Below are positions 1 to 64,000 of a DNA stretch of 64,000 nucleotides, one piece after another. The DNA lies in IMG/VR virus record IMGVR_UViG_3300042553_000685; one strand, given 5' to 3'. Position 1 is the stretch's first letter. Each line of letters begins with the position of its first letter. This DNA is from a virus. The notes under the pieces were generated by a model, which was not told the origin of the DNA, did not search any database, and saw only the letters and a list, made by a program, of their open reading frames with translations. The translations under genes were made by a program, and so were the position numbers.

Positions 1-201
1 CGTAAATATGGTGGCTCTACCACAAGACATGGGTTCCGTAAAGGAGATTTAGTTTCTTCTCCCAAAGGAATTGGTTATGTTAGTGGAGATACCGAAAAAC
101 AGCTATCTGTAAGCGATACCAGTTGGAAACGATTGGGACAGATAGTTGTTAGTAAGATTCAGTTAATTCGTCGTTCTAACGGTTTAATTGTTTCTCACTA
201 A
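1..201 (+). CDS. 3-prime fragment of an HNH/RRXRR-type endonuclease-like ORF (start lies left of the window)
   Basis: Frame 1 is open from base 1 to TAA at 199-201. It is absent from the ORF track because it is truncated. The translation ...HGFRKGDLVSSPKGIGYVSGDTEKQLSVSDTSWKRLGQIVVSKIQLIRRSNGLIVSH resembles, from memory, the conserved C-terminal tail of RRXRR/HNH endonucleases. A hairpin follows. Confidence 0.4.
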   Translation, partial: RKYGGSTTRHGFRKGDLVSSPKGIGYVSGDTEKQLSVSDTSWKRLGQIVVSKIQLIRRSNGLIVSH

Positions 202-212
202 CTTGTATAAAG

Positions 213-244
213 CCGCCCTCCGCTATCACTAAAGGGCGGGGTTT
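213..244 (+). terminator. Hairpin terminator candidate after the truncated ORF
   Basis: 7-bp GC-rich stem CCGCCCT (213-219) / AGGGCGG (233-239) with a 13-nt loop, followed by GGTTT. The T-tract is short. Confidence 0.45.
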
Positions 245-260
245 CAGACCCAGTTTTTCA

Positions 261-1016
261 ATGACAGCGTTATACCAAGCCGTACAATTCAACCCGCAGT
301 GTACTGTATGTAGTCTATCTACTAGGCAGGCAGTGAGTGGTCAATCTGAGAAACCTATTGAAGATGTAATACTAGTAGCTATCTCAGCCTATCCTGGTAA
401 ACGTGAGGAGGCCACTAAGATGAGCCTCGCTCCCGGCACTAACAGTGAAGATACTAGTGGCGCCGGGGCCTTCCTCCGGCGTTGCTTATATTGGGCTATA
501 GAGTGTGACCCCACGTGGGATGGGCCCCCCATTAATGAGCTAGTGTATTTCACTAATGCTATAAAGTGCTCTCCTCGGGACAAGACAGTTAAGGATATTC
601 ATCGCTCCCGCTGTCGGGATACCTGGCTACTCCCTGAGCTCACAGCACTACCAACTGGCGTACCTCTATTACTAGCAGGTAGCGAAGCAGTTAAGGCCAT
701 ACACGGTCTCGACGCCACTATAGCCAATTACAGAGGGGCTGTCTATAACTGGCGGGGCCATCCTACTGTAACTACGTTTAATCCAATAGAAGTAGAGAGA
801 GGTGTCTTCTATAAGACTACTATAGATGAAGAGGATGTTAAACGTGACCTCGAGGCCCTACTTCGCAGTAAGAAAACCCTGCGAGATAGTGACATCGATA
901 AGATAGTTAAGACTCGTATGTGGAACCCCGTCCCTGTAGGTAGTATGATGTGGCACTTCAGGAAGGATATAAATATCATCAAACAAGAGATACTGAACTA
1001 TGCAAACACAAAATAA
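261..1016 (+). CDS. Uracil-DNA glycosylase superfamily protein (family 4/5-like, divergent catalytic motifs)
   Basis: Has an N-terminal CxxC (QCTVCS), SGAGAFLRRCL, a VYFTNAIKCSP block typical of family 4 UDGs, and LLLAGSEAVKA. Motif A reads AYPG rather than GEAPG, and motif B reads FNP rather than HPS. Confidence 0.6.
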   Translation: MTALYQAVQFNPQCTVCSLSTRQAVSGQSEKPIEDVILVAISAYPGKREEATKMSLAPGTNSEDTSGAGAFLRRCLYWAIECDPTWDGPPINELVYFTNAIKCSPRDKTVKDIHRSRCRDTWLLPELTALPTGVPLLLAGSEAVKAIHGLDATIANYRGAVYNWRGHPTVTTFNPIEVERGVFYKTTIDEEDVKRDLEALLRSKKTLRDSDIDKIVKTRMWNPVPVGSMMWHFRKDINIIKQEILNYANTK

Positions 1017-1263
1017 ACATGTCACAGAGCGGGCCGCCTTATTCAATAAGTTGCGCTTTCTGGGTATTAAGAGTATCGTCGTCTACTATTGGCACGATAA
1101 TAAACAACCCTGTCTCCTAGCGCCTCTCTATAACTCTGACGTTACTGACACGTACATGATATCCGCTAACTTTAATATCGAGGAGACTAAGTTGATCTGG
1201 AGTATTGCGCGCAATCTACTGCCCGATAATTCTCAAGAAGGACACATCACTATTATTGTTTAG
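1000..1263 (+). CDS. Hypothetical protein (87 aa)
   Basis: ORF overlaps the upstream stop by 17 nt, on the same strand as the module. No recognisable motif. Confidence 0.4.
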   Translation: MQTQNKHVTERAALFNKLRFLGIKSIVVYYWHDNKQPCLLAPLYNSDVTDTYMISANFNIEETKLIWSIARNLLPDNSQEGHITIIV

Positions 1264-1268
1264 TTTAT

Positions 1269-1439
1269 ATGAATACTAAGAATCTAGCGTACTGGTATCT
1301 ATTAATTGGGGCCGTCTATGGTCTTACTGAACGTACTATTGACCTTGCTAAACAGGGGTTCACTCTTCTGGAGATAGGTACAATTGCCGTCATAGTTTTC
1401 ACCCTAGTATGTATTATCTGTGTGCGTCCCTATGACTAA
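1269..1439 (+). CDS. Small hydrophobic protein (56 aa, two predicted membrane segments)
   Basis: ATG at 1269 and TAA at 1437-1439, below the ORF-track cutoff. Translation is MNTKNLAYWYLLIGAVYGL...IGTIAVIVFTLVCIICVRPYD. Its stop overlaps the ATG at 1432 of the clamp-loader gene (tATGACTAAt). Confidence 0.3.
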   Translation: MNTKNLAYWYLLIGAVYGLTERTIDLAKQGFTLLEIGTIAVIVFTLVCIICVRPYD

Positions 1440-2523
1440 TAGCCTATCTAATAAACATAGGCCCCGCCGACTAGCTGACTATGTAGGTGGCGGATTGGCC
1501 ATCTCGTTAGTTAAGGCTCTTATCAGCAGAAATCTACATAGCTCGGCAGGTAATAATGTTTACTCGGCGGGGAATATGTTAATGTGGGGCCCGCCTGGTT
1601 GTGGTAAGACTACACTAGCCCTGTTATATGCTCGTAGTACTCTCTGCCCTAACCGTGAGCCCGGTAGCTGGGAGGGCTGCGGTGAGTGCCCCGTATGTCT
1701 GGGTACTGATACTACTAACATTTATCACTATACTATCAGTAGCCCTACTGAGGCCCGGCCTCATATAGAGCGCTACCTGGATATAGCCTATGCCAGTCCT
1801 GTAATAGTAGGGGATAGAGAAGATCAGTATCGCCAGTTCATCATCCTCGATGAATTTCAGCGTATCAGCCCTGAGCTAGCATCTCTATTACTAGAGGCCA
1901 TTGAGTTCGGACCCAATCATACCAGTTGGATCCTCTGCACTATGGATAAGCAGAAGCTAATGGCTAATAAGGTGACGAGCCAGGCCATAGAGCGCCGCTG
2001 TTTAGAGGTACCGCTATCTAATCCCCCCATTGATGATATGGCAGGGCGTATTTGTGATATAATGAACATAGAGCTGGAGGCAGCTCAGGCCCTCGTTAAA
2101 CTGGCCGGTAGCGCTGGCAGAGCATGGTCTCTTCTAGAGCGACTATTACTAGTTAATACAGTAGAGAATATCACCTATGACCTAGTTTATGATGAACTGG
2201 CAGGTGGCGCTACTGTAGAGGGCCGAGCTGCATTCTGGAGCGCCCTGGCCCTCAGTGATGTGAGAACCGTCCGCACTTATATCAAGATGTGGCAACTCGA
2301 TATTAATGGGGAGGTAATCGCAGGCCTTCTAGTGGAGGATATCATTAATAGAATTACTGGACCTAATCCCTCTATAGAACGATTACTTGCTGACCTGGCT
2401 CGCTGGTGGGGTAATAAGTCGTACCCACTGGAGGCTGTTCTACTAGCCCATCTGGGTACTAGTGTGGTGCACCCCGTACCCCTGCTATTAACTCGAGGTA
2501 CGGGACTGAGGTGGCTGCAGTGA
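1420..2523 (+). CDS. AAA+ clamp-loader subunit (DNA polymerase III gamma/tau DnaX-like)
   Basis: Walker A GPPGCGKTT, zinc module CGECPVC, Walker B ILDEFQ, sensor-1 ILCT, and an SRC-like IERRC. The likely true start is ATG 1432 (MTNSLSNKH). Confidence 0.85.
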   Translation: MCVPMTNSLSNKHRPRRLADYVGGGLAISLVKALISRNLHSSAGNNVYSAGNMLMWGPPGCGKTTLALLYARSTLCPNREPGSWEGCGECPVCLGTDTTNIYHYTISSPTEARPHIERYLDIAYASPVIVGDREDQYRQFIILDEFQRISPELASLLLEAIEFGPNHTSWILCTMDKQKLMANKVTSQAIERRCLEVPLSNPPIDDMAGRICDIMNIELEAAQALVKLAGSAGRAWSLLERLLLVNTVENITYDLVYDELAGGATVEGRAAFWSALALSDVRTVRTYIKMWQLDINGEVIAGLLVEDIINRITGPNPSIERLLADLARWWGNKSYPLEAVLLAHLGTSVVHPVPLLLTRGTGLRWLQ

Positions 2524-3197
2524 TATACCTGACTACTACACCTGTCACTCTACTTAACTACCACTTGCGGCAGCAGGGTATTACTCCTCTAGTAGGACAC
2601 GATGCATCCTGTCTCGAGTGGGGTAACTTCCTAGAGCCAGTGGTGGTTATATGGGAGGGGCCCCCTGCTATCGATCATGTAACACAGGTAGAGGGTAACA
2701 CTGCCTATCTCGTCTTCGATAGGATACCAGCTGCATGGGCCGCTCGCGGTACAAGTTATGAGGTAGACCCCAATCAGTATCAGGCCATCCTGAATAAGGT
2801 AGGGGGCGTACTCACACAGCAGGGGCGCCTTAATCTATGGCGAGCCTATCATATGGCCCCTCGTCGCCTGGGAGCAGAACTATTAATACTCAGCCTGCTC
2901 TATAAGGAGACTGGTAAGCCAGCAGATTGGATCGAGCCTAGTACTCGATTACTCCGAGTACGCCTGGGTCGCGGGGCCCGCCACATACTTAACCTAGATA
3001 GTGAGGTATATGTAGCATTGATGTCTAATAGCCGCACTGATAGTATAGGCGTTGCTATAGAGAGAGTAGCTGCCTGTGTTAGAGCAGGGGGCCCTCGCTC
3101 TACCTGGCTGGCACTAGCGTTAGAGGAGTGGATAGCTAGAGTGGGGCCCACCCCATCAGAAGACGACCTCGCCTTTCTCGACACACTTCTGAACTAG
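2511..3197 (+). CDS. Hypothetical protein (228 aa), possible P-loop-less clamp-loader accessory subunit
   Basis: GTG start overlaps the upstream gene by 13 nt. The function is guessed from position only. Confidence 0.5.
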   Translation: MAAVIYLTTTPVTLLNYHLRQQGITPLVGHDASCLEWGNFLEPVVVIWEGPPAIDHVTQVEGNTAYLVFDRIPAAWAARGTSYEVDPNQYQAILNKVGGVLTQQGRLNLWRAYHMAPRRLGAELLILSLLYKETGKPADWIEPSTRLLRVRLGRGARHILNLDSEVYVALMSNSRTDSIGVAIERVAACVRAGGPRSTWLALALEEWIARVGPTPSEDDLAFLDTLLN

Positions 3198-3250
3198 GAT
3201 ACCGAGCGCTAACTCCTGCCACATAACTACGGCTATCGCATCGATTAGTC

Positions 3251-4477
3251 GTGTCTATAAGGTTACTGGTCCACCTAAACCAGATATACACCACATACAA
3301 CTACACGAATATGTCTGATTTATTACTTAATGTCGATAACAGTTATCTTGATTTAGCTACTGAATTGAACATTGATATCAGTACTATCACTGATACTATT
3401 GATATCAATACATCGAAGAGCAGTCTCAATACATACTTTACCTCGCTGCCTAAGGATATTGTCGTCCGCCGTCTTAATAGCGCTAGTTATCAAGATAGCC
3501 AAGAGATGCGCTGGGCCTACCCAGGTCAGGATGACCCAAAGTTATTCGAACAATTCGAGGGCGTGAATGGTGTGATTGTACGGTTACAGGGCGTAATACT
3601 ACAGCACCAGGCGCAGTTAGACCACAGCTATTGGGATGAAGCTAATAGTAAATATGTGCGCTTCTGTAATAGTGTAGGATATAAGCGTACCTATCCTGAT
3701 GGTAGTATTAAACTAATCCAGGCCCTCCCTGAGAACGTATGTCTCAAGGGCGTAACTGAATATGGAGATCCACCTAATCGCCCTCTACCTATTATCGATA
3801 AGCTAGGTCTAGTTGGTAAGAAGGGCATGACCTGTAGTGAATGTATTCGCGCAGGCCTGCATAGTCAAGAGGTAGAAGGTAAGGACCGCCCTGTTACCTG
3901 TAGCCCGACGGGCCAACTTATCTTCTATGTTACAGGCTTCACCACTCGAGTATTGTCCAATAAGGGAGGCAAGGTCACATCTACCTTCAATGACTATACA
4001 GTGAAAGAACTCATGGATGATACTGGCTTCATCCTAATCATTCCCCTCAAGGCAAAGTCTACTCGCCGTGGTATCTGGGATGCCTCAACTAAACAGTGGA
4101 CTAGTGTCGGTTATGAGGCTATGGTCAATAATCTCATCTACAAGCACAGCAAGGACTTCGATAATGCCCCTGTTGGCAAACGCGATACTATTGCAATGAA
4201 GATGAGTCCTTATTTTCAGACTATTATCATTAGTATCGTACCGCCTAATCCAGAAGATAAGAACCCCAAGGCATCACTAAACTTCGCAGTTAAGGAGATT
4301 CCTGACTTAGGGGCTATTAAGGCAGCACGCAAGTACTGGCAGCAGATTAATCCTGCTGGTGAGATTAATGTTCTTAATGAGAGTGACTTTAGCAACACAA
4401 AGAGTGTTGGCCCGTGTACTGCGGAAGTCGTAGAAGAAGAAACAATTGAGATTAATGGAAACCCCTGGGCCGAATGA
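3251..4477 (+). CDS. Hypothetical replication-module protein, candidate zinc-containing ssDNA-binding protein
   Basis: Long ORF between the clamp loader and a helicase. It has a Cys/His cluster (CSECIRAGLH...CSP) and an acidic C-terminal tail EVVEEETIEINGNPWAE. The likely start is the internal MSDLLLN (about 3311). Confidence 0.55.
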   Translation: MSIRLLVHLNQIYTTYNYTNMSDLLLNVDNSYLDLATELNIDISTITDTIDINTSKSSLNTYFTSLPKDIVVRRLNSASYQDSQEMRWAYPGQDDPKLFEQFEGVNGVIVRLQGVILQHQAQLDHSYWDEANSKYVRFCNSVGYKRTYPDGSIKLIQALPENVCLKGVTEYGDPPNRPLPIIDKLGLVGKKGMTCSECIRAGLHSQEVEGKDRPVTCSPTGQLIFYVTGFTTRVLSNKGGKVTSTFNDYTVKELMDDTGFILIIPLKAKSTRRGIWDASTKQWTSVGYEAMVNNLIYKHSKDFDNAPVGKRDTIAMKMSPYFQTIIISIVPPNPEDKNPKASLNFAVKEIPDLGAIKAARKYWQQINPAGEINVLNESDFSNTKSVGPCTAEVVEEETIEINGNPWAE

Positions 4478-5916
4478 TAATACGAGTAGATGGTAACTGG
4501 GCCTATATACCAGAACTACTGCCAGGCTGTCATAGACATCTCTGTGCAGTGCTAGACGTAGAAGAAGCCCGCTCTATAGCGGGTATTCTTCCTATTGAAC
4601 CCCTAGCTATACCTGCTCATTACCCTCTCTATTATCCAGATGAGCGAGGGGGCTGTCGCTTATTGGCGGGTCTCCTCCCTCTCTATATGGAGTTACTACG
4701 GCGGGCTGGCCATACTGCTACTCTAGAATTGCCCCCCCGACCAACTCTACTCGATCCTGTTATAGACGCTAGACTACGCCTCGACCAACGAGAGGCAATA
4801 GCTAGCGTATTACGAGGCTACCGGGGCTACGTGCGGGCTGCTACTGGTTATGGAAAGAGCGCTGTTATTGCCACGCTGATGAAATACTTCGAGGCCCACC
4901 GACTCATAGTAGTACCTACCGTACGTCTACTCTACCAGATGGCAGAGGATGTGCAGGAGTGGGCGGGCCTCTCTCCTGGACTAGTAGGAGATGGTAATGA
5001 TGATATTGGAGCTATGACTATCGCTACCGTAGATACTCTCTATGAGCGTATTAAGCGGGGCGATAGGCGCTATATAGAGTGGCTCTCTGGTATTGAGGTC
5101 GCTGTGTTCGATGAGGCGCATACCTATATGAATGCAAGTGGTATCACTACTGCTCTATCATTAGTCAACGCGTGTTATAAGATTGGCATGACTGCTACAC
5201 CTACTCGCCCTAAGATGATGGAGGCTATATTCGGCCCCCTTCTTGCAGAGTATCAAGAGACTACTCTCATCGAGAGCGGCGTCATTATGCAACCTAAGTT
5301 CGAGTTCTATCCAGCTCCTCCCGGTGCAGTAACGCACGGCTCATTCAATAAGCCCTTTACACCATGGCTCTATAATCAGCTATACGATAGCGTCATAGTT
5401 AATAATAGAGCCCGCAATGCCCTTATAGCAAGGCACGCATGCCGACTGATAAATGAAGGCTATGGGCCTGTGCTCATCCTAGTGCGTAAGGTAGGTACTA
5501 CTAGTAAGAAGAAGAATCCTGCCAGTCAGGCTCTTAACGTACTGACTGAGCTAGAGGCGCTGGGCACATCTCTACCCATTATTCATGGTAAGAGTACTAA
5601 CATAACCGACGTACTAGACCAGCTGTCAGCGGGCTCTATATCTGGCGCTATAGCCAGTGAGGGTATCTTGAGCCTAGGTGTAAGCATACGCTCTATTGGT
5701 AGTATTATAATGGCCGCCGGTGGTAAGGGAGGAGTAGACGGTGTATCTATGATTCAAAAGGTGGGCCGGGCCTTACGCGTTAAAGAGGGTAAGCGTAACC
5801 CACCTATAATTGACTTCGTGGATCCACAGGGCTGGTTCCACTCTCAGAGTGAGGCGCGTATTAGAATAGCCACTGATACATACGGCGGTGATCACGTCAC
5901 TGTATTCACTACTTGA
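4474..5916 (+). CDS. SF2 DEAH-box DNA helicase (UvsW / Res-subunit-like)
   Basis: Motif I ATGYGKS, motif II FDEAH, motif III TATP, motif VI QKVGRALR. It overlaps the upstream stop (ATGA). Confidence 0.85.
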   Translation: MIIRVDGNWAYIPELLPGCHRHLCAVLDVEEARSIAGILPIEPLAIPAHYPLYYPDERGGCRLLAGLLPLYMELLRRAGHTATLELPPRPTLLDPVIDARLRLDQREAIASVLRGYRGYVRAATGYGKSAVIATLMKYFEAHRLIVVPTVRLLYQMAEDVQEWAGLSPGLVGDGNDDIGAMTIATVDTLYERIKRGDRRYIEWLSGIEVAVFDEAHTYMNASGITTALSLVNACYKIGMTATPTRPKMMEAIFGPLLAEYQETTLIESGVIMQPKFEFYPAPPGAVTHGSFNKPFTPWLYNQLYDSVIVNNRARNALIARHACRLINEGYGPVLILVRKVGTTSKKKNPASQALNVLTELEALGTSLPIIHGKSTNITDVLDQLSAGSISGAIASEGILSLGVSIRSIGSIIMAAGGKGGVDGVSMIQKVGRALRVKEGKRNPPIIDFVDPQGWFHSQSEARIRIATDTYGGDHVTVFTT

Positions 5917-5929
5917 CACTAGCGCTGTC

Positions 5930-6193
5930 CTAGCATGCCCATGCCTTGCGGGCCTTGCATAAGCGCTTGTTAGGTGTCTTGCGACAGTCTATATCGTGCA
6001 TATCCGCCTGGCCTGCGCTACGCGCACAGAAGCTCTTACGGCGGGCCGCATCTACCTTATTCTTGGGATTAGGAGCAGGGGGCTTCAGGTTAGAGCCAGT
6101 AGCGCGATTGTAATCAGCGCGGCCCTTAGCTGTTAGCCCTCCGTCTGGATCCTTGTGCTCTTTCTTAAAAGTGAAGCTCTTCTTCTTAGCCAT
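5930..6193 (-). CDS. Small basic Cys-containing protein (87 aa)
   Basis: The only credible - strand ORF in the left arm. Lys/Arg-rich (MAKKKSFTFKKEHKDPDGGLTAKGRADYNRATGSNLKPP...) with 4 Cys in the C-terminal third. Confidence 0.5.
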   Translation of the reverse strand: MAKKKSFTFKKEHKDPDGGLTAKGRADYNRATGSNLKPPAPNPKNKVDAARRKSFCARSAGQADMHDIDCRKTPNKRLCKARKAWAC

Positions 6194-6285
6194 AGTTAAT
6201 GCTCTTCTAATTTCACTATCATCATACTCAACGTAATTGGTTAATAGTAGGTGTTAATTACCTGGGCGATTAATTACACACATGA

Positions 6286-6315
6286 TTGACACAGCATTAG
6301 TAATTGTGTTAAAAT
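6286..6315 (+). promoter_or_regulatory. Sigma70-type promoter for tRNA-Tyr
   Basis: TTGACA (6286-6291), an 18-nt spacer, then TGtTAAAAT (extended -10, hexamer 6310-6315). It ends 12 nt before the tRNA. Confidence 0.55.
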
Positions 6316-6327
6316 TGAAACAAACAA

Positions 6328-6410
6328 GGGTTAGTGGCCGAGTAGTCGAAGGCGACAGACTGTAAATCTGTAGATTTAATTCCACGCTGGTGCAAATCCA
6401 GCTTAACCCA
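6328..6410 (+). tRNA. tRNA-Tyr (GTA), long-variable-arm type
   Basis: Hand fold gives acceptor GGGTTAG/TTAACCC (one G:T pair), D arm GCC-GAGTAGTCGAA-GGC, and anticodon arm ACAGA-CTGTAAA-TCTGT. It also gives a 14-nt variable region and T arm GCTGG-TGCAAAT-CCAGC. No CCA is encoded. The T-loop has G where U55 is expected. Confidence 0.65.
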
Positions 6411-6438
6411 CTAAAATAAATAAGGATTGAAATAACCA

Positions 6439-6744
6439 ATGAAGACCATCTGGAAGTACCCTATCTCTTCTGTGCCTTGCCAAAAGATTGAAATGCCGTT
6501 AAATGCAGAGATATTATGTGTTCAGTTACAGGATCATATTCCTACACTTTGGGCATTAGTAGAAACAGAAAATCCCAAAAAACCTTTTAATATTTTGACT
6601 TACTACACTGGTGCTTACTGGATAAATGAAAAAGGAAAATACATTGGAACCTATCAATTAGCTGGATTGGTACATCATGTATTTGTTGATGATATTTACA
6701 AAGAGGAATATCAATTTTATTTTGAAACAGAAAAAATCAATTGA
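6439..6744 (+). CDS. Hypothetical protein (101 aa)
   Basis: AT-rich ORF in the tRNA islet, followed by a strong hairpin. No motif recognised. Confidence 0.5.
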   Translation: MKTIWKYPISSVPCQKIEMPLNAEILCVQLQDHIPTLWALVETENPKKPFNILTYYTGAYWINEKGKYIGTYQLAGLVHHVFVDDIYKEEYQFYFETEKIN

Positions 6745-6795
6745 ACAGATACTAGCCAAAATAAAACCTCTCAACAAAATAAAGGCAAAACTAAT

Positions 6796-6846
6796 TATGA
6801 CCATGTCTTTCCCCGATGTAAATCATTGGCGAAAGACATGGTCATA
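6796..6846. terminator. 16-bp perfect hairpin, candidate bidirectional terminator
   Basis: TATGACCATGTCTTTC (6796-6811) pairs with GAAAGACATGGTCATA (6831-6846) around a 19-nt loop. It lies between the converging ORF 6439-6744 (+) and the tRNA-like RNA (-). Confidence 0.5.
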
Positions 6847-6906
6847 GGAATTGACACAATAAACCTTTTCAGGGTATCGAGAAGGAATGTATTTTCCGAC
6901 CACAGG

Positions 6907-7104
6907 TACTAGGGACGGGAATTGAACCCGCAAAACTTAATTAAATCTACTCCTGACGAAACGCCCTTCCCTCACTCAATCTTTGCCAAGTTCGGTGGAT
7001 TCGCAAATTTCAGTTTTGAAACAAAAAACAAAGGTATTTTTTGCATTAAGTCCCTTTTCGGTTGAAGGCTCCGTTTCAGCCTTTAGCTACCAAGCTACCC
7101 TAGC
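6907..7104 (-). ncRNA. 198-nt tRNA-like RNA (interrupted tRNA, possibly Phe-GAA, or tRNA-like ncRNA)
   Basis: On the - strand, 5-prime GCTAGGG-TAGCTTGGTAGCT pairs with the 3-prime end GCGGG-TTCAATT-CCCGT-CCCTAGT-A. That gives a 7-bp acceptor with one G:T pair and a canonical T arm. About 120 nt of extra sequence lies between the halves. AAAGG-CTGAAAC would be a Phe-type anticodon arm, with its complement CCTTT 38 nt further on. Confidence 0.5.
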
Positions 7105-7110
7105 ACTTCA

Positions 7111-7139
7111 ATTATATCAGAGACTTCTAAAATTGTCAA
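7111..7139 (-). promoter_or_regulatory. Consensus sigma70 promoter for the tRNA-like RNA
   Basis: On the - strand: TTGACA (7139-7134), a 17-nt spacer, TATAAT (7116-7111), then 6 nt to the first acceptor base at 7104. Confidence 0.65.
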
Positions 7140-7156
7140 TCCTTGCATGACTACTT

Positions 7157-7744
7157 ATGTTCTTTATTATTATTCATGGTCTAAGTGGCTCAGGTAAGAC
7201 TGAAGCCTCTAAATGTTTATCTAAGTTACTGGGGGTAGAGGAGATTCATCCTATAGCTCCATGGAAGCGCTTCACAGAGAAATACTATGGATTGCCAGAG
7301 GGGGCCCTCGATACAACAGAATACAAGGAGTATACACCCAATGGTATGAATATAACCATGAATCAGTTCATGGTTAATCTCTATCACTTCATGAGAGAGA
7401 ATGACCCCTACTTTTCTAGTCGTATGATGCGGACTGAGATACGGCGCCATATCAGCGAGGGTATACCTACTCTTCTATTATCCCTACGCAACCTGGAGGA
7501 GGTAGAGGTAATAGAGAGTATACTATCTACATTGATTAATAGATGTTGTATAGTAATCAATATAAGCCGCTCGTCTGAGCAGGTACTGAGTAGTGATGTT
7601 AACTATCAGGCGATTAAGGACCGTCTGGCACGCCTTAATGGGGCGGGCGTTCATTATATAGACATAGTTAATGATTACCGCAGAGTATCAGACTTGAAGA
7701 AGGCACTAGAGAGATTGCTTAAGATTTATGTCAATTCTAGATGA
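7157..7744 (+). CDS. P-loop nucleotide/nucleoside-monophosphate kinase-like protein
   Basis: N-terminal Walker A IIIHGLSGSGKTE in a 195-aa protein. The size and layout fit dNMP-kinase-type enzymes. Confidence 0.55.
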   Translation: MFFIIIHGLSGSGKTEASKCLSKLLGVEEIHPIAPWKRFTEKYYGLPEGALDTTEYKEYTPNGMNITMNQFMVNLYHFMRENDPYFSSRMMRTEIRRHISEGIPTLLLSLRNLEEVEVIESILSTLINRCCIVINISRSSEQVLSSDVNYQAIKDRLARLNGAGVHYIDIVNDYRRVSDLKKALERLLKIYVNSR

Positions 7745-8183
7745 CAGACCGTGGTACTACGTTATATATAAGGGCCCCGATTCTTATATAGGTGTGACTG
7801 ATTATCTCGCGGCCGTGGCGCATGATAGGCAGTCTAGTCTAAGTTTTATGACACAGCAGAGTAGATTACTCAATTACCTGAAGAAGGGGCGCGCAGATTA
7901 TAAAACTAGTATCCGCGTAGCCCGCGCCATTAGGCCCGCCAGTGTAATAGGTTATGGTAACTATCTAGTAAGACAGAAGGGACACCTATCAGTTATTGAG
8001 CGGTGTGATGTTAGTACTCCTCATAGTCATAAGCATTTGAAATCCGCGCGGGCCGAGTTGATTATCTATCTCGAATGCGAGATGGACCGATGGAGTAAAA
8101 CAATTAGGACTATACGGAGATTAGATGCAGATAACGTTCAACGGCCCCTATCAGATGCTGCTGGGTCCGGCAGGGAGTGGTAA
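7728..8183 (+). CDS. Hypothetical protein (151 aa)
   Basis: ORF overlaps both neighbours. The N-terminal YYVIYKGPDSYIGVT is only weakly GIY-YIG-like and the spacing is atypical. Confidence 0.45.
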   Translation: MSILDDRPWYYVIYKGPDSYIGVTDYLAAVAHDRQSSLSFMTQQSRLLNYLKKGRADYKTSIRVARAIRPASVIGYGNYLVRQKGHLSVIERCDVSTPHSHKHLKSARAELIIYLECEMDRWSKTIRTIRRLDADNVQRPLSDAAGSGREW

Positions 8184-9303
8184 AACAACATACATACAGA
8201 GTTTGAGTAAGGCCCTCATCACTAGTAGTACTGGCGTGAGCGCTATTAATGCAGGCGGTACTACTATTCACGCGGCCCTCCAGTTCTTTGATACTACTAG
8301 TCTATTACGCTCCGCTTCCAGTGGAGCGCTGGCCACTAAGCTACGGGCTATATCTAATCTATTTGATACTCTAGTCATAGATGAGATCAGTATGTTACAT
8401 GGCCCGCAACTAACTATTATCCATCACGTAATGGAAAAGAGTAACATAAATATGAATCTCCTACTCGTGGGGGACTTCTGTCAATTACCACTAGTACCAG
8501 ATAAAAAGGTCACTAGCACGCCAGTCTATCAAACAGACTGCCTGCAGAGCTTCGATATACAGTACTTACGAGAGGTCAGGCGTCAGAGTGACCCCGGCTT
8601 CATACAGGCGCTGACTAGCGTAAGAGAAGGGCGGCCTCACGAAGCAGTAGATTGGTTCATAGATAATGTAGAGTTTGTCAATCAGATCGATGATAACTAC
8701 GCGGGCACTACTATCCTGACTACTAATGATAGTGTAGATAGATATAACGCCGTGCACCTAGCACAACTAGAAGGGCCTAGTCGCCTCTACACTAAGAACT
8801 ACGTTATACCGAAGGGGGGGAGGGCCGCTCCTGAGTGGAGCCAAATACCCGAATCAGTAGAGCTGAGGAAGGGCGCGCGCGTCATTCTACTTCGTAACAG
8901 ACTACCTGCGTATGCTAATGGCGATATCGCTATAGTCAAGGAGCTCATGACTAATACTATACTGGTGACAGTAGAACGTACCGGTCAGGAGACTATCATT
9001 GAATACGTGACACGAGATAATAAAGAGCTCGGCACTAACAAGCTATTGGGTCGCTGCCACTACTTACCCGTTAGACTGGGCTATGCCCTCACTGTTCATC
9101 GTAGTCAGGGGCTCACGCTTAATAACGTACAGGCTCGTCTCAGTAATTTACGTTGGCTCAGCGGGGGCCTCTATACTATTCTTAGTCGTGTACGTCATTA
9201 TAGCGGCCTCCGCCTGATAGGTACACGATCCGCCTTCTGTGATAGTTGCTATATAGAGCCTTCTATCCTTAAATTCTATAATCAGTTAGGTACTAAATCA
9301 TAA
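8125..9303 (+). CDS. SF1 helicase (Pif1 / RecD / Dda-like)
   Basis: Walker A GPAGSGKTT, Walker B VIDEISM, LLLVGDFCQLP, and TVHRSQGLT. Confidence 0.85.
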   Translation: MQITFNGPYQMLLGPAGSGKTTYIQSLSKALITSSTGVSAINAGGTTIHAALQFFDTTSLLRSASSGALATKLRAISNLFDTLVIDEISMLHGPQLTIIHHVMEKSNINMNLLLVGDFCQLPLVPDKKVTSTPVYQTDCLQSFDIQYLREVRRQSDPGFIQALTSVREGRPHEAVDWFIDNVEFVNQIDDNYAGTTILTTNDSVDRYNAVHLAQLEGPSRLYTKNYVIPKGGRAAPEWSQIPESVELRKGARVILLRNRLPAYANGDIAIVKELMTNTILVTVERTGQETIIEYVTRDNKELGTNKLLGRCHYLPVRLGYALTVHRSQGLTLNNVQARLSNLRWLSGGLYTILSRVRHYSGLRLIGTRSAFCDSCYIEPSILKFYNQLGTKS

Positions 9304-9584
9304 TGTTCGATTTACTTAGATACTTGCGGGGGCGTATATCTGACTTCCGCGAACCATATCAATCTCGTACGGCCCTTGGCGACGAGATCTTCTGCTGGTT
9401 TTACGGCACTCGCCGTCTCGCGTGTGTTAGATGGATTAAGGGTGGTTATTGTATTATTCCTAACTACCGCCCTAATCTATTGAGCTTCTTATCTACATTC
9501 AAGTCTGCTCAACAATACAATGACGAGGAGGCACCTGATGCCGTATACCAGGCTTATAGAAACCTATTTGATAACAATGGGTGA
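9303..9584 (+). CDS. Hypothetical protein (93 aa)
   Basis: ATG overlaps the helicase stop (TAATG). A terminator follows. Confidence 0.5.
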   Translation: MFDLLRYLRGRISDFREPYQSRTALGDEIFCWFYGTRRLACVRWIKGGYCIIPNYRPNLLSFLSTFKSAQQYNDEEAPDAVYQAYRNLFDNNG

Positions 9585-9621
9585 ACTACTGTGAGGTAGA
9601 ATCTTTCATCAATTATTAGTG

Positions 9622-9655
9622 GCCCCCCTACACTTTGGCAGGGGGGCTAGTTTTC
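9622..9655 (+). terminator. Rho-independent terminator
   Basis: 8-bp stem GCCCCCCT (9622-9629) / AGGGGGGC (9640-9647), followed by TAGTTTT. It marks the end of the backbone block and the start of the AT-rich island. Confidence 0.65.
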
Positions 9656-9712
9656 GGTACTTGTTAGATATACTTTGGTTATTCGCTATTATTAGTTTAA
9701 GGAAAAAATAAA

Positions 9713-10039
9713 ATGCACCAAAATATAAGCACCGATGAAGCAATCAAGCTACTCAAAGAAGATGATAATGCTGATTGGTCATGGTCGGGCGCTGAGGCTT
9801 TAGTTGAGTATCTAGAAGATTTAGAGGATAGCCTTGGTGAATCTATCGCGTTTGATAGAGTCGCTATCCGGTGCGAGTATTCAGAATACTCTAGCGCTCT
9901 AGAAACGGCCGAACATTACGGCTTTATACCAGAAGATGATGAGGATGAGGATGATGTAGAGTCATCTGCTATTACTTATCTAGAAGACAGAACAACAGTA
10001 ATTAAATTTGATGGGGGCGTTATTATTCAACAATTTTAA
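9713..10039 (+). CDS. Highly acidic small protein (108 aa)
   Basis: By my count about 30 Asp/Glu against 6 Lys/Arg, including EDDEDEDDVE. An AAGGA lies upstream of the ATG. This is the first gene of the AT-rich island. Confidence 0.6.
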   Translation: MHQNISTDEAIKLLKEDDNADWSWSGAEALVEYLEDLEDSLGESIAFDRVAIRCEYSEYSSALETAEHYGFIPEDDEDEDDVESSAITYLEDRTTVIKFDGGVIIQQF

Positions 10040-10085
10040 TTAATTAGTTAGACATAAAGTATCTTAACGAGTATTCTTGTTAGTC

Positions 10086-10150
10086 TATTCTTATTGATGA
10101 TAAGAATAATTAGTTATACTGTTATTTCAGTTGTCCTGAAATAACAGTAT
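10086..10150 (+). other. Two adjacent perfect hairpins (9 bp and 15 bp)
   Basis: TATTCTTAT (10086-10094) pairs with ATAAGAATA (10100-10108). ATACTGTTATTTCAG (10116-10130) pairs with CTGAAATAACAGTAT (10136-10150). No T-tract follows. Confidence 0.5.
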
Positions 10151-10187
10151 GTGGTACAACATATTGTCATCTATACGGAGGGTATAA

Positions 10188-10604
10188 ATGCTTACTGAAT
10201 TTTTGCATGATTGGGTCAAGTCTGAGCCTCACATTTGTGGGTATGGGTTGGGTACTTTTCGGAATACCTTTTTTATCGAACTATCTTGGGGTGATTGGAT
10301 TTCTATCTCTACCTCTGGTCCTGATCCCTTTTTGTTAGATCGGGGGTCGCTTGCTAAGTTGATCTATTTTTTCCAAATGCGTCTAGATAGCTTTGGTTAT
10401 GGTTGGGTTATTCAACGATTACCTAATAGTTATACTGTGACAGTTAGTGTGAATTCTGATCCTTACGAGACTTCACGTTGTTTTGTCTCTCGGCAAGAGT
10501 CTCTCATTGAAGCTTTGCTAGAGGTGTATTTAAAGGTGGTTGCTTATAAGAAAAAGTCGTTTTTACGTCCAGTAAAAAAGAAGGCATTTGATGAAAGAGA
10601 TTAA
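10188..10604 (+). CDS. Hypothetical protein (138 aa) leading the small-ORF array
   Basis: ORF ends ...FDERD-TAA inside the first array start box (ttt GAT GAA AGA GAT TAA read as ATG AAA GAG ATT AAT). This is the same junction architecture as the array units. Confidence 0.55.
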   Translation: MLTEFLHDWVKSEPHICGYGLGTFRNTFFIELSWGDWISISTSGPDPFLLDRGSLAKLIYFFQMRLDSFGYGWVIQRLPNSYTVTVSVNSDPYETSRCFVSRQESLIEALLEVYLKVVAYKKKSFLRPVKKKAFDERD

Positions 10605-10832
10605 TACAAATTATTGGGCGCCCCATAATCATGAATGGGCACCGTATCATGATTATGGGCTGCGCCTATACCTATTACTAACCTACCAATTTTAGCAAAC
10701 GGTGATAGTTTATACTATAGCTTCTACGTTTATAATGCTGGGGGGCCCGCTAAGTTTTATTATAAACTGGCAGGAAATGTATATAAGATTCTAGATGAGG
10801 ACGGTTATTTCGATGAAGATTATCAATTGTAA
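10591..10832 (+). pseudogene. Array unit 1, frameshifted
   Basis: MKEINTNYWAPHNHEWAPYHDYG is in one frame. (W)AAPIPITNLPILANGDSLYYSFYVYNAGGPAKFYYKLAGNVYKILDEDGYFDEDYQL is in the next frame. The break is at the G-run 10657-10659, where one extra G would restore the frame. Confidence 0.5.
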
Positions 10833-11025
10833 CGGTTGGGCTCCTCGTAATACTAGATGGGCTCCATATTGGGGTGAACTTGTACCTATTACTGATCCTC
10901 TGATAACAAGTGGTTATAGTTTATACTATAAGTTTCATACTTATAATAATGAAGGGCTTGCTTGGTTTTATCGTAAACTATCGCCAGATGAGAATGATTA
11001 TCTCTATGAAGAATGGTTGGCTTAG
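10795..11025 (+). CDS. Array unit small protein
   Basis: MK-box start at 10813. Blocks are INCNGWAPRN, VPITDPL, SLYYKF, LAWFYRKL. Confidence 0.45.
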   Translation: MRTVISMKIINCNGWAPRNTRWAPYWGELVPITDPLITSGYSLYYKFHTYNNEGLAWFYRKLSPDENDYLYEEWLA

Positions 11026-11221
11026 TAGTAATTGGGGTCCACATATGTCTATATCTGGATCTATTACTGACCCGGCGATTCTAGCAAACGGCGATAATTT
11101 ATATTATACATGGTTCTATGAAAGTATAATTGGGGCCTATACTCTTGAATTAGACAAGTTATATTTTTCTATCGACTTGTTTTATTATAACCTGCGTTTT
11201 TATCAGCGCTCTTTAACATAG
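10910..11221 (+). CDS. Array unit small protein (long subtype)
   Basis: The unit proper starts at 10988/11006 (MRMIISMKNGW). Blocks are ITDPAILANGDNLYYTWFY and YTLELDKLYFSIDLFYY. Confidence 0.4.
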   Translation: MVIVYTISFILIIMKGLLGFIVNYRQMRMIISMKNGWLSSNWGPHMSISGSITDPAILANGDNLYYTWFYESIIGAYTLELDKLYFSIDLFYYNLRFYQRSLT

Positions 11222-11242
11222 ACTGGTATATTGATATTTTAG

Positions 11243-11467
11243 GTGAGGATGATTATTTCGATGAAAACAATTGATTTATGCTGGGCTCTGTATGATGAAT
11301 GGGGTATACCTGTACTTATCACTGCTCCGCCAGTAGTAAATATCAATAATTTATATTATAGCTTCTATCCTTATAATTCTAGAGAACTTGCTATATTTTA
11401 CTATAGTCTGTCGTGGGGTAGTATTTTTTTTCTAGATGAGGATGATTATTTCAATGAAGATGATTAA
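11243..11467 (+). CDS. Array unit small protein (subtype A)
   Basis: MK start at 11261. Blocks are LITAPPVVNINNLYYSFY, LAIFYY, and tail LDEDDYFNEDD. Confidence 0.45.
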   Translation: MRMIISMKTIDLCWALYDEWGIPVLITAPPVVNINNLYYSFYPYNSRELAIFYYSLSWGSIFFLDEDDYFNEDD

Positions 11468-11648
11468 TTGTAGCAATTGGGCCCCACGTAATCCGTTGAA
11501 TATACCTATACCTATTACTGACCCGCCTGTTGACCTACAGGGATTATTAGGTAAATTGTATTTTGCTTATAGCCCTGGGAGACTCGCCTGGTTTTATTAT
11601 AGGCTGGGAGAATTTGTGATATTTTATTATATATGGCTTTTTGAATAG
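11436..11648 (+). CDS. Array unit small protein (subtype B)
   Basis: MK start at 11454. Blocks are INCSNWAPRN, IPIPITDPPVDLQG, RLAWFYYRLGEFVI. Confidence 0.45.
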   Translation: MRMIISMKMINCSNWAPRNPLNIPIPITDPPVDLQGLLGKLYFAYSPGRLAWFYYRLGEFVIFYYIWLFE

Positions 11649-11663
11649 GGGGCAATTACTTCA

Positions 11664-11822
11664 ATGAGAGCGATTAGATGTAACAGGCTTAATTACTTTT
11701 TTTATTTTGTTGAGGGTCTCGATACCTATACTCCTGAATTAAGGTTTTATGCTGTCGACCGATTTTACTATAGACTGTGTATACACATGGCAGATAAGTA
11801 TATATGGGGCCTATACCCTTGA
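11664..11822 (+). CDS. Array unit small protein (subtype C, 52 aa)
   Basis: Below the ORF-track cutoff. Translation is MRAIRCNRLNYFFYFVEGLDTYTPELRFYAVDRFYYRL... Confidence 0.3.
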   Translation: MRAIRCNRLNYFFYFVEGLDTYTPELRFYAVDRFYYRLCIHMADKYIWGLYP

Positions 11823-11931
11823 ATTACACAAGTTATATGTCTCTATCAACTTCTTTTATTTCAAGGCGTTTTACTACAGACAGGATATTGATATTTTAGT
11901 TGAGGATAACTATCTCTATGAAAACAATTAA
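11749..11931 (+). CDS. Partial array unit ORF
   Basis: Contains YTLELHKLYVSINFFYF and ends in the junction box (EDNYLYENN-stop). It lacks the MK-box N-terminus and may be a remnant. Confidence 0.3.
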   Translation: MLSTDFTIDCVYTWQISIYGAYTLELHKLYVSINFFYFKAFYYRQDIDILVEDNYLYENN

Positions 11932-12127
11932 TCCAAATTGCTGGGCCCCGTATGAGTGTGAATGGATTGCACCTATACCTATCACTGCTCCGCCAGTAGC
12001 AAATATCAATAATTTATACCATAGTTTCTATATTTATAATTCTACAGGACTTGCTATATTTTACTATAGACTGTCGGGGATAGTATTATATAATCTATAT
12101 GAGGATGATTATTTCTTCAATGAATAA
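11900..12127 (+). CDS. Array unit small protein (subtype A)
   Basis: MK start at 11918. Blocks are INPNCWAP, IPITAPPVANINNLYHSFY, LAIFYYRL. Confidence 0.45.
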   Translation: MRITISMKTINPNCWAPYECEWIAPIPITAPPVANINNLYHSFYIYNSTGLAIFYYRLSGIVLYNLYEDDYFFNE

Positions 12128-12359
12128 GATTAATTCTAACAATTGGGCCCCACGTAATCAGTCGAGTATACCTATACCTATTACTGACCCGCCTGTTGGC
12201 CTACAGGGATTATGCTTTTTTGCTTATAATCCTGAGAGACTCGTCTGGTTTTATTATAGACTAGGAAGTATGTTATATAACATTCTAGATAAGGACAGTT
12301 ATTTCAGTGTGCTATACAACATTCTATATGAGGACAATTATTTCGATGAAGAAGATTAA
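12099..12359 (+). CDS. Array unit small protein (subtype B)
   Basis: MNKIN start at 12120. Blocks are NNWAPRN, IPIPITDPPVGLQG, RLVWFYYRL, and tail YEDNYFDEED. Confidence 0.45.
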   Translation: MRMIISSMNKINSNNWAPRNQSSIPIPITDPPVGLQGLCFFAYNPERLVWFYYRLGSMLYNILDKDSYFSVLYNILYEDNYFDEED

Positions 12360-12558
12360 TTCTGATAATTGGGCTCCTCGTAATAAAAGAGCCCCGCATG
12401 CGTGGACTTCATACATACCTATCACTAATCCGCTTCTAGCGAGCGTTGATAACTTATACTATAGCTTTTATGATGTGGTGCTGTTTTATTATATACTGGA
12501 AAGAGTAGCATCATATAACATTTTGGATGAGGACAATTACTTCTATGAAGATGATTAA
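12307..12558 (+). CDS. Array unit small protein
   Basis: MKKIN start at 12346. Blocks are SDNWAPRNK, YIPITNPL, NLYYSFY, LDEDNYFYEDD. It is the first member of a duplicated two-unit block. Confidence 0.45.
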   Translation: MCYTTFYMRTIISMKKINSDNWAPRNKRAPHAWTSYIPITNPLLASVDNLYYSFYDVVLFYYILERVASYNILDEDNYFYEDD

Positions 12559-12739
12559 TTGTAATGGTTGGGCTCCTTGTAATAAGTTGTGGGGAGCCGC
12601 ACCTATACCTATTACTAACCCATTGATAGCAAACCATAATAGTTTATACGATAACTTTTATGTCAGAGGAGTCGCTTGGGTTTACTACAACCTATCTGAG
12701 CCTACTATAACCTACCATTATTTCTATGAAGAAGATTAA
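12527..12739 (+). CDS. Array unit small protein
   Basis: MK start at 12545. Blocks are INCNGWAPCNK, APIPITNPLIANHNSLY, VAWVYYNL. Confidence 0.45.
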   Translation: MRTITSMKMINCNGWAPCNKLWGAAPIPITNPLIANHNSLYDNFYVRGVAWVYYNLSEPTITYHYFYEED

Positions 12740-12938
12740 TTCTGATAATTGGGCTCCTTTTAATAAAAGAGCCCCGTATGAGTGGGCTCCATACATACCT
12801 ATCACTAATCCGCCTCTAGTGCGCGTTGATAATTTATACTATAGCTTTTATGATGTGGTGCTGTTTTATTATATACTGGAAAGAGTAGCATCATATAACA
12901 TTCTAGATGAGGACAATTACTTCTATGAAGATGATTAA
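12726..12938 (+). CDS. Array unit small protein
   Basis: Near-identical paralog of 12346-12558 (MKKINSDNWAPFNK...LDEDNYFYEDD). Confidence 0.45.
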   Translation: MKKINSDNWAPFNKRAPYEWAPYIPITNPPLVRVDNLYYSFYDVVLFYYILERVASYNILDEDNYFYEDD

Positions 12939-13131
12939 TTGTAATGGTTGTTTTCTTCGTAATAAGCTGGTTCCATATGAGTGGGGCGCCGCACCTATAC
13001 CTATTACTAACCCATTGATAGCAAACCATAATAGTTTATACGATAACTTTTATGTCAGAGGAGTCGCTTGGGTTTACTACAACCTATCTGAGCCTACTAT
13101 AACCTATCATTATTTCTATGAAGAAGATTAA
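12907..13131 (+). CDS. Array unit small protein
   Basis: MK start at 12925. Near-identical paralog of 12545-12739 except at the N-terminus (NGCFLRNKLVPYEWG). Confidence 0.45.
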   Translation: MRTITSMKMINCNGCFLRNKLVPYEWGAAPIPITNPLIANHNSLYDNFYVRGVAWVYYNLSEPTITYHYFYEED

Positions 13132-13309
13132 TTGTAACGATTGGGCTCCTCGTAATAAGCCGGTTCCGTATGAAGAGGCCGCACCCATACCTATTACTAA
13201 CCCGTTGATAGTAAACCATAATTATTTATACTATAACTTTCACACTTATAGTGCCGGAGGAGTCGCTTGCGTTTACCGTAATATAACCTATCATTATTTC
13301 TATGAATAA
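13118..13309 (+). CDS. Array unit small protein
   Basis: MKKINCNDWAPRNK, APIPITNPLIVNHNYLYYNF. The stop lies inside the next start box (ATGAATAA). Confidence 0.45.
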   Translation: MKKINCNDWAPRNKPVPYEEAAPIPITNPLIVNHNYLYYNFHTYSAGGVACVYRNITYHYFYE

Positions 13310-13529
13310 GATTAATTGTATTGGTTGGGCTCCGCGTAATATTAAATGGGCTCAGTCTGGATGGGGGGCATATGTACCTACTGCTGTCCCTCCAATAGCA
13401 GATAATAAGTTATTCTATAACTTCTATTTTTATCATGATGGAGGGCCAGCCAGGTTTTACAATAGACTAGTAGGAGTAGTGTTGTATAGCTTTCTGGATG
13501 AGGACAATTACTTTAATAAAGATGATTAA
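13302..13529 (+). CDS. Array unit small protein
   Basis: MNKINCIGWAPRN, YVPTAVPPIADNKLFYNFY, ARFYNRL, LDEDNYFNKDD. Confidence 0.45.
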   Translation: MNKINCIGWAPRNIKWAQSGWGAYVPTAVPPIADNKLFYNFYFYHDGGPARFYNRLVGVVLYSFLDEDNYFNKDD

Positions 13530-13806
13530 TTGTAACAATTGGGCGCCTCATAGTAATAACGATTGTTGGACTGCACGTAATAAGTTGAGTATACCGATAC
13601 CTATTACTGACCCACCGATTTTACCAAATGGTGATAATCTATACTATCTATGGTTCTATCGTTACTACCATGAAAGCATGGGTCTCGGGGCCTATATCCC
13701 TGAATTGAACAAGTTACATGTTCCTATCAACGTGTTTTATCATAGATTAGGAAATGTGTTATATAACATTCTAAATGAGGACGGTTATTTCGATGAAGAT
13801 GATTAA
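13498..13806 (+). CDS. Array unit small protein (long subtype)
   Basis: MK start at 13522. Blocks are IPIPITDPPILPNGDNLYYLWFY, YIPELNKLHVPINVFYHRL, and tail NEDGYFDEDD. Confidence 0.45.
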   Translation: MRTITLIKMINCNNWAPHSNNDCWTARNKLSIPIPITDPPILPNGDNLYYLWFYRYYHESMGLGAYIPELNKLHVPINVFYHRLGNVLYNILNEDGYFDEDD

Positions 13807-13984
13807 TTGTAATGGTCGGGCTCTGAACAATAAGCTTAAGATCTCTATGCTTATTGAGCCTTCTGTTGGTGACCTACAGGTGTATTTTGCTTGTAGTCCT
13901 GGGAGACTCAGACTCACCTGGTTTTATTATAGACTGGGAGAATTTGTGATATATGGCCTTTATGGGGGGCGGTTACCTCAATGA
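13775..13984 (+). CDS. Array unit small protein (subtype B, diverged)
   Basis: MK start at 13793. Blocks are INCNGRALNNK, VGDLQ, RLTWFYYRLGEFVI. Confidence 0.4.
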   Translation: MRTVISMKMINCNGRALNNKLKISMLIEPSVGDLQVYFACSPGRLRLTWFYYRLGEFVIYGLYGGRLPQ

Positions 13985-14154
13985 GGGCGATTAGTTGTAA
14001 CAAGCTTAATTACTTGTTTTATTATTATGAGGATGTGGGCCTCGAGAGTCATATCCCTGAATTAAGCAGGTGCTCTATCAACCGGTTTTATTATAGGCTG
14101 ATAGCTGTAATACACAACATACTATATAGGTATACATTCTATGAAGATGATTGA
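13981..14154 (+). CDS. Array unit small protein (subtype C, 57 aa)
   Basis: Below the ORF-track cutoff. Translation is MRAISCNKLNYLFYYYEDVGLESHIPELSRCSINRFYYRL...YEDD. It has an ATGA overlap with the upstream stop. Confidence 0.35.
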   Translation: MRAISCNKLNYLFYYYEDVGLESHIPELSRCSINRFYYRLIAVIHNILYRYTFYEDD

Positions 14155-14329
14155 TAACGCTCCCGACCTTGCTTTGTTTTACAACTTGATTCTATACAGT
14201 TGGAATGTGTATAATAAGCACAAGGCCTCTATACCTATTAACACTGTCAACCTGTTTTACTATAGACTAGTGGCTTTTATATATAACGCTCTAGATGAGA
14301 GTGATTACTTTAATGAAGAATATTTCTAA
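14141..14329 (+). CDS. Array unit small protein (diverged)
   Basis: MKMIDN..., IPINTVNLFYYRL, LDESDYFNEEYF. Confidence 0.35.
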   Translation: MKMIDNAPDLALFYNLILYSWNVYNKHKASIPINTVNLFYYRLVAFIYNALDESDYFNEEYF

Positions 14330-14468
14330 CGATTTGTATGACATTACCTTATCTTACTACTGGAATGTGTGTGATAAGCTGAAGGGCCATACACATATTA
14401 ACCCTACCGGCGAGTTTTTATACCTGTTTTACTATAGACTGATAAGTGTATTGTCTGACACATTCTAG
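14313..14468 (+). CDS. Array unit small ORF (51 aa, diverged)
   Basis: MKNISNDLYDITLSYYWNVCDKLKGHTHINPTGEFLYLFYYRL... Below the ORF-track cutoff. Confidence 0.3.
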   Translation: MKNISNDLYDITLSYYWNVCDKLKGHTHINPTGEFLYLFYYRLISVLSDTF

Positions 14469-14514
14469 ATGAGAATGAATAAGGATGATATTATATATAA
14501 GGACGGTTATTCTG

Positions 14515-14661
14515 GTGAAGACTATTATATGTGACGAGTGGACTCTACACAATAAGCTTAGAGCCTCTATGCTTATTAAGCCTTTTGTTAGGGCAGCCTA
14601 CTTAGTGTTTAATAAGCAGGTTTACTCTAGATTATATATAGCGGGACGATTATTTCTATGA
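14515..14661 (+). CDS. Array unit small ORF (48 aa, GTG start, diverged WTLHNK subtype)
   Basis: VKTIICDEWTLHNKLRASMLIKPFVRAAYLV...SRL. Its stop overlaps the next ATG (ATGA at 14658). Confidence 0.25.
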   Translation: MKTIICDEWTLHNKLRASMLIKPFVRAAYLVFNKQVYSRLYIAGRLFL

Positions 14662-14861
14662 AGATAATTGATTGTAATGGCTGGACTTCGCGTAATATCT
14701 TTAATATGCCTATACCTATTACTGACCCGCCTGTTGACCTACAGGGATTGTTAGTTGCTTATAGTCCTGGGGGACTTGCTTGGTTTTATTATAGATTACT
14801 AGAACTTGTAATATATAGTTTTCTTAATAGAGAGGACGATTATTTCAATGAAGATGATTAA
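14658..14861 (+). CDS. Array unit small protein (subtype B)
   Basis: MKIIDCNGWTSRN, MPIPITDPPVDLQG, LAWFYYRL, REDDYFNEDD. Confidence 0.45.
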   Translation: MKIIDCNGWTSRNIFNMPIPITDPPVDLQGLLVAYSPGGLAWFYYRLLELVIYSFLNREDDYFNEDD

Positions 14862-15039
14862 CTGTGACACGCACATTCAGATAAGTACTGACAAGCTAAA
14901 ATTAGCAAATGGTGATAATTTATACTATAGTTTCATTTTTACTATATTTGGAGGGCCCGCCAGGTTTTACTATAGACTGGTAGCTGTGATATACGACATT
15001 CTATATGAGGATGATTATTTCAATGAAGAATATTTCTAA
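14848..15039 (+). CDS. Array unit small protein
   Basis: MKMINCD..., LANGDNLYYSF, ARFYYRL, YEDDYFNEEYF. Confidence 0.4.
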   Translation: MKMINCDTHIQISTDKLKLANGDNLYYSFIFTIFGGPARFYYRLVAVIYDILYEDDYFNEEYF

Positions 15040-15301
15040 CGATTGTCTGTTACCTTGGATTTTGAATAATGATTATCTCAATGCCTTGCGCTTGTTTCAT
15101 TATTATGAAGAAATGGGTTTCGAGATTTATACTCCTAAGCTAAGCAAGTGTTGCGGCTCTATATTCCGGTTTTACTGTAGATTGGTAAATATGTTAGAAA
15201 ACATCCTGGATAAGGATGATATTCTAGATGAGGGCGATTATTATCTTGAGGATGGCCAATTCGATGAATATGAGGACGGTTATTTCGATGAAGATGATTA
15301 A
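15005..15301 (+). CDS. Array unit small protein (subtype C, extended acidic tail)
   Basis: MK start at 15023. Blocks are LRLFHYYEEMGFEIYTPKLSKC, FRFYCRL, and the long tail DKDDILDEGDYYLEDGQFDEYEDGYFDEDD. Confidence 0.4.
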   Translation: MRMIISMKNISNDCLLPWILNNDYLNALRLFHYYEEMGFEIYTPKLSKCCGSIFRFYCRLVNMLENILDKDDILDEGDYYLEDGQFDEYEDGYFDEDD

Positions 15302-15440
15302 TGATTGGTCTCTGCACAATAAGCTTATTAAGGCCCCTATGCTTGAGTTTTCCGTTGGGGCAAATTACTTAGTAACCCGGTTTTATTGGTTTATTATTCT
15401 AAATGAGGACGGTTATTTCGATGAAGATGATTATGATTAA
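15228..15440 (+). CDS. Array unit small ORF (degenerate)
   Basis: MK start at 15288. Blocks are MKMINDWSLHNKL..., NEDGYFDEDDYD. Confidence 0.3.
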   Translation: MRAIIILRMANSMNMRTVISMKMINDWSLHNKLIKAPMLEFSVGANYLVTRFYWFIILNEDGYFDEDDYD

Positions 15441-15663
15441 TAATTGGACCTTTGAGGCCTTTATACGTATTGAGCCTTCCGTTAAGGCAAATTATAGTAT
15501 CCGGTCTTATTTAATGAGCAGGTACTATGTCGGTTTGTTTTACTCTAGATTGGGTCATAAGAGTTTGTGTGATTGGACTCTACACAATAAATTTAAAGCT
15601 TCTATACTTATTACTGAATCTTCCACTGAGACAGATAACCTAAAAAGCCTATATACTTACTGA
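15403..15663 (+). CDS. Array unit ORF (two fused degenerate units)
   Basis: MK start at 15421. It contains FYSRL followed by a second DWTLHNKFKASILI block with no intervening junction box. Confidence 0.3.
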   Translation: MRTVISMKMIMINNWTFEAFIRIEPSVKANYSIRSYLMSRYYVGLFYSRLGHKSLCDWTLHNKFKASILITESSTETDNLKSLYTY

Positions 15664-15752
15664 GCCTTTCGTTGGGGCAAATTACTTAGTAACCCGGTCT
15701 TATTTAATAAGGTCGGTTCGTTTTACTCTAGATTGAATTATAAGGGTTTGTT

Positions 15753-15938
15753 TTGATGAAGAGAATTTCTACTTATTGGATTTTATATAATAATTGGGTT
15801 CTGTGTAATAATGATTATTTCAAATTGGGTGAGCTTTACGACTGGACTCTCAACAATAAGCTCAAGGCCTCTATACTTATTACTTTTATAAATCAATTTT
15901 ACTATAGACTGCTATACAATTATTTCGATGAAGACTAA
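15753..15938 (+). CDS. Array unit small ORF (degenerate)
   Basis: ATG at 15756. Blocks are DWTLNNKLKASILI, QFYYRL, YFDED. Confidence 0.3.
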   Translation: MMKRISTYWILYNNWVLCNNDYFKLGELYDWTLNNKLKASILITFINQFYYRLLYNYFDED

Positions 15939-16061
15939 ATTGTAATATTTGGATTCTACACAATAAGCTGAAGGCCTCTATATTTATTACCTCTGTCGAC
16001 CAGTTTTACTATAGACTGGTAAGTAAATTGTCTAACACATTTTAGATGAGAATGAGTAAGG

Positions 16062-16277
16062 ATGACATTATACATAAGGACAGTTATTTCAATGAAGATG
16101 ATTTCAATGAAGATGATTATGATTAATAATTGGTCTCTACACAATAAGCTTAAGGCCTCTATGCTTATTGAGCCTTTCGTTGGGGCAAATTACTTAGTAA
16201 CCCGGTCTTATTTAATGAGCAGGAATCATGTTGGTTCGTTTTACTCTAGATTGAATCATAAGGGTTTGTTTGAATGA
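16062..16277 (+). CDS. Array unit small ORF (degenerate)
   Basis: Duplicated MKMI box. Blocks are NNWSLHNKLKASMLIEPFVGANYLV, SFYSRL. Confidence 0.3.
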   Translation: MTLYIRTVISMKMISMKMIMINNWSLHNKLKASMLIEPFVGANYLVTRSYLMSRNHVGSFYSRLNHKGLFE

Positions 16278-16405
16278 AGGCTATTTCTAACTATTGGATT
16301 TTCGACTGGACTCTCAACAATAAGGTCAAGGCCTTTATACTTATTACTCTTATAGATCAATTTTACTATAGAATGCTATACAATTATTTCGATGAAGACT
16401 ATTAA
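16274..16405 (+). CDS. Array unit small ORF (43 aa)
   Basis: MKAISNYWIFDWTLNNKVKAFILITLIDQFYYRMLYNYFDEDY. Below the ORF-track cutoff. Confidence 0.25.
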   Translation: MKAISNYWIFDWTLNNKVKAFILITLIDQFYYRMLYNYFDEDY

Positions 16406-16562
16406 TCATAACGATTGGACTCTGCACAATAAGCTGAAGGCCTCTATGTTTATGCCTGAACCACCCATTGAGACATATCACTTAATGCGTAAGTTTTATG
16501 ATTGTAATTCTTTCGAACTTGCCTTGTTTTATTACAGACTGGAAGTATGCAATTTATGCTAG
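16392..16562 (+). CDS. Last array unit small ORF (56 aa)
   Basis: MKTINHNDWTLHNKLKASMFMPEPPIETYH...LALFYYRLEVCNLC. The array and the AT-rich composition both end here. Confidence 0.3.
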   Translation: MKTINHNDWTLHNKLKASMFMPEPPIETYHLMRKFYDCNSFELALFYYRLEVCNLC

Positions 16563-16848
16563 AGGGCGATATGTGGTGCGATAGACGAGATATAAATATA
16601 TGGCCTGAACCATGTTAAAGATATCCCTTGAGAACGGTAGTATGGATGACCTGGGGTGGGCCTAGACGCCGGCGGTAATAGTATATTGAGGTACCTATTG
16701 AAAAAACTATCCGAGATATTCTTATGGTACGGGCCACGGGTAAGTGACATCACTTATCTCGAGCATCTTGCCATTAACAGGCAATATGTATTAATGTTTA
16801 AGTTCAAGCTTAGTTATTATAGAGCATTCATACAATATACGGAGAGCG

Positions 16849-18042
16849 GTGACGAGAGAGAATGAACAACTGATAATGGAGCGGTTAACTATACCAGAAC
16901 TATTAAATCTGCGGCATGGTACTAATGATTGTCCTGCTTGTGGGGGGCGCGGTAAGCTAAGTGTATATCCGCACTATATGAAGTGCTGGAGAACTAGTTG
17001 TGAGTTGAATGCAGGTATGGGTCTGGTTAATGCCTGGCGTTGGCATACTAAGCTTGATTATGCTGGGGCTATGCAACAGTTAGAGGCCCGCGCTGGTATA
17101 CGTCAGGCCCGCGAGGTTATGGATGCTCGCAGTATAGTACTAGAGAGCGCACTAGAGGCCTATCATTATTATCTTGATACTACGCCTGCTGCTCAGGATT
17201 ATATACTACGGCGGGGCTGGTCTCTCGATCTAGCTCGTAGTATTGGTATAGGGTATGCTCCTCCTGGTGGTCTACGTCAATTCAATATAGATCATGAGGC
17301 ATTAGCTCGCGAGGGTCTGATTAAGGAGGACGGCGAGGATTACTATAGGGAACGCATTATATTCCCTATACGAGATACACGAGGCCATCTAGTCCATATG
17401 GTTGGTCGCTATATAGGTAGTAGTGAGAGGGCCCCCCGTTATAAGGATACGCGGGCCGCTATTAATAGTAAGCGCTATCTCTATCTAGAACATTGTCTTA
17501 AGGAGTATAGTAAGCACCCAGCTCGCGAGCTATATATAGTTGAGGGCCCACCCGATGCCACATCACTAATAGGTCGTGGTTTACCTGTAGTGGGATTATT
17601 GGGTCTGGAGTATCTATTATGTCACACCAGTAAATTCAAGCCCTTCCGTCGTATCACATTTATATTCGACTCAGATAAGTATAGCGATGATCATCCTACT
17701 CATGCCGGTGTATATAAGAGTTGGGTGCGTATCATACCTCAACTAGTTCAACTGCAGGTTAACTTACCATTAGCTGAGCTTATGACGTATATGGTTGCTG
17801 ATTATAAGGATATTAATGAGTGGTTGGTAGCAGAGCCTCGCGTTAATGCTGCTGATACTATCAATGCTAACCGCATACTATTCGTAGATGATTTACTAGC
17901 TCAATGGGGGCCCGATATTAGTCATCACGTAGATATATTACGGGTATTGACTGCTACTCATTCCCCCTTAGGGCTACTGGCCCCTTATGTAGATAATCAA
18001 TTAGGGCCCCTTGAATATGCCTCTCTACTATTCGGATCCTGA
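16849..18042 (+). CDS. DnaG-type DNA primase (zinc finger + TOPRIM)
   Basis: CPACGGRGK...CWRTSC zinc ribbon, with TOPRIM signatures YIVEGPPDATSL and FIFDSDK. The probable start is ATG 16862 or 16877. Confidence 0.8.
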   Translation: MTRENEQLIMERLTIPELLNLRHGTNDCPACGGRGKLSVYPHYMKCWRTSCELNAGMGLVNAWRWHTKLDYAGAMQQLEARAGIRQAREVMDARSIVLESALEAYHYYLDTTPAAQDYILRRGWSLDLARSIGIGYAPPGGLRQFNIDHEALAREGLIKEDGEDYYRERIIFPIRDTRGHLVHMVGRYIGSSERAPRYKDTRAAINSKRYLYLEHCLKEYSKHPARELYIVEGPPDATSLIGRGLPVVGLLGLEYLLCHTSKFKPFRRITFIFDSDKYSDDHPTHAGVYKSWVRIIPQLVQLQVNLPLAELMTYMVADYKDINEWLVAEPRVNAADTINANRILFVDDLLAQWGPDISHHVDILRVLTATHSPLGLLAPYVDNQLGPLEYASLLFGS

Positions 18043-18539
18043 TGACTAATTATCACGTGAGTATACCAGCTCGCGATTGTATGATATACCCCTATTATGT
18101 AGGGCGTTACGCTGATGGCCGCTATAGTGCTGTTACTATAACACTACGGTCGGGCTGGGCCCAGGAGTGGCGTATGTATCGGCGTGCCATAGAGTATCTA
18201 TGTGAGGATAATGAGAGCCCGCCGATTATAACAGGCTACCTATCTGATATGGAGTGTCCACGCTCCGGCGCCGCCTGGTACTGTCTAGATACTACTGAGT
18301 ATCTGCATAACTATAACCTAAATATATATCACGAGCGCTACCCTACCCTGGGTATACTAGATCATAGGGGTATAGCTACGCCTCAGCATATAAAGGCACT
18401 AGCTCAGCTAGAGTTCTTACCCTACTTCTATCATCCTCTTATCGCAGCGCGGGCCTGTTACCTTATAGAGCCCCGTCCTGTCTGGTTAGAGGCCTTCCTA
18501 TCATCCCATGTTAACAGGAGATTATTTAATGTCTGCTAA
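18042..18539 (+). CDS. Hypothetical protein (165 aa)
   Basis: ATGA overlap with the primase stop. No motif recognised. Confidence 0.5.
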   Translation: MTNYHVSIPARDCMIYPYYVGRYADGRYSAVTITLRSGWAQEWRMYRRAIEYLCEDNESPPIITGYLSDMECPRSGAAWYCLDTTEYLHNYNLNIYHERYPTLGILDHRGIATPQHIKALAQLEFLPYFYHPLIAARACYLIEPRPVWLEAFLSSHVNRRLFNVC

Positions 18540-18870
18540 CCTATCTATGCTTATTAGTCTTAATCTAGAGTATCTAATGAAAGAGTACCCTGATAAGCCA
18601 TTCCACGTGTATCTCTGTCAGATGGATGCGGCTCTATGTGAGAGAGTAATCGAGGAAGAGCCGCCCGCCTCTTTATTTGAATTGCTTCCGCGTATCTTCA
18701 TGGAGATCAACGACCTATTATCTCCTAACTTTATAGATAAGGATGTACGCTTCTTTGACAATGCTAAGGTAGAAAAGGTGCTCGGAGCACAACCTAACTC
18801 TGTAATTCAATTTTGCGAGGGTCGCCTAGCGTATTATCAAGAAAGAAACGTTCTATTAATTAAGGACTAA
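18508..18870 (+). CDS. Hypothetical protein
   Basis: The likely start is ATG 18529 (MSANLSML), 8 nt after AGGAG (18516-18520). It overlaps the upstream stop. Confidence 0.5.
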   Translation: MLTGDYLMSANLSMLISLNLEYLMKEYPDKPFHVYLCQMDAALCERVIEEEPPASLFELLPRIFMEINDLLSPNFIDKDVRFFDNAKVEKVLGAQPNSVIQFCEGRLAYYQERNVLLIKD

Positions 18871-18874
18871 TCAA

Positions 18875-19675
18875 ATGTTTACTATTAATTACCGCTATCT
18901 AACGGAGGCGCAGGAATATTATAAACAGAAGGGCTATAGAGTAGTCGACCTAAAATGGGTCGTGCCCCGCCATATTGGCTCTGTAACATCACCAGAGCCT
19001 AATAGTCAGGCTTCTTATAATTGTTCCGACACTCTTGTACTGGTAGGTAGCGCAGAACAGACCTTCATCCATAATGCGATAAATGGACATTATCAGGCAG
19101 GTGACGCACTGCAAGCTATTACGCCGTGTTTTCGTCCACTGGATAATGATGATTATAGCTATCCTTACTTCATGAAGCTGGAGTTATTTGTGTACAAGGG
19201 TATGCCTGGTATGACTGAAGATACTATCTGTACTGATGCATACCAGTGGATGCTACATTATATTAATCCACATAATCTCAAGTTCGTGCATTGTGCCGAT
19301 GAGACAGATATAGTCTATACCCCATTGAATCTAGAGCTGGGTTCTTATGGTAAGCGCTCCTATGAGGACCACTGGTGGTATTATGGCACTGGTATAGCTG
19401 AGCCCCGCTTCAGTGTAGCAGTTAATGACTCCTTCCGGCCCGGCTATCACTCTAGTCCTATCCCTAAATATTTTCCTAATACGCTGGATAAGATATACGA
19501 GGAGCTGCTCGAGTGTCGCGACGTCACTAATTCATTATTGAGGCAGTGCGAGTTAGCTGATATACTACTCGCTGTTGAGCAATATGCTGTATCTCAATAC
19601 GGTGAGGCAGGATGGGATGCTATTAGGGATATGGCTAAGTTAACACAACGCGCCTTCGCCGCAGATAAACGATAG
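18875..19675 (+). CDS. Class II aminoacyl-tRNA-synthetase-like catalytic core with a helical C-terminal extension
   Basis: LVGSAEQTF (the L..S.E element), a motif-2-like ITPCFRPLD...YFMKLELF, and a motif-3-like YYGTGIAEPRF. No anticodon-binding domain is evident. Read by eye only. Confidence 0.45.
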   Translation: MFTINYRYLTEAQEYYKQKGYRVVDLKWVVPRHIGSVTSPEPNSQASYNCSDTLVLVGSAEQTFIHNAINGHYQAGDALQAITPCFRPLDNDDYSYPYFMKLELFVYKGMPGMTEDTICTDAYQWMLHYINPHNLKFVHCADETDIVYTPLNLELGSYGKRSYEDHWWYYGTGIAEPRFSVAVNDSFRPGYHSSPIPKYFPNTLDKIYEELLECRDVTNSLLRQCELADILLAVEQYAVSQYGEAGWDAIRDMAKLTQRAFAADKR

Positions 19676-19736
19676 CGCTCCCCGTTCCACTAGAGTCAAT
19701 GTCAAATCATTATTATTGATATACTGGGAGGTTAAG

Positions 19737-19817
19737 ATGGATGATGCACCGTTAGTTATAGGGTTGGCTCTCGCTCTTGTTACAATAATTGGCTTGTTGT
19801 TTAATGACTTAACTTGA
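19737..19817 (+). CDS. Possible 26-aa hydrophobic peptide
   Basis: GGGAGG lies 5 nt upstream of ATG 19737. Translation is MDDAPLVIGLALALVTIIGLLFNDLT. It sits in an otherwise unassigned 220-nt gap. Confidence 0.25.
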   Translation: MDDAPLVIGLALALVTIIGLLFNDLT

Positions 19818-19894
19818 CACTCCTCACGTTGTTGTCGAGGGTAGTCTAGTGTCAACCCGTCGTAAGTAGATCTACAATTTCTTAAGAGGTTTCT

Positions 19895-20389
19895 ATGCTT
19901 AACATTCAAGTCCGTCAGGGTGTATTTGAAACTAATAGTTCGAGCACCCATAGTATATCTATTCCCTGTCAGACTAGCCTTACTATCCCTGAATTAATAC
20001 ATTTCGAGATTGGCGATTTCGGTTCTGATACTAGTATCCTGAGTTCTATAGCAGCCAAGGCCAGTTATTTATACACAGGCTTCGCTGCTAACGATAGAAT
20101 GAAAGACGCCTATGACATAATACTCTACCTGCTATCAGAGGGTATTGCTGTAACTGCCGAGGATGTAGTATATGACGAATACGAAAGTCTTAATGGCGGC
20201 TATATGGACCACGCCAACGAGTTGAATGGATTCCTCGATGCTATTGTAGCTAATAAGGATATGATGATGCGTTATCTATTCTCGCCCTATAGCTTTATCC
20301 TAACCGGTAGTGATAATGACTACAGTTATGTAATTGATAATAAGGAAGTGATGGAGTATGCTAGCGACTTCTTTTACAAGGGCAATTAG
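19895..20389 (+). CDS. Hypothetical protein (164 aa) with N-terminal FETNSSSTHS motif
   Basis: ORF lies directly upstream of the radical SAM gene. The N-terminus MLNIQVRQGVFETNSSSTHSISI looks like a conserved signature that I cannot place. Confidence 0.55.
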   Translation: MLNIQVRQGVFETNSSSTHSISIPCQTSLTIPELIHFEIGDFGSDTSILSSIAAKASYLYTGFAANDRMKDAYDIILYLLSEGIAVTAEDVVYDEYESLNGGYMDHANELNGFLDAIVANKDMMMRYLFSPYSFILTGSDNDYSYVIDNKEVMEYASDFFYKGN

Positions 20390-21326
20390 ATATCACTACC
20401 CCCGCCTTATGAATAAGTTTAATGAATTAACAACCTTAGCGCATTATATTAATGGTGACTATGAGTGTACCCTATATGCTGATGGTACCCTGGTTCGTAC
20501 TACAAGTGTGGTCGGGGCCCGCCCTGCCTATCCCTGCTCTATAGATATTAAGATCACTGACTACTGTGATATGGGATGTAGGTATTGTCATGAGAGTTCT
20601 ACTCGTAATGGTAAACACGCTGACCTAACACGGTTACTCGATGTCCTTAGTGATATACCTGCTGGGGTCGAATTAGCAAACGGAGGGGGTAACCCACTAT
20701 CTCATCCTGATATAGTGGATTACCTAGTAGAACTTAAGGCCCGCGGGCTTATAGCTAACATTACTGTTAACCAGGGTCATCTACATCGCTACGCTACTCT
20801 AATAGAGGATATCGTAAGCCAGGAGTTAGTGCGGGGCCTCGGTATCTCAATCACTAGTAGTAACTATAGCAGTCTGATACCAGTACTGAGTCTCTCAGAT
20901 AACATCGTGTATCACATCATCGCTGGTATCCATCCCGTTAGTATAATCGATGAGTTGGTTAGTCTTAGCGCTGCAACCAGTAAGGTACTCGTACTAGGCT
21001 ATAAGAACTTCGGCTTCGGTATAGATTATCATAGCCCTGAGGTAGTTGCAGGCATAGCGCAGTGGCGGCGTCTCCTACCCTCTCTTATAGGTAAGTGTAA
21101 TCTCTCCTTTGATAACCTGGCTATCGAACAGTTAGAGCTCAGACGTTTATTCACTGATGAAGGGTGGACCCGCTTCTATATGGGCGATGACTTCCAGTTT
21201 ACTATGTATATTGATGCGGTTAAGCAGCAGTATGCTCCTACTAGTCGTAGTTATAACCGTACGTCATTTGACTCTACTTCACTAATCGATTACTTCCAGG
21301 CAGGCTTCTCATGCACATCAAGCTAG
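20358..21326 (+). CDS. Radical SAM enzyme
   Basis: CxxxCxxC cluster motif ITDYCDMGCRYCHES and a GGE-like ANGGGNPLSHPD. There is no Cys-rich SPASM-type C-terminus. The likely start is ATG 20409 (MNKFNELT). Confidence 0.8.
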   Translation: MLATSFTRAIRYHYPRLMNKFNELTTLAHYINGDYECTLYADGTLVRTTSVVGARPAYPCSIDIKITDYCDMGCRYCHESSTRNGKHADLTRLLDVLSDIPAGVELANGGGNPLSHPDIVDYLVELKARGLIANITVNQGHLHRYATLIEDIVSQELVRGLGISITSSNYSSLIPVLSLSDNIVYHIIAGIHPVSIIDELVSLSAATSKVLVLGYKNFGFGIDYHSPEVVAGIAQWRRLLPSLIGKCNLSFDNLAIEQLELRRLFTDEGWTRFYMGDDFQFTMYIDAVKQQYAPTSRSYNRTSFDSTSLIDYFQAGFSCTSS

Positions 21327-21508
21327 GTGATGAGATTAATAATAAGGTAGTTACTAATATAGCATATCAATCAACGTATCCTAAGTCAGCGGGTTATAGT
21401 TACAACACGAAGGGTAACTACTACACTGGCCATAAGAACAGAATGGTTGTTACGTTAGATGATAATACTGAACTAACCTGGAATCCCTGGTTGTTTCAAT
21501 TCAATTAA
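21311..21508 (+). CDS. Small protein (65 aa) translationally coupled to the radical SAM gene
   Basis: Overlaps the radical SAM 3-prime end by 16 nt. Tyr/Asn/Thr-rich and Cys-free, with C-terminus ...NTELTWNPWLFQFN. Confidence 0.45.
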   Translation: MHIKLGDEINNKVVTNIAYQSTYPKSAGYSYNTKGNYYTGHKNRMVVTLDDNTELTWNPWLFQFN

Positions 21509-21534
21509 TTATTCTCAGTGTAGCAGGCGTTATG

Positions 21535-21543
21535 TGCTATAAT
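21535..21543 (+). promoter_or_regulatory. Extended -10 promoter element (TGcTATAAT)
   Basis: TGCTATAAT at 21535-21543, 14 nt upstream of the TTG/GTG start region of the RuvC-like gene. The -35 is weak. Confidence 0.3.
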
Positions 21544-21556
21544 GATAATATACTAG

Positions 21557-22111
21557 TTGGTGATTATCTTGATTAAATTTATATGTGGGATAGACCCAGG
21601 TTTAGCTGGGGGGCTCTGTATACTACAAAAGGGGGATACCCATAATGTAGTTGATGTTAGAATCATGCCAATTACCAGTACCTCTGATAAGGATATAAAC
21701 ATGGGGGTAATTAAAAATTACCTGTCTTATTATAAACCTCATCTTACTATTATTGAGCGTCAGATAGTAGTCCGGCCCAAGATGGTTGAGGGAAAGGAGC
21801 AGCGCCAGGGTCTGGGTTCTGCTGCTAAGACTATGTTTAACTATGGGAGACTAATTGGCCTATTAGAGGGTATAGGTCTGAATTATGTAGTAGTAGATTC
21901 CCGTGAGTGGCAATCGCACTATGCCGATATGGCCCCGCCTATTAAATGGACCTATAATAAACCTACTAAGACACGCAGCGTATCTATTGCTGTGGATCTC
22001 TATCCTGCTGTTAATTTATTCAGGACTTCTCTCTGCCACAAGCCCCATGATGGTATGGCTGAGGCAGTATTATTAGCTCATTATGGCGCAGAGGTTAACG
22101 ATGACCTCTAA
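21557..22111 (+). CDS. RuvC-like Holliday junction resolvase
   Basis: N-terminal CGIDPGLAGG, then IIERQ and HDGMAEAVLLA, at positions expected for the RuvC-fold acidic residues. Non-ATG start (TTG/GTG). Confidence 0.7.
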   Translation: MVIILIKFICGIDPGLAGGLCILQKGDTHNVVDVRIMPITSTSDKDINMGVIKNYLSYYKPHLTIIERQIVVRPKMVEGKEQRQGLGSAAKTMFNYGRLIGLLEGIGLNYVVVDSREWQSHYADMAPPIKWTYNKPTKTRSVSIAVDLYPAVNLFRTSLCHKPHDGMAEAVLLAHYGAEVNDDL

Positions 22112-23225
22112 TATTATTACTAGTCGACCTGTAGCAGAACGCCCGCCCTACTACTCTGTTAGTGCACTGCGCGTATATCGCCGCTGTGGGATGGAGTTCT
22201 ATCATAAATATGTTGACCTCAATAGGAAGAGTGGGGCTACGCGCTCTACTCTATTAGGTAACCTAGTGCATGAGGCCCTCGAGTTATACTATGATCCTGA
22301 AGTAGAACATGATTATAATTTAGAGCAGTGCCTCGAGGAAACCTACATAAGCGCGCTTATGGCCGCTGGTGTCATTGTATCTAATACGCCTGCGTCGGAC
22401 CAGACCACTATCTCCAGTTACTTAATGGGCCTAGTAGATGGTTATGCAGTGCTGCATAACAGAGCCCGCGCTGACTATAAGGGTCCCGATGCCATACGCA
22501 CCACTGCCGGTAAGGTGAGTAGCGCTTATCAGTCTACTACTGCATGGAAGCAGGCAGAGGAGCCCCTCCTCGCTCTACGGCATGCAGCTAATGAATATAT
22601 GCTTATGCTTAATCCTGAATTGGATACTGAGCTTGATGTTATTGGTGCACTGACTGACGCGTTTAGCCTATGTCGGGCCTTTATTCCTCCTAAGGAGTTT
22701 AAGCGCACTATCTATGTTGAGTTACCTATCAGTGGATATAATGACGGCACTATTATCAATGAGGTGCCCATGCCGACTGATTGCGGCGGTGATGCCGGTA
22801 TCAACCTCCTGGGCTTCATTGACTGGGTGGGAATCACCTCCCATGGTCTAACTATAGTTGATTATAAGACCAGTAAGTCTGCCTATACTACAGATAAGCT
22901 GGCGTATAACCCTCAGCTCTGTGCCTATGCCTATGCCTATGAGAAATTGACAGGCACTCGCGTTGATGCTATGGGTATCTATAACGTCAGGGAGGGTAGT
23001 CTGGTACTAACGCCTATTGACCGCAGCATCATGGATCGCGTATTAACCTCATTCTTTGGCACGCACAAATTAATCACGGCGGGCTTCTACCCTCACCATT
23101 ACCCTGAGGATAATTATAGTCCCTGTCTCGATTCCTTTGGTAAGCCTTGTCCCTATCTTCATGATTGCTACCCTGAGCTCGCAGAGGATCAGAGTCTACT
23201 CGATCTCTATAGATTAATGAATTGA
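22083..23225 (+). CDS. PD-(D/E)XK nuclease of the Cas4/RecB (AddB-like) family with a 4-Cys cluster
   Basis: GFIDW...IVDYKTSK (D...DxK), QLCAYAYAY (QxxxY), an N-terminal Cys (YRRCG), and C-terminal CLDSFGKPCPYLHDC. Confidence 0.75.
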   Translation: MAQRLTMTSNIITSRPVAERPPYYSVSALRVYRRCGMEFYHKYVDLNRKSGATRSTLLGNLVHEALELYYDPEVEHDYNLEQCLEETYISALMAAGVIVSNTPASDQTTISSYLMGLVDGYAVLHNRARADYKGPDAIRTTAGKVSSAYQSTTAWKQAEEPLLALRHAANEYMLMLNPELDTELDVIGALTDAFSLCRAFIPPKEFKRTIYVELPISGYNDGTIINEVPMPTDCGGDAGINLLGFIDWVGITSHGLTIVDYKTSKSAYTTDKLAYNPQLCAYAYAYEKLTGTRVDAMGIYNVREGSLVLTPIDRSIMDRVLTSFFGTHKLITAGFYPHHYPEDNYSPCLDSFGKPCPYLHDCYPELAEDQSLLDLYRLMN

Positions 23226-23274
23226 CATACTGATATTTAGTACGATAAGATTAATGGGTATATAGAGGATATGT

Positions 23275-23721
23275 ATGCCCAAACCTAACCCCTGGCTTGA
23301 TGAAGTAAAGTATTACCTGCGTAAGAAGTTCTATCAGCAGGTTGATTTCGAGTCTGCTTGCTACAATCGAACATTCTCATATGATACAGTGCGTAAGTGC
23401 ATGTATTTAATTATGAGAACTAGCCCGGACATATACAGGCATGCTGCCTGGCTCTGGGCTACGCAGCGCAGTCGCAATGACATTGCGGGCGGTCTTAATG
23501 TAGATAGTAGTACCATTAAACGTAAGTTTGATGCTTTTGCTATCCAATTACTTAATTATCTGATTAATCCTGATATCATGCCTGTATTAGGCCCCATTGA
23601 TATTCGTATGCAGATGGAAGAAGAGGATAAGCGCATCGAGATCCCTGAGATCGTCGAGGGTAATGTCTATACAGCCGCTGATTACTTGAATAGCGTGGTA
23701 GATGATGGCAGACTACACTAA
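23275..23721 (+). CDS. Hypothetical protein with a possible sigma-region-4-like helix-turn-helix
   Basis: RNDIAGGLNVDSSTIKRKF resembles an HTH. The rest is unassigned. Confidence 0.45.
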   Translation: MPKPNPWLDEVKYYLRKKFYQQVDFESACYNRTFSYDTVRKCMYLIMRTSPDIYRHAAWLWATQRSRNDIAGGLNVDSSTIKRKFDAFAIQLLNYLINPDIMPVLGPIDIRMQMEEEDKRIEIPEIVEGNVYTAADYLNSVVDDGRLH

Positions 23722-24412
23722 TATACTGCAGGAACTGCGGGACTGGAAGAATGACTTTGGTAGTCTACTTGATAGTAAGCAGCTTATAGGGACTATTGAA
23801 TGGCAGCCCCTCTGGGAGCGGTTAGTAGCTCTAGAGAGATTATTCAATGACCCTGTAATATCTGAACCACTGGATAACTATAAGGTGGCTCTCCGCCACC
23901 CTATTGATGCCTGTGGGATGACAGAATTTGTCGTGCAGTTAGTAGAGAAGGGCTCCAGTGAGAATGATATATCTCGCGCCTTATCTATGCACGGTGTTGA
24001 TCTTACAGCGCGCGAGGTAGGTGAATGGGTAACCGCTTATAGAAGCACGCCTATAATGGAGAGAGTAGAGTATCCCTACGGTTCTGTATTTGATACTCAG
24101 ACGCAGCTACAGACTATATTCAATGATCTTAAAGCAGGTATTATAGCTCTCGAATCGGCCGATGATGAGCCATTTATTAAGGCTAGGAAAGTCAAGGAGG
24201 AAATATGGGTAACTATGTTGCAGGAACAGCGTCAACTGCTGAAGGATGCGCGTGCACTGATGGAGACTGTCAAGCAATTCGAGGCCATAGACCGATTCAA
24301 GCAAATTGTAATAGAGGAGGTGAACAAGGAGAATCCAGCTATAGCGAGTCGTATCTACCGGCGTATACAGATGGCCAAGACACTCCTCAATACGTTGGAG
24401 CCCCTCGCATAG
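23702..24412 (+). CDS. Hypothetical protein (236 aa), possible HTH/small-terminase-like
   Basis: SENDISRALSMHGVDLTAREVGEWV looks HTH-like and the C-terminus looks coiled. The function is not supported beyond that. Confidence 0.45.
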   Translation: MMADYTNILQELRDWKNDFGSLLDSKQLIGTIEWQPLWERLVALERLFNDPVISEPLDNYKVALRHPIDACGMTEFVVQLVEKGSSENDISRALSMHGVDLTAREVGEWVTAYRSTPIMERVEYPYGSVFDTQTQLQTIFNDLKAGIIALESADDEPFIKARKVKEEIWVTMLQEQRQLLKDARALMETVKQFEAIDRFKQIVIEEVNKENPAIASRIYRRIQMAKTLLNTLEPLA

Positions 24413-24628
24413 TGGCATCACAATATAGCACGCATATACTAGATGAATACTTTCTTTATAATAGCCTCAATGTATTCATCGGTACATTTATATTTAGCCT
24501 AGGTGGTACCATTAATTATGATAGATGCGGTTATACCTTCTATCAGGACATTCGAATAGGCTTTATCTATTGCGCTATTATCTGGTCTAGTCATCGTCCA
24601 TTTCATCTGAAAATTAGAGGTAAGCTCA

Positions 24629-24817
24629 TTGAAAACGAACTATCACGGCGGGAAGTATCTCAGATGGAACAATAGAGTGCTTGAGGTAGACGATGGCGAT
24701 GGTGTGTGGAAGCGCTATAAACATAGTTTATTCGCTACTGCTGATATACCTAATGGTAGTGATGGATTTGCTACTGCTCAGATGTGTCTCAGGAATGGTT
24801 ATACCTATTGTTCTTGA
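24629..24817 (+). CDS. Hypothetical protein (62 aa)
   Basis: TTG start after AGAGG. This is the last + strand ORF. Its stop lies 1 nt from the stop of the converging giant ORF. Confidence 0.35.
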   Translation: MKTNYHGGKYLRWNNRVLEVDDGDGVWKRYKHSLFATADIPNGSDGFATAQMCLRNGYTYCS

Positions 24818-24818
24818 A

Positions 24819-27800
24819 CTAGCCCATGCGTAGCATTGCCTCTCTATCAAGTTTACCATCTAACCTATTGACCCAGAGACTATTATCGTCACTGGGTCTT
24901 GTTGTGACTGTTACTGTATTACCATTCTGCTCGGCACTGGTTTCCTGAGATATTAGGGCTATATGGCCCCGCCGTGTTGCCTCCTCTGCTATCTCCTTGA
25001 GCTCAGGACTGAAGTTACCATTATTGCTTATAATGGCTCGAGACTGAGTAGCGGGTGCGGGCCCGCCTACTGTCTTACTGACGGCTATGGCTAGACGGGC
25101 CACCTCTGCACTATAAGGAGTAGCTGACTGGGCTAGCTTATTCATAGTGTCTGATACAGTAGCGCGAATAGCCGCCATGTTGTTCTTATACTGGCCTAGC
25201 ATCTGCTGCCTAGCGTATACCTTTATGGCGCCCCAATCACTACTGGCCCGCGCTGACTTGACCCAGCTGGTCTGTCCGAATATCTCTACGTTGAAGAGAC
25301 GGGCCCGTCGTGCTATCTCTCTCTCTGTGAATGGGTCTAGTAGCTGTATGTTACTATCCCCTCCATCAGGTGTCGGTAATAGCATAGCTGCCGTCCTACT
25401 ACCAGCAGAGTCCTTGCTAGCTTCGGCCCATCTATCCGCGTTGTATTGGAAGGCCCGCCCCGGCATAGCTAGTGTCATGCCGCCTGGCCCCTGTTTATAA
25501 CGCGCTAGTAGATAATCTGTTGGCGTGACAAACATGTTCAGCCCTGTTATCTTACCCATGCCCTCTACTGCGGCGCTACTACCACGAGCCAGCGTCTCGT
25601 GTACACCTGGGACAGCAGATATGGCCGTTCCTCCTAAGAAGCCCCCCAGGCCTGATTTAGCTATTAGACCCCAGCCCGCGCCTTTGAACCAGCTTGCAGC
25701 CGCCCCGACTAGTGACATTACACCTAGTGCCGTACCTATAGCTGATGTAATGACGCCCTTTACCTGATTATTACCTAGTGATAGAACACCGGGTATCTTA
25801 TCTCCTATTATGTCGCCTATAGCTCTATCTACGCCGGCCCAGAATCTCTCACTAGCTTGACTGAAGTCCTGCCAGGCATCGCCCTTGGTAACTGCCTCTA
25901 GGTGTTTATAGCCCCACGCAAATAGTCCTGTTGCTATACCTACACCTATTGCTACCACCCCTATTGCTGCTATTAGAGGAGCGCCCATAACTGCCGCGCC
26001 TATAGCTCCTATTGCTTTAGCAGCCACTAGACCTGTTACTATACCAGTTATGGAGTTACGCACTGTCATACCAGCATGTTCTTCAAGTAGCTGTTTCTCT
26101 GCCTCAGTGTATAACTCATCTCGTTGAGATCGGCCGAGTCTTATGAATGCGCTACCCACATCTAGACTCTCTATGCCACCCCAGGCTGTCATAATGCCGC
26201 CGCCTAATGCCTGAAGCGATCCCCGTGCGCTGAGCCGCGCCTTAAAAAATGGGTAGACCTTTATCTCTGAAGGATCGGCTATGGGGGCCTTACCGCTATC
26301 CCAGTGGAATATACGCTTCCATTGAGGTGCCTTCTTCCGCTCTATATCTATAATACCGCCCTGCTTATTGGCCCAGTCCTCTACTCTCTGATTGCGACTA
26401 CGCAATACTTCTATATCAGTAGTGGCCCCAGCCATTATCAGCGCCTTCTCCTTGATATCCTTGAATAGGAAGCCTAGTTCATTTAGTACGCTAGCGCTTA
26501 TGATGCGTATCTGTTCGTCTGATGTCAGACCACGGAAGCGCGATGATATCATGAAGGCATCGCCAGGGCCGGGGTTAAGAGATATCTTACGTATAACCTC
26601 GCGCTCTATCGTCTCCTTGATGACCTCGCGTATACGACGTCTTAGGAATGAGTCAGCATCTCCATACTGTATCTTGAATGTCTCCTCGTTTAATCCTAAT
26701 AGTGAGTAGGCCTTCTGTGAGAAGGGGGCGGGCCCGTTATTAATTGATATATCGCTATCTAGTAGGTTTAGTATCTTAGTTAGGAAGCTATCGGACCCGC
26801 GGCTTATAGTGTCATCTAGACTATCTACTAATTTACGTATTAGATCGTCCCTATCAGTTATATTGCGTACAGTGCTCTCGTTTATAATAGGGGCATCGTA
26901 TACGCGTGCCATTAGGGTATCCATCTCGTCATTTGCGGTCATACTCATGAAACTATTGAGGAAATAACCTATTCTCTTCCCTACCTCTCCGCCCATGCCA
27001 TCAGGTGGACTGGCGTGTAGCGTATAAGTGAAGCGGCCCCGCTTCACCTCATACTTCATACGGTTCTCTCCTAGGGGACTCTTAGCCTGAGGTGCCGTTA
27101 TAATAAAATGTTCTGCCCTCTCACCGGCCCATAGAACACGTAGCTCAGTCATAACGTTATCTATGGCTCGTGCCTGCTTCCCTCCCTCTAGTACGCCAAA
27201 TAAACTCATCATCGCGCCTATCGCGCCCGCAATCATAGTGGCTGCAACGCCCCCAGCTAGACTCGTCATAATGGGTGTGTTGATTAGTGGTATCTTACCC
27301 CAGAAGTTAACTAAGAAGGACCCCATCATACCCAGGATATTGTTCTCCTCTGTCCTCATTGATCTAGGCGCGCCCATCTCCAGCCAGTCTCCATCTGCAG
27401 CATATATATCTACCCGTCTACCTCCTGTACGCCGTTCCGACGAGTACTTAATGAAGTTCTCGTACTGTATGAAGTTGAGGGGGTTAGCCACTCTGGATGC
27501 CAGACCAGGGAATGCAGTTTCTGCTAACAGTCGCATGTCTCCCTTACTCAGCGATGCAATTAGCGTGTCTAGATATGACTTGGGTTTTTTACTATCCCGG
27601 GGATTCATACCATCAGGATTACCTAGATTAGTCATCTCAGATACTAGTGACTCAGGCCGCTGATATGCGAAGTTGCGTATTACCTGCAGGCGACTACTCA
27701 ACGCTATGTTCATCAACGGATCCGCTCTATAGAGGGCCAGGCTGGCTCTATTGAGTGGGCTAGTTACGCGCCGGCGGTTCTTATCAGTCAGTGGGTCTAA

Positions 27801-30800
27801 TCGCGCTGTTAGACTGACTACGCTGATGGCCATAAACTTGCGCTGATCCTCTGATAGGTTATTCATCGAGGCATCAGTTATATTAGCCTTACGGTAGTCG
27901 CGCGCGTATAGCTGGCCCATGGCCCCTGCCTTGACCATCTTGAACATATAGGCTGGCGCTGTAGAATATACTGCCGTACTGATGTCCTGGTTAGTAGACT
28001 GTAGCTGCATGTAGAAGGTCTGCCGCGAGCCTAGCTCTCCCTCTCGCACACTAGTACCAAATACTAGGACACTCATGAATGGGTTACTGGCATTTAGCAC
28101 AAAGCTGCTGCGTAGGTTATCTATTGCAGTACTCATACGCCCTACGCTGCTCTCTATGGGGTTGATTAAGCGCACACCGCGCTTACGCTTATAGGCGCCA
28201 TCTGCCATTACAACCATAGGCTCTAGGGGATCTGGTGCCACAGCTATATCTCGTCGTGTGACTAGGCGGAATGCATTAGACACGAACTCCAGCGGCGTGC
28301 CATCCATAGCGTTATAGAAGCCCGCTGTTGCTTCCTCCTGATTACCTGAGCCAGATAATACAGCACCTACACCTAATAGAAGAGCAGTAGCGGCTAGGTT
28401 CACGACGCCTAGTGCCGCTGCAGAACGCAATAGTCTATTACCGCCGGGCCCTAGTATTCTGGCGTTTCTATACTTGAGGTAGTCTCGGCTATCTACTAGG
28501 GTGCGCAGGTTCTCGCCGTAATCTGTTAGTCTATAGCTACCTGCCTCGTCTATAATGTCCCGTACCTGGAAGTTAGACGGGCGCCGGCCGTGTTCATTCA
28601 TAGCATCATGATATGCTCTGCCATGAACTGTCTTCAGGTGTTCATCTAGTAAATCGAAGCTATGATAGCCCCGTCGATTATTACGGTAGTCTGATAGGTA
28701 GGTCTCTACAGTATTAAAGTCAGACCGTATGTCTCTCTCAAGAGAAGCTAGGCGTAGCTTACGCCACATACCTAGTGGGTTCAGTGGGTGCATCTTACCT
28801 ACCTTGGCCCTCATTCTACGATACCGCTCTATAGTAGCGCCTGGGTCTAGCCCGAGGTCTCCTAGTTCTACTACTGCCATAGCGTTTACGCCGGCATAGA
28901 GCCCTACTGTAGCTAGTCGAGTCATAACATTGTCGTCCATGCCCTCACTTACGTTCCACCCAGTCTTAGTCTGGAATAGGGCCGCTATAGTGCCGAGAAG
29001 TAATGGCATGCGATAGGCCCGCCATCTGCGTAGACCCGTATGCATACCGCGGCTTATCCTAATATCCTCCATACCTGTTATCCACGCTACACGAGATTGT
29101 AGCAACGCTACCTTCCTACGCCATGGATCGTGCTTCATAGCGAAGGAATATGCGAAGGCCAGAGAAGTACCTACAAGTAGAGAACTTGTTAGAGGACTCG
29201 TGCCTGTTAGTCCAAATAGTACGCCTAGTACAGGTGGTACAATAAAGTTACTCAGAGCTATGACCTTAGCTAGTCTTCTATCTAGCTTATCGAATCCCTG
29301 TAGTGCCCCGTAGCTGAACCCCGCCATTGTATCTATTACCTTACCTGAGTAGTGCCAGAAGGAACCAGCCGCAGTTCGTGCACCTGCTATGGGTATATTC
29401 ATGGCCCGGCCGCCCCAGTCATCTACTAGTGCTGCTAAGTTAGTCATCTTATTGCTGAGATCCTTCGCACCCGCACCTATCGTAGGATCGCGTAGTATCT
29501 TAGAGCGCGCGTACTCTGGTAACAGGGCAGACAGACTAACTAGACCCGCCGTTAACGATACTGCTAATGATACATTACCAGCGCTCTGTATGTAATTGAT
29601 AACGTTATCCTTCTCCTGGTTATATATGAAGGCCTCAGCGAAGGGCTTATTAGCGTCAAAGGCCAGGGGTGCTGACACACTCATAGAGATACCCAGTACA
29701 GGTGCTGATTGTACCCCCATACTATAGCTGTATACGCCCTTATCTATCTCAGAACTACGGCGCCGTGACTCCGCTATGAAGAACTGTATGTAGGACGTGG
29801 GGGCCTGACTCGCGTAGACCTCTATAGTTTTGGCTCGTCGACTTATAGCTGCTACTGGTGTGTGGGCACTAATACGTCCTGCTACGAATGCAGACCAAGC
29901 CTCTAGAGTCCTCTCAGTTCTATTGCCAACTAGCGTGCCTGTATTGACCCTATTGAGTACTGATTGTTTCCATGCCTGGAGACTACCTACTGTTGCGTAG
30001 TTCTCGTCTAGTACCTGTCCCTCTTGTCCTGTTATACGGTTGAAGGTATTCATTATAAAGTTACCTACACCAGTGATGACGCGGGGGGCCCATAGTAGCG
30101 CTGCTGTAGTTAGACCCCACGTCATGAATCTATTACCCTTCTTGACTAGAGTGCCTCGCTTCAGTACTCCCTCCGCCTCTGCGGATATTAGACGACTGTT
30201 GCCACTGGCATACAACTCATCGCTGAGACTATACCGGTTAATAGCCATACTGCCGAATACCTCACTACCTACATAACCCCCGGCTACTGCTAGTGCTGTA
30301 TAAGCAGCCCCCATGACGGGCCCCTCAAGTATTAGATTGCGGTTATTGTAGCGCACCTCTTCTACGTCAACAGCGCCGAACTGTAGGTTAATAGAACGCA
30401 GGAAACTAGGCCCACTGGCATCTAGTATATTAGCTAGGCCAGTCTGTACGTTCATAAGAGCTAATACAGAGGCGCCTATAATACCCTTATTGCGGAAGAA
30501 CGATGAGGTCAGGAAGCGACTATTACGCCCTGATATTAACCTGAATAGATCCTCTTGAGCTGCCGTGGCCCCCGCTGCCCGTTGTACTGCCTGCTGATAG
30601 TGAGGACTACTCTGTATGGCCTGATTGTAGACTATCAGCTGATCTACAAACTTAGAAACTAACTGGCGCTGCTCCAGAGTTTGTACATTACCTATCTGAC
30701 GACTACCTTGTCCGTTAATGCCTACCTCCCATGTCAGTAGGTTCTCTACTAACATTTGTCTCTCTAACTTCATGAGTTCTTTATACTCTGCAGCTAGATT

Positions 30801-33515
30801 AGTAGGTGCTATGGGCCCTATACCCATGAATAAGTTATTGCCCTGGAGGCGCGCCTTAGTAGAACGCATCACTCCCCCTAGCATAGCTCCTCCTCGCATG
30901 AGGAGGCCCTTCATACCGCTAGTGTTATTCTCGCTACTACTGACTATGTAGTTGAGGCTTTGGCTTCCAGTACCTAAGATTCTATGGAAGGATTCTGCCA
31001 TTTCACTAAAGCTGAATACTTCTGCCATACTCACAAAGGAGCGGCTGTCTTCTTTACCCACTCCCCATCCCCAGCGCCAGGGTGCAGCAGGTAGACTAGC
31101 CCCTACCTCGTCAATTAGTATTGCTAATTCTCGTTGTCTCTCAAAGCCTATGTTAGTGGCCCTGAGCGACACTAGGAATGGCTCTATCTCACGCGAGACT
31201 GGGTTATACCTCTCTTCAAAAGTGGTCTCTAGACCAATAGGACGCCGCAATGAATCATGGAAGGCATCCACAGAGCGCCTTAACTTAATGTCCTCTGCAC
31301 TCCCTCTCTCATAGGGATTCATGACATCTAGTATGAAGGGCTTAGTTATATACTCGAAGAAGGTGGCCCCCCTCTCTCTATAAAATAGGTTATTGAGGGC
31401 AGGCAGTGTATTTATACGATTAGTGTAATAGTTGTCGAGGGTGCCTCCGCTAAGCCCCTGAACTTCCTGCATGTATTTAGCTAACTCGAAATTATCGACG
31501 GGGGCAATGTCTAGTATAGGTAAGTGCTGAGGATATCTTTTTCCTGTTGTCTTCTGTACAGCGCTATCGATAGTGCCCTGGACCATCGACTTATTTAGTT
31601 CTGCAGTTATGTAACCTAGTGGTATACCTATACTGAAGTATAGCCCCATACTGGCCGCTGTAGTCATTACAAAGCTACTAGCAAATGTAAGCGCATTCTC
31701 GTACACACCAGCCACCGGTACCATACTATCGCGCGTCTCATCGTAGTCGAAGAACGTGCCGTAGTATGTCAGTGTTCTGTCTAGTACTGCACCGAAGGCC
31801 CCCGCTATACTAGGTAGAACCCCCACCTCATCCTTATATAGCCTGCCGAAGCCGGCCATGATAGTGTATTCATTAATGAGAGAGCCTAGGCCTGGCGATA
31901 ATAGAGCTCTATCGTAATCGCGGACCTGGTCTGGCACAGTACTGGGGGTCCCACTTAGCGCAGCGCGCGCTAGGTAGTTCTGTGTGGCTATGCCCGGCCT
32001 ATTGGTATAAGACTCTAATGATTCTCTCCAGTCTAGGTGTCCGCTTACTCGAGCGCGGGCTGCGTTATTGATAGCCACCTCATAAAAATGAGAGGCCCCC
32101 AGGAAGCTGGGTAGCTGAGATATAGTAGTACCAGTAGTAGCACGTATAAATGACTTATTGGTATACCCCATCTGCGTCATCTCTATATCGGAGACGTTGA
32201 ACTTATTATCAGACAATAACATGCCCTTATAATACGCGAAGGCAGCGGGGTCGTCCTCGCTAGTCAACCGTATCATGATCTCCCTATTGTGCTGAGCACT
32301 GAAGCGTCGAGTGCCCATATAAAGTACATCGGTGCCCTTCTCGTCTATATTCTCAAATAGGTGTTTATTATAATGAGTACCTACGTTAGAGCCCACTATA
32401 ACGCCGGCTTGCTGCAGACGATTACGTATACTGGAATCTACCTGACCACTAGTAGCCATTAATATTGGTATGTCGGACGCCCGTTCTACTATAGTGTTCT
32501 CGAAGCTCTCTAGTATGGCGTAGTGAGTCCTATCTAAATTATTATCTCGACTGATGATATTTCCATCATCATCTCTTGCTTGAGCTAGGCTCCAGCTTGC
32601 TGGGCTCAGCACTATGCCATTAGCCTTCTGCGCGTCGCGGGTCATGGCTAATATAGCCTCTGATTCACCTAAGATGAATCTATTGCGAGAAGTATCTAGC
32701 TCCCTGCCCTCTGCTAGAGAACGCATATAAGTGCGGAGTTCAGTAACAAACTTAGGGTTACTGGTTTCATAGAATACATCCTTTTTATCAGACTTAAAGC
32801 CTATGTCAAGAAGACTACTATTAGTATTCCTTAGCATTACGCCAGCGCCCATGAGTAGAGGAGCGGCTATAGCCCCTACTATACCTAGTCGTGGGGCCCT
32901 GCCTGATATTATAGCGCCGGCCCCTGCGATACCTGATACTACCGCTCCTACCTCGAGGGCATTAGTTCCGTACTCGGTTATATAAGGAGCCGTGTGTACT
33001 CTACCTACATCAGTACCGTCCTCTCTGGTGATCAACTCGAGCTTAGAGTGCATCAGCGTAGTACCCTGGCCCTTATTAGCAATATAGGGTATGACATTTA
33101 GATTATTAGATGCTGCCTCTAATGCCTGTGACTCTCTCTTAGATATAGTCATGTCGACTACGACGGTACCACCTACCTCATCGTATAGATCCATCTCATT
33201 AGTAAATATACCCTCTGCCATTTTTATATATGGCTTCATACTCTGATAGAATTCATCTTGCCTTTCTTGGCCTATTGCTCTGAAGCTCTCTTTATTAAAA
33301 GTATCGTGTAATAACTCTAGGGTAAAATCCGAGTGGAACCTATTGTGTGAGAACAAGGCCGCCTCTAGACTATTCGGGCGCGCATCTCTTAGAAAACGCT
33401 GAGTCTCACTGAGAGATGAGACGCCGAATCGGCTAGAGGAGCCCTCTAGTGAACCAACACCAGCCGATGGGTATTTACCCGCCGCCTCTATTTGTTTTAG
33501 TAGATCCGATTCCAC
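24819..33515 (-). CDS. Giant virion-associated protein (2898 aa) with multiple Gly/Ala-rich hydrophobic segments
   Basis: Uninterrupted 8697-nt ORF. Hydrophobic glycine-zipper-like stretches include GIVGAIAAPLLMGAGVML and ITGIVTGLVAAKAIGAIGAAVMGAPLIAAIGVVAIGVGIATGLFAWGY. No catalytic motif recognised. Confidence 0.85.
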   Translation of the reverse strand: MESDLLKQIEAAGKYPSAGVGSLEGSSSRFGVSSLSETQRFLRDARPNSLEAALFSHNRFHSDFTLELLHDTFNKESFRAIGQERQDEFYQSMKPYIKMAEGIFTNEMDLYDEVGGTVVVDMTISKRESQALEAASNNLNVIPYIANKGQGTTLMHSKLELITREDGTDVGRVHTAPYITEYGTNALEVGAVVSGIAGAGAIISGRAPRLGIVGAIAAPLLMGAGVMLRNTNSSLLDIGFKSDKKDVFYETSNPKFVTELRTYMRSLAEGRELDTSRNRFILGESEAILAMTRDAQKANGIVLSPASWSLAQARDDDGNIISRDNNLDRTHYAILESFENTIVERASDIPILMATSGQVDSSIRNRLQQAGVIVGSNVGTHYNKHLFENIDEKGTDVLYMGTRRFSAQHNREIMIRLTSEDDPAAFAYYKGMLLSDNKFNVSDIEMTQMGYTNKSFIRATTGTTISQLPSFLGASHFYEVAINNAARARVSGHLDWRESLESYTNRPGIATQNYLARAALSGTPSTVPDQVRDYDRALLSPGLGSLINEYTIMAGFGRLYKDEVGVLPSIAGAFGAVLDRTLTYYGTFFDYDETRDSMVPVAGVYENALTFASSFVMTTAASMGLYFSIGIPLGYITAELNKSMVQGTIDSAVQKTTGKRYPQHLPILDIAPVDNFELAKYMQEVQGLSGGTLDNYYTNRINTLPALNNLFYRERGATFFEYITKPFILDVMNPYERGSAEDIKLRRSVDAFHDSLRRPIGLETTFEERYNPVSREIEPFLVSLRATNIGFERQRELAILIDEVGASLPAAPWRWGWGVGKEDSRSFVSMAEVFSFSEMAESFHRILGTGSQSLNYIVSSSENNTSGMKGLLMRGGAMLGGVMRSTKARLQGNNLFMGIGPIAPTNLAAEYKELMKLERQMLVENLLTWEVGINGQGSRQIGNVQTLEQRQLVSKFVDQLIVYNQAIQSSPHYQQAVQRAAGATAAQEDLFRLISGRNSRFLTSSFFRNKGIIGASVLALMNVQTGLANILDASGPSFLRSINLQFGAVDVEEVRYNNRNLILEGPVMGAAYTALAVAGGYVGSEVFGSMAINRYSLSDELYASGNSRLISAEAEGVLKRGTLVKKGNRFMTWGLTTAALLWAPRVITGVGNFIMNTFNRITGQEGQVLDENYATVGSLQAWKQSVLNRVNTGTLVGNRTERTLEAWSAFVAGRISAHTPVAAISRRAKTIEVYASQAPTSYIQFFIAESRRRSSEIDKGVYSYSMGVQSAPVLGISMSVSAPLAFDANKPFAEAFIYNQEKDNVINYIQSAGNVSLAVSLTAGLVSLSALLPEYARSKILRDPTIGAGAKDLSNKMTNLAALVDDWGGRAMNIPIAGARTAAGSFWHYSGKVIDTMAGFSYGALQGFDKLDRRLAKVIALSNFIVPPVLGVLFGLTGTSPLTSSLLVGTSLAFAYSFAMKHDPWRRKVALLQSRVAWITGMEDIRISRGMHTGLRRWRAYRMPLLLGTIAALFQTKTGWNVSEGMDDNVMTRLATVGLYAGVNAMAVVELGDLGLDPGATIERYRRMRAKVGKMHPLNPLGMWRKLRLASLERDIRSDFNTVETYLSDYRNNRRGYHSFDLLDEHLKTVHGRAYHDAMNEHGRRPSNFQVRDIIDEAGSYRLTDYGENLRTLVDSRDYLKYRNARILGPGGNRLLRSAAALGVVNLAATALLLGVGAVLSGSGNQEEATAGFYNAMDGTPLEFVSNAFRLVTRRDIAVAPDPLEPMVVMADGAYKRKRGVRLINPIESSVGRMSTAIDNLRSSFVLNASNPFMSVLVFGTSVREGELGSRQTFYMQLQSTNQDISTAVYSTAPAYMFKMVKAGAMGQLYARDYRKANITDASMNNLSEDQRKFMAISVVSLTARLDPLTDKNRRRVTSPLNRASLALYRADPLMNIALSSRLQVIRNFAYQRPESLVSEMTNLGNPDGMNPRDSKKPKSYLDTLIASLSKGDMRLLAETAFPGLASRVANPLNFIQYENFIKYSSERRTGGRRVDIYAADGDWLEMGAPRSMRTEENNILGMMGSFLVNFWGKIPLINTPIMTSLAGGVAATMIAGAIGAMMSLFGVLEGGKQARAIDNVMTELRVLWAGERAEHFIITAPQAKSPLGENRMKYEVKRGRFTYTLHASPPDGMGGEVGKRIGYFLNSFMSMTANDEMDTLMARVYDAPIINESTVRNITDRDDLIRKLVDSLDDTISRGSDSFLTKILNLLDSDISINNGPAPFSQKAYSLLGLNEETFKIQYGDADSFLRRRIREVIKETIEREVIRKISLNPGPGDAFMISSRFRGLTSDEQIRIISASVLNELGFLFKDIKEKALIMAGATTDIEVLRSRNQRVEDWANKQGGIIDIERKKAPQWKRIFHWDSGKAPIADPSEIKVYPFFKARLSARGSLQALGGGIMTAWGGIESLDVGSAFIRLGRSQRDELYTEAEKQLLEEHAGMTVRNSITGIVTGLVAAKAIGAIGAAVMGAPLIAAIGVVAIGVGIATGLFAWGYKHLEAVTKGDAWQDFSQASERFWAGVDRAIGDIIGDKIPGVLSLGNNQVKGVITSAIGTALGVMSLVGAAASWFKGAGWGLIAKSGLGGFLGGTAISAVPGVHETLARGSSAAVEGMGKITGLNMFVTPTDYLLARYKQGPGGMTLAMPGRAFQYNADRWAEASKDSAGSRTAAMLLPTPDGGDSNIQLLDPFTEREIARRARLFNVEIFGQTSWVKSARASSDWGAIKVYARQQMLGQYKNNMAAIRATVSDTMNKLAQSATPYSAEVARLAIAVSKTVGGPAPATQSRAIISNNGNFSPELKEIAEEATRRGHIALISQETSAEQNGNTVTVTTRPSDDNSLWVNRLDGKLDREAMLRMG

Positions 33516-34132
33516 TGTCCATTGACCTCTATATTATCTGTATAGGAGACCTCTACCGGCACTACCGGTGTATCGTATTCTACTACTACGGGATCATTAT
33601 TAGGTAATTGTATCTCTGCCTTGAAGCGCTCTGCTCGGCTAGTGCTCTGGTCCTTGACGGTATAATCTACACTAGCACCCAGTGTATCTTTAACAACGAT
33701 GCCTGTTAGTATATCGGGGTAATCGAATAAACTAATTATATTGTTTACTGGTGTTACCTCTATACGCTCGCGACTGGTAGACATACCTATCCACCAGTAT
33801 CGTGTGTCTACTAATGACTCCTGATAATCCTGGACTACGCGCCCTGGTACCTTAGATTGTTGCCTCCATCTCCAGATCTCTATCTTATACGCATTCTCTA
33901 GTCTAAATGCCCCGCTGGCTCGCGGCGTGCTGTATTGGGGGTAGGTCAGCGGTATATACTCTGGCTCGCAGGGGGCCAGCAATAAACGTAGGGGTATAGT
34001 CGACTGGAGATGTATTCTCTGACTGGTGCCAGGCGTGACCCCACGGAGAGAACGCGGCGGCGTGATATACAGGTAGTATCGCCACGAGCTGAATAATTCC
34101 TGGAACTTAAATACAACTGGAGATAATTTCAT
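33497..34132 (-). CDS. Hypothetical protein (211 aa)
   Basis: ORF between the terminase and the giant ORF. It overlaps the giant ORF start by 19 nt. Confidence 0.55.
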   Translation of the reverse strand: MKLSPVVFKFQELFSSWRYYLYITPPRSLRGVTPGTSQRIHLQSTIPLRLLLAPCEPEYIPLTYPQYSTPRASGAFRLENAYKIEIWRWRQQSKVPGRVVQDYQESLVDTRYWWIGMSTSRERIEVTPVNNIISLFDYPDILTGIVVKDTLGASVDYTVKDQSTSRAERFKAEIQLPNNDPVVVEYDTPVVPVEVSYTDNIEVNGQWNRIY

Positions 34133-34213
34133 TATGGTTATGGCGCGCCTGGGGACAGCTTTTAATACATCATGAATGAGGTGAGCTTATCTATTGTGGA
34201 CATGACATTCGTA

Positions 34214-35992
34214 TTAGATTGAGGGCCGCCGCTTACGCGCTGCTAGTAGTAACCCCTTACCGCGAGCTGTAGTTAGTTCTCTATTCTTCTTGAGTGTCTT
34301 GCTACTGATACTCTTGATGCCACTAGAACTCATACTGAATCCCATGAGAGTACTGTCCTCCTTAACGCAGTTGAATACAGCGTTGACTACAGCATCTATT
34401 ATGTCCTTACCACTGGCCCGCTCGTTGTGAGTTATCTTACCACTAGCCAGTTGTAATATACCGCCCATCTCGGCCATCAGACTATGCGTCCAGATACTAT
34501 CGCGAGGTAGTATCAGTCGCCCCTCATTGAGTAGTTGTCGCGTTAGGTTATAGTAACTCAGCTGCGCTGTATTAGTGGTACTCATCTCAGTAGAGCGTAT
34601 GCCGTGAGCGTGTAGTCGCTGTATAGTGGACTGAGATTGGTATGAGTCAAATGAGCAGAGATTAATATTGCGGGCCTGACATATCTGCACTAACTTCTCC
34701 TCTATATCTAGGTAGGAGACTATACGCTGTATGCCCCTCCCCTTATCATCTCTATCACTATAGGGCTTCCACACTAGTAGACCATCTACTATGACACCCC
34801 ATCTACCATCCTCTAGCTTAGTGCTCCTTACGAAGGCAATAGCGGCACTATCCTTCTTGAGCCCGTAGTCTACGTGTAGATAGGAACGGCCCTCACTGAG
34901 TCTCTCTAGTCTATTTATCTGCAGTGATACGTAATAGCGTATATCATCCCCATTGGTTATATCCAGTGGTATAGAACGCGCATCCAGACAAGAGAGACCC
35001 TTAACTGCCTCCTCTATATACTCCTTCTGGAAGAAGGAGCCGTGCCTACTAGAGCGTATGCCCTCATACTCCAGAGCTGCTGTCACGGGATCGCGTATGT
35101 AGTCCTCACTATTCTTAAGGCTATACTCACTGACCTCTGGTCGTAGATTGATATCCCAGGTGCGTAGACGGAATGCCACCATGCGCGCATCGCGTGTCGC
35201 TACCTTATAGAGATTCTGTATGTAGTCCCCCTCACCCCAAGCAGAACTGATGGCTATCTTCTTACCTTTATCACCGAAGGTACTCAGCCCCTTAGCTACG
35301 TTACTCCATATATCATCTGCCTTCGATTCCCCTAGCTCGTTATACTCGAAGCGGGCCGCCTCATCTAGAACTAACATCTTAAGAGAATAACCTACTAGAG
35401 ACTGCGAGTTAGTGTGTTTAGCGTAGATGGCTATATTCTTAGCCGGGCAACGTATCTCCTGCGTGAGTATCTCTATCTGACCACTGTTCACTAGCCCCTT
35501 GAAGTACGCGCTCTGGCTAGCGTAGCCCCTGATTGCGCCGAATAGCGTCTCATTGACCTGGGCCCCGCTTCGCGCTATAACAAATATAGCTATAGGGGAC
35601 CCACTCAGTAGACCATAGTGCTTAGCTGGGTTATCTAGGTTGATAAGGCAATAGAATTCATAGAGTACGCATATACTTGCTAGCACGCTCTTACCTCCTC
35701 GTCGCCCGCACTCTAGTACCATGTTAACGTAGGAGCGGTCTGGTACCCAGGTAGTTACATCTTGCTCAGCCCATCGTTGTAGTATATCTAGCTCATCCCC
35801 TGCTAAGGGCTCATTATAGAGAGCGCGCAGTATAGCTCTCTGAGGCGGGAATAATGTATCGCCGGGGGCCAGTAGATACTGCTCTGCAAATTCAACTATA
35901 CCTATAACGTGGCCAGTCTTAACCTGAGCTAGGCCTTCATACGCTAACTCATCGAATAGTTCTATTGGATCCAGCTTACGTTTACGCACCAA
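34214..35992 (-). CDS. terL: Terminase large subunit
   Basis: Walker A ECGRRGGKS, Walker B LVLDEAA, and a C-terminal RNaseH-like nuclease region with conserved Asp positions (HVDYGLKKDSAAIAF, FDSYQS, KDIIDAVVNAV). Confidence 0.85.
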   Translation of the reverse strand: MVRKRKLDPIELFDELAYEGLAQVKTGHVIGIVEFAEQYLLAPGDTLFPPQRAILRALYNEPLAGDELDILQRWAEQDVTTWVPDRSYVNMVLECGRRGGKSVLASICVLYEFYCLINLDNPAKHYGLLSGSPIAIFVIARSGAQVNETLFGAIRGYASQSAYFKGLVNSGQIEILTQEIRCPAKNIAIYAKHTNSQSLVGYSLKMLVLDEAARFEYNELGESKADDIWSNVAKGLSTFGDKGKKIAISSAWGEGDYIQNLYKVATRDARMVAFRLRTWDINLRPEVSEYSLKNSEDYIRDPVTAALEYEGIRSSRHGSFFQKEYIEEAVKGLSCLDARSIPLDITNGDDIRYYVSLQINRLERLSEGRSYLHVDYGLKKDSAAIAFVRSTKLEDGRWGVIVDGLLVWKPYSDRDDKGRGIQRIVSYLDIEEKLVQICQARNINLCSFDSYQSQSTIQRLHAHGIRSTEMSTTNTAQLSYYNLTRQLLNEGRLILPRDSIWTHSLMAEMGGILQLASGKITHNERASGKDIIDAVVNAVFNCVKEDSTLMGFSMSSSGIKSISSKTLKKNRELTTARGKGLLLAARKRRPSI

Positions 35993-36770
35993 GTGTCACC
36001 TCCATATACATATTCTTAGTCTCTGTGTATTCTGTTATGTATATGTCAGGTTGTATGGCCTTGACTAAATTAGGATCCTCATCTATAGCAACATAGAATA
36101 CGTCACCTTGGGGTATCATGTGTATTGCTGCAGGGCCCGATATTGTGTTTACTGGTAGTGATGGATTCAGATATATAGATGATATGGTACTCATAATATA
36201 AGGGCCCGCGTCTATCTCTAGCTCTATGTACTCGTCTGGTGTTGGTACGTCTAAGCGGGGTGGCGATTCTATATAGCGTAGTGTCCAGGGCACAGTTGAA
36301 TTGAAGCGTATAGTCGCTACCGTTGTATTCTGCGGGACCTCTAATTGTACCTCTTGATCTAGACTATTGTCTCGAGAGAATGCAGTGTAGATTATAATAG
36401 TACTAGAACTGGCTGACCGTAGTATGTATGCGCTTATACTACCCTCCGCCTTAGTAGAGAGGATGGCTCTCTGCAGTGGTTCTAGACCCCAGCTATCTAA
36501 TTCTGAGCGCATGATAAAATTACCCCTACTATCTATCATGTCGTAGGGAGCGGGCACTTTAACAGAGTGTATATCCTTATTGAGAACTACGACAGGGTAA
36601 TCAGTACTACTGAGTAATTGTATTATCCACCAATCTAATAGTGGCAGAGCCCCTAATAGTGCAGGGGCCCGTGTTCTAATTAATGACTCGAGGTTAATCA
36701 CAATGAATAATGAGTTTAGACAGCGACGCTTTAGTAGTATGCCCCTCACTATGCGGTCAATAGCAGGCAC
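35982..36770 (-). CDS. Hypothetical protein (262 aa)
   Basis: Non-ATG start. It overlaps the terminase start by 11 nt. Confidence 0.55.
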   Translation of the reverse strand: MPAIDRIVRGILLKRRCLNSLFIVINLESLIRTRAPALLGALPLLDWWIIQLLSSTDYPVVVLNKDIHSVKVPAPYDMIDSRGNFIMRSELDSWGLEPLQRAILSTKAEGSISAYILRSASSSTIIIYTAFSRDNSLDQEVQLEVPQNTTVATIRFNSTVPWTLRYIESPPRLDVPTPDEYIELEIDAGPYIMSTISSIYLNPSLPVNTISGPAAIHMIPQGDVFYVAIDEDPNLVKAIQPDIYITEYTETKNMYMEVTLGA

Positions 36771-36791
36771 CGCGCATGTAGTTGACTTTAG

Positions 36792-36800
36792 ATTATAGCA
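36792..36800 (-). promoter_or_regulatory. Extended -10 element (TGcTATAAT) on the - strand
   Basis: The reverse complement of 36792-36800 reads TGCTATAAT, about 20 nt upstream of the start at 36770, in a 150-nt gap of the late block. Confidence 0.3.
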
Positions 36801-36923
36801 CAGCTCGTGTAGTAATTAGTACTATGCTTAGTATTGAGGATATGGAAATGAATGACACTAGCAGTCGAGGGGGCCATAGAACTATACCCTGCTGGCCTCT
36901 CTACTAAGTCGCAGCTATAGGGG

Positions 36924-37394
36924 TCATGTCTGCTCGTTGAGCTGTAAATTGATAGTGTAATTGTATACTGCAGGTGGTACTACAGATAGTGGTGCGCTAA
37001 CTACGGTTTCTATGTGCACTACAGTACCCACGTTACTACCGCGGTTATTACCATTAGCTGGACTGGCACCAGTTAGGTTAGCCCCCCGTACTACCAATGC
37101 ATGAGTGAAGGGCCCTATCGGCGCCCCTGATGGCGTGAATGTAGCAGTAGCAACCAAACTAGCAGTGGGTGCTGTACGCGTTGGGATAGTGATGATTGGG
37201 GTAGTAACGATGAATCTACTATAACCACTAATCTCCCAGAGGGCTGCTTGAGCCATAGTGATATTCAGGCGGGCATCTATCTCAGTGGGGGTTAATACAG
37301 TACCTATACCTAGCTCGGGCCGATTGATTAGAATGACTACTAGATTAGTATTAATCTGAGATAGTAGGAAGGAGAATAGTGCTCTTGTGTACAT
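36924..37394 (-). CDS. Hypothetical virion protein (156 aa)
   Basis: ORF in the structural block, Thr/Ala/Pro/Val-rich and beta-type in composition. Confidence 0.55.
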   Translation of the reverse strand: MYTRALFSFLLSQINTNLVVILINRPELGIGTVLTPTEIDARLNITMAQAALWEISGYSRFIVTTPIITIPTRTAPTASLVATATFTPSGAPIGPFTHALVVRGANLTGASPANGNNRGSNVGTVVHIETVVSAPLSVVPPAVYNYTINLQLNEQT

Positions 37395-37395
37395 G

Positions 37396-37764
37396 TTAAG
37401 GTAGTGTTATGTTTAGGCGGCTCTCTACAGTGCCGTCGATGATTCTATATACTATATCATCATCGAGAGGGTCATATAACTCTATATCATAGAACCATGT
37501 CTGACGCGGTGCTGTAGTAGGTATCTGCTTAGTACGTGTGGCACCTAGATAGGGTTTAATACGTGTGTAGATCACTCCATCTATATCTACTGTAATTAGG
37601 GGCTCAAACTCAAAGTTAGCAAATAACTCACCATCCTCCCCATCTCGTATCTGGCCCCGGCACTGCATTGCCGTTAGGTCTCCCTGACGTAGTATAGTCA
37701 GTAGATCCCAGAGGGCCCCCCGTATAATAGCTCTATCCTTAACTAGATCTAGCTTAGTTACCAT
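37396..37764 (-). CDS. Hypothetical virion protein (122 aa)
   Basis: Tightly packed ORF with a 1-nt gap to the next gene. Confidence 0.55.
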   Translation of the reverse strand: MVTKLDLVKDRAIIRGALWDLLTILRQGDLTAMQCRGQIRDGEDGELFANFEFEPLITVDIDGVIYTRIKPYLGATRTKQIPTTAPRQTWFYDIELYDPLDDDIVYRIIDGTVESRLNITLP

Positions 37765-38603
37765 AATCTCAATGTTGCTGTTACTGCCTGCTGTATAACT
37801 ACGCCCTGTACAATACTATGGCTGAGGCGCACCCTATCAATTAACCACTGTTGTTTGTATAAAATACTATCTAATAATGGGGGGCTATCTAGTAGGAATA
37901 ATTCCTGAGTCTGGGCTCTATATTGATATAGCGTCGTCTCCTCACCATAATTAATAGTAGACCAGCCCGTATACGTTCCTATCCAGGGTTCCTCTAATCT
38001 AGTGGGTAACTCACCTACTAGATTAGGTAGTGTACGCGTCATCTGCTCTACGCTTGGTGGACCAAGGGGATCTAGTAGATTAGTAGGTCTTAATCTACTC
38101 CACTGGAGAGTATCAGGCGGTGCTATATTACCTGATACGTGCTGATATTCATAGTAAGGCCATATCACTCGCCCAGTCCATACCCAGCCGGGTAATAGGG
38201 GGTGTATACCCTGACTATTTAACAACACCACCCTACCACTGAATATAGGTACTAGATCATCCGCTGAGGGATAACGTAGTGTATAACCACCATCTACCAT
38301 TGGTATATACGGCAGGAGATGCTCTACTAAATCTACTGGTAAGTAGATGTATCGCCTATTGGGCCAGCTCTGGCCATCTATTCTTACAAATACGGCTATC
38401 TCCTGCCAGCCGCGACGGCCCCATAAATCACCGCCCAGCCACTGGATTCCTACCCATGTATAACTCTCTGCCTCTATGACTAGTGCATCTAGGCCCTTAT
38501 ACTCAAATAGACCTGCCTGCGGCTGATAAGGCCGCGCGGGGTTGAGCCGCCGCTGTTCTGCTACTAGTTCTTGCCATGGTTTAATAGTACTCAATTCGGC
38601 CAA
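37758..38603 (-). CDS. Hypothetical virion protein (281 aa)
   Basis: Overlapping ORF in the structural block. Confidence 0.55.
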   Translation of the reverse strand: MAELSTIKPWQELVAEQRRLNPARPYQPQAGLFEYKGLDALVIEAESYTWVGIQWLGGDLWGRRGWQEIAVFVRIDGQSWPNRRYIYLPVDLVEHLLPYIPMVDGGYTLRYPSADDLVPIFSGRVVLLNSQGIHPLLPGWVWTGRVIWPYYEYQHVSGNIAPPDTLQWSRLRPTNLLDPLGPPSVEQMTRTLPNLVGELPTRLEEPWIGTYTGWSTINYGEETTLYQYRAQTQELFLLDSPPLLDSILYKQQWLIDRVRLSHSIVQGVVIQQAVTATLRLW

Positions 38604-39729
38604 TCTCCTCTTTAGCTACTAGGTAATTATCATTCTCGTATGTAGCAAGAATGAATATATTACTCCATTCTCTTATAGATAAGAAGAATATGGGCTTATA
38701 GTCACCTTCTCTATATATTACGCCTATCGATGATTGTATAGGCACAGTGCGAGCCTGCGGGGTAGACCTGCCTAGCGGTATAAGCGTATTAACTGATAGA
38801 CCAGAGGGCATAGTAGCTGTCAGTAACCTTACATCTCTTACACTGACCCACCAGCTCTCTGACCCATTTACTAATATTATGCAGCCATCCTGTGAATACA
38901 TAGCCCGGCTGCTTATACGAGTACCATCTATTAAATACGCCTCGTATAACTCTGCGCCTATAGTCTCATTTATTGTGTAGTTTCGTATAAACCTAGTAGC
39001 AGCGCGAAGTAGACCTAGGTCACGAGCTATGGGCCCCCGCGGCGGCCGGGTATTAAACCATGTCTTATCGCCTTGTCTTACACTCTCTACTGTCTCTATT
39101 GGCATCGTTACAGTTATATTCCCTAGTCTACCTACTACCTGACGGCCCCGACTAGTATAGACTGTATCTGCCTCTATCGTTGTAGCGTCTCCTATTCTAT
39201 CTATGTAGAAACGACCTGAGCCCAGAGATTCTAACCATACCTCCAGGTCTATTATACTATCACTCCATCGAGATGGAACCCCAGTAGTAATCTGGAGTAT
39301 TGTATTGACTGCAGTTCTTACATCTCCTGCTGCTGTCTCTAATATGAGGTCATTATCAATTAATCTGACTGCCTCTACTATGATGCTATCTATGTATGTG
39401 ACTAGCGCAGTACGGCGTATGAGCTGTACCTCTGGCGCTATACCCTTTTCTAGGTACTCTATCACAGCCGCCTCTGCGTCAGCAGCCCAGTTAAATGGAC
39501 GTGTTAGTGTCTGCGCCACTGGGGCGTTATAGGTCGGCGTGCCATCTGGCCTAGTGTAGATAGTATTATTGCCTTGTATTATAGTCAGTACATCTCGTAG
39601 GTTAGAACGGGCGGGCCCCACTGTCACTATCTTATCAGTGATAGATAGAGTACCCGTCACCTGAGACTCTACCTTACCTACTAGATATCTCATAGTTACA
39701 GACTGACCTATGTATATCAGTAATCTCAT
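38581..39729 (-). CDS. Hypothetical virion protein (382 aa)
   Basis: Overlapping ORF in the structural block. Confidence 0.55.
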   Translation of the reverse strand: MRLLIYIGQSVTMRYLVGKVESQVTGTLSITDKIVTVGPARSNLRDVLTIIQGNNTIYTRPDGTPTYNAPVAQTLTRPFNWAADAEAAVIEYLEKGIAPEVQLIRRTALVTYIDSIIVEAVRLIDNDLILETAAGDVRTAVNTILQITTGVPSRWSDSIIDLEVWLESLGSGRFYIDRIGDATTIEADTVYTSRGRQVVGRLGNITVTMPIETVESVRQGDKTWFNTRPPRGPIARDLGLLRAATRFIRNYTINETIGAELYEAYLIDGTRISSRAMYSQDGCIILVNGSESWWVSVRDVRLLTATMPSGLSVNTLIPLGRSTPQARTVPIQSSIGVIYREGDYKPIFFLSIREWSNIFILATYENDNYLVAKEEIGRIEYY

Positions 39730-39740
39730 TAGACTCTCCC

Positions 39741-41672
39741 TTATTTCAGAACTTTTATATAATTACGTATAGAAGTAGCAAATGGATCTCTGTTAAAATC
39801 TACCGCAAAGGCTACGTCAACAAGAGCGAGTATCTGATTATTAGATAGCGTATCAGGATTTATGACGGGATCAGCATTTAATATTGCTTGTGCCTGATTC
39901 TTTGCTATTTGTTCTACTTGTATAGACGGAGTAGAATGGTTAATAGTGGCCTGGCCAGTTGTAGCATCTGGGGCCTGCCCTACCACTTGATTAGTAGGCG
40001 TACCCAACTCATCAGGTAGTTGCTCTACTATATCCTGTATATCACCTGTATTAGCTACTCTAGGTACTACTGGAGACCCGGGATTAATCTTTTGCTTGAC
40101 TAGATTTAATATGCTTTCTATCTGACTATCTTCAACTATTGCCTGTTTATTCTCTAGATTGACCCTTACTGTCTCTCTAAGTACTGAATCCGTTATCGGG
40201 TAGTCTCCTAGCTCTGCAGTAAGCTGGTTAGCAACTGCTTCTTCTGATATGCCGCCCCCTCCCGTAATAGAAATAACCTTATTAGCTGGAGAGGCCGGCG
40301 CAGATACAGGTGTGTTACCAGCACCTGTATTAGTTTGTAATGTATTGTGGGGTGATCTTACTGGTACAGCTGGCGCGGTTAATGTATTCGTAGGTATAGG
40401 TACTATAGGATCAATAGTATCGAATGTATAGTCTATAATAATAATAGGTTCATCGTCAATAGAACCTACAGTAGGGCTTGAGGTAATTGGGGTACCGTCA
40501 GGATTAAGTGGAAGAGGTACCTCTAGAAGAGGAGGTTTTACTGAAGTAACTCTTATATTACCAATTAATCGTTTATCTAGTATCTCGTTAAGTATTCTGA
40601 GAGCTCTCTTTTTATCAGAGATATTTTCAAGAGCCTTGAGCTTCTGGGTCTCAGTGGCGCCTGGGCGTAGAGTATTAGCAATTTTTATAATGTTATTATA
40701 TACACCCTCATCAGTTATAGCTCTGGGATACTTCTCATTATATTCACTGAGTACCTGATACCTTAAACTAGTCGCAACGCTGTCAGATACGCCGGGCCTA
40801 ACATTCTTAATATAATTAACTAATTCGGCCGGGTTCATGTCCTGTGGTCTATAACCTTCTCTGTACAGAGTAGTGGTTAACGAAGCAGGATCATCTTCTA
40901 CTGGAAAATCAATATTATTACGTATAATTTGTCTAGCACGTAGTACTTCTTCAACATCAGCACTTGGATAGTTATCGGCTATCCATCTAGACGCATCATC
41001 TATAGATATATTCTCATTACGCATTTGGATGGCTATGTCGCCGCTTTCTTGACTTACCTTATCTATATTAAGAATATCCCTTCTTGTTAAGGTTGACTGC
41101 GTATTAACAGCATTATTAGTCCGAGCTATATTACCTAAACCAGGAGTTATAAATCTAGTGAACCTAGCCGCGACGTTACTACTACTGAGATAATTCGAGG
41201 GAGGTTGTAGTATACCAGGAGTGGCGCGCTGTGTAAAGTTCACTGCGCTACTCTTAGCCTTATTAGCAGTAGAGAGAATGGCGCTACGAACGCCTTGAGT
41301 AGACCGAGCCAAGCTACCAGTTATCTTAGCACCTGGCCCAGTATTTAATATACCAGTCTTTAATACAACCTTACCCGCGAGTCTTGCTGGGGCAGATGCA
41401 ACCTTAGCACCAACACCAACTACTTTGCCTAGCGCTGCAGTTTCTATTTTAGTAGGAGCCAGTATAGTTACTGCGTCTATGGCTGCCTCAACAGGTGTGT
41501 ATTGCCTGCTATCTCCATTAGCAACTGTATTAATGAGATCACCTGCGGCGGATGCTGCGGTGGATGCTGTTACTACTCCTCCTACAATGCTAATAGTCGT
41601 AGGTATGGAGCCTGTGGCTACAGTAACGGCCTGCGCCGTAGCTTCAATACTTGCTTTACTGTATTTTTTCAT
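39741..41672 (-). CDS. Hypothetical virion protein (643 aa) with an Ala/Gly/Val-rich N-terminal third
   Basis: N-terminus VGVGAKVASAPARLAGKVVLKTGILNTGPGAKITG. Low-complexity Pro/Thr linker near residues 420-470. Confidence 0.6.
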   Translation of the reverse strand: MKKYSKASIEATAQAVTVATGSIPTTISIVGGVVTASTAASAAGDLINTVANGDSRQYTPVEAAIDAVTILAPTKIETAALGKVVGVGAKVASAPARLAGKVVLKTGILNTGPGAKITGSLARSTQGVRSAILSTANKAKSSAVNFTQRATPGILQPPSNYLSSSNVAARFTRFITPGLGNIARTNNAVNTQSTLTRRDILNIDKVSQESGDIAIQMRNENISIDDASRWIADNYPSADVEEVLRARQIIRNNIDFPVEDDPASLTTTLYREGYRPQDMNPAELVNYIKNVRPGVSDSVATSLRYQVLSEYNEKYPRAITDEGVYNNIIKIANTLRPGATETQKLKALENISDKKRALRILNEILDKRLIGNIRVTSVKPPLLEVPLPLNPDGTPITSSPTVGSIDDEPIIIIDYTFDTIDPIVPIPTNTLTAPAVPVRSPHNTLQTNTGAGNTPVSAPASPANKVISITGGGGISEEAVANQLTAELGDYPITDSVLRETVRVNLENKQAIVEDSQIESILNLVKQKINPGSPVVPRVANTGDIQDIVEQLPDELGTPTNQVVGQAPDATTGQATINHSTPSIQVEQIAKNQAQAILNADPVINPDTLSNNQILALVDVAFAVDFNRDPFATSIRNYIKVLK

Positions 41673-43011
41673 CCTTAAGTTTTTCTATTGCTTCTCTATC
41701 AGTTACTTCAAATACTCGTCCTATAGTGAAGACGTAATATCTGCACGTCCCATCCTTATCACATACCTCACTTACGCTAAGGCGTTGACCGTTGGGGTCA
41801 GGATCCCCGCTCTCCCATTGAGAGAGCGTTTTGCCATCTTTTCCCTCCTTAGCCATCTCAATATCCTCAATTATAGCCAGGGCGCTATCCACTGCACTGT
41901 TCTGCTCTTCTACTGTAGTCCGGCTTATAGCCTCCTTGAGACTAGCGGGTATATGTTCTATCTTAGTTATCTCACACTTATCCTCCGTTAGAGAGCGCGT
42001 CTCGAATTGTAGCGTATAGTATGTTCTATCGCTACGCGCATGTGCTACCTCGAGTAGTGATAGGTGTCCGCGGAAGCGGGGATTACCTGTCTTAGCTGAG
42101 CGTATCACCCCCTCCTTTACATCGAAGGCCTGGTAGCGTGCCATGTTAATCTCTACGTCTAGATCAGCTCCGCTTAGGTATGCGTGCTCGTAGAAACTCT
42201 GCATAGCGCCATAAGTGTCTAGCTTAGCCATAAGAGTCCCTACCTTATCCTTACCAGTAGCATGAGATAGATAGGTAGCCGGGCTCGGTTTATCGCCATC
42301 CACTCCAGTGAACATTCCTACTACAGTTATCATCACACTATCTATCCCCATGTGCTGGTAAATAGGTGTGCTGCCTGGTACCCGCAACTTAGCGATATTA
42401 GCCTTAACTCGTATGTGTAAACCTGGCAGTGCGTTGGGTACATCCTTACTCGCTGTCATAGGTATGACTGAGTCCATAGCCGGCAATAGACTGAAGAAAT
42501 AACTCTTATTAGTATCTACTTGTGTAACCCTCATACCCCAGTCCGCCGCAGGTGGGTACGTTATAGTCGGCTCCTGCTTAGTTGTTAATTTGCTGGGATC
42601 CCCCTTAGAAAGATCTACTTCACCACCTGTAGGTATACCTACACTACTCGGAGTGGCAAGTCTTGCTATGTTAACTGTTGAGTCAGGTGCGGCGGCCGTT
42701 ACTTGTGAGGGAGTATAGCCAATACTCACCTGCATCTCTTGAATATTAGGATTATTGACGTTACTTTCAATTACTGTTCTTACTTCCTTTACTACGTGGG
42801 CTTTTAAGCTACCATCTGCTCTTGATAATAATTGGGATAAAAGATTTATATAAGGGGCACTACGACTACTAGGTATATCTCTTAATTTAAAAATAACATC
42901 ATTAACCAATAGAGGCGCATTTAGATCCTCTAGATTTAATAATTCAAAGTACGCTACTCTAACGGGATGACCTGGTTGTATATTGCTAGTTAAAGATAAG
43001 GTATCACTCAC
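41656..43011 (-). CDS. Hypothetical virion/tail protein (451 aa)
   Basis: GSTPIYQHMGIDSVMITVVGMFTG is weakly reminiscent of Mu-type DNA-circulation/tail proteins. Low certainty. Confidence 0.55.
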   Translation of the reverse strand: MSDTLSLTSNIQPGHPVRVAYFELLNLEDLNAPLLVNDVIFKLRDIPSSRSAPYINLLSQLLSRADGSLKAHVVKEVRTVIESNVNNPNIQEMQVSIGYTPSQVTAAAPDSTVNIARLATPSSVGIPTGGEVDLSKGDPSKLTTKQEPTITYPPAADWGMRVTQVDTNKSYFFSLLPAMDSVIPMTASKDVPNALPGLHIRVKANIAKLRVPGSTPIYQHMGIDSVMITVVGMFTGVDGDKPSPATYLSHATGKDKVGTLMAKLDTYGAMQSFYEHAYLSGADLDVEINMARYQAFDVKEGVIRSAKTGNPRFRGHLSLLEVAHARSDRTYYTLQFETRSLTEDKCEITKIEHIPASLKEAISRTTVEEQNSAVDSALAIIEDIEMAKEGKDGKTLSQWESGDPDPNGQRLSVSEVCDKDGTCRYYVFTIGRVFEVTDREAIEKLKDEKIQ

Positions 43012-43339
43012 GCAGGCTCTCCACTATTACTAAGAATTGGGCTATGGTGTGGTCAGATAGATAAGAGGGTATATGAATATACTGCCCGCGGTAATACAGC
43101 TCTCTATACGTATTAGTCATACCTGCCGTTAGGAGGCCTAGTGGTAGCGTTGTTAGGTAATCGAGCTCCTCATCTGTGAAGTCAGCTATAGGGAGGCCCT
43201 GTAATAATAGGGCCAGTCTATTATCGTAGCCCCGCGCTGCCAGCTGTGATACAGTACGACGATATAGTGCCCCTGCGATGAGGGGCACAGCGTGATTAAC
43301 TGGTATACGCTCTACTATACTCTCTAATATGTCAGACAC
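43004..43339 (-). CDS. Hypothetical protein (111 aa)
   Basis: Overlapping ORF in the structural block. Confidence 0.5.
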   Translation of the reverse strand: MSDILESIVERIPVNHAVPLIAGALYRRTVSQLAARGYDNRLALLLQGLPIADFTDEELDYLTTLPLGLLTAGMTNTYRELYYRGQYIHIPSYLSDHTIAQFLVIVESLRE

Positions 43340-45873
43340 TGCAGGCTCGAGACATAGGGTAATCTAGTTATGGTGCCGCTTACAATTATTTGTAATCTAA
43401 TGCGTATGCGATTTCTGACCAATGGTACATCATTATCACCCTGACGCACTAATACAGTGGGAGTGAGGCCGGACAATGTAGTCTCATTCTCGATGAGGGG
43501 TATATTACCATCTACTAGCGTAGTGGTAGGAGTAGGCATTTCAGTCCACGTCTGGCCCCCATTGGAGCTGGCACTGGCCACTACACAACTACCCTGCGGT
43601 AGGAAGGCGCGGTATATAACCTTGACGTTAGTGTACTCACGTGTAGTATAATCTATGCTGATCCAGGTAGCTTTAGAACGAGCCCGCCCTATAATCAGCA
43701 TACTCCTGTTGAGGTAGACTATGGGTGTCGTACCTGTAGTGAAGAGCACTAGCCTCATCTCTAGATTATCTGGCAGCTCCGTAGCTCGCTCGGGTAAGGG
43801 CACTAGCTCCTGCCCTTCCCTATAGAAGGTAGAGAATGAGCCCCCCTGACCTAGGTTATAACTCCAGAGGCTATTGAGCTGTGTTAGGTCTACCTGAGTA
43901 TTCGCCTCAGGCGCTGGGCTATAGGTGAAGTCTATATAGCCTGTCGAACCTAGATTCCCTCCTATTAGCTGGTATGTTAGATTACTATTGATCTGTGACT
44001 GCCAGTTACTACCACTGCGTGTCAGGAGGTAGTTGGGTATGCCGGGTATGCCCGGTATGCCCGGTATGCCCGGCCCCTCTTGGTTTCGTGATATAGCAGA
44101 CTGTGCGTTTGTATTGATGTGCATAGAGCCCGGGCTAGTAGCACTAATGACTACACAGTAACTACCTGCCACTAGATTGATGGGCGGGTCGAAGGTCAAC
44201 TCTACTGGTGTATCAGGACTACCGCTCGTTACCTGTAGGCGGACCCGTCCTAGCTCCCTCTCCTCTGGTATATTATTGGGTGCTGCTACTAGACTCACCC
44301 AAGCGCTTATGGCGCCTGCGGGATATACGCGTATACCTGTTATAGTATTGGCTGTTGATAGAGTAAACAACTGTGCCATCCCCTCCCTGATCTGTACTAC
44401 AGCTGGTGCGGGGGCTCCAGTGGAACCAAACTCCAGACACTGCCCTATTGTCCATCCACTTCCTGTTGCTGTTATAGATAGTGCTGCGCTACTAGAAGGA
44501 ACTGCTATATTTGCTACTAGTATGCCGCTGACATCAGCCTTATAGCGCCCGTCTTCTATAGAGCCGCGGGTTACTGTAGCCTGGGGAGTCCGTCCGTCTA
44601 TTTGTAATACTATACCACTCTCTAGAGATAACAGACCCTGTAGAGTGATTGTGACTTGCACTGCCTCGGTGGCTATAGTGAGACGTCCTACTTGGTACTC
44701 GATGCGCTTTGCATCGGGTGCTACTACTGGTGGGTTGAGCGTCATACGCACGTCTCGTGTCTGGGCTGCTAGTCCCAGACTGCCTGTAGCGCGTCGTTGA
44801 TCAATTATGAGACCAGGGGCAGGTCGTATATATGCCGTCTGTAGACTCCCTCCAGACTCCGTTATGGTTACATTACTACTACCTTTTATAGTTAGGTTAC
44901 CGGGCCTGATCGTGTTATACGAGGTAGGTAGTGTCATGTACCCCGTCATAGCACAGTCAAAGCCAGGAGCTGTGATGTCAGTCCCCAATGTATTCTGGAA
45001 GGCGTCTACAAAGCCACTCTCTAAAATACGCGGGGCCCCCGAGTAGAAGTTAAGTCGTTCTAGAACTATATCTATAGCCTCCTCTCGTAGTGTGTTCAAC
45101 TTAACCTGTAGATCTCGCAGTAGGCCGGGCTCTACCCATCTATTATCGCTGGCTATTAGTTCACTATTACGTATACGTGCTAGCGTGAGGGGCCCCGTAC
45201 CTATTCTCACCTCACCTTTCTTATCTATGACGATCTCACCACTAACCACCATAGGTAGATAGACAGGCTCGTATAGATCCACTATCTTACCATCTATGAA
45301 GGCCCGGCCGGGCTGGACGGCCAGACGCTGAATAGGTCGATTCTGTGTTAGGTCTATCTCTAGTGCATTATCGAAGCGCAGGCCCAGTACCTCTAGACCT
45401 CGCTGTATATAGTTGCCGTATACCTCTTTGTCTACTAACTCTATGGCCTCCTCGAGTGATGCTACTTTACTGCGCGGGGCCCGACTGAATCGCTTACCAT
45501 CGTATATGAGTATCTGGCCCCCCGATATCTGCAGGAATGGGTAACCGTCCTGTCCTACTACTGGTTTAGGAAATAGGATACTGCGCCCATCATAATCTAT
45601 CCGGTATATGCGGAGTGTAACGTTGGCGTTACCGGTTATAGTTAGATGGGCTGGGCTGATGCGATACCAGCCCTCCTCCTCTATATATATCAGACCACCT
45701 TGTATTGTTAGACTGGGGGGCGTCCATATTATATCTACCTCCGCTAGGTAATAAACATCGTATAGACTACGGCTCATCTCCTCTACATGCAAGTGTAAGA
45801 GATCCTGCATCTCTATGAGCTCTCGTGCTTGTAGGGGGCGGCCATCCGTAAATAGTAGCTTAGTTCGTTCCAT
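43324..45873 (-). CDS. Large structural protein (849 aa), fibre/baseplate-associated
   Basis: N-terminal DGRPLQARELIEMQ is shared with the upstream 1359-aa protein. It contains a PGIPGIPGIPGIP repeat. Confidence 0.7.
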   Translation of the reverse strand: MERTKLLFTDGRPLQARELIEMQDLLHLHVEEMSRSLYDVYYLAEVDIIWTPPSLTIQGGLIYIEEEGWYRISPAHLTITGNANVTLRIYRIDYDGRSILFPKPVVGQDGYPFLQISGGQILIYDGKRFSRAPRSKVASLEEAIELVDKEVYGNYIQRGLEVLGLRFDNALEIDLTQNRPIQRLAVQPGRAFIDGKIVDLYEPVYLPMVVSGEIVIDKKGEVRIGTGPLTLARIRNSELIASDNRWVEPGLLRDLQVKLNTLREEAIDIVLERLNFYSGAPRILESGFVDAFQNTLGTDITAPGFDCAMTGYMTLPTSYNTIRPGNLTIKGSSNVTITESGGSLQTAYIRPAPGLIIDQRRATGSLGLAAQTRDVRMTLNPPVVAPDAKRIEYQVGRLTIATEAVQVTITLQGLLSLESGIVLQIDGRTPQATVTRGSIEDGRYKADVSGILVANIAVPSSSAALSITATGSGWTIGQCLEFGSTGAPAPAVVQIREGMAQLFTLSTANTITGIRVYPAGAISAWVSLVAAPNNIPEERELGRVRLQVTSGSPDTPVELTFDPPINLVAGSYCVVISATSPGSMHINTNAQSAISRNQEGPGIPGIPGIPGIPNYLLTRSGSNWQSQINSNLTYQLIGGNLGSTGYIDFTYSPAPEANTQVDLTQLNSLWSYNLGQGGSFSTFYREGQELVPLPERATELPDNLEMRLVLFTTGTTPIVYLNRSMLIIGRARSKATWISIDYTTREYTNVKVIYRAFLPQGSCVVASASSNGGQTWTEMPTPTTTLVDGNIPLIENETTLSGLTPTVLVRQGDNDVPLVRNRIRIRLQIIVSGTITRLPYVSSLQCLTY
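44036..44073 (-). repeat. 9-bp tandem repeat x4 (GGTATGCCC) encoding (PGI)n
   Basis: ggtatgccg ggtatgccc ggtatgccc ggtatgccc, read on the - strand as GPGIPGIPGIPGIP. Confidence 0.9.
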
Positions 45874-48800
45874 ATACCACTACCTCCATTATAGATGGCA
45901 CGTCTGTTGTCGAAATTCCAAATGCGTCTATAGACCACTTCAGCTCTCCACTACGCGGGCCGGGAGATACATATTCATAAGTTAGGCGAGATAGTCCTAG
46001 TCCTGCATCTAGTATGACTGTGGTTGGGTCGCTTAGAACGTGCCAGCCCCCTGTGCTGAACTGTATCCTTACTTGTAGCGTACTCGATGGCGGCATTAGT
46101 GCTGTTATGGCTACTGTAAATTTCGTACTCGTCTGCGGGATAGGCTGCCAGTTAGATATATGCTGCGTGGGTGACAGGTTACGATAGAGGGATACTGTTC
46201 CTATTTCTATGATGGGAGCTAGGGCTGCCGTACCTGCGGATACTGCACGTAGAAGGAGTATAGACTCTACTCTATCTAGACATACAGGCGTATTGGGTGC
46301 TATGGATATCCAGTTAAGATTCACGCCCGCCTTGTACTGATAATCTATTGTGCAGCCTGCTGGTACTATGTCTCGTACATTGAGAGCGAAGGCCGTCATA
46401 CTGTAAGAGTAGCTACCTAGGTCTATACTAATCGGAGTCGTCGGGAATACAGCGCGGTAGAGCCGCATAGTAATATCTTCTCTCTCGTGATTAGAAATGA
46501 TAGTACCATCACTGAACCAGAGGTTACCATTTATGCCTAGCTGCTGTCCTATTAGTAGCCCCGCATCTAGTATATCGGCCTCTCCTATCTCACTAGTGAA
46601 TACGCTCCAGTCTCCCTCTGTACTGCGGAAGCCTAGTGTATAATACTGATCCTCCTTGAGATAGATAGGGGTAGGGAATACGTATTTAGTCCAGAGCCGC
46701 CCCTGTATGTCAGGCAATACAGCTCCATTGACAAGAGCCTCTCCTAGTAGTATCTGCCCTGGTGTAGTAGCTGTGCCATCCCGCAATGATATAATTAGGG
46801 CTCCTGATGCCGGCGCCGATGCTATTTTTATATCAAGGCCGCTCAGGTACATATCAGAGGGTGCCTGAAATGTCTGCATCAGTGGGTCGAAGCCTACCCT
46901 CGGCATTAGGGGTAAGGGCTGAGTATCTATTGAGGATGATGGTAAACCCCAGGAGGCCGCCCCGCCTAGCGCCACGTGGGTCAGGTTATTATTGAATATC
47001 GATATCGTATTACTTACACTCAGTGTATCAGAGTGTAGCACTACGGCATGGACACCGGGGGGTAGTGCGGGTAGGAATAGCTCGACCTCAAGTATGCCAT
47101 TAGAGCGGGGCCGGAACGCGAATGGTAGGGTGCCCGATATTGGTGTGTTATTAATTGATACTGCAGTAGTCATGAGAGTGTCAGCTATCAGTAGTTGATA
47201 GCTGGCCTGGGGGAGCCCCTCTCCTCGTATAGTGTATCGTATATTCTGGGCCCGCGCCTTATCTATCTCCTCGCTCCCCATTAGATTAGCGCCTATAGAC
47301 GGTATAGCCTCACCTGCTGATATAGCCTCTCGTACACGACGAGATAGCCGCGTGAACTCTGCTCTATTACCCTCATTGATAAATCGATAGAGGGGATTAC
47401 TAGTGGAGCCGAATAGAGCAGCTCCTCGGACGGCCAGCTCGTCGCAGGGGTTAATTCGCCCTAGATCGCGATTAGCCATGATGACTCTACGGCAGAATAA
47501 CCGCGGGGCTGTAGTCTGCTGTATACTCCTTTCTTTCGTCAGCTTAGTTTGCTCGAGGAAGATACTCTCTGTATATGTAGGTACTACAATGTAAGGGTCT
47601 CCTGCGTTATTAGGTCTAGCCGAGGGGGCCGTTGCTCTGACATCGCTATATACTCTATTGGATGTCAGACTATTAGTTAGAGGCGAGAGCATACCTGTGC
47701 TCTCCGTTAGATTAATACCGCTACTACTCACTAGAGCATCGATAGATGTAAAGTTAGGTACGGCTCCTGTATTAGTGAAAGCCAGTCCCTCTGCTTTCGT
47801 TGTGAGTCGTAGTCTATCTATATCATCTGATAACGATGATACGGCGCTGGCTAGCTGCCGTATACTATCGTAATTAACAGGGCGACAGTCGATAGGCTCA
47901 ATGATGGCGCTATTATTACTTATAAGCACACGGGATAATGGTAATACTGAACCACTAACGGCAGGAGGCTGCGGATTAACTCCTACCTCACCATATATGA
48001 CAGCGGGCTGTCCCTCCTTATCTAGCGTCACTATAGCTATGCGGCTGAGGAAATAACTATAGTCTACCTGGAATGTGGTATTAGGTGCGGGGCTCCGTGT
48101 ACCAGTAAATACTATAGTGTCAGTAGCCGTCAGGAGATTGAAATCTACTCCTAGTGTTAATTGACTAGAGTACGTATACATCACAAAGTAGGTAGTACCA
48201 GGTGCCGGCTCTAGAGCCCCCGGGCCATTAGGAGCCCACTCCAGTCTACCACCATCGAGAACCTGGAAGTCCCGGCCCTCTGTGTAATTAATAGAGCCCT
48301 GGAATACATGTTTCACACTAGATACAGTATCTCGCCCTAGGTAGTCACTAGTGCCAGGTGTAGTCCCGCGCACTATGGCAGCCGTATTCTGCTGGAGCGT
48401 AGCTACTAGTCGCGTTACCTCCTTGACAGGTCGGCGAGTTAACTTAAACTCATTAGTACTGGCTGCACCTCCAATGGGACCGCTGGGCACGTCGACGCCT
48501 AGTCTATTACTGGGGGCCCCTCCTGTGATAGTGATACCTATGGTAATGTTCACTAGGTTAGACGTCGTACCTATGCCTATAGACTCCATGACGAGTGTTG
48601 GCCCATTACGGCGGAAGGCTATGGCATCTCGGAGTAGATTACGAGCCGCATCCGTAGTAATGCCGGTACCGGTAATAGTACTATTACTATCAGTACCAGT
48701 AGCTATGCGAGTTATTATGTAGTCTATGAAGGTTTCTACTGAGGTGGCTGCTGAAGTATTAGCCGTCACAGTTATAGTCGAGTTATTGATAGGGGCAAAG

Positions 48801-49939
48801 CTTATGCTTACTTTGGTATCCTGTGTTACTACATTAGCCCATGTGAAGGCACCCTGTAGCGATATGGTGCGGTTGGCTATAGCAGTTACACCTCCATAAG
48901 TAAATGTAGCCGCCGTTACTACCTGACTATCTGTGGTACGCTGTAGCGCTAGGTTTATTGGTGTATCAATAACTACTCTACGCCCCACGACGTAGGCTAC
49001 TCCAGGTGCCAGTGACATACCAAGTGAGGACTCTGATCTACGTCGGGCCTCCTCTAATTCTGCTAGCCCGCCCCGTGCTGCTGTCTGTCTCTCTCTGTAG
49101 GTAGCCTCTAGTGTAGCTACCAGGGCCTCTTCTTCCTCTACACGTGTCTCAAGATCAGCGAGTATAGTCAGGTTAGCGGGTGTGGGGCTGACACTACTTA
49201 TATCCCGTGCGTCCTCTAGTCGCAGTAGTAATCCATCTAGTCTACTCTTACTCTCTAGGTATAGGTTACGTGACTCAGTAGCCCGCGCCTCTAGTGTAGA
49301 ATAGTTATCATTGAGCGTCACTAGACTAGTATCAGCTAGAGTGCGGGGGCGGTCCAGGAGCGCTAGGTTCAGCCCCCGCACGCAGAAGTTACCGTGTCTC
49401 TCAAATACTCTCTCTGCTAGTGTCTCCTCGATACCACCAGGTAGGTCCCTCGCTCTATTAATAGGTATTCCATTGCGTATAGAGTAGAGGGGATACCCTC
49501 GCCCCGTAAGGACTATACTACTATTAACTACTAATCTAGATGCCCCCCGGGGCCCGTATTGATTGCCGGCCCGCATACTCTCATCCTCGAGTACGGTAGT
49601 AGTGACCTCGAGATAAAATGTAGTCTCTCCTTCTCGTGATACCTGAAAGCGCGCGGGCTTAGTCTTGACTACTACGCCCGCAGCATATACACGGCCTTCA
49701 GTTATAAGGATATCCATAGTCGTATCGTCATCACCTACGACGACTAATTCTACACCCGAGAGTATAGTGCCATCTCTATAGAGCGTATCCATACCGGTCT
49801 GGAACTGGCCCTGCACTATTGATTGCATCTCTAGGAGGTCCTGCGCCACTAAGGGTTGGCCGTCCTCTGGTAATACTTTCACCCAATTACTATCGAGGGT
49901 ATAATTCTCGGGGTATTCTGGTCTTTGTAATATAGACAT
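45860..49939 (-). CDS. Large structural protein (1359 aa), fibre/baseplate-associated
   Basis: N-terminal DGQPLVAQDLLEMQ block paralogous to the 849-aa protein, with a coiled-coil-like region near residues 210-300. Long uninterrupted ORF. Confidence 0.75.
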   Translation of the reverse strand: MSILQRPEYPENYTLDSNWVKVLPEDGQPLVAQDLLEMQSIVQGQFQTGMDTLYRDGTILSGVELVVVGDDDTTMDILITEGRVYAAGVVVKTKPARFQVSREGETTFYLEVTTTVLEDESMRAGNQYGPRGASRLVVNSSIVLTGRGYPLYSIRNGIPINRARDLPGGIEETLAERVFERHGNFCVRGLNLALLDRPRTLADTSLVTLNDNYSTLEARATESRNLYLESKSRLDGLLLRLEDARDISSVSPTPANLTILADLETRVEEEEALVATLEATYRERQTAARGGLAELEEARRRSESSLGMSLAPGVAYVVGRRVVIDTPINLALQRTTDSQVVTAATFTYGGVTAIANRTISLQGAFTWANVVTQDTKVSISFAPINNSTITVTANTSAATSVETFIDYIITRIATGTDSNSTITGTGITTDAARNLLRDAIAFRRNGPTLVMESIGIGTTSNLVNITIGITITGGAPSNRLGVDVPSGPIGGAASTNEFKLTRRPVKEVTRLVATLQQNTAAIVRGTTPGTSDYLGRDTVSSVKHVFQGSINYTEGRDFQVLDGGRLEWAPNGPGALEPAPGTTYFVMYTYSSQLTLGVDFNLLTATDTIVFTGTRSPAPNTTFQVDYSYFLSRIAIVTLDKEGQPAVIYGEVGVNPQPPAVSGSVLPLSRVLISNNSAIIEPIDCRPVNYDSIRQLASAVSSLSDDIDRLRLTTKAEGLAFTNTGAVPNFTSIDALVSSSGINLTESTGMLSPLTNSLTSNRVYSDVRATAPSARPNNAGDPYIVVPTYTESIFLEQTKLTKERSIQQTTAPRLFCRRVIMANRDLGRINPCDELAVRGAALFGSTSNPLYRFINEGNRAEFTRLSRRVREAISAGEAIPSIGANLMGSEEIDKARAQNIRYTIRGEGLPQASYQLLIADTLMTTAVSINNTPISGTLPFAFRPRSNGILEVELFLPALPPGVHAVVLHSDTLSVSNTISIFNNNLTHVALGGAASWGLPSSSIDTQPLPLMPRVGFDPLMQTFQAPSDMYLSGLDIKIASAPASGALIISLRDGTATTPGQILLGEALVNGAVLPDIQGRLWTKYVFPTPIYLKEDQYYTLGFRSTEGDWSVFTSEIGEADILDAGLLIGQQLGINGNLWFSDGTIISNHEREDITMRLYRAVFPTTPISIDLGSYSYSMTAFALNVRDIVPAGCTIDYQYKAGVNLNWISIAPNTPVCLDRVESILLLRAVSAGTAALAPIIEIGTVSLYRNLSPTQHISNWQPIPQTSTKFTVAITALMPPSSTLQVRIQFSTGGWHVLSDPTTVILDAGLGLSRLTYEYVSPGPRSGELKWSIDAFGISTTDVPSIMEVVVYGTN

Positions 49940-49942
49940 CGA

Positions 49943-50500
49943 TTAAATAGGTAATATGAATTTAACGCGTGTGCGGTCAGTAGGGGTTGCGTGAGTCACG
50001 GGAGTGAATAGGAGTGCCATCTGAGCAGGGCCCGTGTCGAGCCATTCGCCGGGTAGCCAGAAGTCAGCATTAGTATTCGCGCCTGTTTGTAATACTACAT
50101 CAGTTAGCAGTGATGCAGAACGGAAGGCACCGGGTACCTGCTCACCGGATACTATTGCCTCTACGTATAACGCCTGGGGTAATAAGCCTAGGAGTGATGT
50201 GAGGTCAGCTCTACCGTTAGGTATTATGTTCCAGCGCTGGTCCCCCTGTATAATATCACCGCCGCTCTCTACTCTATAGGCCAGTGATACTCGGTGAGGG
50301 CGCAGTATAACCTGTGTGCTCAGGAATGCAGGGTCCTGCGGTATAGGTCTATCCGGCGGCTCATCTATATCTAGTGGGTTATCGGGGGCCCATGTCGTAT
50401 AGCGCCCTATTCCCACGCGTAAGGGCAGTGTGTTTCTCATCTGTATCAGACGATATAGCCGCCCTTCTGGTGTAGTCTTACTTATGATGGTAGTACTCAT
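49943..50500 (-). CDS. Hypothetical virion protein (185 aa)
   Basis: ORF packed between the flavoprotein and the 1359-aa gene. Confidence 0.55.
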   Translation of the reverse strand: MSTTIISKTTPEGRLYRLIQMRNTLPLRVGIGRYTTWAPDNPLDIDEPPDRPIPQDPAFLSTQVILRPHRVSLAYRVESGGDIIQGDQRWNIIPNGRADLTSLLGLLPQALYVEAIVSGEQVPGAFRSASLLTDVVLQTGANTNADFWLPGEWLDTGPAQMALLFTPVTHATPTDRTRVKFILPI

Positions 50501-51513
50501 TATCTCACTATGGCGTCTTCTATTATGGCATTGACTATCTCGCGACTGGTTATACCAGCACTAATCAATGAGTTCTGACGAGGCCCGTCGTATGCTGTAG
50601 CCCCTATTCCGGTTATATATACATTCTTTATTAGACGAAAGCCGGGCTTAACTAGTGGAAATCTAACTAATATTGGATCAGCAGGATAATTCATTGGCCA
50701 CGATGGGTAGAAGCCAGTCGCTAATACAATAGAATCCACACCTGGTATCTCTCTACTATTAGTTATGCGGGGCATCTCCTTGTAATTATACTGGGCTAGC
50801 TCATTGGCTATATAGGGTGTGATGCTGGGCCCCCACCTCTTAACACGAGATAGGTACTCAGCACGCTTATTTAATGGGAGGGTCCTATAGTATCCGCCCA
50901 GCGCTGTCTTATTATACCAGTGCGTGTAGGATGGAGCAGGATAATTATCTATACGGTACCCCCCGTGACTCCAGGTAACTTCATTGTTCTGCGCTAGGTA
51001 CGCTACTGCCTCTGCCGCGCCCTGACCGCTACCTAGTACTAGAAGGCGTTTATTACGTGCCGGGTGCTTCAAGTAGTGACTGAGCGTATGAGTATCGTAA
51101 CCCACTGTCCAATCAGGCACGCGCTGCTCTCGTTGTCCTGTAGCTATAACCAGGGGGCCCTCCTCCAGGGGGCCTATCTCTAGACCCATGCTCAGTGCTC
51201 GTTGTAAGGCCCACTGTAAGTAGTCCTCGAATACATCCCTGTTGCATCGTTCCTGCACTGCCTCTATCTCACGCTGGCCTCCCAGTATACGCTCTCGTTG
51301 TAGGTAGTGACAGAGGCTGTAATCAGCGCCCTCTATATTAGTACATAGGTCGAAGGAGATAGGGCTCCTCATCTGTAGATTGGGTACTACTTCATCTTTA
51401 CTCCAGCTGCTCAGGGGCCTCGGGTCCCATGCGCGTGCAGTTAGACCTCGACTGAGTGCTTCTAACGCTACTGATAGGCCGCGCGGGCCTAGTCCCATTA
51501 TATTTACAATCAC
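50500..51513 (-). CDS. FAD/NAD(P)-binding oxidoreductase or flavin monooxygenase-like protein
   Basis: N-terminal GxGxxG (IMGLGPRGLS), a second dinucleotide motif (LVLGSGQGAAEAVAYL), and an ATG-type motif (IVLATGFYP). Confidence 0.65.
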   Translation of the reverse strand: MIVNIMGLGPRGLSVALEALSRGLTARAWDPRPLSSWSKDEVVPNLQMRSPISFDLCTNIEGADYSLCHYLQRERILGGQREIEAVQERCNRDVFEDYLQWALQRALSMGLEIGPLEEGPLVIATGQREQRVPDWTVGYDTHTLSHYLKHPARNKRLLVLGSGQGAAEAVAYLAQNNEVTWSHGGYRIDNYPAPSYTHWYNKTALGGYYRTLPLNKRAEYLSRVKRWGPSITPYIANELAQYNYKEMPRITNSREIPGVDSIVLATGFYPSWPMNYPADPILVRFPLVKPGFRLIKNVYITGIGATAYDGPRQNSLISAGITSREIVNAIIEDAIVR

Positions 51514-51637
51514 GAATTATAGTCTCCGTTATATACCGTACGCCGGCGCTTAACCATACCGTCTGATCTATTGTACCTAGTGACAGTGCAGTATCGCTAG
51601 TCTCTACTATACGCTGCGCCTGCCATTAACCTGAATG

Positions 51638-53374
51638 CTAGACAGGTTCCCAGGAGTACCAATCTACGCCATCCCATGTGAACTCTGCCTGTATACTCGT
51701 GCTGCTATTACCCAGCGTCAGTACGGTAACGGTAGTATTGGGATTCTTAACTAGAATATTAAACGCGGGCGCCAGATTCAGTATACGGAAGCGCGTACCC
51801 ACCGTAGGATTAAGCGGTAATAATACATCTCTGTTCGCACCATCAGGGTCTAGGTGTTGTGTACCGGCGCTAGATAATGTGAGAGTCAGCGCACCAGTGA
51901 GAGTCTGCCTATTCAGTGATACCTGATTACTGAGGTTAGCTGCGTTCCATCTACTGGTAGAGGCATTCCACGTCAACACCTGACCCTGTGCAGGGCTAGT
52001 GATAGCTACATCAGATAGGCCTGCCAGAGTGCCGCCTCCACTATTAACTGCACCCCAGCGTAAACCAGTAGCTGTAGTGCTATCGGCTAGTAGTACCTGG
52101 TCGTTGCTGCCTACAGGGAGCCGACTTAGTACTGTGGCGCCCTGTACCAATATATCCCCCTTAGCTACTGCGGGGATTAGAGTATTGAATCTAGTAGTTA
52201 CACGCGCATCAGTGTAGTAGAGATTAGTTGTACCCTCAGCTATATCATCAGTATCAGCGGGGGCCTGCCACCGTAGCCCCGTCGTCGTTGTAGAGTCAGC
52301 TACTAAGAAGGTGCCATTAGCCCCTATGGGCAGACGAGCATCAGTGGTACTATATGTATGTAGATCACCCTTAGTAGTAAGAGGGCTAGTGAAAGTAGAA
52401 CCGGTAGGTGTGGTAGGGACCCAGTTACTAGTTGTGCTATTCCACGCTAGGTATTGCCCATTAGTAGCTACTGTATTGCTGACATCCAGTAGATCAGATA
52501 ATTCCGCCAGCTCGATACGCGCATCTACTCGAGCGCTTGTATGATAGAGGTTAGCGCCCTCAGGTAGATTAGTAGTAGTGGCTGGACCCGCCGCCAGAGT
52601 AGTAGGTATCCAGTTACCACTCTGATATGCTAGAACCTGACCATTAGTTACGCCTGCAGTATTAACATCATTGAGGTCATTGAGCAGGGCTCTATCTAGC
52701 CGTAGCCACTCAGTACCATTAGAATAATAAGCACCCCCCGCGCCATTGACTGCAGCAAACATACCTCGGTAGGTATTAGCTGGCGGTAGACCACCTATAT
52801 TAGCTATATTGGTGCTCCACCTAATAGTGCCTGTAGTGTGGATATTATTATCACCATCTATTAGATTATTGAGCGCAGTCTGTGTGTTATTTACATCATT
52901 TAAATTATTGAGCGCTAGTAAATCCCCTCCACCAGATGCTGTAGCATTAACCCAGTTAGTACCATTCCATGTCAGGCTCTGCCCTATAACAGGGGTAGTT
53001 ATAGTCACATCACTCAGCGCATTAATACCAGTGCTGTTTATACGCGTGCGTACCCAGGCAGTAGTGGCTAACCGCGTGTTATTGTCGTTACTAGGAGGTG
53101 TGGGAGCAGTAGGGGCCCCGGTTAGTGCTGCGTTATTGATAGGGGCCCGTGTTGTCAGGCCGGGTACGGTAGGCGCTGTTGCTGTACCACCTAAGTCGCC
53201 GGTTAGCCTGATAGTACCTAGTACGCTGGCTGTAGCGGGCCCAGGTAATAGGGTACTCAGATTAATACGGTATGGTGTTACTGTTCCATTACGAATTAGT
53301 ACTATTACCATTGAGTCTCCAGTTATTATGCTAGGGAGTAGTGGTAATGCTAGTGCAGTATCTTGAATAGTCAT
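51638..53374 (-). CDS. Tail fibre protein with internal repeat modules
   Basis: The module L(S/N/L)DV...GQxLxWNxxxxxW recurs four times. There are paired (E)G(A/T)NLY(H/Y)T(S/D)ARV and KGD(L/I)...RLP(I/V)G(A/S)N...L(V/L)ADSTT(T/A)TGLRW modules. Confidence 0.75.
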   Translation of the reverse strand: MTIQDTALALPLLPSIITGDSMVIVLIRNGTVTPYRINLSTLLPGPATASVLGTIRLTGDLGGTATAPTVPGLTTRAPINNAALTGAPTAPTPPSNDNNTRLATTAWVRTRINSTGINALSDVTITTPVIGQSLTWNGTNWVNATASGGGDLLALNNLNDVNNTQTALNNLIDGDNNIHTTGTIRWSTNIANIGGLPPANTYRGMFAAVNGAGGAYYSNGTEWLRLDRALLNDLNDVNTAGVTNGQVLAYQSGNWIPTTLAAGPATTTNLPEGANLYHTSARVDARIELAELSDLLDVSNTVATNGQYLAWNSTTSNWVPTTPTGSTFTSPLTTKGDLHTYSTTDARLPIGANGTFLVADSTTTTGLRWQAPADTDDIAEGTTNLYYTDARVTTRFNTLIPAVAKGDILVQGATVLSRLPVGSNDQVLLADSTTATGLRWGAVNSGGGTLAGLSDVAITSPAQGQVLTWNASTSRWNAANLSNQVSLNRQTLTGALTLTLSSAGTQHLDPDGANRDVLLPLNPTVGTRFRILNLAPAFNILVKNPNTTVTVLTLGNSSTSIQAEFTWDGVDWYSWEPV

Positions 53375-53521
53375 ATAATTTGCGTTGTAGTGTGATGGTT
53401 AAATGTTGAGAGTCATATTAGATGCCTCTGGACTCTAACTTGTGGGATGACTTTCTTCTCCTACACTATATATTATAATATTAGGGTAGTCCATATTTAA
53501 CCATAACCCTGGGAGCATAGA

Positions 53522-54337
53522 ATGACAACGATGCTTAGAAGAGTACAACGACTTTTAGACTCTGGCGATAGTGATAACGCTAGAGAAGAAATTGATAGAG
53601 CTTTCGGCAATCTGAGAAGGGTGGATAGTCATGTTAGAGAGTTTTCAGATCTGTTGGCACTGGGATCGATCAAAGCTTCAGAAATCGGCTTAGGGGTATT
53701 GGGACGTAAGCTTCTACAGAATGACAGCGAGATTAACAATGAGGTTGTTTGGTTATTTATTGCGTCAATTTTATCTCGCAATAGTATTCCCCCTGATAGT
53801 CCATCTAGAATCAGCCTACTTGTTCTTACCGCTTCTGTCAATAGTTGGGAATTACCAATTTTTGCGCTTCTTGCCCCTGCCCTCGACGCTTTTTTTAAAG
53901 TTAGTCTTGCGGACGGAACCCCTTTAATTGCCGAACAAACTTTTGATTTTTTGGCCACTTGGGGAAGAATTTATGCGAAAGCACCTCATGTCAAAACGCA
54001 GCTTCAAGAACTTCAATCTCTTAGTAATAATCTATTAGAGCAAGTAGATGACTCAGAGTTAAAAGCTGAATGGTCAGAGGGAATTAATATATTTTTTGAA
54101 GAAGCCAGTACAACCAAATATTCAGATAGTAATGTTTTTTCTGCTGGTGAAGAATTAATTAAAAAAATTTATAATACTCAAAGTTTACAGCGCAATACAG
54201 AAGATAAGAATTTGGCAGAGACAAAAGACAAGTTACTCCGATTAGTCACTTCGTCTCTTGCTACTATTGGAACAGTTCTTGGTAGTGATGGAGTCATACT
54301 AAATACGGTTCTTGATAATTCTAGTAAAATAATGTAA
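53522..54337 (+). CDS. Hypothetical protein (271 aa), moron island
   Basis: AT-rich + strand ORF inside the - strand tail block, with a helical-looking sequence. Confidence 0.6.
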   Translation: MTTMLRRVQRLLDSGDSDNAREEIDRAFGNLRRVDSHVREFSDLLALGSIKASEIGLGVLGRKLLQNDSEINNEVVWLFIASILSRNSIPPDSPSRISLLVLTASVNSWELPIFALLAPALDAFFKVSLADGTPLIAEQTFDFLATWGRIYAKAPHVKTQLQELQSLSNNLLEQVDDSELKAEWSEGINIFFEEASTTKYSDSNVFSAGEELIKKIYNTQSLQRNTEDKNLAETKDKLLRLVTSSLATIGTVLGSDGVILNTVLDNSSKIM

Positions 54338-54366
54338 GATTTAAGTAATGAATCAAGGAGGAAATC

Positions 54367-54621
54367 ATGAGTCAATTGCAAGACAGTGTTAACGAATTAG
54401 TTAAGTACATTCTTGAGTATGAAACTGATTATTGGAGTAAGTCAGATGTTCAATTAAGCAAAGAGGAAGCTGAAAACATGGCTGCTATTTTGATTGGCAA
54501 TTTAATTGATGACATTGAGGATGCTGACATTGAGGATGCTTATAATGAAATGTATGAACCACCAGATAATCCTGACCCACTTTATATGTATGACGTTCAG
54601 ACAAGGTGGACAATTTATTGA
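54367..54621 (+). CDS. Acidic small protein (84 aa), moron island
   Basis: AAGGAGG lies 7 nt upstream. Asp/Glu-rich (IDDIEDADIEDAYNEMYEPPDNPD). Confidence 0.55.
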   Translation: MSQLQDSVNELVKYILEYETDYWSKSDVQLSKEEAENMAAILIGNLIDDIEDADIEDAYNEMYEPPDNPDPLYMYDVQTRWTIY

Positions 54622-54672
54622 ATTTAGTTATCAGTTATCAGTTAAAAACAACAATAAATCAAGGAGAAAATT

Positions 54673-54864
54673 ATGAAGCTTGTTGCAGTAAATATGGACA
54701 CTACTACAATTAGTTATTACGCTAATTTTTACGCAGAACAATATCAAGATGCTAAACAAGAATTTGGGGAAAAGGCATGGAAAAAACGTGACGTTTTATA
54801 CTCGAAAATCAGAGAGTATAATAAAATTCTAGAACAACGTGGACTTGAAAAAGTAGAGGTGTAG
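54673..54864 (+). CDS. Hypothetical small protein (63 aa), moron island
   Basis: AAGGAG lies 8 nt upstream. Confidence 0.5.
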   Translation: MKLVAVNMDTTTISYYANFYAEQYQDAKQEFGEKAWKKRDVLYSKIREYNKILEQRGLEKVEV

Positions 54865-55173
54865 GGACAAAATGATGACAAATTCAGAAAAGCGACTATG
54901 GGGTATAATCTTTCGGATAACTATTCTGGTTTATATAGTAGTTTCAACGGCTTTATAGCTAGAATTTATAGATTCTCATAAAGACTATAAGGCTAATTTA
55001 AGGTCTACCATACGGTACTGTTTAGACAACAAATGAAAGTGTAATCATGGAAAAAGAAACTAAAAAGTGTGGAAAAACTTATCAATGTCATACTGATTTG
55101 ATAAGAACAAAGGACTTGTCAAAGGAACGGAAGAACAAGAGTCTGCTAATAGACTCAAAGCATATTTAGATTA

Positions 55174-55356
55174 TTGCAAAAAACACCTAAAGGATTGGAA
55201 ACAATGAGGTACAGAATCAGGACAATAGATAAAAAAAATAAGCCTTGCAGAATTAGAACATCTATGCACGAAAGCCGACTAATGGCTTACTTAGAAGCTC
55301 TAAGTCGCAGCGGGCACCATAGCATCGTAGTAAAGGAAACAGTAGGTATTTCCTAA
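55174..55356 (+). CDS. Basic small protein, moron island
   Basis: TTG in the track. The more likely start is ATG 55204 (MRYRIRTIDKKNKPCRIRT...). Confidence 0.35.
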   Translation: MQKTPKGLETMRYRIRTIDKKNKPCRIRTSMHESRLMAYLEALSRSGHHSIVVKETVGIS

Positions 55357-55381
55357 TAATTTCACCCAACAGGAGTAACAA

Positions 55382-55744
55382 ATGGACATAAAACAAATAA
55401 CAGAGAAAATATTGGAATTCTGTCACAGAAGTTATCCAAATTTAAAATGGAATCTTGACTCTGAAAATAATATAATTCAGTGTCCACTTTTTCCTGATGA
55501 ATTAATAATAGAGGTTTTTCTGGATGGACTGCTTAAGCGTGTTTCATGCGAAGCGTATTATGTAGGCACGTTTGGATTATGGATAAACCCTGACGATAAA
55601 GACAATAACTATCCTTATGAGAATCAAATAGCATTTGATTATATTAGAAAGTCAAAATCTGATTATTTCGATAACAAATACAGAGAAACTCGAAAAGTAA
55701 TGCTGGACATTTTCACTTTCATTCTTGATGAGATTCAAGAGTAA
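55382..55744 (+). CDS. Island paralog family member 1 (120 aa)
   Basis: CAGGAG upstream. The N-terminal ITEKILEFCHRSYPNLKWNL aligns with the next two ORFs. Confidence 0.6.
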   Translation: MDIKQITEKILEFCHRSYPNLKWNLDSENNIIQCPLFPDELIIEVFLDGLLKRVSCEAYYVGTFGLWINPDDKDNNYPYENQIAFDYIRKSKSDYFDNKYRETRKVMLDIFTFILDEIQE

Positions 55745-55757
55745 ATAGTAGCAACAG

Positions 55758-56168
55758 ATGGGCACATGGGAAATGGATGTTTATGAAAAGATAGAGGTGT
55801 TAAAACAAATCGGGGTTTTTTGTGATAATGCCTATAAAATGGTTGATTACTCAAAATGGACTCTTAAACTAAGGCAAATAGATGTTTTCACCGACTTAGT
55901 ATTAGAAGGCTCTATCAATATTCTCTATCCAAACAAGCTAAAAGGAAGATACGATGTTTGGGTTGAGTATCGTTCTAAGTCATCTAAATCTTTAGTAGTT
56001 AGGGTAGAGGGGACAGCCACTGGGCATGATTGGGTTAAGATAGATTCGATTAAAAAAGAACCAAAAAGTGAAGGAGACAACAAAACCTTAAATATCTTGA
56101 TTCCAGAAACGACAAAAATAATGGAGACTATTTTAAGTTTCACCGAAACAATTAAATCTGAGGGTTAA
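55758..56168 (+). CDS. Island paralog family member 2 (136 aa)
   Basis: EVLKQIGVFCDNAYK...KWTL at the N-terminus and GDNKTLNILIPETTKIMETILSF at the C-terminus. Confidence 0.6.
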   Translation: MGTWEMDVYEKIEVLKQIGVFCDNAYKMVDYSKWTLKLRQIDVFTDLVLEGSINILYPNKLKGRYDVWVEYRSKSSKSLVVRVEGTATGHDWVKIDSIKKEPKSEGDNKTLNILIPETTKIMETILSFTETIKSEG

Positions 56169-56173
56169 CGCTA

Positions 56174-56680
56174 ATGAACAAAACAGAAGCATTAAAACAA
56201 ATTGAGGTTTTCTGTAAAGAAACTTTTAAGCAGCCTAAAAATTGGAGTCTTGAAGCGCAGAAGCTTGGCGCAAGTTCCTACGACAAGGACACCAATACTT
56301 TCGAGCATTTATTAGATAGAGATGGGGAGATTGTCTTAAAAGGCGTGATTTTTGTTATTTATCCTAGCGAATTACTACAAGGAGTTTTTCCTCCTGACAT
56401 ATTAGTAGGAAGATATTATATTTCAATTAAATATATTTCCAATCTGTCCAACATTTTAGAGGCTAAAGTAGAAGGTTATTTAACACAAACTCAGAAGACT
56501 ATGTTGCTAATAGGAGATTATCGCCGAGAAAATAAAAGCTGGGTTCAGCTTACTTCAACTAAAGAAGAATCAGATGTTGCGGGAGATAACGAAGGTTTAA
56601 ATATCTTGATTCCAGAAGCGACAAAGATAATGGAGACTATTTTAAACTTTATTAAAACAACCGAGGTTACAGACACTTAA
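56174..56680 (+). CDS. Island paralog family member 3 (168 aa)
   Basis: EALKQIEVFCKETFKQPKNWSL at the N-terminus and GDNEGLNILIPEATKIMETILNF at the C-terminus. Confidence 0.6.
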   Translation: MNKTEALKQIEVFCKETFKQPKNWSLEAQKLGASSYDKDTNTFEHLLDRDGEIVLKGVIFVIYPSELLQGVFPPDILVGRYYISIKYISNLSNILEAKVEGYLTQTQKTMLLIGDYRRENKSWVQLTSTKEESDVAGDNEGLNILIPEATKIMETILNFIKTTEVTDT

Positions 56681-56907
56681 AACAATGGCAACAAATGAAG
56701 AACTTAGAATAGACAATAAGTAGTTAAATATGTGTAATTAATTATCTCTAGCTACTTACATCTAATAGAGTATCGCCGGGATAACTCGTTGTATCCTGTA
56801 TGCCCGGTGTTATTTGTTCAGTTGCTAGTCTGAGTGATATCACAGGAGACCTGAGTTTGGCATTTGTACAGCCTTAATAGATACAGCGTCAGAACTATAC
56901 GCAGGTG

Positions 56908-57723
56908 CTAGCAATATACTAGATTCTGCCCTATTACTCTCATCAGTATACTGCCGGAGCCTAGACGACCACAACTTATATATAACCCATGTGAATTACC
57001 TACTATGCTCACTACGCCTCCAATTTCCAGCGGCCTATCTAACCATACTAGAAATGGCTGCGCCTTAATAAATTCATCGAGGACTACATCACTAGCTGGC
57101 TTTGGTCGATTCTCCCTACAACTTACATTAGGCCTGGGGGTTATAGTGCGGGCTACAGTACTGGTATTATTAGTTATACCAAATACACCATTGTCAGTAG
57201 AGTCCCCTATTTTATACGACACTATACAGTGCAGATCCAGTGGGTAGTTAACATTGTATGCCTCAGTCGAATAACCTATATAATTAAACACATAGCCGTT
57301 CTGGTCTGGTACACCTGAGTTCAGACGTATCTGTAGTATACCTAGACCCGCATTAGAGGCACACATATATACAACTCGCTCACCTGTTAGGTTAGGTATG
57401 ACATATGGGTTCTGCACAGGAACAAATGGGCCCGGCGTAGTTTCATTGTGAGGATATACCCCTACTATGCGTAAATTGTTGTCAAATAGCACACGAGTCT
57501 TACCATCACTAGCAGTAGTTGTAACGGCTCCAGTTATAAGCTCTCGGGAAGGTATACGTGCGTGGAACCCCATAACATTAGGTAATACTTCATTATTAGC
57601 AGCACCTAGCGCTGTGTCTAGAAACTCTACTAACTGAGAACGCGTGATATCTATACCAGGACTGGGGCCTGATTTATAACCAAAGTACGTAATGCCGTTT
57701 ATTGTGTTTATTGGAGTAATCAT
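56908..57723 (-). CDS. Hypothetical tail-associated protein (271 aa)
   Basis: ORF immediately downstream of the 936-aa protein in the - strand block. Confidence 0.55.
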   Translation of the reverse strand: MITPINTINGITYFGYKSGPSPGIDITRSQLVEFLDTALGAANNEVLPNVMGFHARIPSRELITGAVTTTASDGKTRVLFDNNLRIVGVYPHNETTPGPFVPVQNPYVIPNLTGERVVYMCASNAGLGILQIRLNSGVPDQNGYVFNYIGYSTEAYNVNYPLDLHCIVSYKIGDSTDNGVFGITNNTSTVARTITPRPNVSCRENRPKPASDVVLDEFIKAQPFLVWLDRPLEIGGVVSIVGNSHGLYISCGRLGSGSILMRVIGQNLVYC

Positions 57724-57731
57724 CGAATTTG

Positions 57732-60542
57732 TTACAGGGGAGCTATTCCTCGGACTACCACTACTTCGGGGCAGTCATCGTTGGTAATTGATAAAATTGC
57801 GTTATTGATACCATCGAAAACGGTAAATTGACATCTATATTTAAGTGGATCGTCTGGGCGAGCTATATCAGTAAACTTAAATTTTTTAATTTCTCTGCTA
57901 AGTACCTTGGAACTAATATCGAATGCAAAAGGAGGAGGGGGACTGAGAAGCTCATCAAATGTAAAAGGCCCATATGTTTTAATTTCATTGTTGGCATTTT
58001 TATAAATTATATTTATCTCCCACGGGAATTGAGGTATTGGATTGTATCTTCGGGTATTTCCGCATGAAGTATCAAGAGGTTGCGACCATTCTACCGCAAG
58101 AATAATGCAAGGCTCAGGAATCTCCGTAGTAATAGAACTTCCATAAGAGAAAATTCTTGGAGTTGGCACACCGGTGCAATCAAAGCCAGGGAAAAGAGAT
58201 AATTCAAAATCTACAATTACATCGCTGGCTTTAAGTATCCAATTAGCGAGATAACCCCCTCCTGAAATAGGAAGAAGGTTGGTCGAATAAGATTCTCCCG
58301 CAATTTCTTGCCAATTTTCATTGGGGTATCTGTATCTAATCTTTTTCGGTTCTTGACCAGGGCAATATACAGCAGATTGGTTGACTTCAATGATTTTTGC
58401 TGGCCTATTGGGTAAAACCCCAGGGCAATATATCCCAGATTGGTTGACTTCAATGATTTTTGCTGGCCTATTGGGTAAAACCCCAGGGCAATATATAAAC
58501 AAGAGTTCAAATGGACAGAAGTCAAATTGACCTGCGAGACAGCCATATGGCTCTGGTGCCTCACAAATACCAAACCAGTAACAGATATTACACTCCTCGT
58601 CATCTGGGACTAGCGCGCCTGCTGCTGGTATATCATCTATAGTGCCAGTCCCCAGTATATTACCCTCTCGTATAACCAGCACGCCGCCAGGAGCAGGATT
58701 AATTCTCTCTTCCCATCGTCCTAGTACTCCTACGCGCGCTGATGGGCGTGGCATACCTAGTATTCCTGTGCCTAGGGTGGTGTTACCGTAAGTAGGTAGA
58801 TTACCAACTACGTGCAGTGCCTCTCTCCACGCCTCTGTAACATATACTTCTTGATACCCTAATCCTGTTAACCAGTTGAGAATACCCGATATAGTCACAG
58901 GGACCTTAGTTGGGGCCGGAGGTACTACTAGTGGTTTATTATACGCCGCACTAATTGAGGGTACTAGGGCCTCTAGTATGCGGCCTAGATTACCCGATCT
59001 AATGGCTGTTTTACTGAATAGGCCGAAGTCTGTAGGTAGAGCCCCTCTTACGCGCGACATTGTCTTATCTATACGATAGAGATAGTTCCTATATAGAGGG
59101 CCCAGTTCATCTAGTACTCCTAGGAATGAGGTGCTGGATAGCTCTCTAGCTAGTGATAATCCACACTCTAGTGTAGGGTCATTATCTAATATAGCGCGGT
59201 ATGTAGTATTTAAATTAACATCTCCTACTAACTCTAGTTGGAGTGCTAGGAATGTAGGACTCACTGCCTGTCCTATTACATTACTGAGGCTCGCCCGCGC
59301 CTGGCTAGGTGTATCAGCGTAGTCAACTAGCACGCGGCTTATAAGAGCCCCTAGTGTTATATTTATAGCATCAGTGCCCCAGGAAGATGTGTAATAGTAG
59401 AGGCGCGCGCTCTCTATTAATCTATGAGCATGGGGTAGGTATGATCTATCTACACGACTATAGGCCAGTATAGCTAGGGCCGCTGTTATCGTACCACTAG
59501 CTGTAGGACTATCTAGGCTAAGTGACGTGCTTAGAGGGCGGGCATCTGTCCAACCAGTAATCATTCTACCGCGGCTATCTATACGACTCACTAGATACTC
59601 TGCTAGTGGAGTGACCTTATCTCCGTAGCCCGCGATGCAGAGCGCTAGCAATACAGCAGCGCATGATCTATCCCGTACCTCTCGAGATACGCGTTTATTA
59701 TTGGGGCCCACCTCTATACAGTCGCTGCAGTTCTCTACTACGCGTATCTCAGTTAATGCCTGTAGTTTCTCTGCCTCGGGGCCGTATATATCGGCCTCAG
59801 AGCTCAGGCTATACACAAAGCGAGGGATACTCCCTCGTCTGCCCGGTAGACTGCCGGGATCCATTAGTTCTAGTAGGCCTGTGCATGCCCGTCTAATGTA
59901 TTCACTGACTGTCGCGTCTATTTCAGAACTGCGGTATATTACATTAGCGTCTGGCCGTATAGATGCCCCTACCATACCTATGATAGCCCACGCTAACTCC
60001 TCAGTATCTACCGTCTGATTCGCTAGAGAGCGCGCTATACCTAGCTGCGCGTGAGGAAGACCTTGTGTCTTGTAGTAGCGTAATAGGAACTCTCCTGCCG
60101 TTGGGCTAACGCGCACTACCTCAGCGTACGGCAGGCCTGGTATGAGAGGTGTAGTTAGCTCAAGGGTACCTTGCTTCTGTGGATATAGGGCGTAATTGGA
60201 GCGCCCCGGTGTGCCAGTGAGGGGGCACACTACACCCACGTTGATTACAGTAGCTCTATTCTCATCATCAACTTTACCCGCTATGAAGAAAGGTTTACCT
60301 GCTGGGAAGAAACCTTCTGTACCCAGCGGGCCTAGCGCCTGATTGCTCCATATACCTATTCGCTCTACGCATTGCGTAGGGGTACAGTTGATCTCCAGGC
60401 AATTGGGATCCGGTGGTAGGTCTATATTATTAGCATAGCCCTGTTTATCACTAGCCAGGAATAGCTCTACCTCTCCTATCTCAGGATCAGGTATGCCCCC
60501 CGGGATTAGTAGTCGTGATAATCTATAACGATAATTAACCAA
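57732..60542 (-). CDS. Large baseplate/tail protein (936 aa) with a Cys-rich segment and an internal 21-aa duplication
   Basis: Follows the baseplate J-like gene. It contains DDEECNICYWFGICEAPEPYGCLAGQFDFCPFE and IYCPGVLPNRPAKIIEVNQS repeated twice. Confidence 0.7.
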   Translation of the reverse strand: MVNYRYRLSRLLIPGGIPDPEIGEVELFLASDKQGYANNIDLPPDPNCLEINCTPTQCVERIGIWSNQALGPLGTEGFFPAGKPFFIAGKVDDENRATVINVGVVCPLTGTPGRSNYALYPQKQGTLELTTPLIPGLPYAEVVRVSPTAGEFLLRYYKTQGLPHAQLGIARSLANQTVDTEELAWAIIGMVGASIRPDANVIYRSSEIDATVSEYIRRACTGLLELMDPGSLPGRRGSIPRFVYSLSSEADIYGPEAEKLQALTEIRVVENCSDCIEVGPNNKRVSREVRDRSCAAVLLALCIAGYGDKVTPLAEYLVSRIDSRGRMITGWTDARPLSTSLSLDSPTASGTITAALAILAYSRVDRSYLPHAHRLIESARLYYYTSSWGTDAINITLGALISRVLVDYADTPSQARASLSNVIGQAVSPTFLALQLELVGDVNLNTTYRAILDNDPTLECGLSLARELSSTSFLGVLDELGPLYRNYLYRIDKTMSRVRGALPTDFGLFSKTAIRSGNLGRILEALVPSISAAYNKPLVVPPAPTKVPVTISGILNWLTGLGYQEVYVTEAWREALHVVGNLPTYGNTTLGTGILGMPRPSARVGVLGRWEERINPAPGGVLVIREGNILGTGTIDDIPAAGALVPDDEECNICYWFGICEAPEPYGCLAGQFDFCPFELLFIYCPGVLPNRPAKIIEVNQSGIYCPGVLPNRPAKIIEVNQSAVYCPGQEPKKIRYRYPNENWQEIAGESYSTNLLPISGGGYLANWILKASDVIVDFELSLFPGFDCTGVPTPRIFSYGSSITTEIPEPCIILAVEWSQPLDTSCGNTRRYNPIPQFPWEINIIYKNANNEIKTYGPFTFDELLSPPPPFAFDISSKVLSREIKKFKFTDIARPDDPLKYRCQFTVFDGINNAILSITNDDCPEVVVVRGIAPL
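58358..58497 (-). repeat. 63-bp tandem duplication (2 full copies plus the start of a third)
   Basis: Copies start at 58358, 58421 and 58484 (CAGGGCAATATA...). In frame they encode (I/V)YCPG... Confidence 0.9.
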
Positions 60543-61515
60543 TTGGAACCACCTCTACACTCTCTAGGACTGGCATAGTATCAACTGGTGCGAGTGGTAA
60601 TGTACTCAGCACTCGGGCTGCGCTGGCCCCTGAATTTACTAGAGCAAGACCTATACCTCTCGCTGATGGACTAGTGAGAGGAGCTAGGTTTCTGAAGTAT
60701 TGTCTTATAACTAGACCTGCGTTGACATTACCTGCTACGGCCACACGTACATTATACGGGAATGGCCGTAGTGTCCTGACCCTGAACCCGATGCCTACTG
60801 CTTTATTATTCTCTATAACCTTACTTATCTGAAATAATGTGCGCTCATCGCTCGCGTCGGTATAAACAGTTATATAGCCAGGCGTGGGGTCAGAATCAAC
60901 TATGACTATTCGGCTGAGTGTATTTATCTCGTTAATTATAGTCGCGCGTAGAGCTGATAGACTGCTGCTATCTGATAAGTCTAGGTATTCAAGGACGCGT
61001 ATGCGTAAATCATCGTCACTCTCTCTATCAGTACCATTTACGATATCACCTACGGCCTCATTGAACGGGTTTCTATATAGGCCCACTACGCCAGTAGTAC
61101 CCGTTACGGGATCGCGCAGTAGGGTGCCAGCTGGTATGACAGCCTCACCTGGCCTCCCTACTGTTACAGCTACGCGTGTCTCGCCACTATTGTTTATGGC
61201 CTCACTTAGAATAATAGTTACATTATCAGGTGTCAGCATAACAGTACCCTCTGGTGCCGGGCCCAGCACTAGGGCGTAGCCATTAGCTGGTGTGCCCTCT
61301 TTTCTAATTATCCCGTATAATAGAGCCATCGCATCTAACTCTACGTCGGTGGCATCCATTATAGTAACGGGCCGTGTCTCCTCGTATAAATCTACTATAC
61401 AGGCGGCTATAGCTCGTAATAGAAAGTATAGATTACTGAGTGGACTGATGGTACCATTTAATACTGTCCCCTGCAGTTTTTGCTGGATGGTACTTAATAT
61501 AGTGTTTAGATTCAT
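60535..61515 (-). CDS. Baseplate J-like protein
   Basis: The pattern DVELDAMALLYGIIRKEGTPANGYALVLGP matches the A.G..LD..a...G..R..a..A.G signature of baseplate J/gp47 as I recall it. Its position next to the gp25-like gene also fits. Confidence 0.6.
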   Translation of the reverse strand: MNLNTILSTIQQKLQGTVLNGTISPLSNLYFLLRAIAACIVDLYEETRPVTIMDATDVELDAMALLYGIIRKEGTPANGYALVLGPAPEGTVMLTPDNVTIILSEAINNSGETRVAVTVGRPGEAVIPAGTLLRDPVTGTTGVVGLYRNPFNEAVGDIVNGTDRESDDDLRIRVLEYLDLSDSSSLSALRATIINEINTLSRIVIVDSDPTPGYITVYTDASDERTLFQISKVIENNKAVGIGFRVRTLRPFPYNVRVAVAGNVNAGLVIRQYFRNLAPLTSPSARGIGLALVNSGASAARVLSTLPLAPVDTMPVLESVEVVPIG

Positions 61516-61574
61516 AAAAATACCTGTTATCCTAATAAGGCTTAAGATTAATTGGAACTCGCTCTAGAGAGCGC

Positions 61575-61952
61575 TTACGAAGGTGTCAATGTAGTCGTGA
61601 GAGAACGGTTATCATTATACACAACGTTAATGCGTACCTCGCGCGGGCCTGTTACCTGGATATCTACATCGCGTACACTATACACAGATGGCAAGGCGCG
61701 TAGAGCGTTGGCTATAGCTATATCAGCCCTACCTACCCAGTCAAGATTGAGGGGATCAGATAGATAATTATAGAGGGCATTGCCCACGTCAGCGTCGACT
61801 AATCGGAAGTCGCTAGTACCAGGTGCCCATATAGCTACGTGACCCAATGGAATCTCCAGAGCTCGCCTTACTAGATAGTCTCTTTCGTCTACTAGCAGTA
61901 GATCGCCAGTTGTGCTGAGGAGTATATCTCCGTCTCTCGTCGCTATATCCAC
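61575..61952 (-). CDS. gp25/GPW-like baseplate wedge protein
   Basis: 125 aa. The C-terminal ALPSVYSVRDVDIQVTGPREVRINVVY fits the gp25-like tail pattern, and the gene order supports the call. Confidence 0.5.
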   Translation of the reverse strand: MDIATRDGDILLSTTGDLLLVDERDYLVRRALEIPLGHVAIWAPGTSDFRLVDADVGNALYNYLSDPLNLDWVGRADIAIANALRALPSVYSVRDVDIQVTGPREVRINVVYNDNRSLTTTLTPS

Positions 61953-61954
61953 AG

Positions 61955-62308
61955 TTATAAAGCTATAGGGGGATAAATACTATAGGGTAGCCCCACTATC
62001 CAGTAGTCGGTGGGCGCCGTTAACGCAATAGAACAGTAGCCTCGTCTATTATTTGCCTCTAATATAAGCGTATAGTAGCCTTGAGTTAATTGATTATCCT
62101 TCTTCCATAGGAATAGGGTGCCCCTCTCCCCCTGTTCACTCTCTCGTTTCCATAGGCGCGTACTAGTAGAGCAGGGTATAAGGCGGGGGTTGGGGCTCTC
62201 ACTATAAAGAATCTCGAGCGCCAGACTATCTACATTAGGTAGAGGGGGTGCGTATACTGCTATGCCGTAGCGTATGACTTGTGGGGCGTCTACTGGTGTT
62301 ATCATCAA
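61955..62308 (-). CDS. Hypothetical baseplate-module protein (117 aa)
   Basis: ORF between the tape-measure-like ORF and the gp25-like gene. Confidence 0.5.
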   Translation of the reverse strand: MMITPVDAPQVIRYGIAVYAPPLPNVDSLALEILYSESPNPRLIPCSTSTRLWKRESEQGERGTLFLWKKDNQLTQGYYTLILEANNRRGYCSIALTAPTDYWIVGLPYSIYPPIAL

Positions 62309-62328
62309 AAAATCATAGGTTTGAAACC

Positions 62329-62431
62329 CCGTCTTAGAAGGACGGCTTTACAGTTCGCCAGGAGTTGTAGACAAGAAACTTACAATCTTCTGGCTTTGCG
62401 TTTTGGCAAGCCCCGTCGCTTCAGCGCGGGG
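62329..62431 (-). other. Two GC-rich hairpins in the 130-nt gap after the tape-measure-like ORF
   Basis: CCGTC/GACGG (62329-62345), and CCCCG-t-CGC/GCG-CGGGG (62411-62431), which is 8 bp with a 1-nt bulge. Both arms contain CCCCGTC. Confidence 0.4.
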
Positions 62432-62438
62432 TTAGTGA

Positions 62439-64000
62439 CTATTTCACTAGGTACGATGATGAGATGAGGGGAATAAGGCGGCCTCCGATAGCAGTACTGG
62501 GTATAGTATATATAATACCTCTATCATCGATGAGACGGAGATAACTGTACTGACCATCATATATAGCGTGGCCTACATTAGTCTCCCAATCATAGTCAGT
62601 TATTCTGTAGGTTAGCACTGAGGATGTATAGCTATTATCAATCTGCACTGGGTACAGAGTACTATTATCGTATGTCCAGCTATCTACTATTATTTGTAAG
62701 TCGTCCTCTCTACCGGGTAGTAACTCTAGTTGAGTATAGAACAATAATGGATTAGCTAGGCCCCACGTTAATTTAGTATTGATTGATAATATCTGTGTAT
62801 CTGCTAGAGCTAGCGTGAGACGCGGCAGTCGGAAACAGTCATCTAACCCTAGTCTCCAGCGGCCCTCCAGGAGCTCTACTGTAGTAGGTAATGGCTTTCG
62901 GGGAGTTACAGGATCCTCGTCATCAATAGGCCACTCAATTAATTCAATGATCTCTTGCTTTAACTCCTCGTCATCAATAGACCCTTCAATTAATTCAATG
63001 ATCTCTTGCTTTAACTCCTCGTCATCAATAGATCTAGACCCTTCAATTAATTCAATGATCTCTTGCTTTAACTCCTCGTCATCAATAGATCTAGACCCTT
63101 CAATTAATTCAATGATCTCTTGCTTTAACTTCTTGTCATCAATAGGTCCCTCAATTAATTCGATAATCTCTTGCCTTAACTCCTTATCTTCATTATTGAA
63201 TAGATCAATTACAGTATTGATATACTGAGTTAGACGCGGTAATAGAGATATAGTATCTAGTGTGTCTAATATATCAGTAGTACCAGAGCGGCCCGGTCGA
63301 CTCCTATTAGGCTGTGTATTGATATTACCTATGGCGGTGATTAGGTCGCGCGCCTGATCTATGATACCTAGACAAGAGATTATATCTATTAGTTGCACTA
63401 TTTTTTGGATAGGGCTACCGCTCAGCGCGCCTATCATACTGGGTATTAATGCCAGTGACTTACCTAGGGCTAGTCCGGTGCGACCTATATCAGTTGCTGC
63501 CCTGAGGAGAGCTGTATTATTCTCACCTATGATTTGGTCTAGCCCTCCTGATAGTAGGGATCTAATGCCATCACCGCGTATGATACTACCTATGTCCCCG
63601 GTGGAAATACTGTTGGCTAGTGTAGCGGCACTTTTATATATACTCTCTCCTAGTTGTTTATAGCGCACAGCATCTTTTAGTAAATCAGAGTTCAGTGTAG
63701 TGCCTAATGAACTCATGAGAGAGGTTATCTCCTTATCAACGTCTACGGCTTCGCCATTGGCCAGTCGTTTAGCTAAATTATATACATTATTGGCTAAGAC
63801 TGCTCCATCTACACCTAGTGTTCTATTTAGGTTACGACTAATAGAGTTAAGTATTAGGGCCTCTATAGTCTGTTCGTTTAGCTCCTGGCCATTTAATAGT
63901 GAGGCCCCCAGCTGCGCTAGTTGAGTGGTGTCTACGTATTGGCTAAGACCTGTGCTCCTGTATAGCCGGTCTAATGCAGGTGATACTAAGGAGTATACCC
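62439..64000 (-). CDS. Tape-measure-like tail protein, 5-prime end outside the window
   Basis: The track starts it at ATG 63716, but I read the same frame as open through 63998 with no stop. It is Gly/Ser/Leu/Ile-rich with a tandem KQEIIELIEGSRSIDDEEL repeat, and it lies directly upstream of the baseplate genes. Confidence 0.55.
   Translation of the reverse strand, partial: VYSLVSPALDRLYRSTGLSQYVDTTQLAQLGASLLNGQELNEQTIEALILNSISRNLNRTLGVDGAVLANNVYNLAKRLANGEAVDVDKEITSLMSSLGTTLNSDLLKDAVRYKQLGESIYKSAATLANSISTGDIGSIIRGDGIRSLLSGGLDQIIGENNTALLRAATDIGRTGLALGKSLALIPSMIGALSGSPIQKIVQLIDIISCLGIIDQARDLITAIGNINTQPNRSRPGRSGTTDILDTLDTISLLPRLTQYINTVIDLFNNEDKELRQEIIELIEGPIDDKKLKQEIIELIEGSRSIDDEELKQEIIELIEGSRSIDDEELKQEIIELIEGSIDDEELKQEIIELIEWPIDDEDPVTPRKPLPTTVELLEGRWRLGLDDCFRLPRLTLALADTQILSINTKLTWGLANPLLFYTQLELLPGREDDLQIIVDSWTYDNSTLYPVQIDNSYTSSVLTYRITDYDWETNVGHAIYDGQYSYLRLIDDRGIIYTIPSTAIGGRLIPLISSSYLVK
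62917..63190 (-). repeat. In-frame tandem repeat, about 5 copies of 48-57 bp
   Basis: Copies start at 62917, 62968, 63019, 63076 and 63133 (TCGTCATCAATAG...TTCAATTAATTCAATGATCTCTTGCTTTAACTCC). They encode (K/R)QEIIELIEG(SRS)IDD(E/K)(E/K)L. Confidence 0.9.

Follow-up and report, generated by a model that had tools for sequence, protein, structure and literature searches.

RNA C and RNA D of phage T4, which undergo tRNA-like processing and carry a CCA end, belong to a small and poorly understood group of tRNA-like stable phage RNAs, and what they do has been a puzzle for decades. Both are small stable RNAs of unknown function encoded in the tRNA gene region of T4 (PMC3014915). Here we add a further case to this group, a predicted RNA of ~198 nt from phages of the bloom-forming cyanobacterium Microcystis. 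Like RNA C and RNA D, it is a small phage-encoded RNA whose gene lies beside a tRNA gene. However, the sequences are unrelated, the host belongs to another phylum, and the Microcystis-phage RNA has its own consensus promoter instead of being cut from a tRNA-cluster transcript.

A second comparison is with tmRNA (SsrA, RF00023). Typical tmRNAs are roughly 260–400 nt long, as against ~198 nt here. As in tmRNA, the two ends come together as an acceptor stem and a canonical T arm, an anticodon is missing, and a helix closes a large internal domain; a further helix precedes an unstructured segment, which here holds a short candidate frame starting Ala-Asn, with an A at position −4. In contrast to tmRNA, the Microcystis-phage RNA lacks the G3:U70 pair and the pseudoknots PK1–4, the end of its candidate tag is not degron-like, and it has a D hairpin and a hairpin at the anticodon position; ARAGORN and the Rfam covariance model detect nothing beyond its T arm. 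The tmRNA database lists phage-encoded and coding-sequence-less tmRNA forms (PMC11915505).

With canonical and class II tRNAs, the RNA shares the acceptor stem, discriminator A73, T arm and a GG in the D region, but it lacks a 7-nt anticodon loop with U33 and contains ~122 extra nucleotides. In engineered tRNA-scaffold RNAs, an insert replaces the anticodon arm, and the scaffold confers processing and stability. The architecture is the same, with acceptor, T and D elements around a foreign domain, but these scaffolds are artificial; the analogy concerns a possible working mode and not family membership, and we know of no described natural phage counterpart. YrlA, a bacterial Y-RNA-like RNA, also joins a tRNA-mimicking module to another functional module in a non-coding RNA, although the topology is reversed: the ends of YrlA form the Ro-binding stem, and its tRNA-like part is internal. 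None of the Rfam Y-RNA families matched the Microcystis-phage RNA at threshold.

A predicted promoter-driven RNA gene in Microcystis phages

The 64-kb window (the whole stretch of DNA analysed here) is a relative of Microcystis phage Ma-LMM01, with ~93% identity. Among the cultured lytic phages of Microcystis aeruginosa, a toxic bloom-former, this type is the main one. Their infection is unusual in that the host transcriptome is little changed (PMC5780444). The RNA element was present in all nine GenBank relatives of the window and in ~60 metagenomic contigs (33 variants). A ~198-nt RNA gene matching no described family is conserved in Ma-LMM01-type phages, and it went unannotated in all nine deposited genomes. 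It is under strong purifying selection and has one of the best promoters of the region. Scans of viral, metagenome and genome collections, together with blastn searches of phage, plasmid and E. coli sequences, yielded nothing but relatives of at least 94% identity or chance matches, and neither nhmmer nor a T-arm scan found a paralogue within the 64 kb. None of the papers searched mentions the RNA. The gene neighbours a phage tRNA-Tyr gene (6328–6411) with unusual D and T loops.

All features of the RNA lie on the − strand. Its sigma-70 (SigA-type) promoter (7111–7139) matches TTGACA-17-TATAAT at 12 of 12 positions, with the −35 hexamer at 7139–7134, a 17-nt spacer, an extended −10 TG at 7119–7118 and the −10 hexamer at 7116–7111. 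The original prediction that this promoter is placed for a start at G7104 agrees with the 6-nt gap between the −10 hexamer and that base; judged by spacing, G7104 is the predicted transcription start. No other site in the 64 kb has one mismatch or fewer. As ~0.6 such sites would be expected somewhere in the window by chance, it is the placement of the promoter and its conservation in relatives that count: neither the −35 hexamer nor the TG varies, and the −10 hexamer reads TATAAT, TAGAAT or TAGGAT. All expression classes of Ma-LMM01 use host SigA-type promoters (PMC5780444).

tRNA-like ends

The RNA runs from G7104 to A6907 (~198 nt) and has a 7-bp acceptor stem, a discriminator A, a T arm and a short D hairpin. 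In the acceptor stem, GCUAGGG (7098–7104; RNA positions 1–7) pairs with CCCUAGU (6914–6908; RNA 191–197), which is followed by discriminator A6907. This pairing, already proposed from the single sequence, is conserved in relatives: 98% of cells were paired across 32 variants, with covariation at pair 6:67 (G-C, A-U, G·U) and pair 1:72 (G·U, A-U). In the covariation analysis, 99.6% of cells were paired and three pairs were altered on both sides, a tally equalled in 9 of 500 shuffles; because all homologues are at least 94% identical, this covariation amounts to a few events, and most helices are invariant. No CCA is encoded, the bases after the discriminator being CC, CU, UU or UC in the variants.

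The T arm GCGGG-UUCAAUU-CCCGU (6931–6915; RNA 174–190) is canonical, as had been recognized, with a 5-bp stem, G53-C61 and a loop that satisfies UUCRANY; no other canonical T arm occurs in the window. At the 5′ end, the sequence noted earlier as D-arm-like (UAGCUUGGUAGCUA, 7097–7084; RNA 8–21) forms a shortened hairpin, UAGCU-UGGU-AGCUA, with GG in its loop; a C11>U change retains the pair as U·G. ARAGORN draws an alternative, class-II-like fold here, with GCU/GGC around an 11-nt loop. The figure of ~120 nt given for the sequence between the two halves holds as the excess over a 76-nt tRNA (~122 nt), but the distance from the D-like hairpin to the T arm is 152 nt. Upstream of the T arm, the 12-mer GUAGAUUUAAUU (6939–6950), which ends in the 3′ strand of the closing helix described below, is also present in the neighbouring tRNA-Tyr, where it occupies the corresponding place in the variable arm; a shared substring of 12 nt was reached in 2 of 2,000 shuffles. 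Together with the canonical T arm, this identity suggests tRNA ancestry.

Absence of a usable anticodon

The position of the anticodon arm is taken by hairpin 1, AAGGCU-GAAACGG-AGCCUU (7065–7083; RNA 22–40), whose loop of 7, 8 or 9 nt among variants is not a decoding loop. The original prediction had read AAAGG/CUGAAAC/CCUUU as a textbook Phe (GAA) anticodon arm with a displaced partner strand. This does not hold for either half: GAAAC lies within the AAGGCU/AGCCUU hairpin, CUGAAAC varies to CUAAAAC, CUUGAAAC and CUGUGAAAC, and the CCUU of the supposed partner is the apical, hypervariable loop of a second hairpin. A Phe tRNA with an insertion was rejected because both the supposed anticodon loop and its 3′ partner vary, and the evidence does not support a tRNA with an unusual intron or small insertions either. 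We found no anticodon arm with U33 and a purine at 37; the GAAACGG loop has A at 33.

Searches for tRNAs and introns gave a consistent picture. Default ARAGORN called only the tRNA-Tyr at 6328–6411, and the Rfam tRNA model (RF00005) did not match the RNA at its gathering score or at E≤10. Rfam made no tRNA or tmRNA family call, and neither Intron_gpI nor any other ribozyme matched within 6600–7400 at E≤10; a group I intron and another ribozyme were both rejected on this basis. The smallest known group I introns are ~200 nt, far longer than the insert of 105–122 nt, whose shortness had been pointed out before. In intron mode, ARAGORN did draw a 'tRNA-Pro(GGG)' with a 105-nt intron, but the ligated loop, CGGGGCG, is non-canonical, having neither U33 nor purine 37, and no other splice choice restored U33-NNN-R37. 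The RNA has no usable anticodon and cannot decode codons.

A conserved, poorly structured core

The loop of hairpin 1 may pair with a distant strand. In the proposed pseudoknot, GAAACG (7072–7077; RNA 28–33) and CGUUUC (6958–6963; RNA 142–147) form six perfect pairs, which ARAGORN takes as an 'anticodon stem'. One variant (L038) has G28>A together with C147>U, and two other A28 variants give an A×C mismatch; CGUUUC could alternatively belong to a local 4-bp hairpin, GGCG/CGUC. The internal domain is closed by a helix of (G)ACUUAAU (7045–7052; RNA 53–60) with AUUAAGU(U) (6934–6941; RNA 164–171), which is invariant and thus without covariation support.

Hairpin 2, GCAAAAAAUA-CCUU-UGUUUUUUGU (7021–7044; RNA 61–84), is an A6/U6 hairpin more stable than shuffled sequences (z = −4.8). 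Its diversity is close to neutral (pi 0.066) and its loop, the most variable spot of the RNA, reads CCUU, AAGU, ACUU, AAGG or UCUU, while pairing in the stem is kept (pair 69:76 is U·G, U-A or C-G, and a +A/+U indel is paired). Downstream lies the conserved core (6941–7020; RNA 85–164), which contains a candidate tag frame, the 3′ strand of the proposed pseudoknot and several GGA/GGAG motifs. This core folds worse than shuffles (z = +0.91), so its conservation is not explained by secondary structure.

Nucleotide diversity (pi) was 0.023 for the whole RNA and 0.007–0.008 for RNA 85–198. In the adjacent gene, 4-fold sites had a pi of 0.075, so that diversity was 3-fold lower for the whole RNA and 10-fold lower for the core. 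These values indicate that the RNA is under purifying selection. The tRNA-like 5′ part is less constrained (pi 0.035–0.04) than the core of the insert.

The RNA cassette is accessory. Similarity and two alternative flanks end exactly upstream of the −35 hexamer and, on the 3′ side, directly after discriminator A6907. The cassette is missing in two related contigs, 3300044858_003476 and 3300011268_000873, which makes it dispensable at least in some settings, and its acceptor stem is broken in six contigs of one lineage (L041, L042, L045, L046, L050 and L053), in which the acceptor 3′ strand is disrupted and the core intact. This lineage fits the core as the functional part. In another lineage, a 1.25-kb insertion splits the gene region and leaves a 39-nt 5′ fragment, but one complete copy of the RNA with an intact promoter is still kept.

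Possible functions of the RNA

The original prediction had considered, among other options, a tRNA-like regulatory or decoy RNA, and the RNA's own promoter, its tRNA-like ends, the missing anticodon, purifying selection and the lack of a known family all speak for an RNA of this kind. Our preferred reading, to which we assign a probability of about 40%, is a phage-specific, tRNA-derived stable non-coding RNA of ~198 nt in which the tRNA half would serve processing and stability and the core would be the effector. According to this model, host SigA RNA polymerase would transcribe the RNA from the consensus extended −10 promoter, starting at the mature 5′ end or no more than 1–2 nt away from it. 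Both ends of the RNA would then fold as the acceptor/T-arm half of a tRNA plus the shortened D hairpin. Such a module could be read by host end-maturation enzymes (3′ trimming, CCA addition and, in the case of a short leader, RNase P). It might also keep exonucleases away from the RNA, an effect that tRNA scaffolds have on engineered RNAs. The anticodon and variable regions would be replaced by ~150 nt that provide the loop-CGUUUC hairpin, the ACUUAAU/AUUAAGU helix, the A6/U6 hairpin and a segment of ~80 nt. This purine-rich, poorly structured and most conserved segment is the putative effector, and may bind a host RNA or protein sequence-specifically during infection.

If the core is a template or binds a host defence or translation factor, this would be a new phage use of the tRNA fold. 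Natural variants without the cassette, with a broken acceptor stem or with differing hairpin loops make the RNA experimentally approachable. Several points weigh against the preferred reading: 'scaffold plus effector' is a broad class that does not pin down a mechanism, the covariation comes from few events, the cassette is absent from two related contigs, no complementarity of at least 13 nt to the RNA exists within the 64 kb, and the synonymous-only pattern in the tag frame, described below, would need to be coincidence.

It is also possible, though we think it rather unlikely, that the tRNA-like half is itself the effector. As a tRNA mimic, it would titrate or inhibit a host factor with tRNA-binding or tRNA-cleaving activity, for example a tRNA-modifying enzyme, an anticodon nuclease or a toxin directed at tRNAs; with the insert, the anticodon loop that could be cleaved or decoded would be gone. 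Some phage tRNAs protect against defences that target tRNAs, and several features suit a decoy: an intact acceptor stem, T arm and GG-containing D loop, no anticodon loop, a strong promoter, and the adjoining tRNA-Tyr gene with its unusual loops. The defence-gene repertoire of Microcystis, which is unusually rich (PMC5780444), also suits such a role. However, constraint is distributed the other way round, the insert core and not the tRNA-like 5′ part being the most conserved, and the lineage with the broken acceptor stem has nonetheless retained the core.

An improbable alternative is a minimal tmRNA-like RNA. Its ends would be aminoacylated, it would enter stalled ribosomes, and its internal frame would add (X)ANPPNLAKIE. 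This would give the phage a means of rescuing or redirecting stalled host ribosomes that bypasses the degradation tag of the host. The candidate frame (6972–7004; RNA 101–133), GCG AAU CCA CCG AAC UUG GCA AAG AUU GAG UGA, encodes ANPPNLAKIE and a stop. The tRNA-like ends without an anticodon and the closing helix reproduce the topology of tmRNA, and a hairpin lies 16 nt upstream of the unstructured conserved region, in the place of PK1. The frame begins with Ala-Asn, like the E. coli tag ANDENYALAA and that of a tmRNA in L120, and the A at −4 has the position of A86, which is nearly invariant in tmRNA (PMC2481249). None of the four polymorphisms in the frame alters an amino acid or removes the stop (GCG>GCU, CCG>CCA, UUG>UUA and UGA>UAA), two polymorphic sites just upstream are non-synonymous in the same frame, and non-synonymous variants of the frame are absent from all 48 viral contigs. 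The only Rfam match on the RNA is that of its T arm to the tmRNA model (RF00023; 15 nt and 13 bits, where the gathering score is 47), and a phage precedent without a coding part exists in the tmRNA-like RNA of mycobacteriophage DS6A (PMC11915505). The motif CAAAAC...AAAU-GCG-AAY also occurs at the resume site of one real tmRNA (L120), which shows only that occurrence.

Several findings argue against a tmRNA-like RNA. There is no G3:U70, the pairs being G1·U72 (A1-U72 in five variants), C2-G71 and U3-A70, and a shifted register that would give G3·U70 is not conserved (G>A at −2 in seven variants); in a tmRNA analogue of this kind, charging would accordingly fall to a synthetase that is not AlaRS. 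ARAGORN in tmRNA mode (-m), also with the relaxed thresholds -ps and -ps80, did not call the RNA, and the tag ends in KIE and not in a hydrophobic AA-type degron. The D hairpin and the hairpin at the anticodon position occupy the expected place of SmpB, and E. coli SmpB, used as a tblastn query, had no match among the Microcystis phage records. The codon pattern reaches a p value of only about 0.04–0.1, with other frames reaching 5–6 of 11 synonymous changes, and in the structure model the polymorphic sites of the frame are unpaired or change G·U to A-U. We assign a low probability to a minimal, pseudoknot-poor tmRNA analogue of ~198 nt that would retain an RNA hairpin at the position of the anticodon arm and let phages take over ribosome rescue with the non-degron tag ANPPNLAKIE. 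If true, no trans-translation RNA known so far would be as small, and none before it would have lacked alanine identity.

A decaying relic, in which a tRNA gene broken by an insertion is carried along by the phage without function, is very unlikely. Loss of the cassette in two contigs, the broken acceptor stem and the 1.25-kb insertion with its 39-nt fragment could each be taken as decay, but diversity is reduced 3- to 10-fold relative to neighbouring 4-fold sites, compensatory changes occur in three pairs, the promoter is kept, including the −35 hexamer and the extended −10 TG, and even the lineage with the insertion retains a complete copy. Least credible of all is an intron-containing tRNA, from which ~105–122 nt would be spliced out to leave a functional Phe or class-II-like tRNA: the ARAGORN -i cloverleaf, with its 105-nt 'intron', 3-bp D stem and long variable arm, and the 12-mer common to tRNA-Tyr, which suggests class II ancestry, would suit it. 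Against it, besides the defective ligated loop, the variable CUGAAAC and CCUUU strands and the lack of a ribozyme match, stands the insert itself, in which conservation within the RNA peaks; a passive intron should show the weakest constraint.

Other features of the locus

Further candidates were rejected. A small protein starting from the AUG at RNA 60–62 is contradicted by AUA in six variants, by a −2 frameshift in Ma-LMM01, MaMV-DC and MaMV-DH01, and by the hypervariable loop, which would be coding. Of the antisense open reading frames at 6922–7065 and 6983–7150, one has 8 of 11 polymorphisms non-synonymous and the other gains a stop codon. As an RNA anti-CRISPR mimic, the RNA aligned locally to the Microcystis repeats DR1–DR4 (PMC4428289) no better than shuffles did. 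Antisense regulation of a phage gene within the 64 kb was dismissed, as no complementarity of at least 13 nt to the RNA occurs there; the 12-mers found were at chance level, except for the 12-mer shared with tRNA-Tyr.

Downstream of the gene, the hairpin at 6796–6846 that had been proposed as a terminator does exist as an inverted repeat with 23-nt arms (91%). However, it sits in a lineage-specific insertion that Ma-LMM01, MaMV-DC and MaMV-DH01 do not have, and is thus not a conserved terminator of the RNA element. A weak stem followed by UUUAUU (6864–6885), 22–43 nt downstream of the RNA, was reported by the scan on the + strand only and has one mismatch on the − strand; most relatives keep this stem, which is a possible candidate for the end of the primary transcript.

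A tRNA-like RNA gene in Fukuivirus

The - strand at 7104-6907 holds a gene that, judged from its sequence, is best described as encoding a tRNA-derived, promoter-driven stable RNA, Fukuivirus-specific, unable to decode and with predicted transcription. The element is real and previously unannotated; 9 of 9 GenBank records of relatives carry no annotation on it, the gp162 annotation of Ma-LMM01 overlaps only its first 7 nt, and no description of this RNA was found in the literature searched. The surrounding 9 kb are about 93-94% identical to Ma-LMM01, MaMV-DC, MaMV-DH01 and four other MaMV isolates, Microcystis phages that are all of the genus Fukuivirus. Within a module of helicase genes, the element is flanked by a P-loop protein gene (gp162 homologue, 7157-7744) on one side and a tRNA-Tyr gene (6328-6411, +) on the other.

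As originally predicted, a TTGACA-17-TATAAT promoter stands just upstream of G7104. Its -35 (TTGACA, 7139-7134) and -10 (TATAAT, 7116-7111) hexamers, on the - strand with a 17-nt spacer, match at 12/12 positions, an extended -10 TG is present, and G7104 sits 6 nt past the -10 hexamer. No other site in the 64 kb comes within one mismatch of the consensus; ∼0.6 such sites would be expected by chance. Ma-LMM01 uses host SigA promoters throughout infection (PMC5780444), which fits the promoter of the element. From G7104 to A6907 the predicted RNA measures 198 nt, and the tRNA-like ends that had been proposed are all present: a 7-bp acceptor stem (GCUAGGG pairing with CCCUAGU) followed by discriminator A, a canonical T arm (GCGGG-UUCAAUU-CCCGU) and, as the D-arm-like segment near the 5' end, a short hairpin UAGCUUGGUAGCUA with GG in its loop.

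That the RNA descends from a tRNA gene is suggested by a shared 12-mer, the T arm and D-region similarity. The 12-mer GUAGAUUUAAUU occurs in the RNA (6939-6950, -) and in the variable arm of tRNA-Tyr (6370-6381, +), directly 5' of the T arm in both; a shared length of 12 nt was reached by 2 of 2,000 shuffles, and the identity could stem from a common ancestor or from gene conversion. At the DNA level, the two copies form a 12-bp inverted repeat, the spacing of which is ∼560 bp here and ∼100 bp in Ma-LMM01.

Covariation and secondary structure

Pairing is maintained among variants at several acceptor positions: 6:67 is A-U, G-C or G.U, 1:72 is G.U or A-U, and 5:68 is G-C or G.U. At the anticodon-arm position lies hairpin 1 (AAGGCU-GAAACGG-AGCCUU, RNA 22-40, counted from G7104), the loop of which has 7, 8 or 9 nt with varying first and last positions, so that only AAACG is invariant. 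All six bases of its GAAACG can pair with CGUUUC at RNA 142-147. In variant L038, G28>A is accompanied by C147>U, and two others show the A x C intermediate; we read these pairs as a loop-to-strand pseudoknot. A closing helix, ACUUAAU/AUUAAGU, is invariant.

A second hairpin, GCAAAAAAUA-CCUU-UGUUUUUUGU (RNA 61-84), is strongly supported by its stability (z = -4.8 versus shuffles), by pair changes (69:76 is U.G, U-A or C-G) and by a paired +A/+U indel that separates 200-nt from 198-nt variants. Nowhere is the RNA more variable than in the loop of this hairpin (CCUU, AAGU, ACUU, AAGG or UCUU). The original prediction had assigned CCUUU as the 3' strand of a Phe (GAA) anticodon stem; because this supported hairpin with a hypervariable loop occupies the place, that assignment is refuted. 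Across the whole structure model, 99.6% of cells pair, against 40-57% in slid controls. Three pairs changed on both sides, a count reached by 9 of 500 shuffles. A class-II-like fold, which may fit the observed variation as well, would be less stable by 5-7 kcal/mol.

Purifying selection on an unstructured core

Nucleotide diversity was calculated from 16 distinct haplotypes that also span the gp162 homologue, in which π is 0.075 at 4-fold sites and 0.019 at codon positions 1 and 2. The whole RNA has π = 0.023, with 0.035-0.04 in the acceptor 5' strand and D hairpin (RNA 1-21) and hairpin 1, 0.066 in the A6/U6 hairpin (RNA 61-84) and 0.007-0.008 in RNA 85-198. These values indicate that the RNA gene is under purifying selection, strongest on the internal core. 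Dinucleotide shuffles of the core (RNA 85-164) fold better than the core itself (z = +0.91), so it is conserved as sequence and not as helices.

Distribution and variants

Pattern scans recovered the element from 48 IMG/VR contigs, 13 JGI metagenome contigs and 3 MAG-binned contigs, in 33 distinct variants that are all at least 94% identical; phages, plasmids and E. coli yielded no distant homologues. The MAG-binned carriers, two in a Crocinitomicaceae MAG (L084 and L086) and one in an Acidimicrobium MAG (L085), have the element together with the phage neighbourhood and are probably Microcystis-phage contigs misbinned into unrelated bacterial genomes. Similarity among relatives starts at the -35 hexamer and stops just past the discriminator, so the conserved unit is promoter plus RNA. 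This boundary coincides with the tRNA-like 3' end, after which two unrelated 3' flanks exist in the population.

The 245-bp cassette of promoter and RNA is missing from two related, Ma-LMM01-like contigs (L073 and L081) that keep the gp162 homologue and tRNA-Tyr; the junction (2950-3000 in L073) is clean and joined straight to the alternative 3' flank TTAAATTGTACCACCAGTCACGAG. In six contigs (L041, L042, L045, L046, L050 and L053) the acceptor 3' strand CUCUAGUAC is changed to CUGGGGAC. The acceptor stem is thereby broken, with 4/7 pairs left, and neither the core nor the remainder of the RNA is damaged. All six contigs have T loop UUCGAUU, and most have C87>U. In five others (L005 at 4750-6060, L007, L015, L032 and L051) there is an insertion of 1.25 kb, whose four small ORFs (56, 76, 132 and 52 aa) lie on the opposite strand; it duplicated the promoter along with the initial 39 nt of the RNA gene. 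The gp162-side duplicate is a fragment with a damaged -35 hexamer that ends in a terminator hairpin, AAAAAAACAGAGGG-ACAA-CCCUCUGUUUUUU, and is followed by a complete gene copy with intact promoter. Together, the absent, broken-acceptor and insertion variants indicate that the gene is accessory and lies in a recombination hotspot.

Possible functions of the RNA

In the working model that we consider the likeliest, with a probability of roughly 40%, the tRNA half would serve end maturation and stability of the RNA, and the conserved unstructured core would be the putative effector. Function is placed in the core and not in the tRNA-like half partly because the broken-acceptor lineage keeps the core intact. 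Among the main rivals, a decoy that acts by mimicking a tRNA is unlikely.

The most interesting reading left by the data, a minimal tmRNA analogue, is also a main rival and quite improbable. Its topology suggests a comparison with tmRNA: the RNA has tRNA ends, a closing helix, no anticodon and a hairpin 16 nt upstream of the unstructured conserved stretch. Inside this stretch, a candidate frame (GCG AAU CCA CCG AAC UUG GCA AAG AUU GAG UGA) would encode ANPPNLAKIE, opening with Ala-Asn as many tmRNA tags do, and has an A at -4, where tmRNA has the nearly invariant A86 (PMC2481249). Each of the 4 sites that vary within the frame is synonymous or preserves the stop, and two directly upstream would be non-synonymous in it. 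However, this codon pattern is of marginal significance (about 0.04-0.1), other frames score 5-6/11 synonymous, and in the structure model the four sites are either unpaired or G.U>A-U. Moreover, the tmRNA-defining G3:U70 pair is not present, the shifted register that would yield it is not conserved, the candidate tag has no degron-like C-terminus, and hairpins take the place where SmpB would bind. tmRNA-specific tools did not detect the RNA: ARAGORN in tmRNA mode made no call on it, even with relaxed thresholds, and in the permissive Rfam scan of 6600-7400 the sole match on the RNA itself came from the tmRNA model and lay in the T arm (15 nt, 13 bits; gathering score 47). A tblastn search with E. 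coli SmpB found no match among Microcystis phage records. The evidence against a tmRNA is thus the heavier. Separately, GCAAAAAAUA (RNA 61-70; 7036-7045, -) equals the 10 nt before the -1 triplet of E. coli tmRNA, which reads GCAAAAAAUA-GUC-GCA there according to primers (PMC2481249); a resume codon positioned accordingly does not stay in frame across the variants, so we regard the match as coincidence.

Default ARAGORN and Rfam at gathering thresholds called only tRNA-Tyr and not the element. In intron mode, ARAGORN reported a "tRNA-Pro(GGG)" with a 105-nt intron, a 3-bp D stem and a long variable arm; its "anticodon stem" consists of the GAAACG/CGUUUC pairs and its loop, CGGGGCG, is no plausible decoding loop. 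Permissive Rfam covariance models found neither tRNA nor group I intron in 6600-7400. The intron-containing tRNA that had been considered was rejected, since there is no ribozyme, the joined exons would lack a canonical anticodon loop and the "intron" would be the most conserved part. A decaying relic is contradicted by the diversity data, compensatory changes and conserved promoter. Also dismissed were a small protein from an internal AUG or antisense ORFs (frames not conserved, or mostly non-synonymous changes), an RNA anti-CRISPR (no similarity to Microcystis repeats DR1-DR4) and an antisense regulator of a window gene (no complementarity of at least 13 nt).

Neighbouring features

The T loop of the phage tRNA-Tyr(GUA) (6328-6411, +), UGCAAAU, is non-canonical, having G at the Psi55 position, and the D loop, GAGUAGUCGAA, lacks GG; this tRNA nevertheless reaches 58 bits with the Rfam tRNA model. 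These unusual loops may be an adaptation to evade a host factor. Between tRNA-Tyr and the RNA gene, the segment 6439-6850, not alignable there with Ma-LMM01, MaMV-DC or MaMV-DH01, encodes a 101-aa ORF (DUF7352) followed by the inverted repeat that had been noted at 6796-6846. The repeat exists, with 23-bp arms, and is probably the terminator of the DUF7352 ORF or a bidirectional one. A 151-aa ORF (7728-8183, +) and the start of a 392-aa PIF1/RecD-like helicase ORF (8125-9303, +) share 59 nt in different frames; the annotated helicase start is not the same in Ma-LMM01 and MaMV-DC.

Follow-up and report, generated by a model that had tools for sequence, protein, structure and literature searches.

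A phrog_4393 gene array between the helicase and primase genes

The window analysed here, a 64-kb stretch of viral DNA, carries on its + strand (10591-16562) 30 consecutive head-to-tail units of 34-102 aa each, as defined by ORF listing and tiling, and we read this array, with a probability of about 0.5, as a tandem phrog_4393 family that has evolved by birth and death and whose diversified products bind or inhibit host proteins. That the units form a real, expressed family of protein genes evolving by birth and death is, taken by itself, very probable, while a role of the family in host interaction or counter-defence is a tentative suggestion. The source phage is a Fukuivirus-like Microcystis myophage, and nine Fukuivirus records were its sole relatives in the phage collection searched.

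As originally predicted, the array occupies an AT-rich island amid replication genes (GC 0.34-0.38 versus 0.43-0.53 over most of the window). Upstream of the island lies an SF1 (RecD/PIF1-like) helicase gene (8125-9303, +; Pfam AAA_30, 1.3e-15, AAA_19 and PIF1), homologous to Ma-LMM01 gp160, and a DnaG-type primase gene (16849-18042, +; Pfam DNAG_N, 1.2e-11), homologous to Ma-LMM01 gp134, begins 286 nt after the array end, close to the 290 nt first given. Immediately 5' of the array is an ORF of 138 aa (10188-10604, +), the 3' end of which overlaps unit 1; it had no match in Pfam, NCBIfam or PHROG and is also annotated in MaMV-DC and DH01. A class-II aaRS-like gene (18875-19675) and an uncharacterised radical-SAM gene (20358-21326, 3.8 kb from the array) are found downstream. 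The window has a second low-GC island at 54-57 kb.

The products had been described as an unrecognised family, which does not hold: a profile search, as suggested at the time, placed 25 of the 30 units in phrog_4393 at E <= 0.01, and the array corresponds to Ma-LMM01 gp137-gp157 (YP_851151-YP_851171), annotated there as hypothetical proteins. Also in this family are MaMV-DC ORF133-143 and their equivalents in MaMV-DH01, CH01, CH02, DL01 and DL02; it is already catalogued, with the function entry "unknown", yet uncharacterised. The statement that the units could not be tied to a known enzyme or RNA gene stood, with zero matches of the array in Pfam, PDB, PADLOC and Rfam. No homologue or fold was found beyond this phage group, nor any domain fusion or known anti-defence signature linking the family to a host target.

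Organization of the units and their junctions

When the family HMM was run over the 64 kb, matches were confined to the + strand between 10591 and 16553. Units are about 120-350 bp long, with start-to-start spacings of 85-354 bp (mostly 170-230 bp), and at 22 of the 29 junctions the stop overlaps the next start by 4-20 nt, in agreement with the tandem array of some 30 small overlapping ORFs that had been proposed. The overlap is exactly 14 nt (ATGAAGATGATTAA) at 13 of the 29, and the frame usually steps by +1. The shared unit-start motif was likewise recovered: allowing up to 3 mismatches, ATGAAGATGATTAAT occurs 33 times in the window (2.64 +/- 1.65 in shuffles), and 27 of these occurrences are on the + strand within the array. 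DNA conservation within the unit is highest at the junction (TATAAY, GAGGA and ATGAAGATGATTAA; about 35-40 bp, recurring about every 200 bp), where the DNA encoding the tail (YNILDEDxYFxEDD) also carries the TATAAY box, a Shine-Dalgarno-like GAGGA element and the next start codon, and where the stop of the preceding unit falls within ATGAAGATGATTAA. This layout suggests that the array genes probably share one polycistronic message and that their translation is coupled.

Some 10 of the 30 units, about a third, are degenerate, truncated or frameshifted. All 30 lie on the + strand, and the E values that follow refer to phrog_4393. Unit 1 (10591-10829, 0.0088) is frameshifted, with its N-terminal 34 aa in 10591-10695 and the remainder in another frame in 10656-10829, HMM positions 1-17 and 16-69 falling in the two frames. 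It is followed by unit 2 (10813-11025, 70 aa, 8.2e-21), unit 3, a long-loop variant (11006-11221, 71 aa, 3.3e-8), unit 4 (11261-11467, 68 aa, 3e-16) and unit 5, without the acidic tail (11454-11648, 64 aa, 4.1e-23). Units 6 (11664-11822, 52 aa) and 7 (11749-11931, 60 aa) are degenerate and overlap each other by 74 nt; FYYR(L/Q) and the tail are the sole blocks they retain, and they gave weak family HMM matches and a negative PHROG search. Unit 8 (11918-12127, 69 aa, 1.3e-24) precedes unit 9 (12120-12359, 79 aa, 7e-22), whose tail carries an internal 39-bp duplication (12267-12344, TRF). A two-unit tandem duplication of 380 bp (12337-13158; 2.1 copies, 91% matches by TRF) is in register with the junctions: unit 12 (12726-12938, 70 aa, 2.1e-16) is a copy of unit 10 (12346-12558, 70 aa, 1.2e-18) at 88.6% aa, and unit 13 (12925-13131, 68 aa, 6.8e-15) of unit 11 (12545-12739, 64 aa, 1.8e-17) at 88.2% aa.

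Units 14 (13118-13309, 63 aa, 2.8e-20) and 15 (13302-13529, 75 aa, 1.8e-23) lead to unit 16 (13498-13806, 102 aa, 5.2e-26), a long-loop variant whose length is counted from an upstream ATG, the usual MK start being ATA at 13516. Unit 17 (13793-13984, 63 aa, 1.9e-9) is a basic variant (pI 9.6), unit 18 (13981-14154, 57 aa, 2.6e-6) is without the WAPRN/IPITDPP half, and unit 19 (14141-14329, 62 aa, 2.7e-8) is followed by two degenerate units that were negative in the PHROG search, unit 20 (14313-14468, 51 aa), which retains FYYRL, and unit 21 (14515-14661, 48 aa), a basic variant with a GTG start and an HMM score of 25 bits. Units 22 (14658-14861, 67 aa, 1.1e-24) and 23 (14848-15039, 63 aa, 4.8e-18) precede unit 24 (15023-15301, 92 aa, 3.8e-4), the extended acidic tail of which contains a 24-bp repeat (15247-15297, TRF). 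After unit 25 (15288-15440, 50 aa, 0.0029), two partial units are fused in unit 26 (15421-15663, 80 aa, 0.0011; two HMM matches), and the array continues with unit 27 (15753-15938, 61 aa, 6.8e-4), the basic unit 28 (16107-16277, 56 aa, 2e-6), whose start motif is doubled in a 15-bp repeat (16086-16118, TRF), the short unit 29 (16274-16405, 43 aa; HMM 14 bits, PHROG search negative) and the final unit 30 (16392-16562, 56 aa, 7.1e-12).

Coding evidence, selection and transcription

On the + strand of the array, 93.5% of the sequence lies in segments open for 50 codons or more; the - strand reaches 32%, and shuffled sequences reach 26 +/- 7% with a maximum of 45%. Third codon positions are T-rich like those of the flanking genes. 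Conserved columns are spelled with 2-4 synonymous codons, as at L51 (CTG 82, CTA 46, TTA 36, TTG 20), P11 (four codons) and Y48 (TAT 110, TAC 83), and no replacements were seen between orthologues at W9, Y48, L51, Y65 and F66. The coding status of the array is well supported by these sequence patterns.

The dN/dS of units between orthologues was 0.44-0.63 (mean ~0.55; non-independent pairs, computed without a recombination model), compared with 0.64-0.91 in shifted frames and 0.01-0.17 for the adjacent replication genes. By region it was 0.25 for FYYRL, 0.20 for the tail and 0.8-0.9 for loops. Constraint is strong at a few scaffold residues (W9, Y48, L51, Y65, F66, FYYRL and the acidic tail), weak on loops and weak on average. 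Selection on protein had been argued from one pair of segments, 11502-11528 and 13591-13617; their three differences do all fall at third codon positions, both segments reading IPIPITDPP in frame, and the claim holds for a handful of positions. However, the single example overstates selection, since mean dN/dS is 0.44-0.63, and differences between units are nearly equal by codon position (2682/2308/2696), with no general synonymous excess.

The predicted richness in aromatic residues was confirmed (Y+F+W make up 19% in the units; base composition predicts 14%, and other genes have 8%), though it is in part due to the AT-rich composition. Tyr, Trp, Pro and Asn are abundant in the products, small proteins of 45-100 aa that are acidic in most cases (pI mostly 4-5.5) and basic in a distal sub-group, and no transmembrane segments were predicted in the unit proteins. 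Single-unit structure prediction with AF2, also suggested earlier, modelled only a C-terminal helix (~residues 37-57), with no fold detected in either of two runs (pLDDT 51 and 59.5). In the RNA-seq study of Ma-LMM01 (PMC5780444), those of the gp137-gp157 genes whose Table S3 entries were covered are class B5 (middle) transcripts, with log2 FPKM of ~7.3-9.8 at both 3 h and 6 h and RNA levels 2-8 fold under those of the flanking replication genes; on these data, the Ma-LMM01 homologues belong to the middle phase of transcription, alongside the replication genes.

Variation between phages

The same helicase-primase locus holds an array in Ma-LMM01, MaMV-DC, DH01, CH01, DL01 and a 192-kb metagenomic scaffold, and in nine IMG/VR loci the family HMM matches were confined to one strand. 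An array of ~4-12 kb was present in every genome examined (range ~3.96-11.8 kb; 5.96 kb in the window, 4.6 kb in Ma-LMM01, 3.95 kb in MaMV-DC and 5.4 kb in DH01). Comparison among related phages, another check proposed at the outset, revealed that copy number varies, from 21 to 61 HMM matches. The best orthologue shared on average 86% aa identity with a unit, versus 56% for the best paralogue in the same genome, a relation seen for 92% of 200 units, and the closest matches of the window's units were scattered over five genomes. Nucleotide identity of the array to its relatives was 67-90% (94% in one 149-bp segment), versus ~94-97.5% immediately downstream. The 380-bp two-unit duplication is the only moderately recent one; runs of near-identical copies were not found in the array, and sub-families differ in architecture and charge. 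Because orthologues are clearer than home paralogues and array size varies, these comparisons fit a lineage-specific multigene family that is old, evolves fast and turns over by birth and death, rather than a dosage accordion of recent origin.

Alternative explanations

A largely non-adaptive expansion, in which an ORF-cassette repeat perpetuates itself by slippage or recombination and most copies drift without individual function, is unlikely, though it accounts for several observations. Much of the array could be drifting, which also weighs against the preferred reading, given the share of degenerate, truncated or frameshifted units (about a third) and a mean dN/dS of ~0.55; near-equal codon-position differences, the lack of a detectable AF2 fold and, in the Ma-LMM01 data cited above, RNA levels under those of neighbours point the same way. 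However, open frames are maintained far above chance, certain residues are invariant amid synonymous turnover, single paralogues persist as orthologues across phages, and the array persists in every genome examined even though phage genomes are, as a rule, limited in size.

A dosage-type gene accordion, in which one gene was recently amplified for more product as with poxvirus K3L or T4 tifA, had been among the explanations first offered and is now improbable. The threefold spread in copy number, the 380-bp duplication (91% identity) and the conserved junctions, which would favour unequal crossing-over, agree with it, but the paralogues are old, near-identical runs are lacking and the sub-families diverge in charge and architecture; the identities of orthologues and paralogues (86% versus 56%) largely refute it. 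Similarly improbable is that the units are replication accessories or SSB-tail mimics that titrate partners in host or phage replication and repair through their acidic/aromatic tail (DEDDYFxEDD). The array lies within the replication module, with which it is co-expressed as far as the Ma-LMM01 data go, constraint within the unit peaks at the tail, where Y65 and F66 are invariant, and the tail presumably resembles the acidic C-terminal tails of SSB, T7 gp2.5 and gp4; yet its aromatic residues are not C-terminal as at SSB tips, several units are without the tail, and 30-60 diversified copies would be left without reason.

Slightly less probable again is a DNA-level element with secondary ORFs, whether an origin of replication, an array of iterons or promoters or a platform to which proteins bind. 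An AT-rich island adjoining replication genes, regularly spaced conserved junctions, an excess of sigma-70-like sites (57 versus 33.4 +/- 5.8 expected) and a tail TTC codon retained despite the local T3 preference would suit it, but open frames are retained specifically on one strand, synonymous codons turn over while amino acids are conserved, dual coding plus SD and start signals account for junction conservation, Tyr/Asn codons also generate TATAAT-like boxes, and the Rfam search was negative. A multi-precursor peptide locus had also been raised originally, and in the form of a RiPP locus whose precursors are modified by a phage enzyme such as the radical-SAM protein it is very improbable: many small aromatic-rich ORFs share a conserved N-terminus and the radical-SAM and aaRS-like genes lie downstream, but there is no conserved-leader/hypervariable-core pattern, since conserved blocks run the full unit length, the radical-SAM protein fits the generic core only, far under every curated cut-off and with no SPASM or RRE match, the primase and other genes stand between it and the array, leaving no adjacent maturase, and no protease or exporter gene was found among the neighbours examined. 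Overall, nothing supports a replication origin, RNA gene or RiPP locus.

Proposed mode of evolution and comparison with known systems

In the preferred reading, a birth-and-death family of diversified binders, unequal crossing-over at the conserved junctions duplicates and deletes units, co-circulating phages exchange them, and old paralogues are each kept as an orthologue across phages. The products may be mini-proteins that are disordered in part and combine an N-terminal half rich in Pro with an amphipathic aromatic helix and a tail of acidic and aromatic residues. Most likely they would form a diversified set that binds or inhibits host proteins in host takeover or counter-defence, the host being one whose defence repertoire is unusually large. 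The evolutionary pattern and known Microcystis biology tentatively suggest this link to host defence, and the contrast in dN/dS between units and replication genes may be the signature of an arms race.

The cyanobacterial multi-precursor RiPP loci of prochlorosins and cyanobactins share with the array many small ORFs of one family, but the array shows no leader/core pattern, has no maturase, protease or exporter gene beside it and belongs to a lytic phage's replication module. Iteron-type origins share AT-rich direct repeats beside replication genes, whereas the array has units of ~200 bp, ORFs kept on one strand and amino-acid-level constraint. The MGF100/110/300/360/505 families of African swine fever virus and the poxvirus host-range families likewise consist of tandem diverged paralogues with strain-wise gain and loss of copies and faster evolution than the core; they differ from the phage units in belonging to eukaryotic viruses, in encoding larger proteins unrelated in sequence, and in having roles in host range or immune evasion that were demonstrated by experiment. 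Segmental amplification of T4 tifA against toxIN (PMC9391042) and SegB-driven amplification of anti-defence loci (PMC13096335) likewise alter the number of tandem copies at a phage locus through recombination, but their copies are recent, near-identical and selected for dosage, whereas those of the array are old (~56% aa) and individually kept as orthologues. The Ma-LMM01 and MaMV arrays agree with that of the window in family (E down to 5e-26), strand, helicase-primase locus and overlapping head-to-tail layout; unlike these phages, the window is without an IS or three-ORF insertion ahead of the primase gene, and its units form a different mosaic.

The array is an orphan gene family at a conserved Fukuivirus locus

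The interval 10591-16562 (+) is tiled by 30 consecutive small-protein gene units, bearing out the tandem array of the original prediction, and it lies in an AT-rich island, as had also been claimed, with the GC content falling to 0.34-0.38. When positions 10000-17500 were compared by BLAST with 50,697 phage records, only nine were matched, all of them Microcystis myophages of the genus Fukuivirus (including Ma-LMM01, MaMV-DC, MaMV-DH01, and MaMV-CH01/CH02/DL01/DL02), and the gene order around the array is the same in the window as in these relatives. Upstream, an SF1 helicase gene (gp160-like; 8125-9303) is followed by two small ORFs and by a 138-aa ORF (10188-10604, +) that lies directly 5' of the array and overlaps its frameshifted first unit. 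This 138-aa ORF gave no family match; it is annotated in MaMV-DC and MaMV-DH01, and the homologous DNA of Ma-LMM01 is 86% identical and has no annotated gene. Its dN/dS is 0.35-0.53. On the 3' side, a DnaG-type primase gene (gp134-like; 16849-18042) is followed, in this order, by genes for a class-II aminoacyl-tRNA-synthetase-like protein (18875-19675, +; phrog_4806, no Pfam match), a generic radical-SAM protein (20358-21326, +; Pfam core only), and a PD-(D/E)XK nuclease; the first two of these lie 2-4 kb downstream of the array. In every genome whose flanks were examined, the array is located between the helicase and primase genes and always on a single strand.

This tandem, one-stranded location is that of the PHROG family phrog_4393, annotated in PHROG as 'unknown function', and the profile HMM of this family matched 25 of the 30 units at E <= 0.01 and 20 at E <= 1e-5 (best 5.2e-26). 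Family HMM matches within the 64 kb fell only on the + strand of the array interval. The family had been presented as unrecognised; it is in fact catalogued, and what stands is that it resembles nothing characterised, since scans of the units against Pfam, NCBIfam, and PADLOC gave no meaningful match (one M11L hit at E 0.08 was far below the cut-off), the best PDB profile match had an E value of 1.7, and an Rfam scan of 9500-17500 gave none at E <= 0.1. Only 72 matches were returned when 1.84 billion representative proteins were searched with the family profile, all but one of 42-97 aa and none of them a domain fusion; the exception, a 1452-aa repeat protein, was judged on inspection to be a chance match. 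Among 5.8 billion proteins, 183 small proteins were found on contigs of up to 160-190 kb, the few named ones being from Microcystis phages, and tblastn against all phage records returned the nine Fukuivirus records only. Neither the peptide patterns nor the junction DNA motif had a match in 185,579 bacterial and archaeal species genomes (GTDB), arguing against a host copy or a prophage origin. The proposed profile search thus found matches in the phage lineage only, indicating that the family is an orphan of the Fukuivirus lineage, with no fused domain to hint at function.

No description of the array was found in the literature on Ma-LMM01, MaMV-DC, MaMV-DH01, and MaMV-CH01, the original Ma-LMM01 genome paper being outside the scope of this search. 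Published gene counts for the locus range from roughly 11 in MaMV-DC and 21 in Ma-LMM01 to between about 23 and about 30 when DH01 is set against CH01/DL01, although the family-HMM match coordinates are identical in DH01 and CH01/DL01; gene counts of these phages are therefore not comparable. In the window, the locus is present as a new mosaic allele; it has been public since Ma-LMM01 was sequenced and is already catalogued, as hypothetical proteins clustered in phrog_4393.

The boundary between the array and the primase gene (16563-16848 in the window; 7596-9354 in the annotated locus L001 of a relative) differs in content among phages: two transposase genes (gp135, gp136) in Ma-LMM01, three extra ORFs in DH01/CH01/DL01, a UbiD-like fragment and other ORFs in a 192-kb metagenomic scaffold, and a 286-nt spacer only in the window. 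It is thus an insertion hot spot. The window has a second AT-rich island (53400-57000, GC 0.32-0.36) bordered by - strand genes, with three + strand ORFs of 120, 136, and 168 aa (55382-55744, 55758-56168, and 56174-56680) that have no PHROG match. The first shares 91% DNA identity with an ORF that MaMV-DH01/CH01/DL01 carry between array and primase gene, where the three ORFs are close in size to those of the second island; these look like a cassette that sits at different sites in different phages. Elsewhere in the window, a 2898-aa ORF (24819-33515, -) starts at the switch of gene orientation and GC skew at ~24.8 kb.

The units are protein-coding genes under uneven selection

On the + strand of the array, 93.5% of the sequence lies in stop-free segments of 50 codons or more, compared with 32% on the - strand and 26 +/- 7% (maximum 45%) in dinucleotide shuffles, so that the - strand ORFs are by-products; third codon positions are T-rich, like those of neighboring genes. 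We aligned 201 distinct family coding sequences from ten genomes. Conserved residues were encoded by several synonymous codons, with CTG/CTA/TTA/TTG used 82/46/36/20 times at L51, four codons each at P11 and P24, and TAT/TAC used 110/83 times at Y48, and this synonymous variety directly shows selection at the amino-acid level. In Table S3 of PMC5780444, the Ma-LMM01 counterparts gp137-gp157 belong to the middle expression class B5, with log2 FPKM of ~7.3-9.8 at 3 and 6 h for the members consulted, compared with ~10.9 for the primase gene and 0-5 for a silent cluster. Transcription, which had been left to be checked, is thus documented for these homologues. Overall, these data establish the array as a real protein-coding tandem family, transcribed in Ma-LMM01.

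The pair of IPIPITDPP copies first offered as evidence of protein-level selection does differ at three bases, all at third positions, and selection is indeed visible as synonymous turnover at conserved residues, but it is much weaker than this example suggests. Across 240 pairs of 70-98.5% nucleotide identity, differences at the three codon positions numbered 2682/2308/2696 and dN/dS was 0.57. Reciprocal-best orthologues gave 0.44-0.63, the two shifted frames 0.64-0.91, and in the same comparison the helicase and primase genes gave 0.01-0.07 and gp131 and gp133 0.11-0.17. By region, dN/dS was 0.20 in the acidic tail, 0.25 in the FYYRL block, 0.46 in the N-terminal and LYYxFY blocks, and 0.8-0.9 in the Pro-rich block and the loops; no replacement among orthologues was seen at W9, Y48, L51, Y65, and F66, and length varied mostly at three insertion hot spots. 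All of these figures are descriptive, because the pairs are non-independent and recombination lies outside the model. The family combines a small conserved aromatic/proline scaffold with variable loops, in variable copy number and within a restricted lineage. That many copies are undergoing substantial neutral drift is plausible in view of these values, but drift would leave the retention of orthologues unexplained.

Each junction encodes a protein tail and the start of the next gene

Neighboring units overlap by 4-20 nt at 22 of the 29 junctions and by exactly 14 nt at 13, because the stop of one unit falls within the ATGAAGATGATTAA of the next; the frame step across the 14-nt overlaps is usually +1. 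In the window, 33 copies of the start motif were counted, compared with 2.6 expected. The junction, TATAAC-ATTCTA-GATGAGGAY-RATTATTTC-N-ATGAAGATGATTAAT, is the best-conserved DNA of the unit, and this single stretch encodes the tail of protein n (YNILDEDxYFxEDD-stop) and the first five codons of protein n+1, together with a -10-like box and a GAGGA Shine-Dalgarno-like element 11 nt 5' of the next ATG. Synonymous changes in the last tail codons hit second positions of codons 1-5 of the next gene, in keeping with residue 3 being variable (M/K/T/I). The MK start is ATG in 97% of the 201 coding sequences; some units have an extra in-frame upstream ATG (MRxIIS...), which is missing where the preceding unit has an alternative tail. 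Sigma-70-like sites number 57 compared with 33 +/- 6 expected, and many arise from Tyr/Asn codons. These signals suggest that the array may be read as a polycistronic message with internal promoters and translational coupling. Programmed frameshifting that fuses units into a polyprotein was considered and rejected, as the units have their own ATG (in 97% of the coding sequences) and upstream GAGGA, and no known shift-site geometry is present.

A repeated, conserved junction in an AT-rich region would also suit a replication origin or iterons, and such a DNA-level role is possible, perhaps as an additional function; on its own it would leave unexplained why the region is coding on one strand, why ORFs are retained strand-specifically, and why amino acids are constrained. 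The acidic tail also resembles the tails of SSB proteins, and mimicry of such tails is one, rather unlikely, idea.

Within the units there are in-frame tandem duplications of 39 bp (tail motif YNILxxDxYF; 12267-12344) and 15 bp (start motif; 16086-16118), and a 24-bp repeat in an extended acidic tail (15247-15297). All three appear to be marks left by slippage or unequal exchange at the junction. Frameshifts, truncations, or fusions affect about a third of the units.

Paralogues are old and individually retained

Array size varies between close genomes, from 3.95-3.96 kb in MaMV-DC through 4.6 kb in Ma-LMM01, 5.4 kb in DH01, CH01, and DL01, 5.96 kb in the window, and 5.4-8.4 kb in eight IMG/VR contigs with a substantial array, to 11.8 kb with 61 HMM hits in the 192-kb scaffold; the family HMM hits number 21-61 per genome across arrays of 3.96-11.8 kb. 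The array is 67-90% identical in nucleotides to those of cultured relatives (94% in one 149-bp segment), and the DNA just downstream is about 94-97.5% identical. In its variable copy number, the array agrees with the gene accordion of the original prediction. As a recent amplification for dosage, it would entail near-identical copies, and the copies are diverged: the best paralogue in the same genome has a mean identity of 56% aa, for 92% of 200 units it is surpassed by the best match from another genome, which averages 86% aa, and only one two-unit repeat, a 380-bp duplication at 12337-13158 in register with the junctions, reaches 91% nt. The best partners of the window's units are spread over five metagenomic genomes, indicating that the paralogues are old, individually retained, and shuffled between phages. 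The array thus evolves by birth and death with recombination, and neither by concerted evolution nor by recent dosage amplification; the 380-bp, 39-bp, and 15-bp duplications are visible traces of this mechanism. CRISPR targeting was rejected as the cause of hypervariability, the reported FACHB-524 spacer matches being in other genes.

The products are small, aromatic-rich, and probably partly disordered

The unit proteins have a median length of 67 aa, and Tyr, Phe, and Trp make up 19% of their residues, compared with the 14% that base composition would predict and 8% in the window's other genes; the residues in excess of expectation are Tyr, Trp, Asn, Pro, and Asp. Acidic proteins (pI 4-5.5) are in the majority, those of a distal sub-group (13793, 14515, and 16107) are basic (pI about 10) and have no tail, and no transmembrane-like segment was found in the unit proteins. 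Structure prediction, also proposed earlier, gave two AlphaFold2 models, made from family alignments of 103 and 89 sequences, with pLDDT values of 51 and 59.5, at which fold-search matches would be meaningless; in both, a Pro-rich N-terminal half predicted to be unstructured precedes a single helix (about residues 37-57) that spans the aromatic FYYRL region. A multi-precursor peptide (RiPP) locus, another of the earlier suggestions, is not borne out, as the conserved blocks run from residue 1 to the C-terminal tail with no leader/core pattern, a cognate maturase (RRE or SPASM), protease, or exporter was not found in the array locus, and the sole maturase candidate, the generic radical-SAM protein 3.8 kb away, falls far short of every NCBIfam cut-off (26 bits for its best match, where 380 bits are required) and has no SPASM match.

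A possible panel of inhibitors

The combination seen here would be the usual signature of host-interaction genes: an AT-rich accessory island, divergence higher than anywhere else in the genome, a large number of paralogues that are each retained, products that bear motifs and are probably partly disordered, and expression together with replication genes. In PMC5780444, Microcystis is noted for a very large defence repertoire, which makes a panel of diversified inhibitors of host proteins or defence the most economical guess, to which we assign a probability of roughly 0.3-0.35. Fast evolution, the accessory island, and the phage-only distribution lend only indirect support to the suggested anti-defence class. 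A more specific version, in which the array is a library of diversified, partly disordered mini-proteins, each neutralising a different member of the very large, polymorphic set of Microcystis defences (toxin-antitoxin, abortive-infection, or restriction), seems to us rather improbable; if true, it would represent a new class of modular counter-defence locus, and unit content would set the host genotypes that a Fukuivirus can infect.

Significance and comparison with known systems

Among the lytic phages of Microcystis aeruginosa, a toxic bloom-former, the Fukuiviruses (Ma-LMM01 and the MaMV phages) have been studied best. This single orphan family takes up 3-6% of their genome, and no other part of these genomes, which are otherwise about 95% identical, changes as fast. 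Should the units prove to be host-interaction or counter-defence factors, unit content could account for the narrow, shifting host ranges of Fukuiviruses, and the array would provide a natural setting in which to study how dozens of diversified small effectors are kept in one phage. Whether or not it has a function, the array is a clear example of birth-and-death evolution, shows in a phage the dual coding of a protein tail and the start signals of the next gene, and is an assembly and annotation trap, with 11 to about 30 genes called in published annotations. The locus is striking and well defined, and the phage group that carries it is ecologically important. In kind, the array is comparable to the multigene families of large eukaryotic DNA viruses and, more distantly, to the gene accordions demonstrated by experiment in T4 and T6 (PMC9391042, PMC13096335), from which it differs in that its copies are ancient and diversified.
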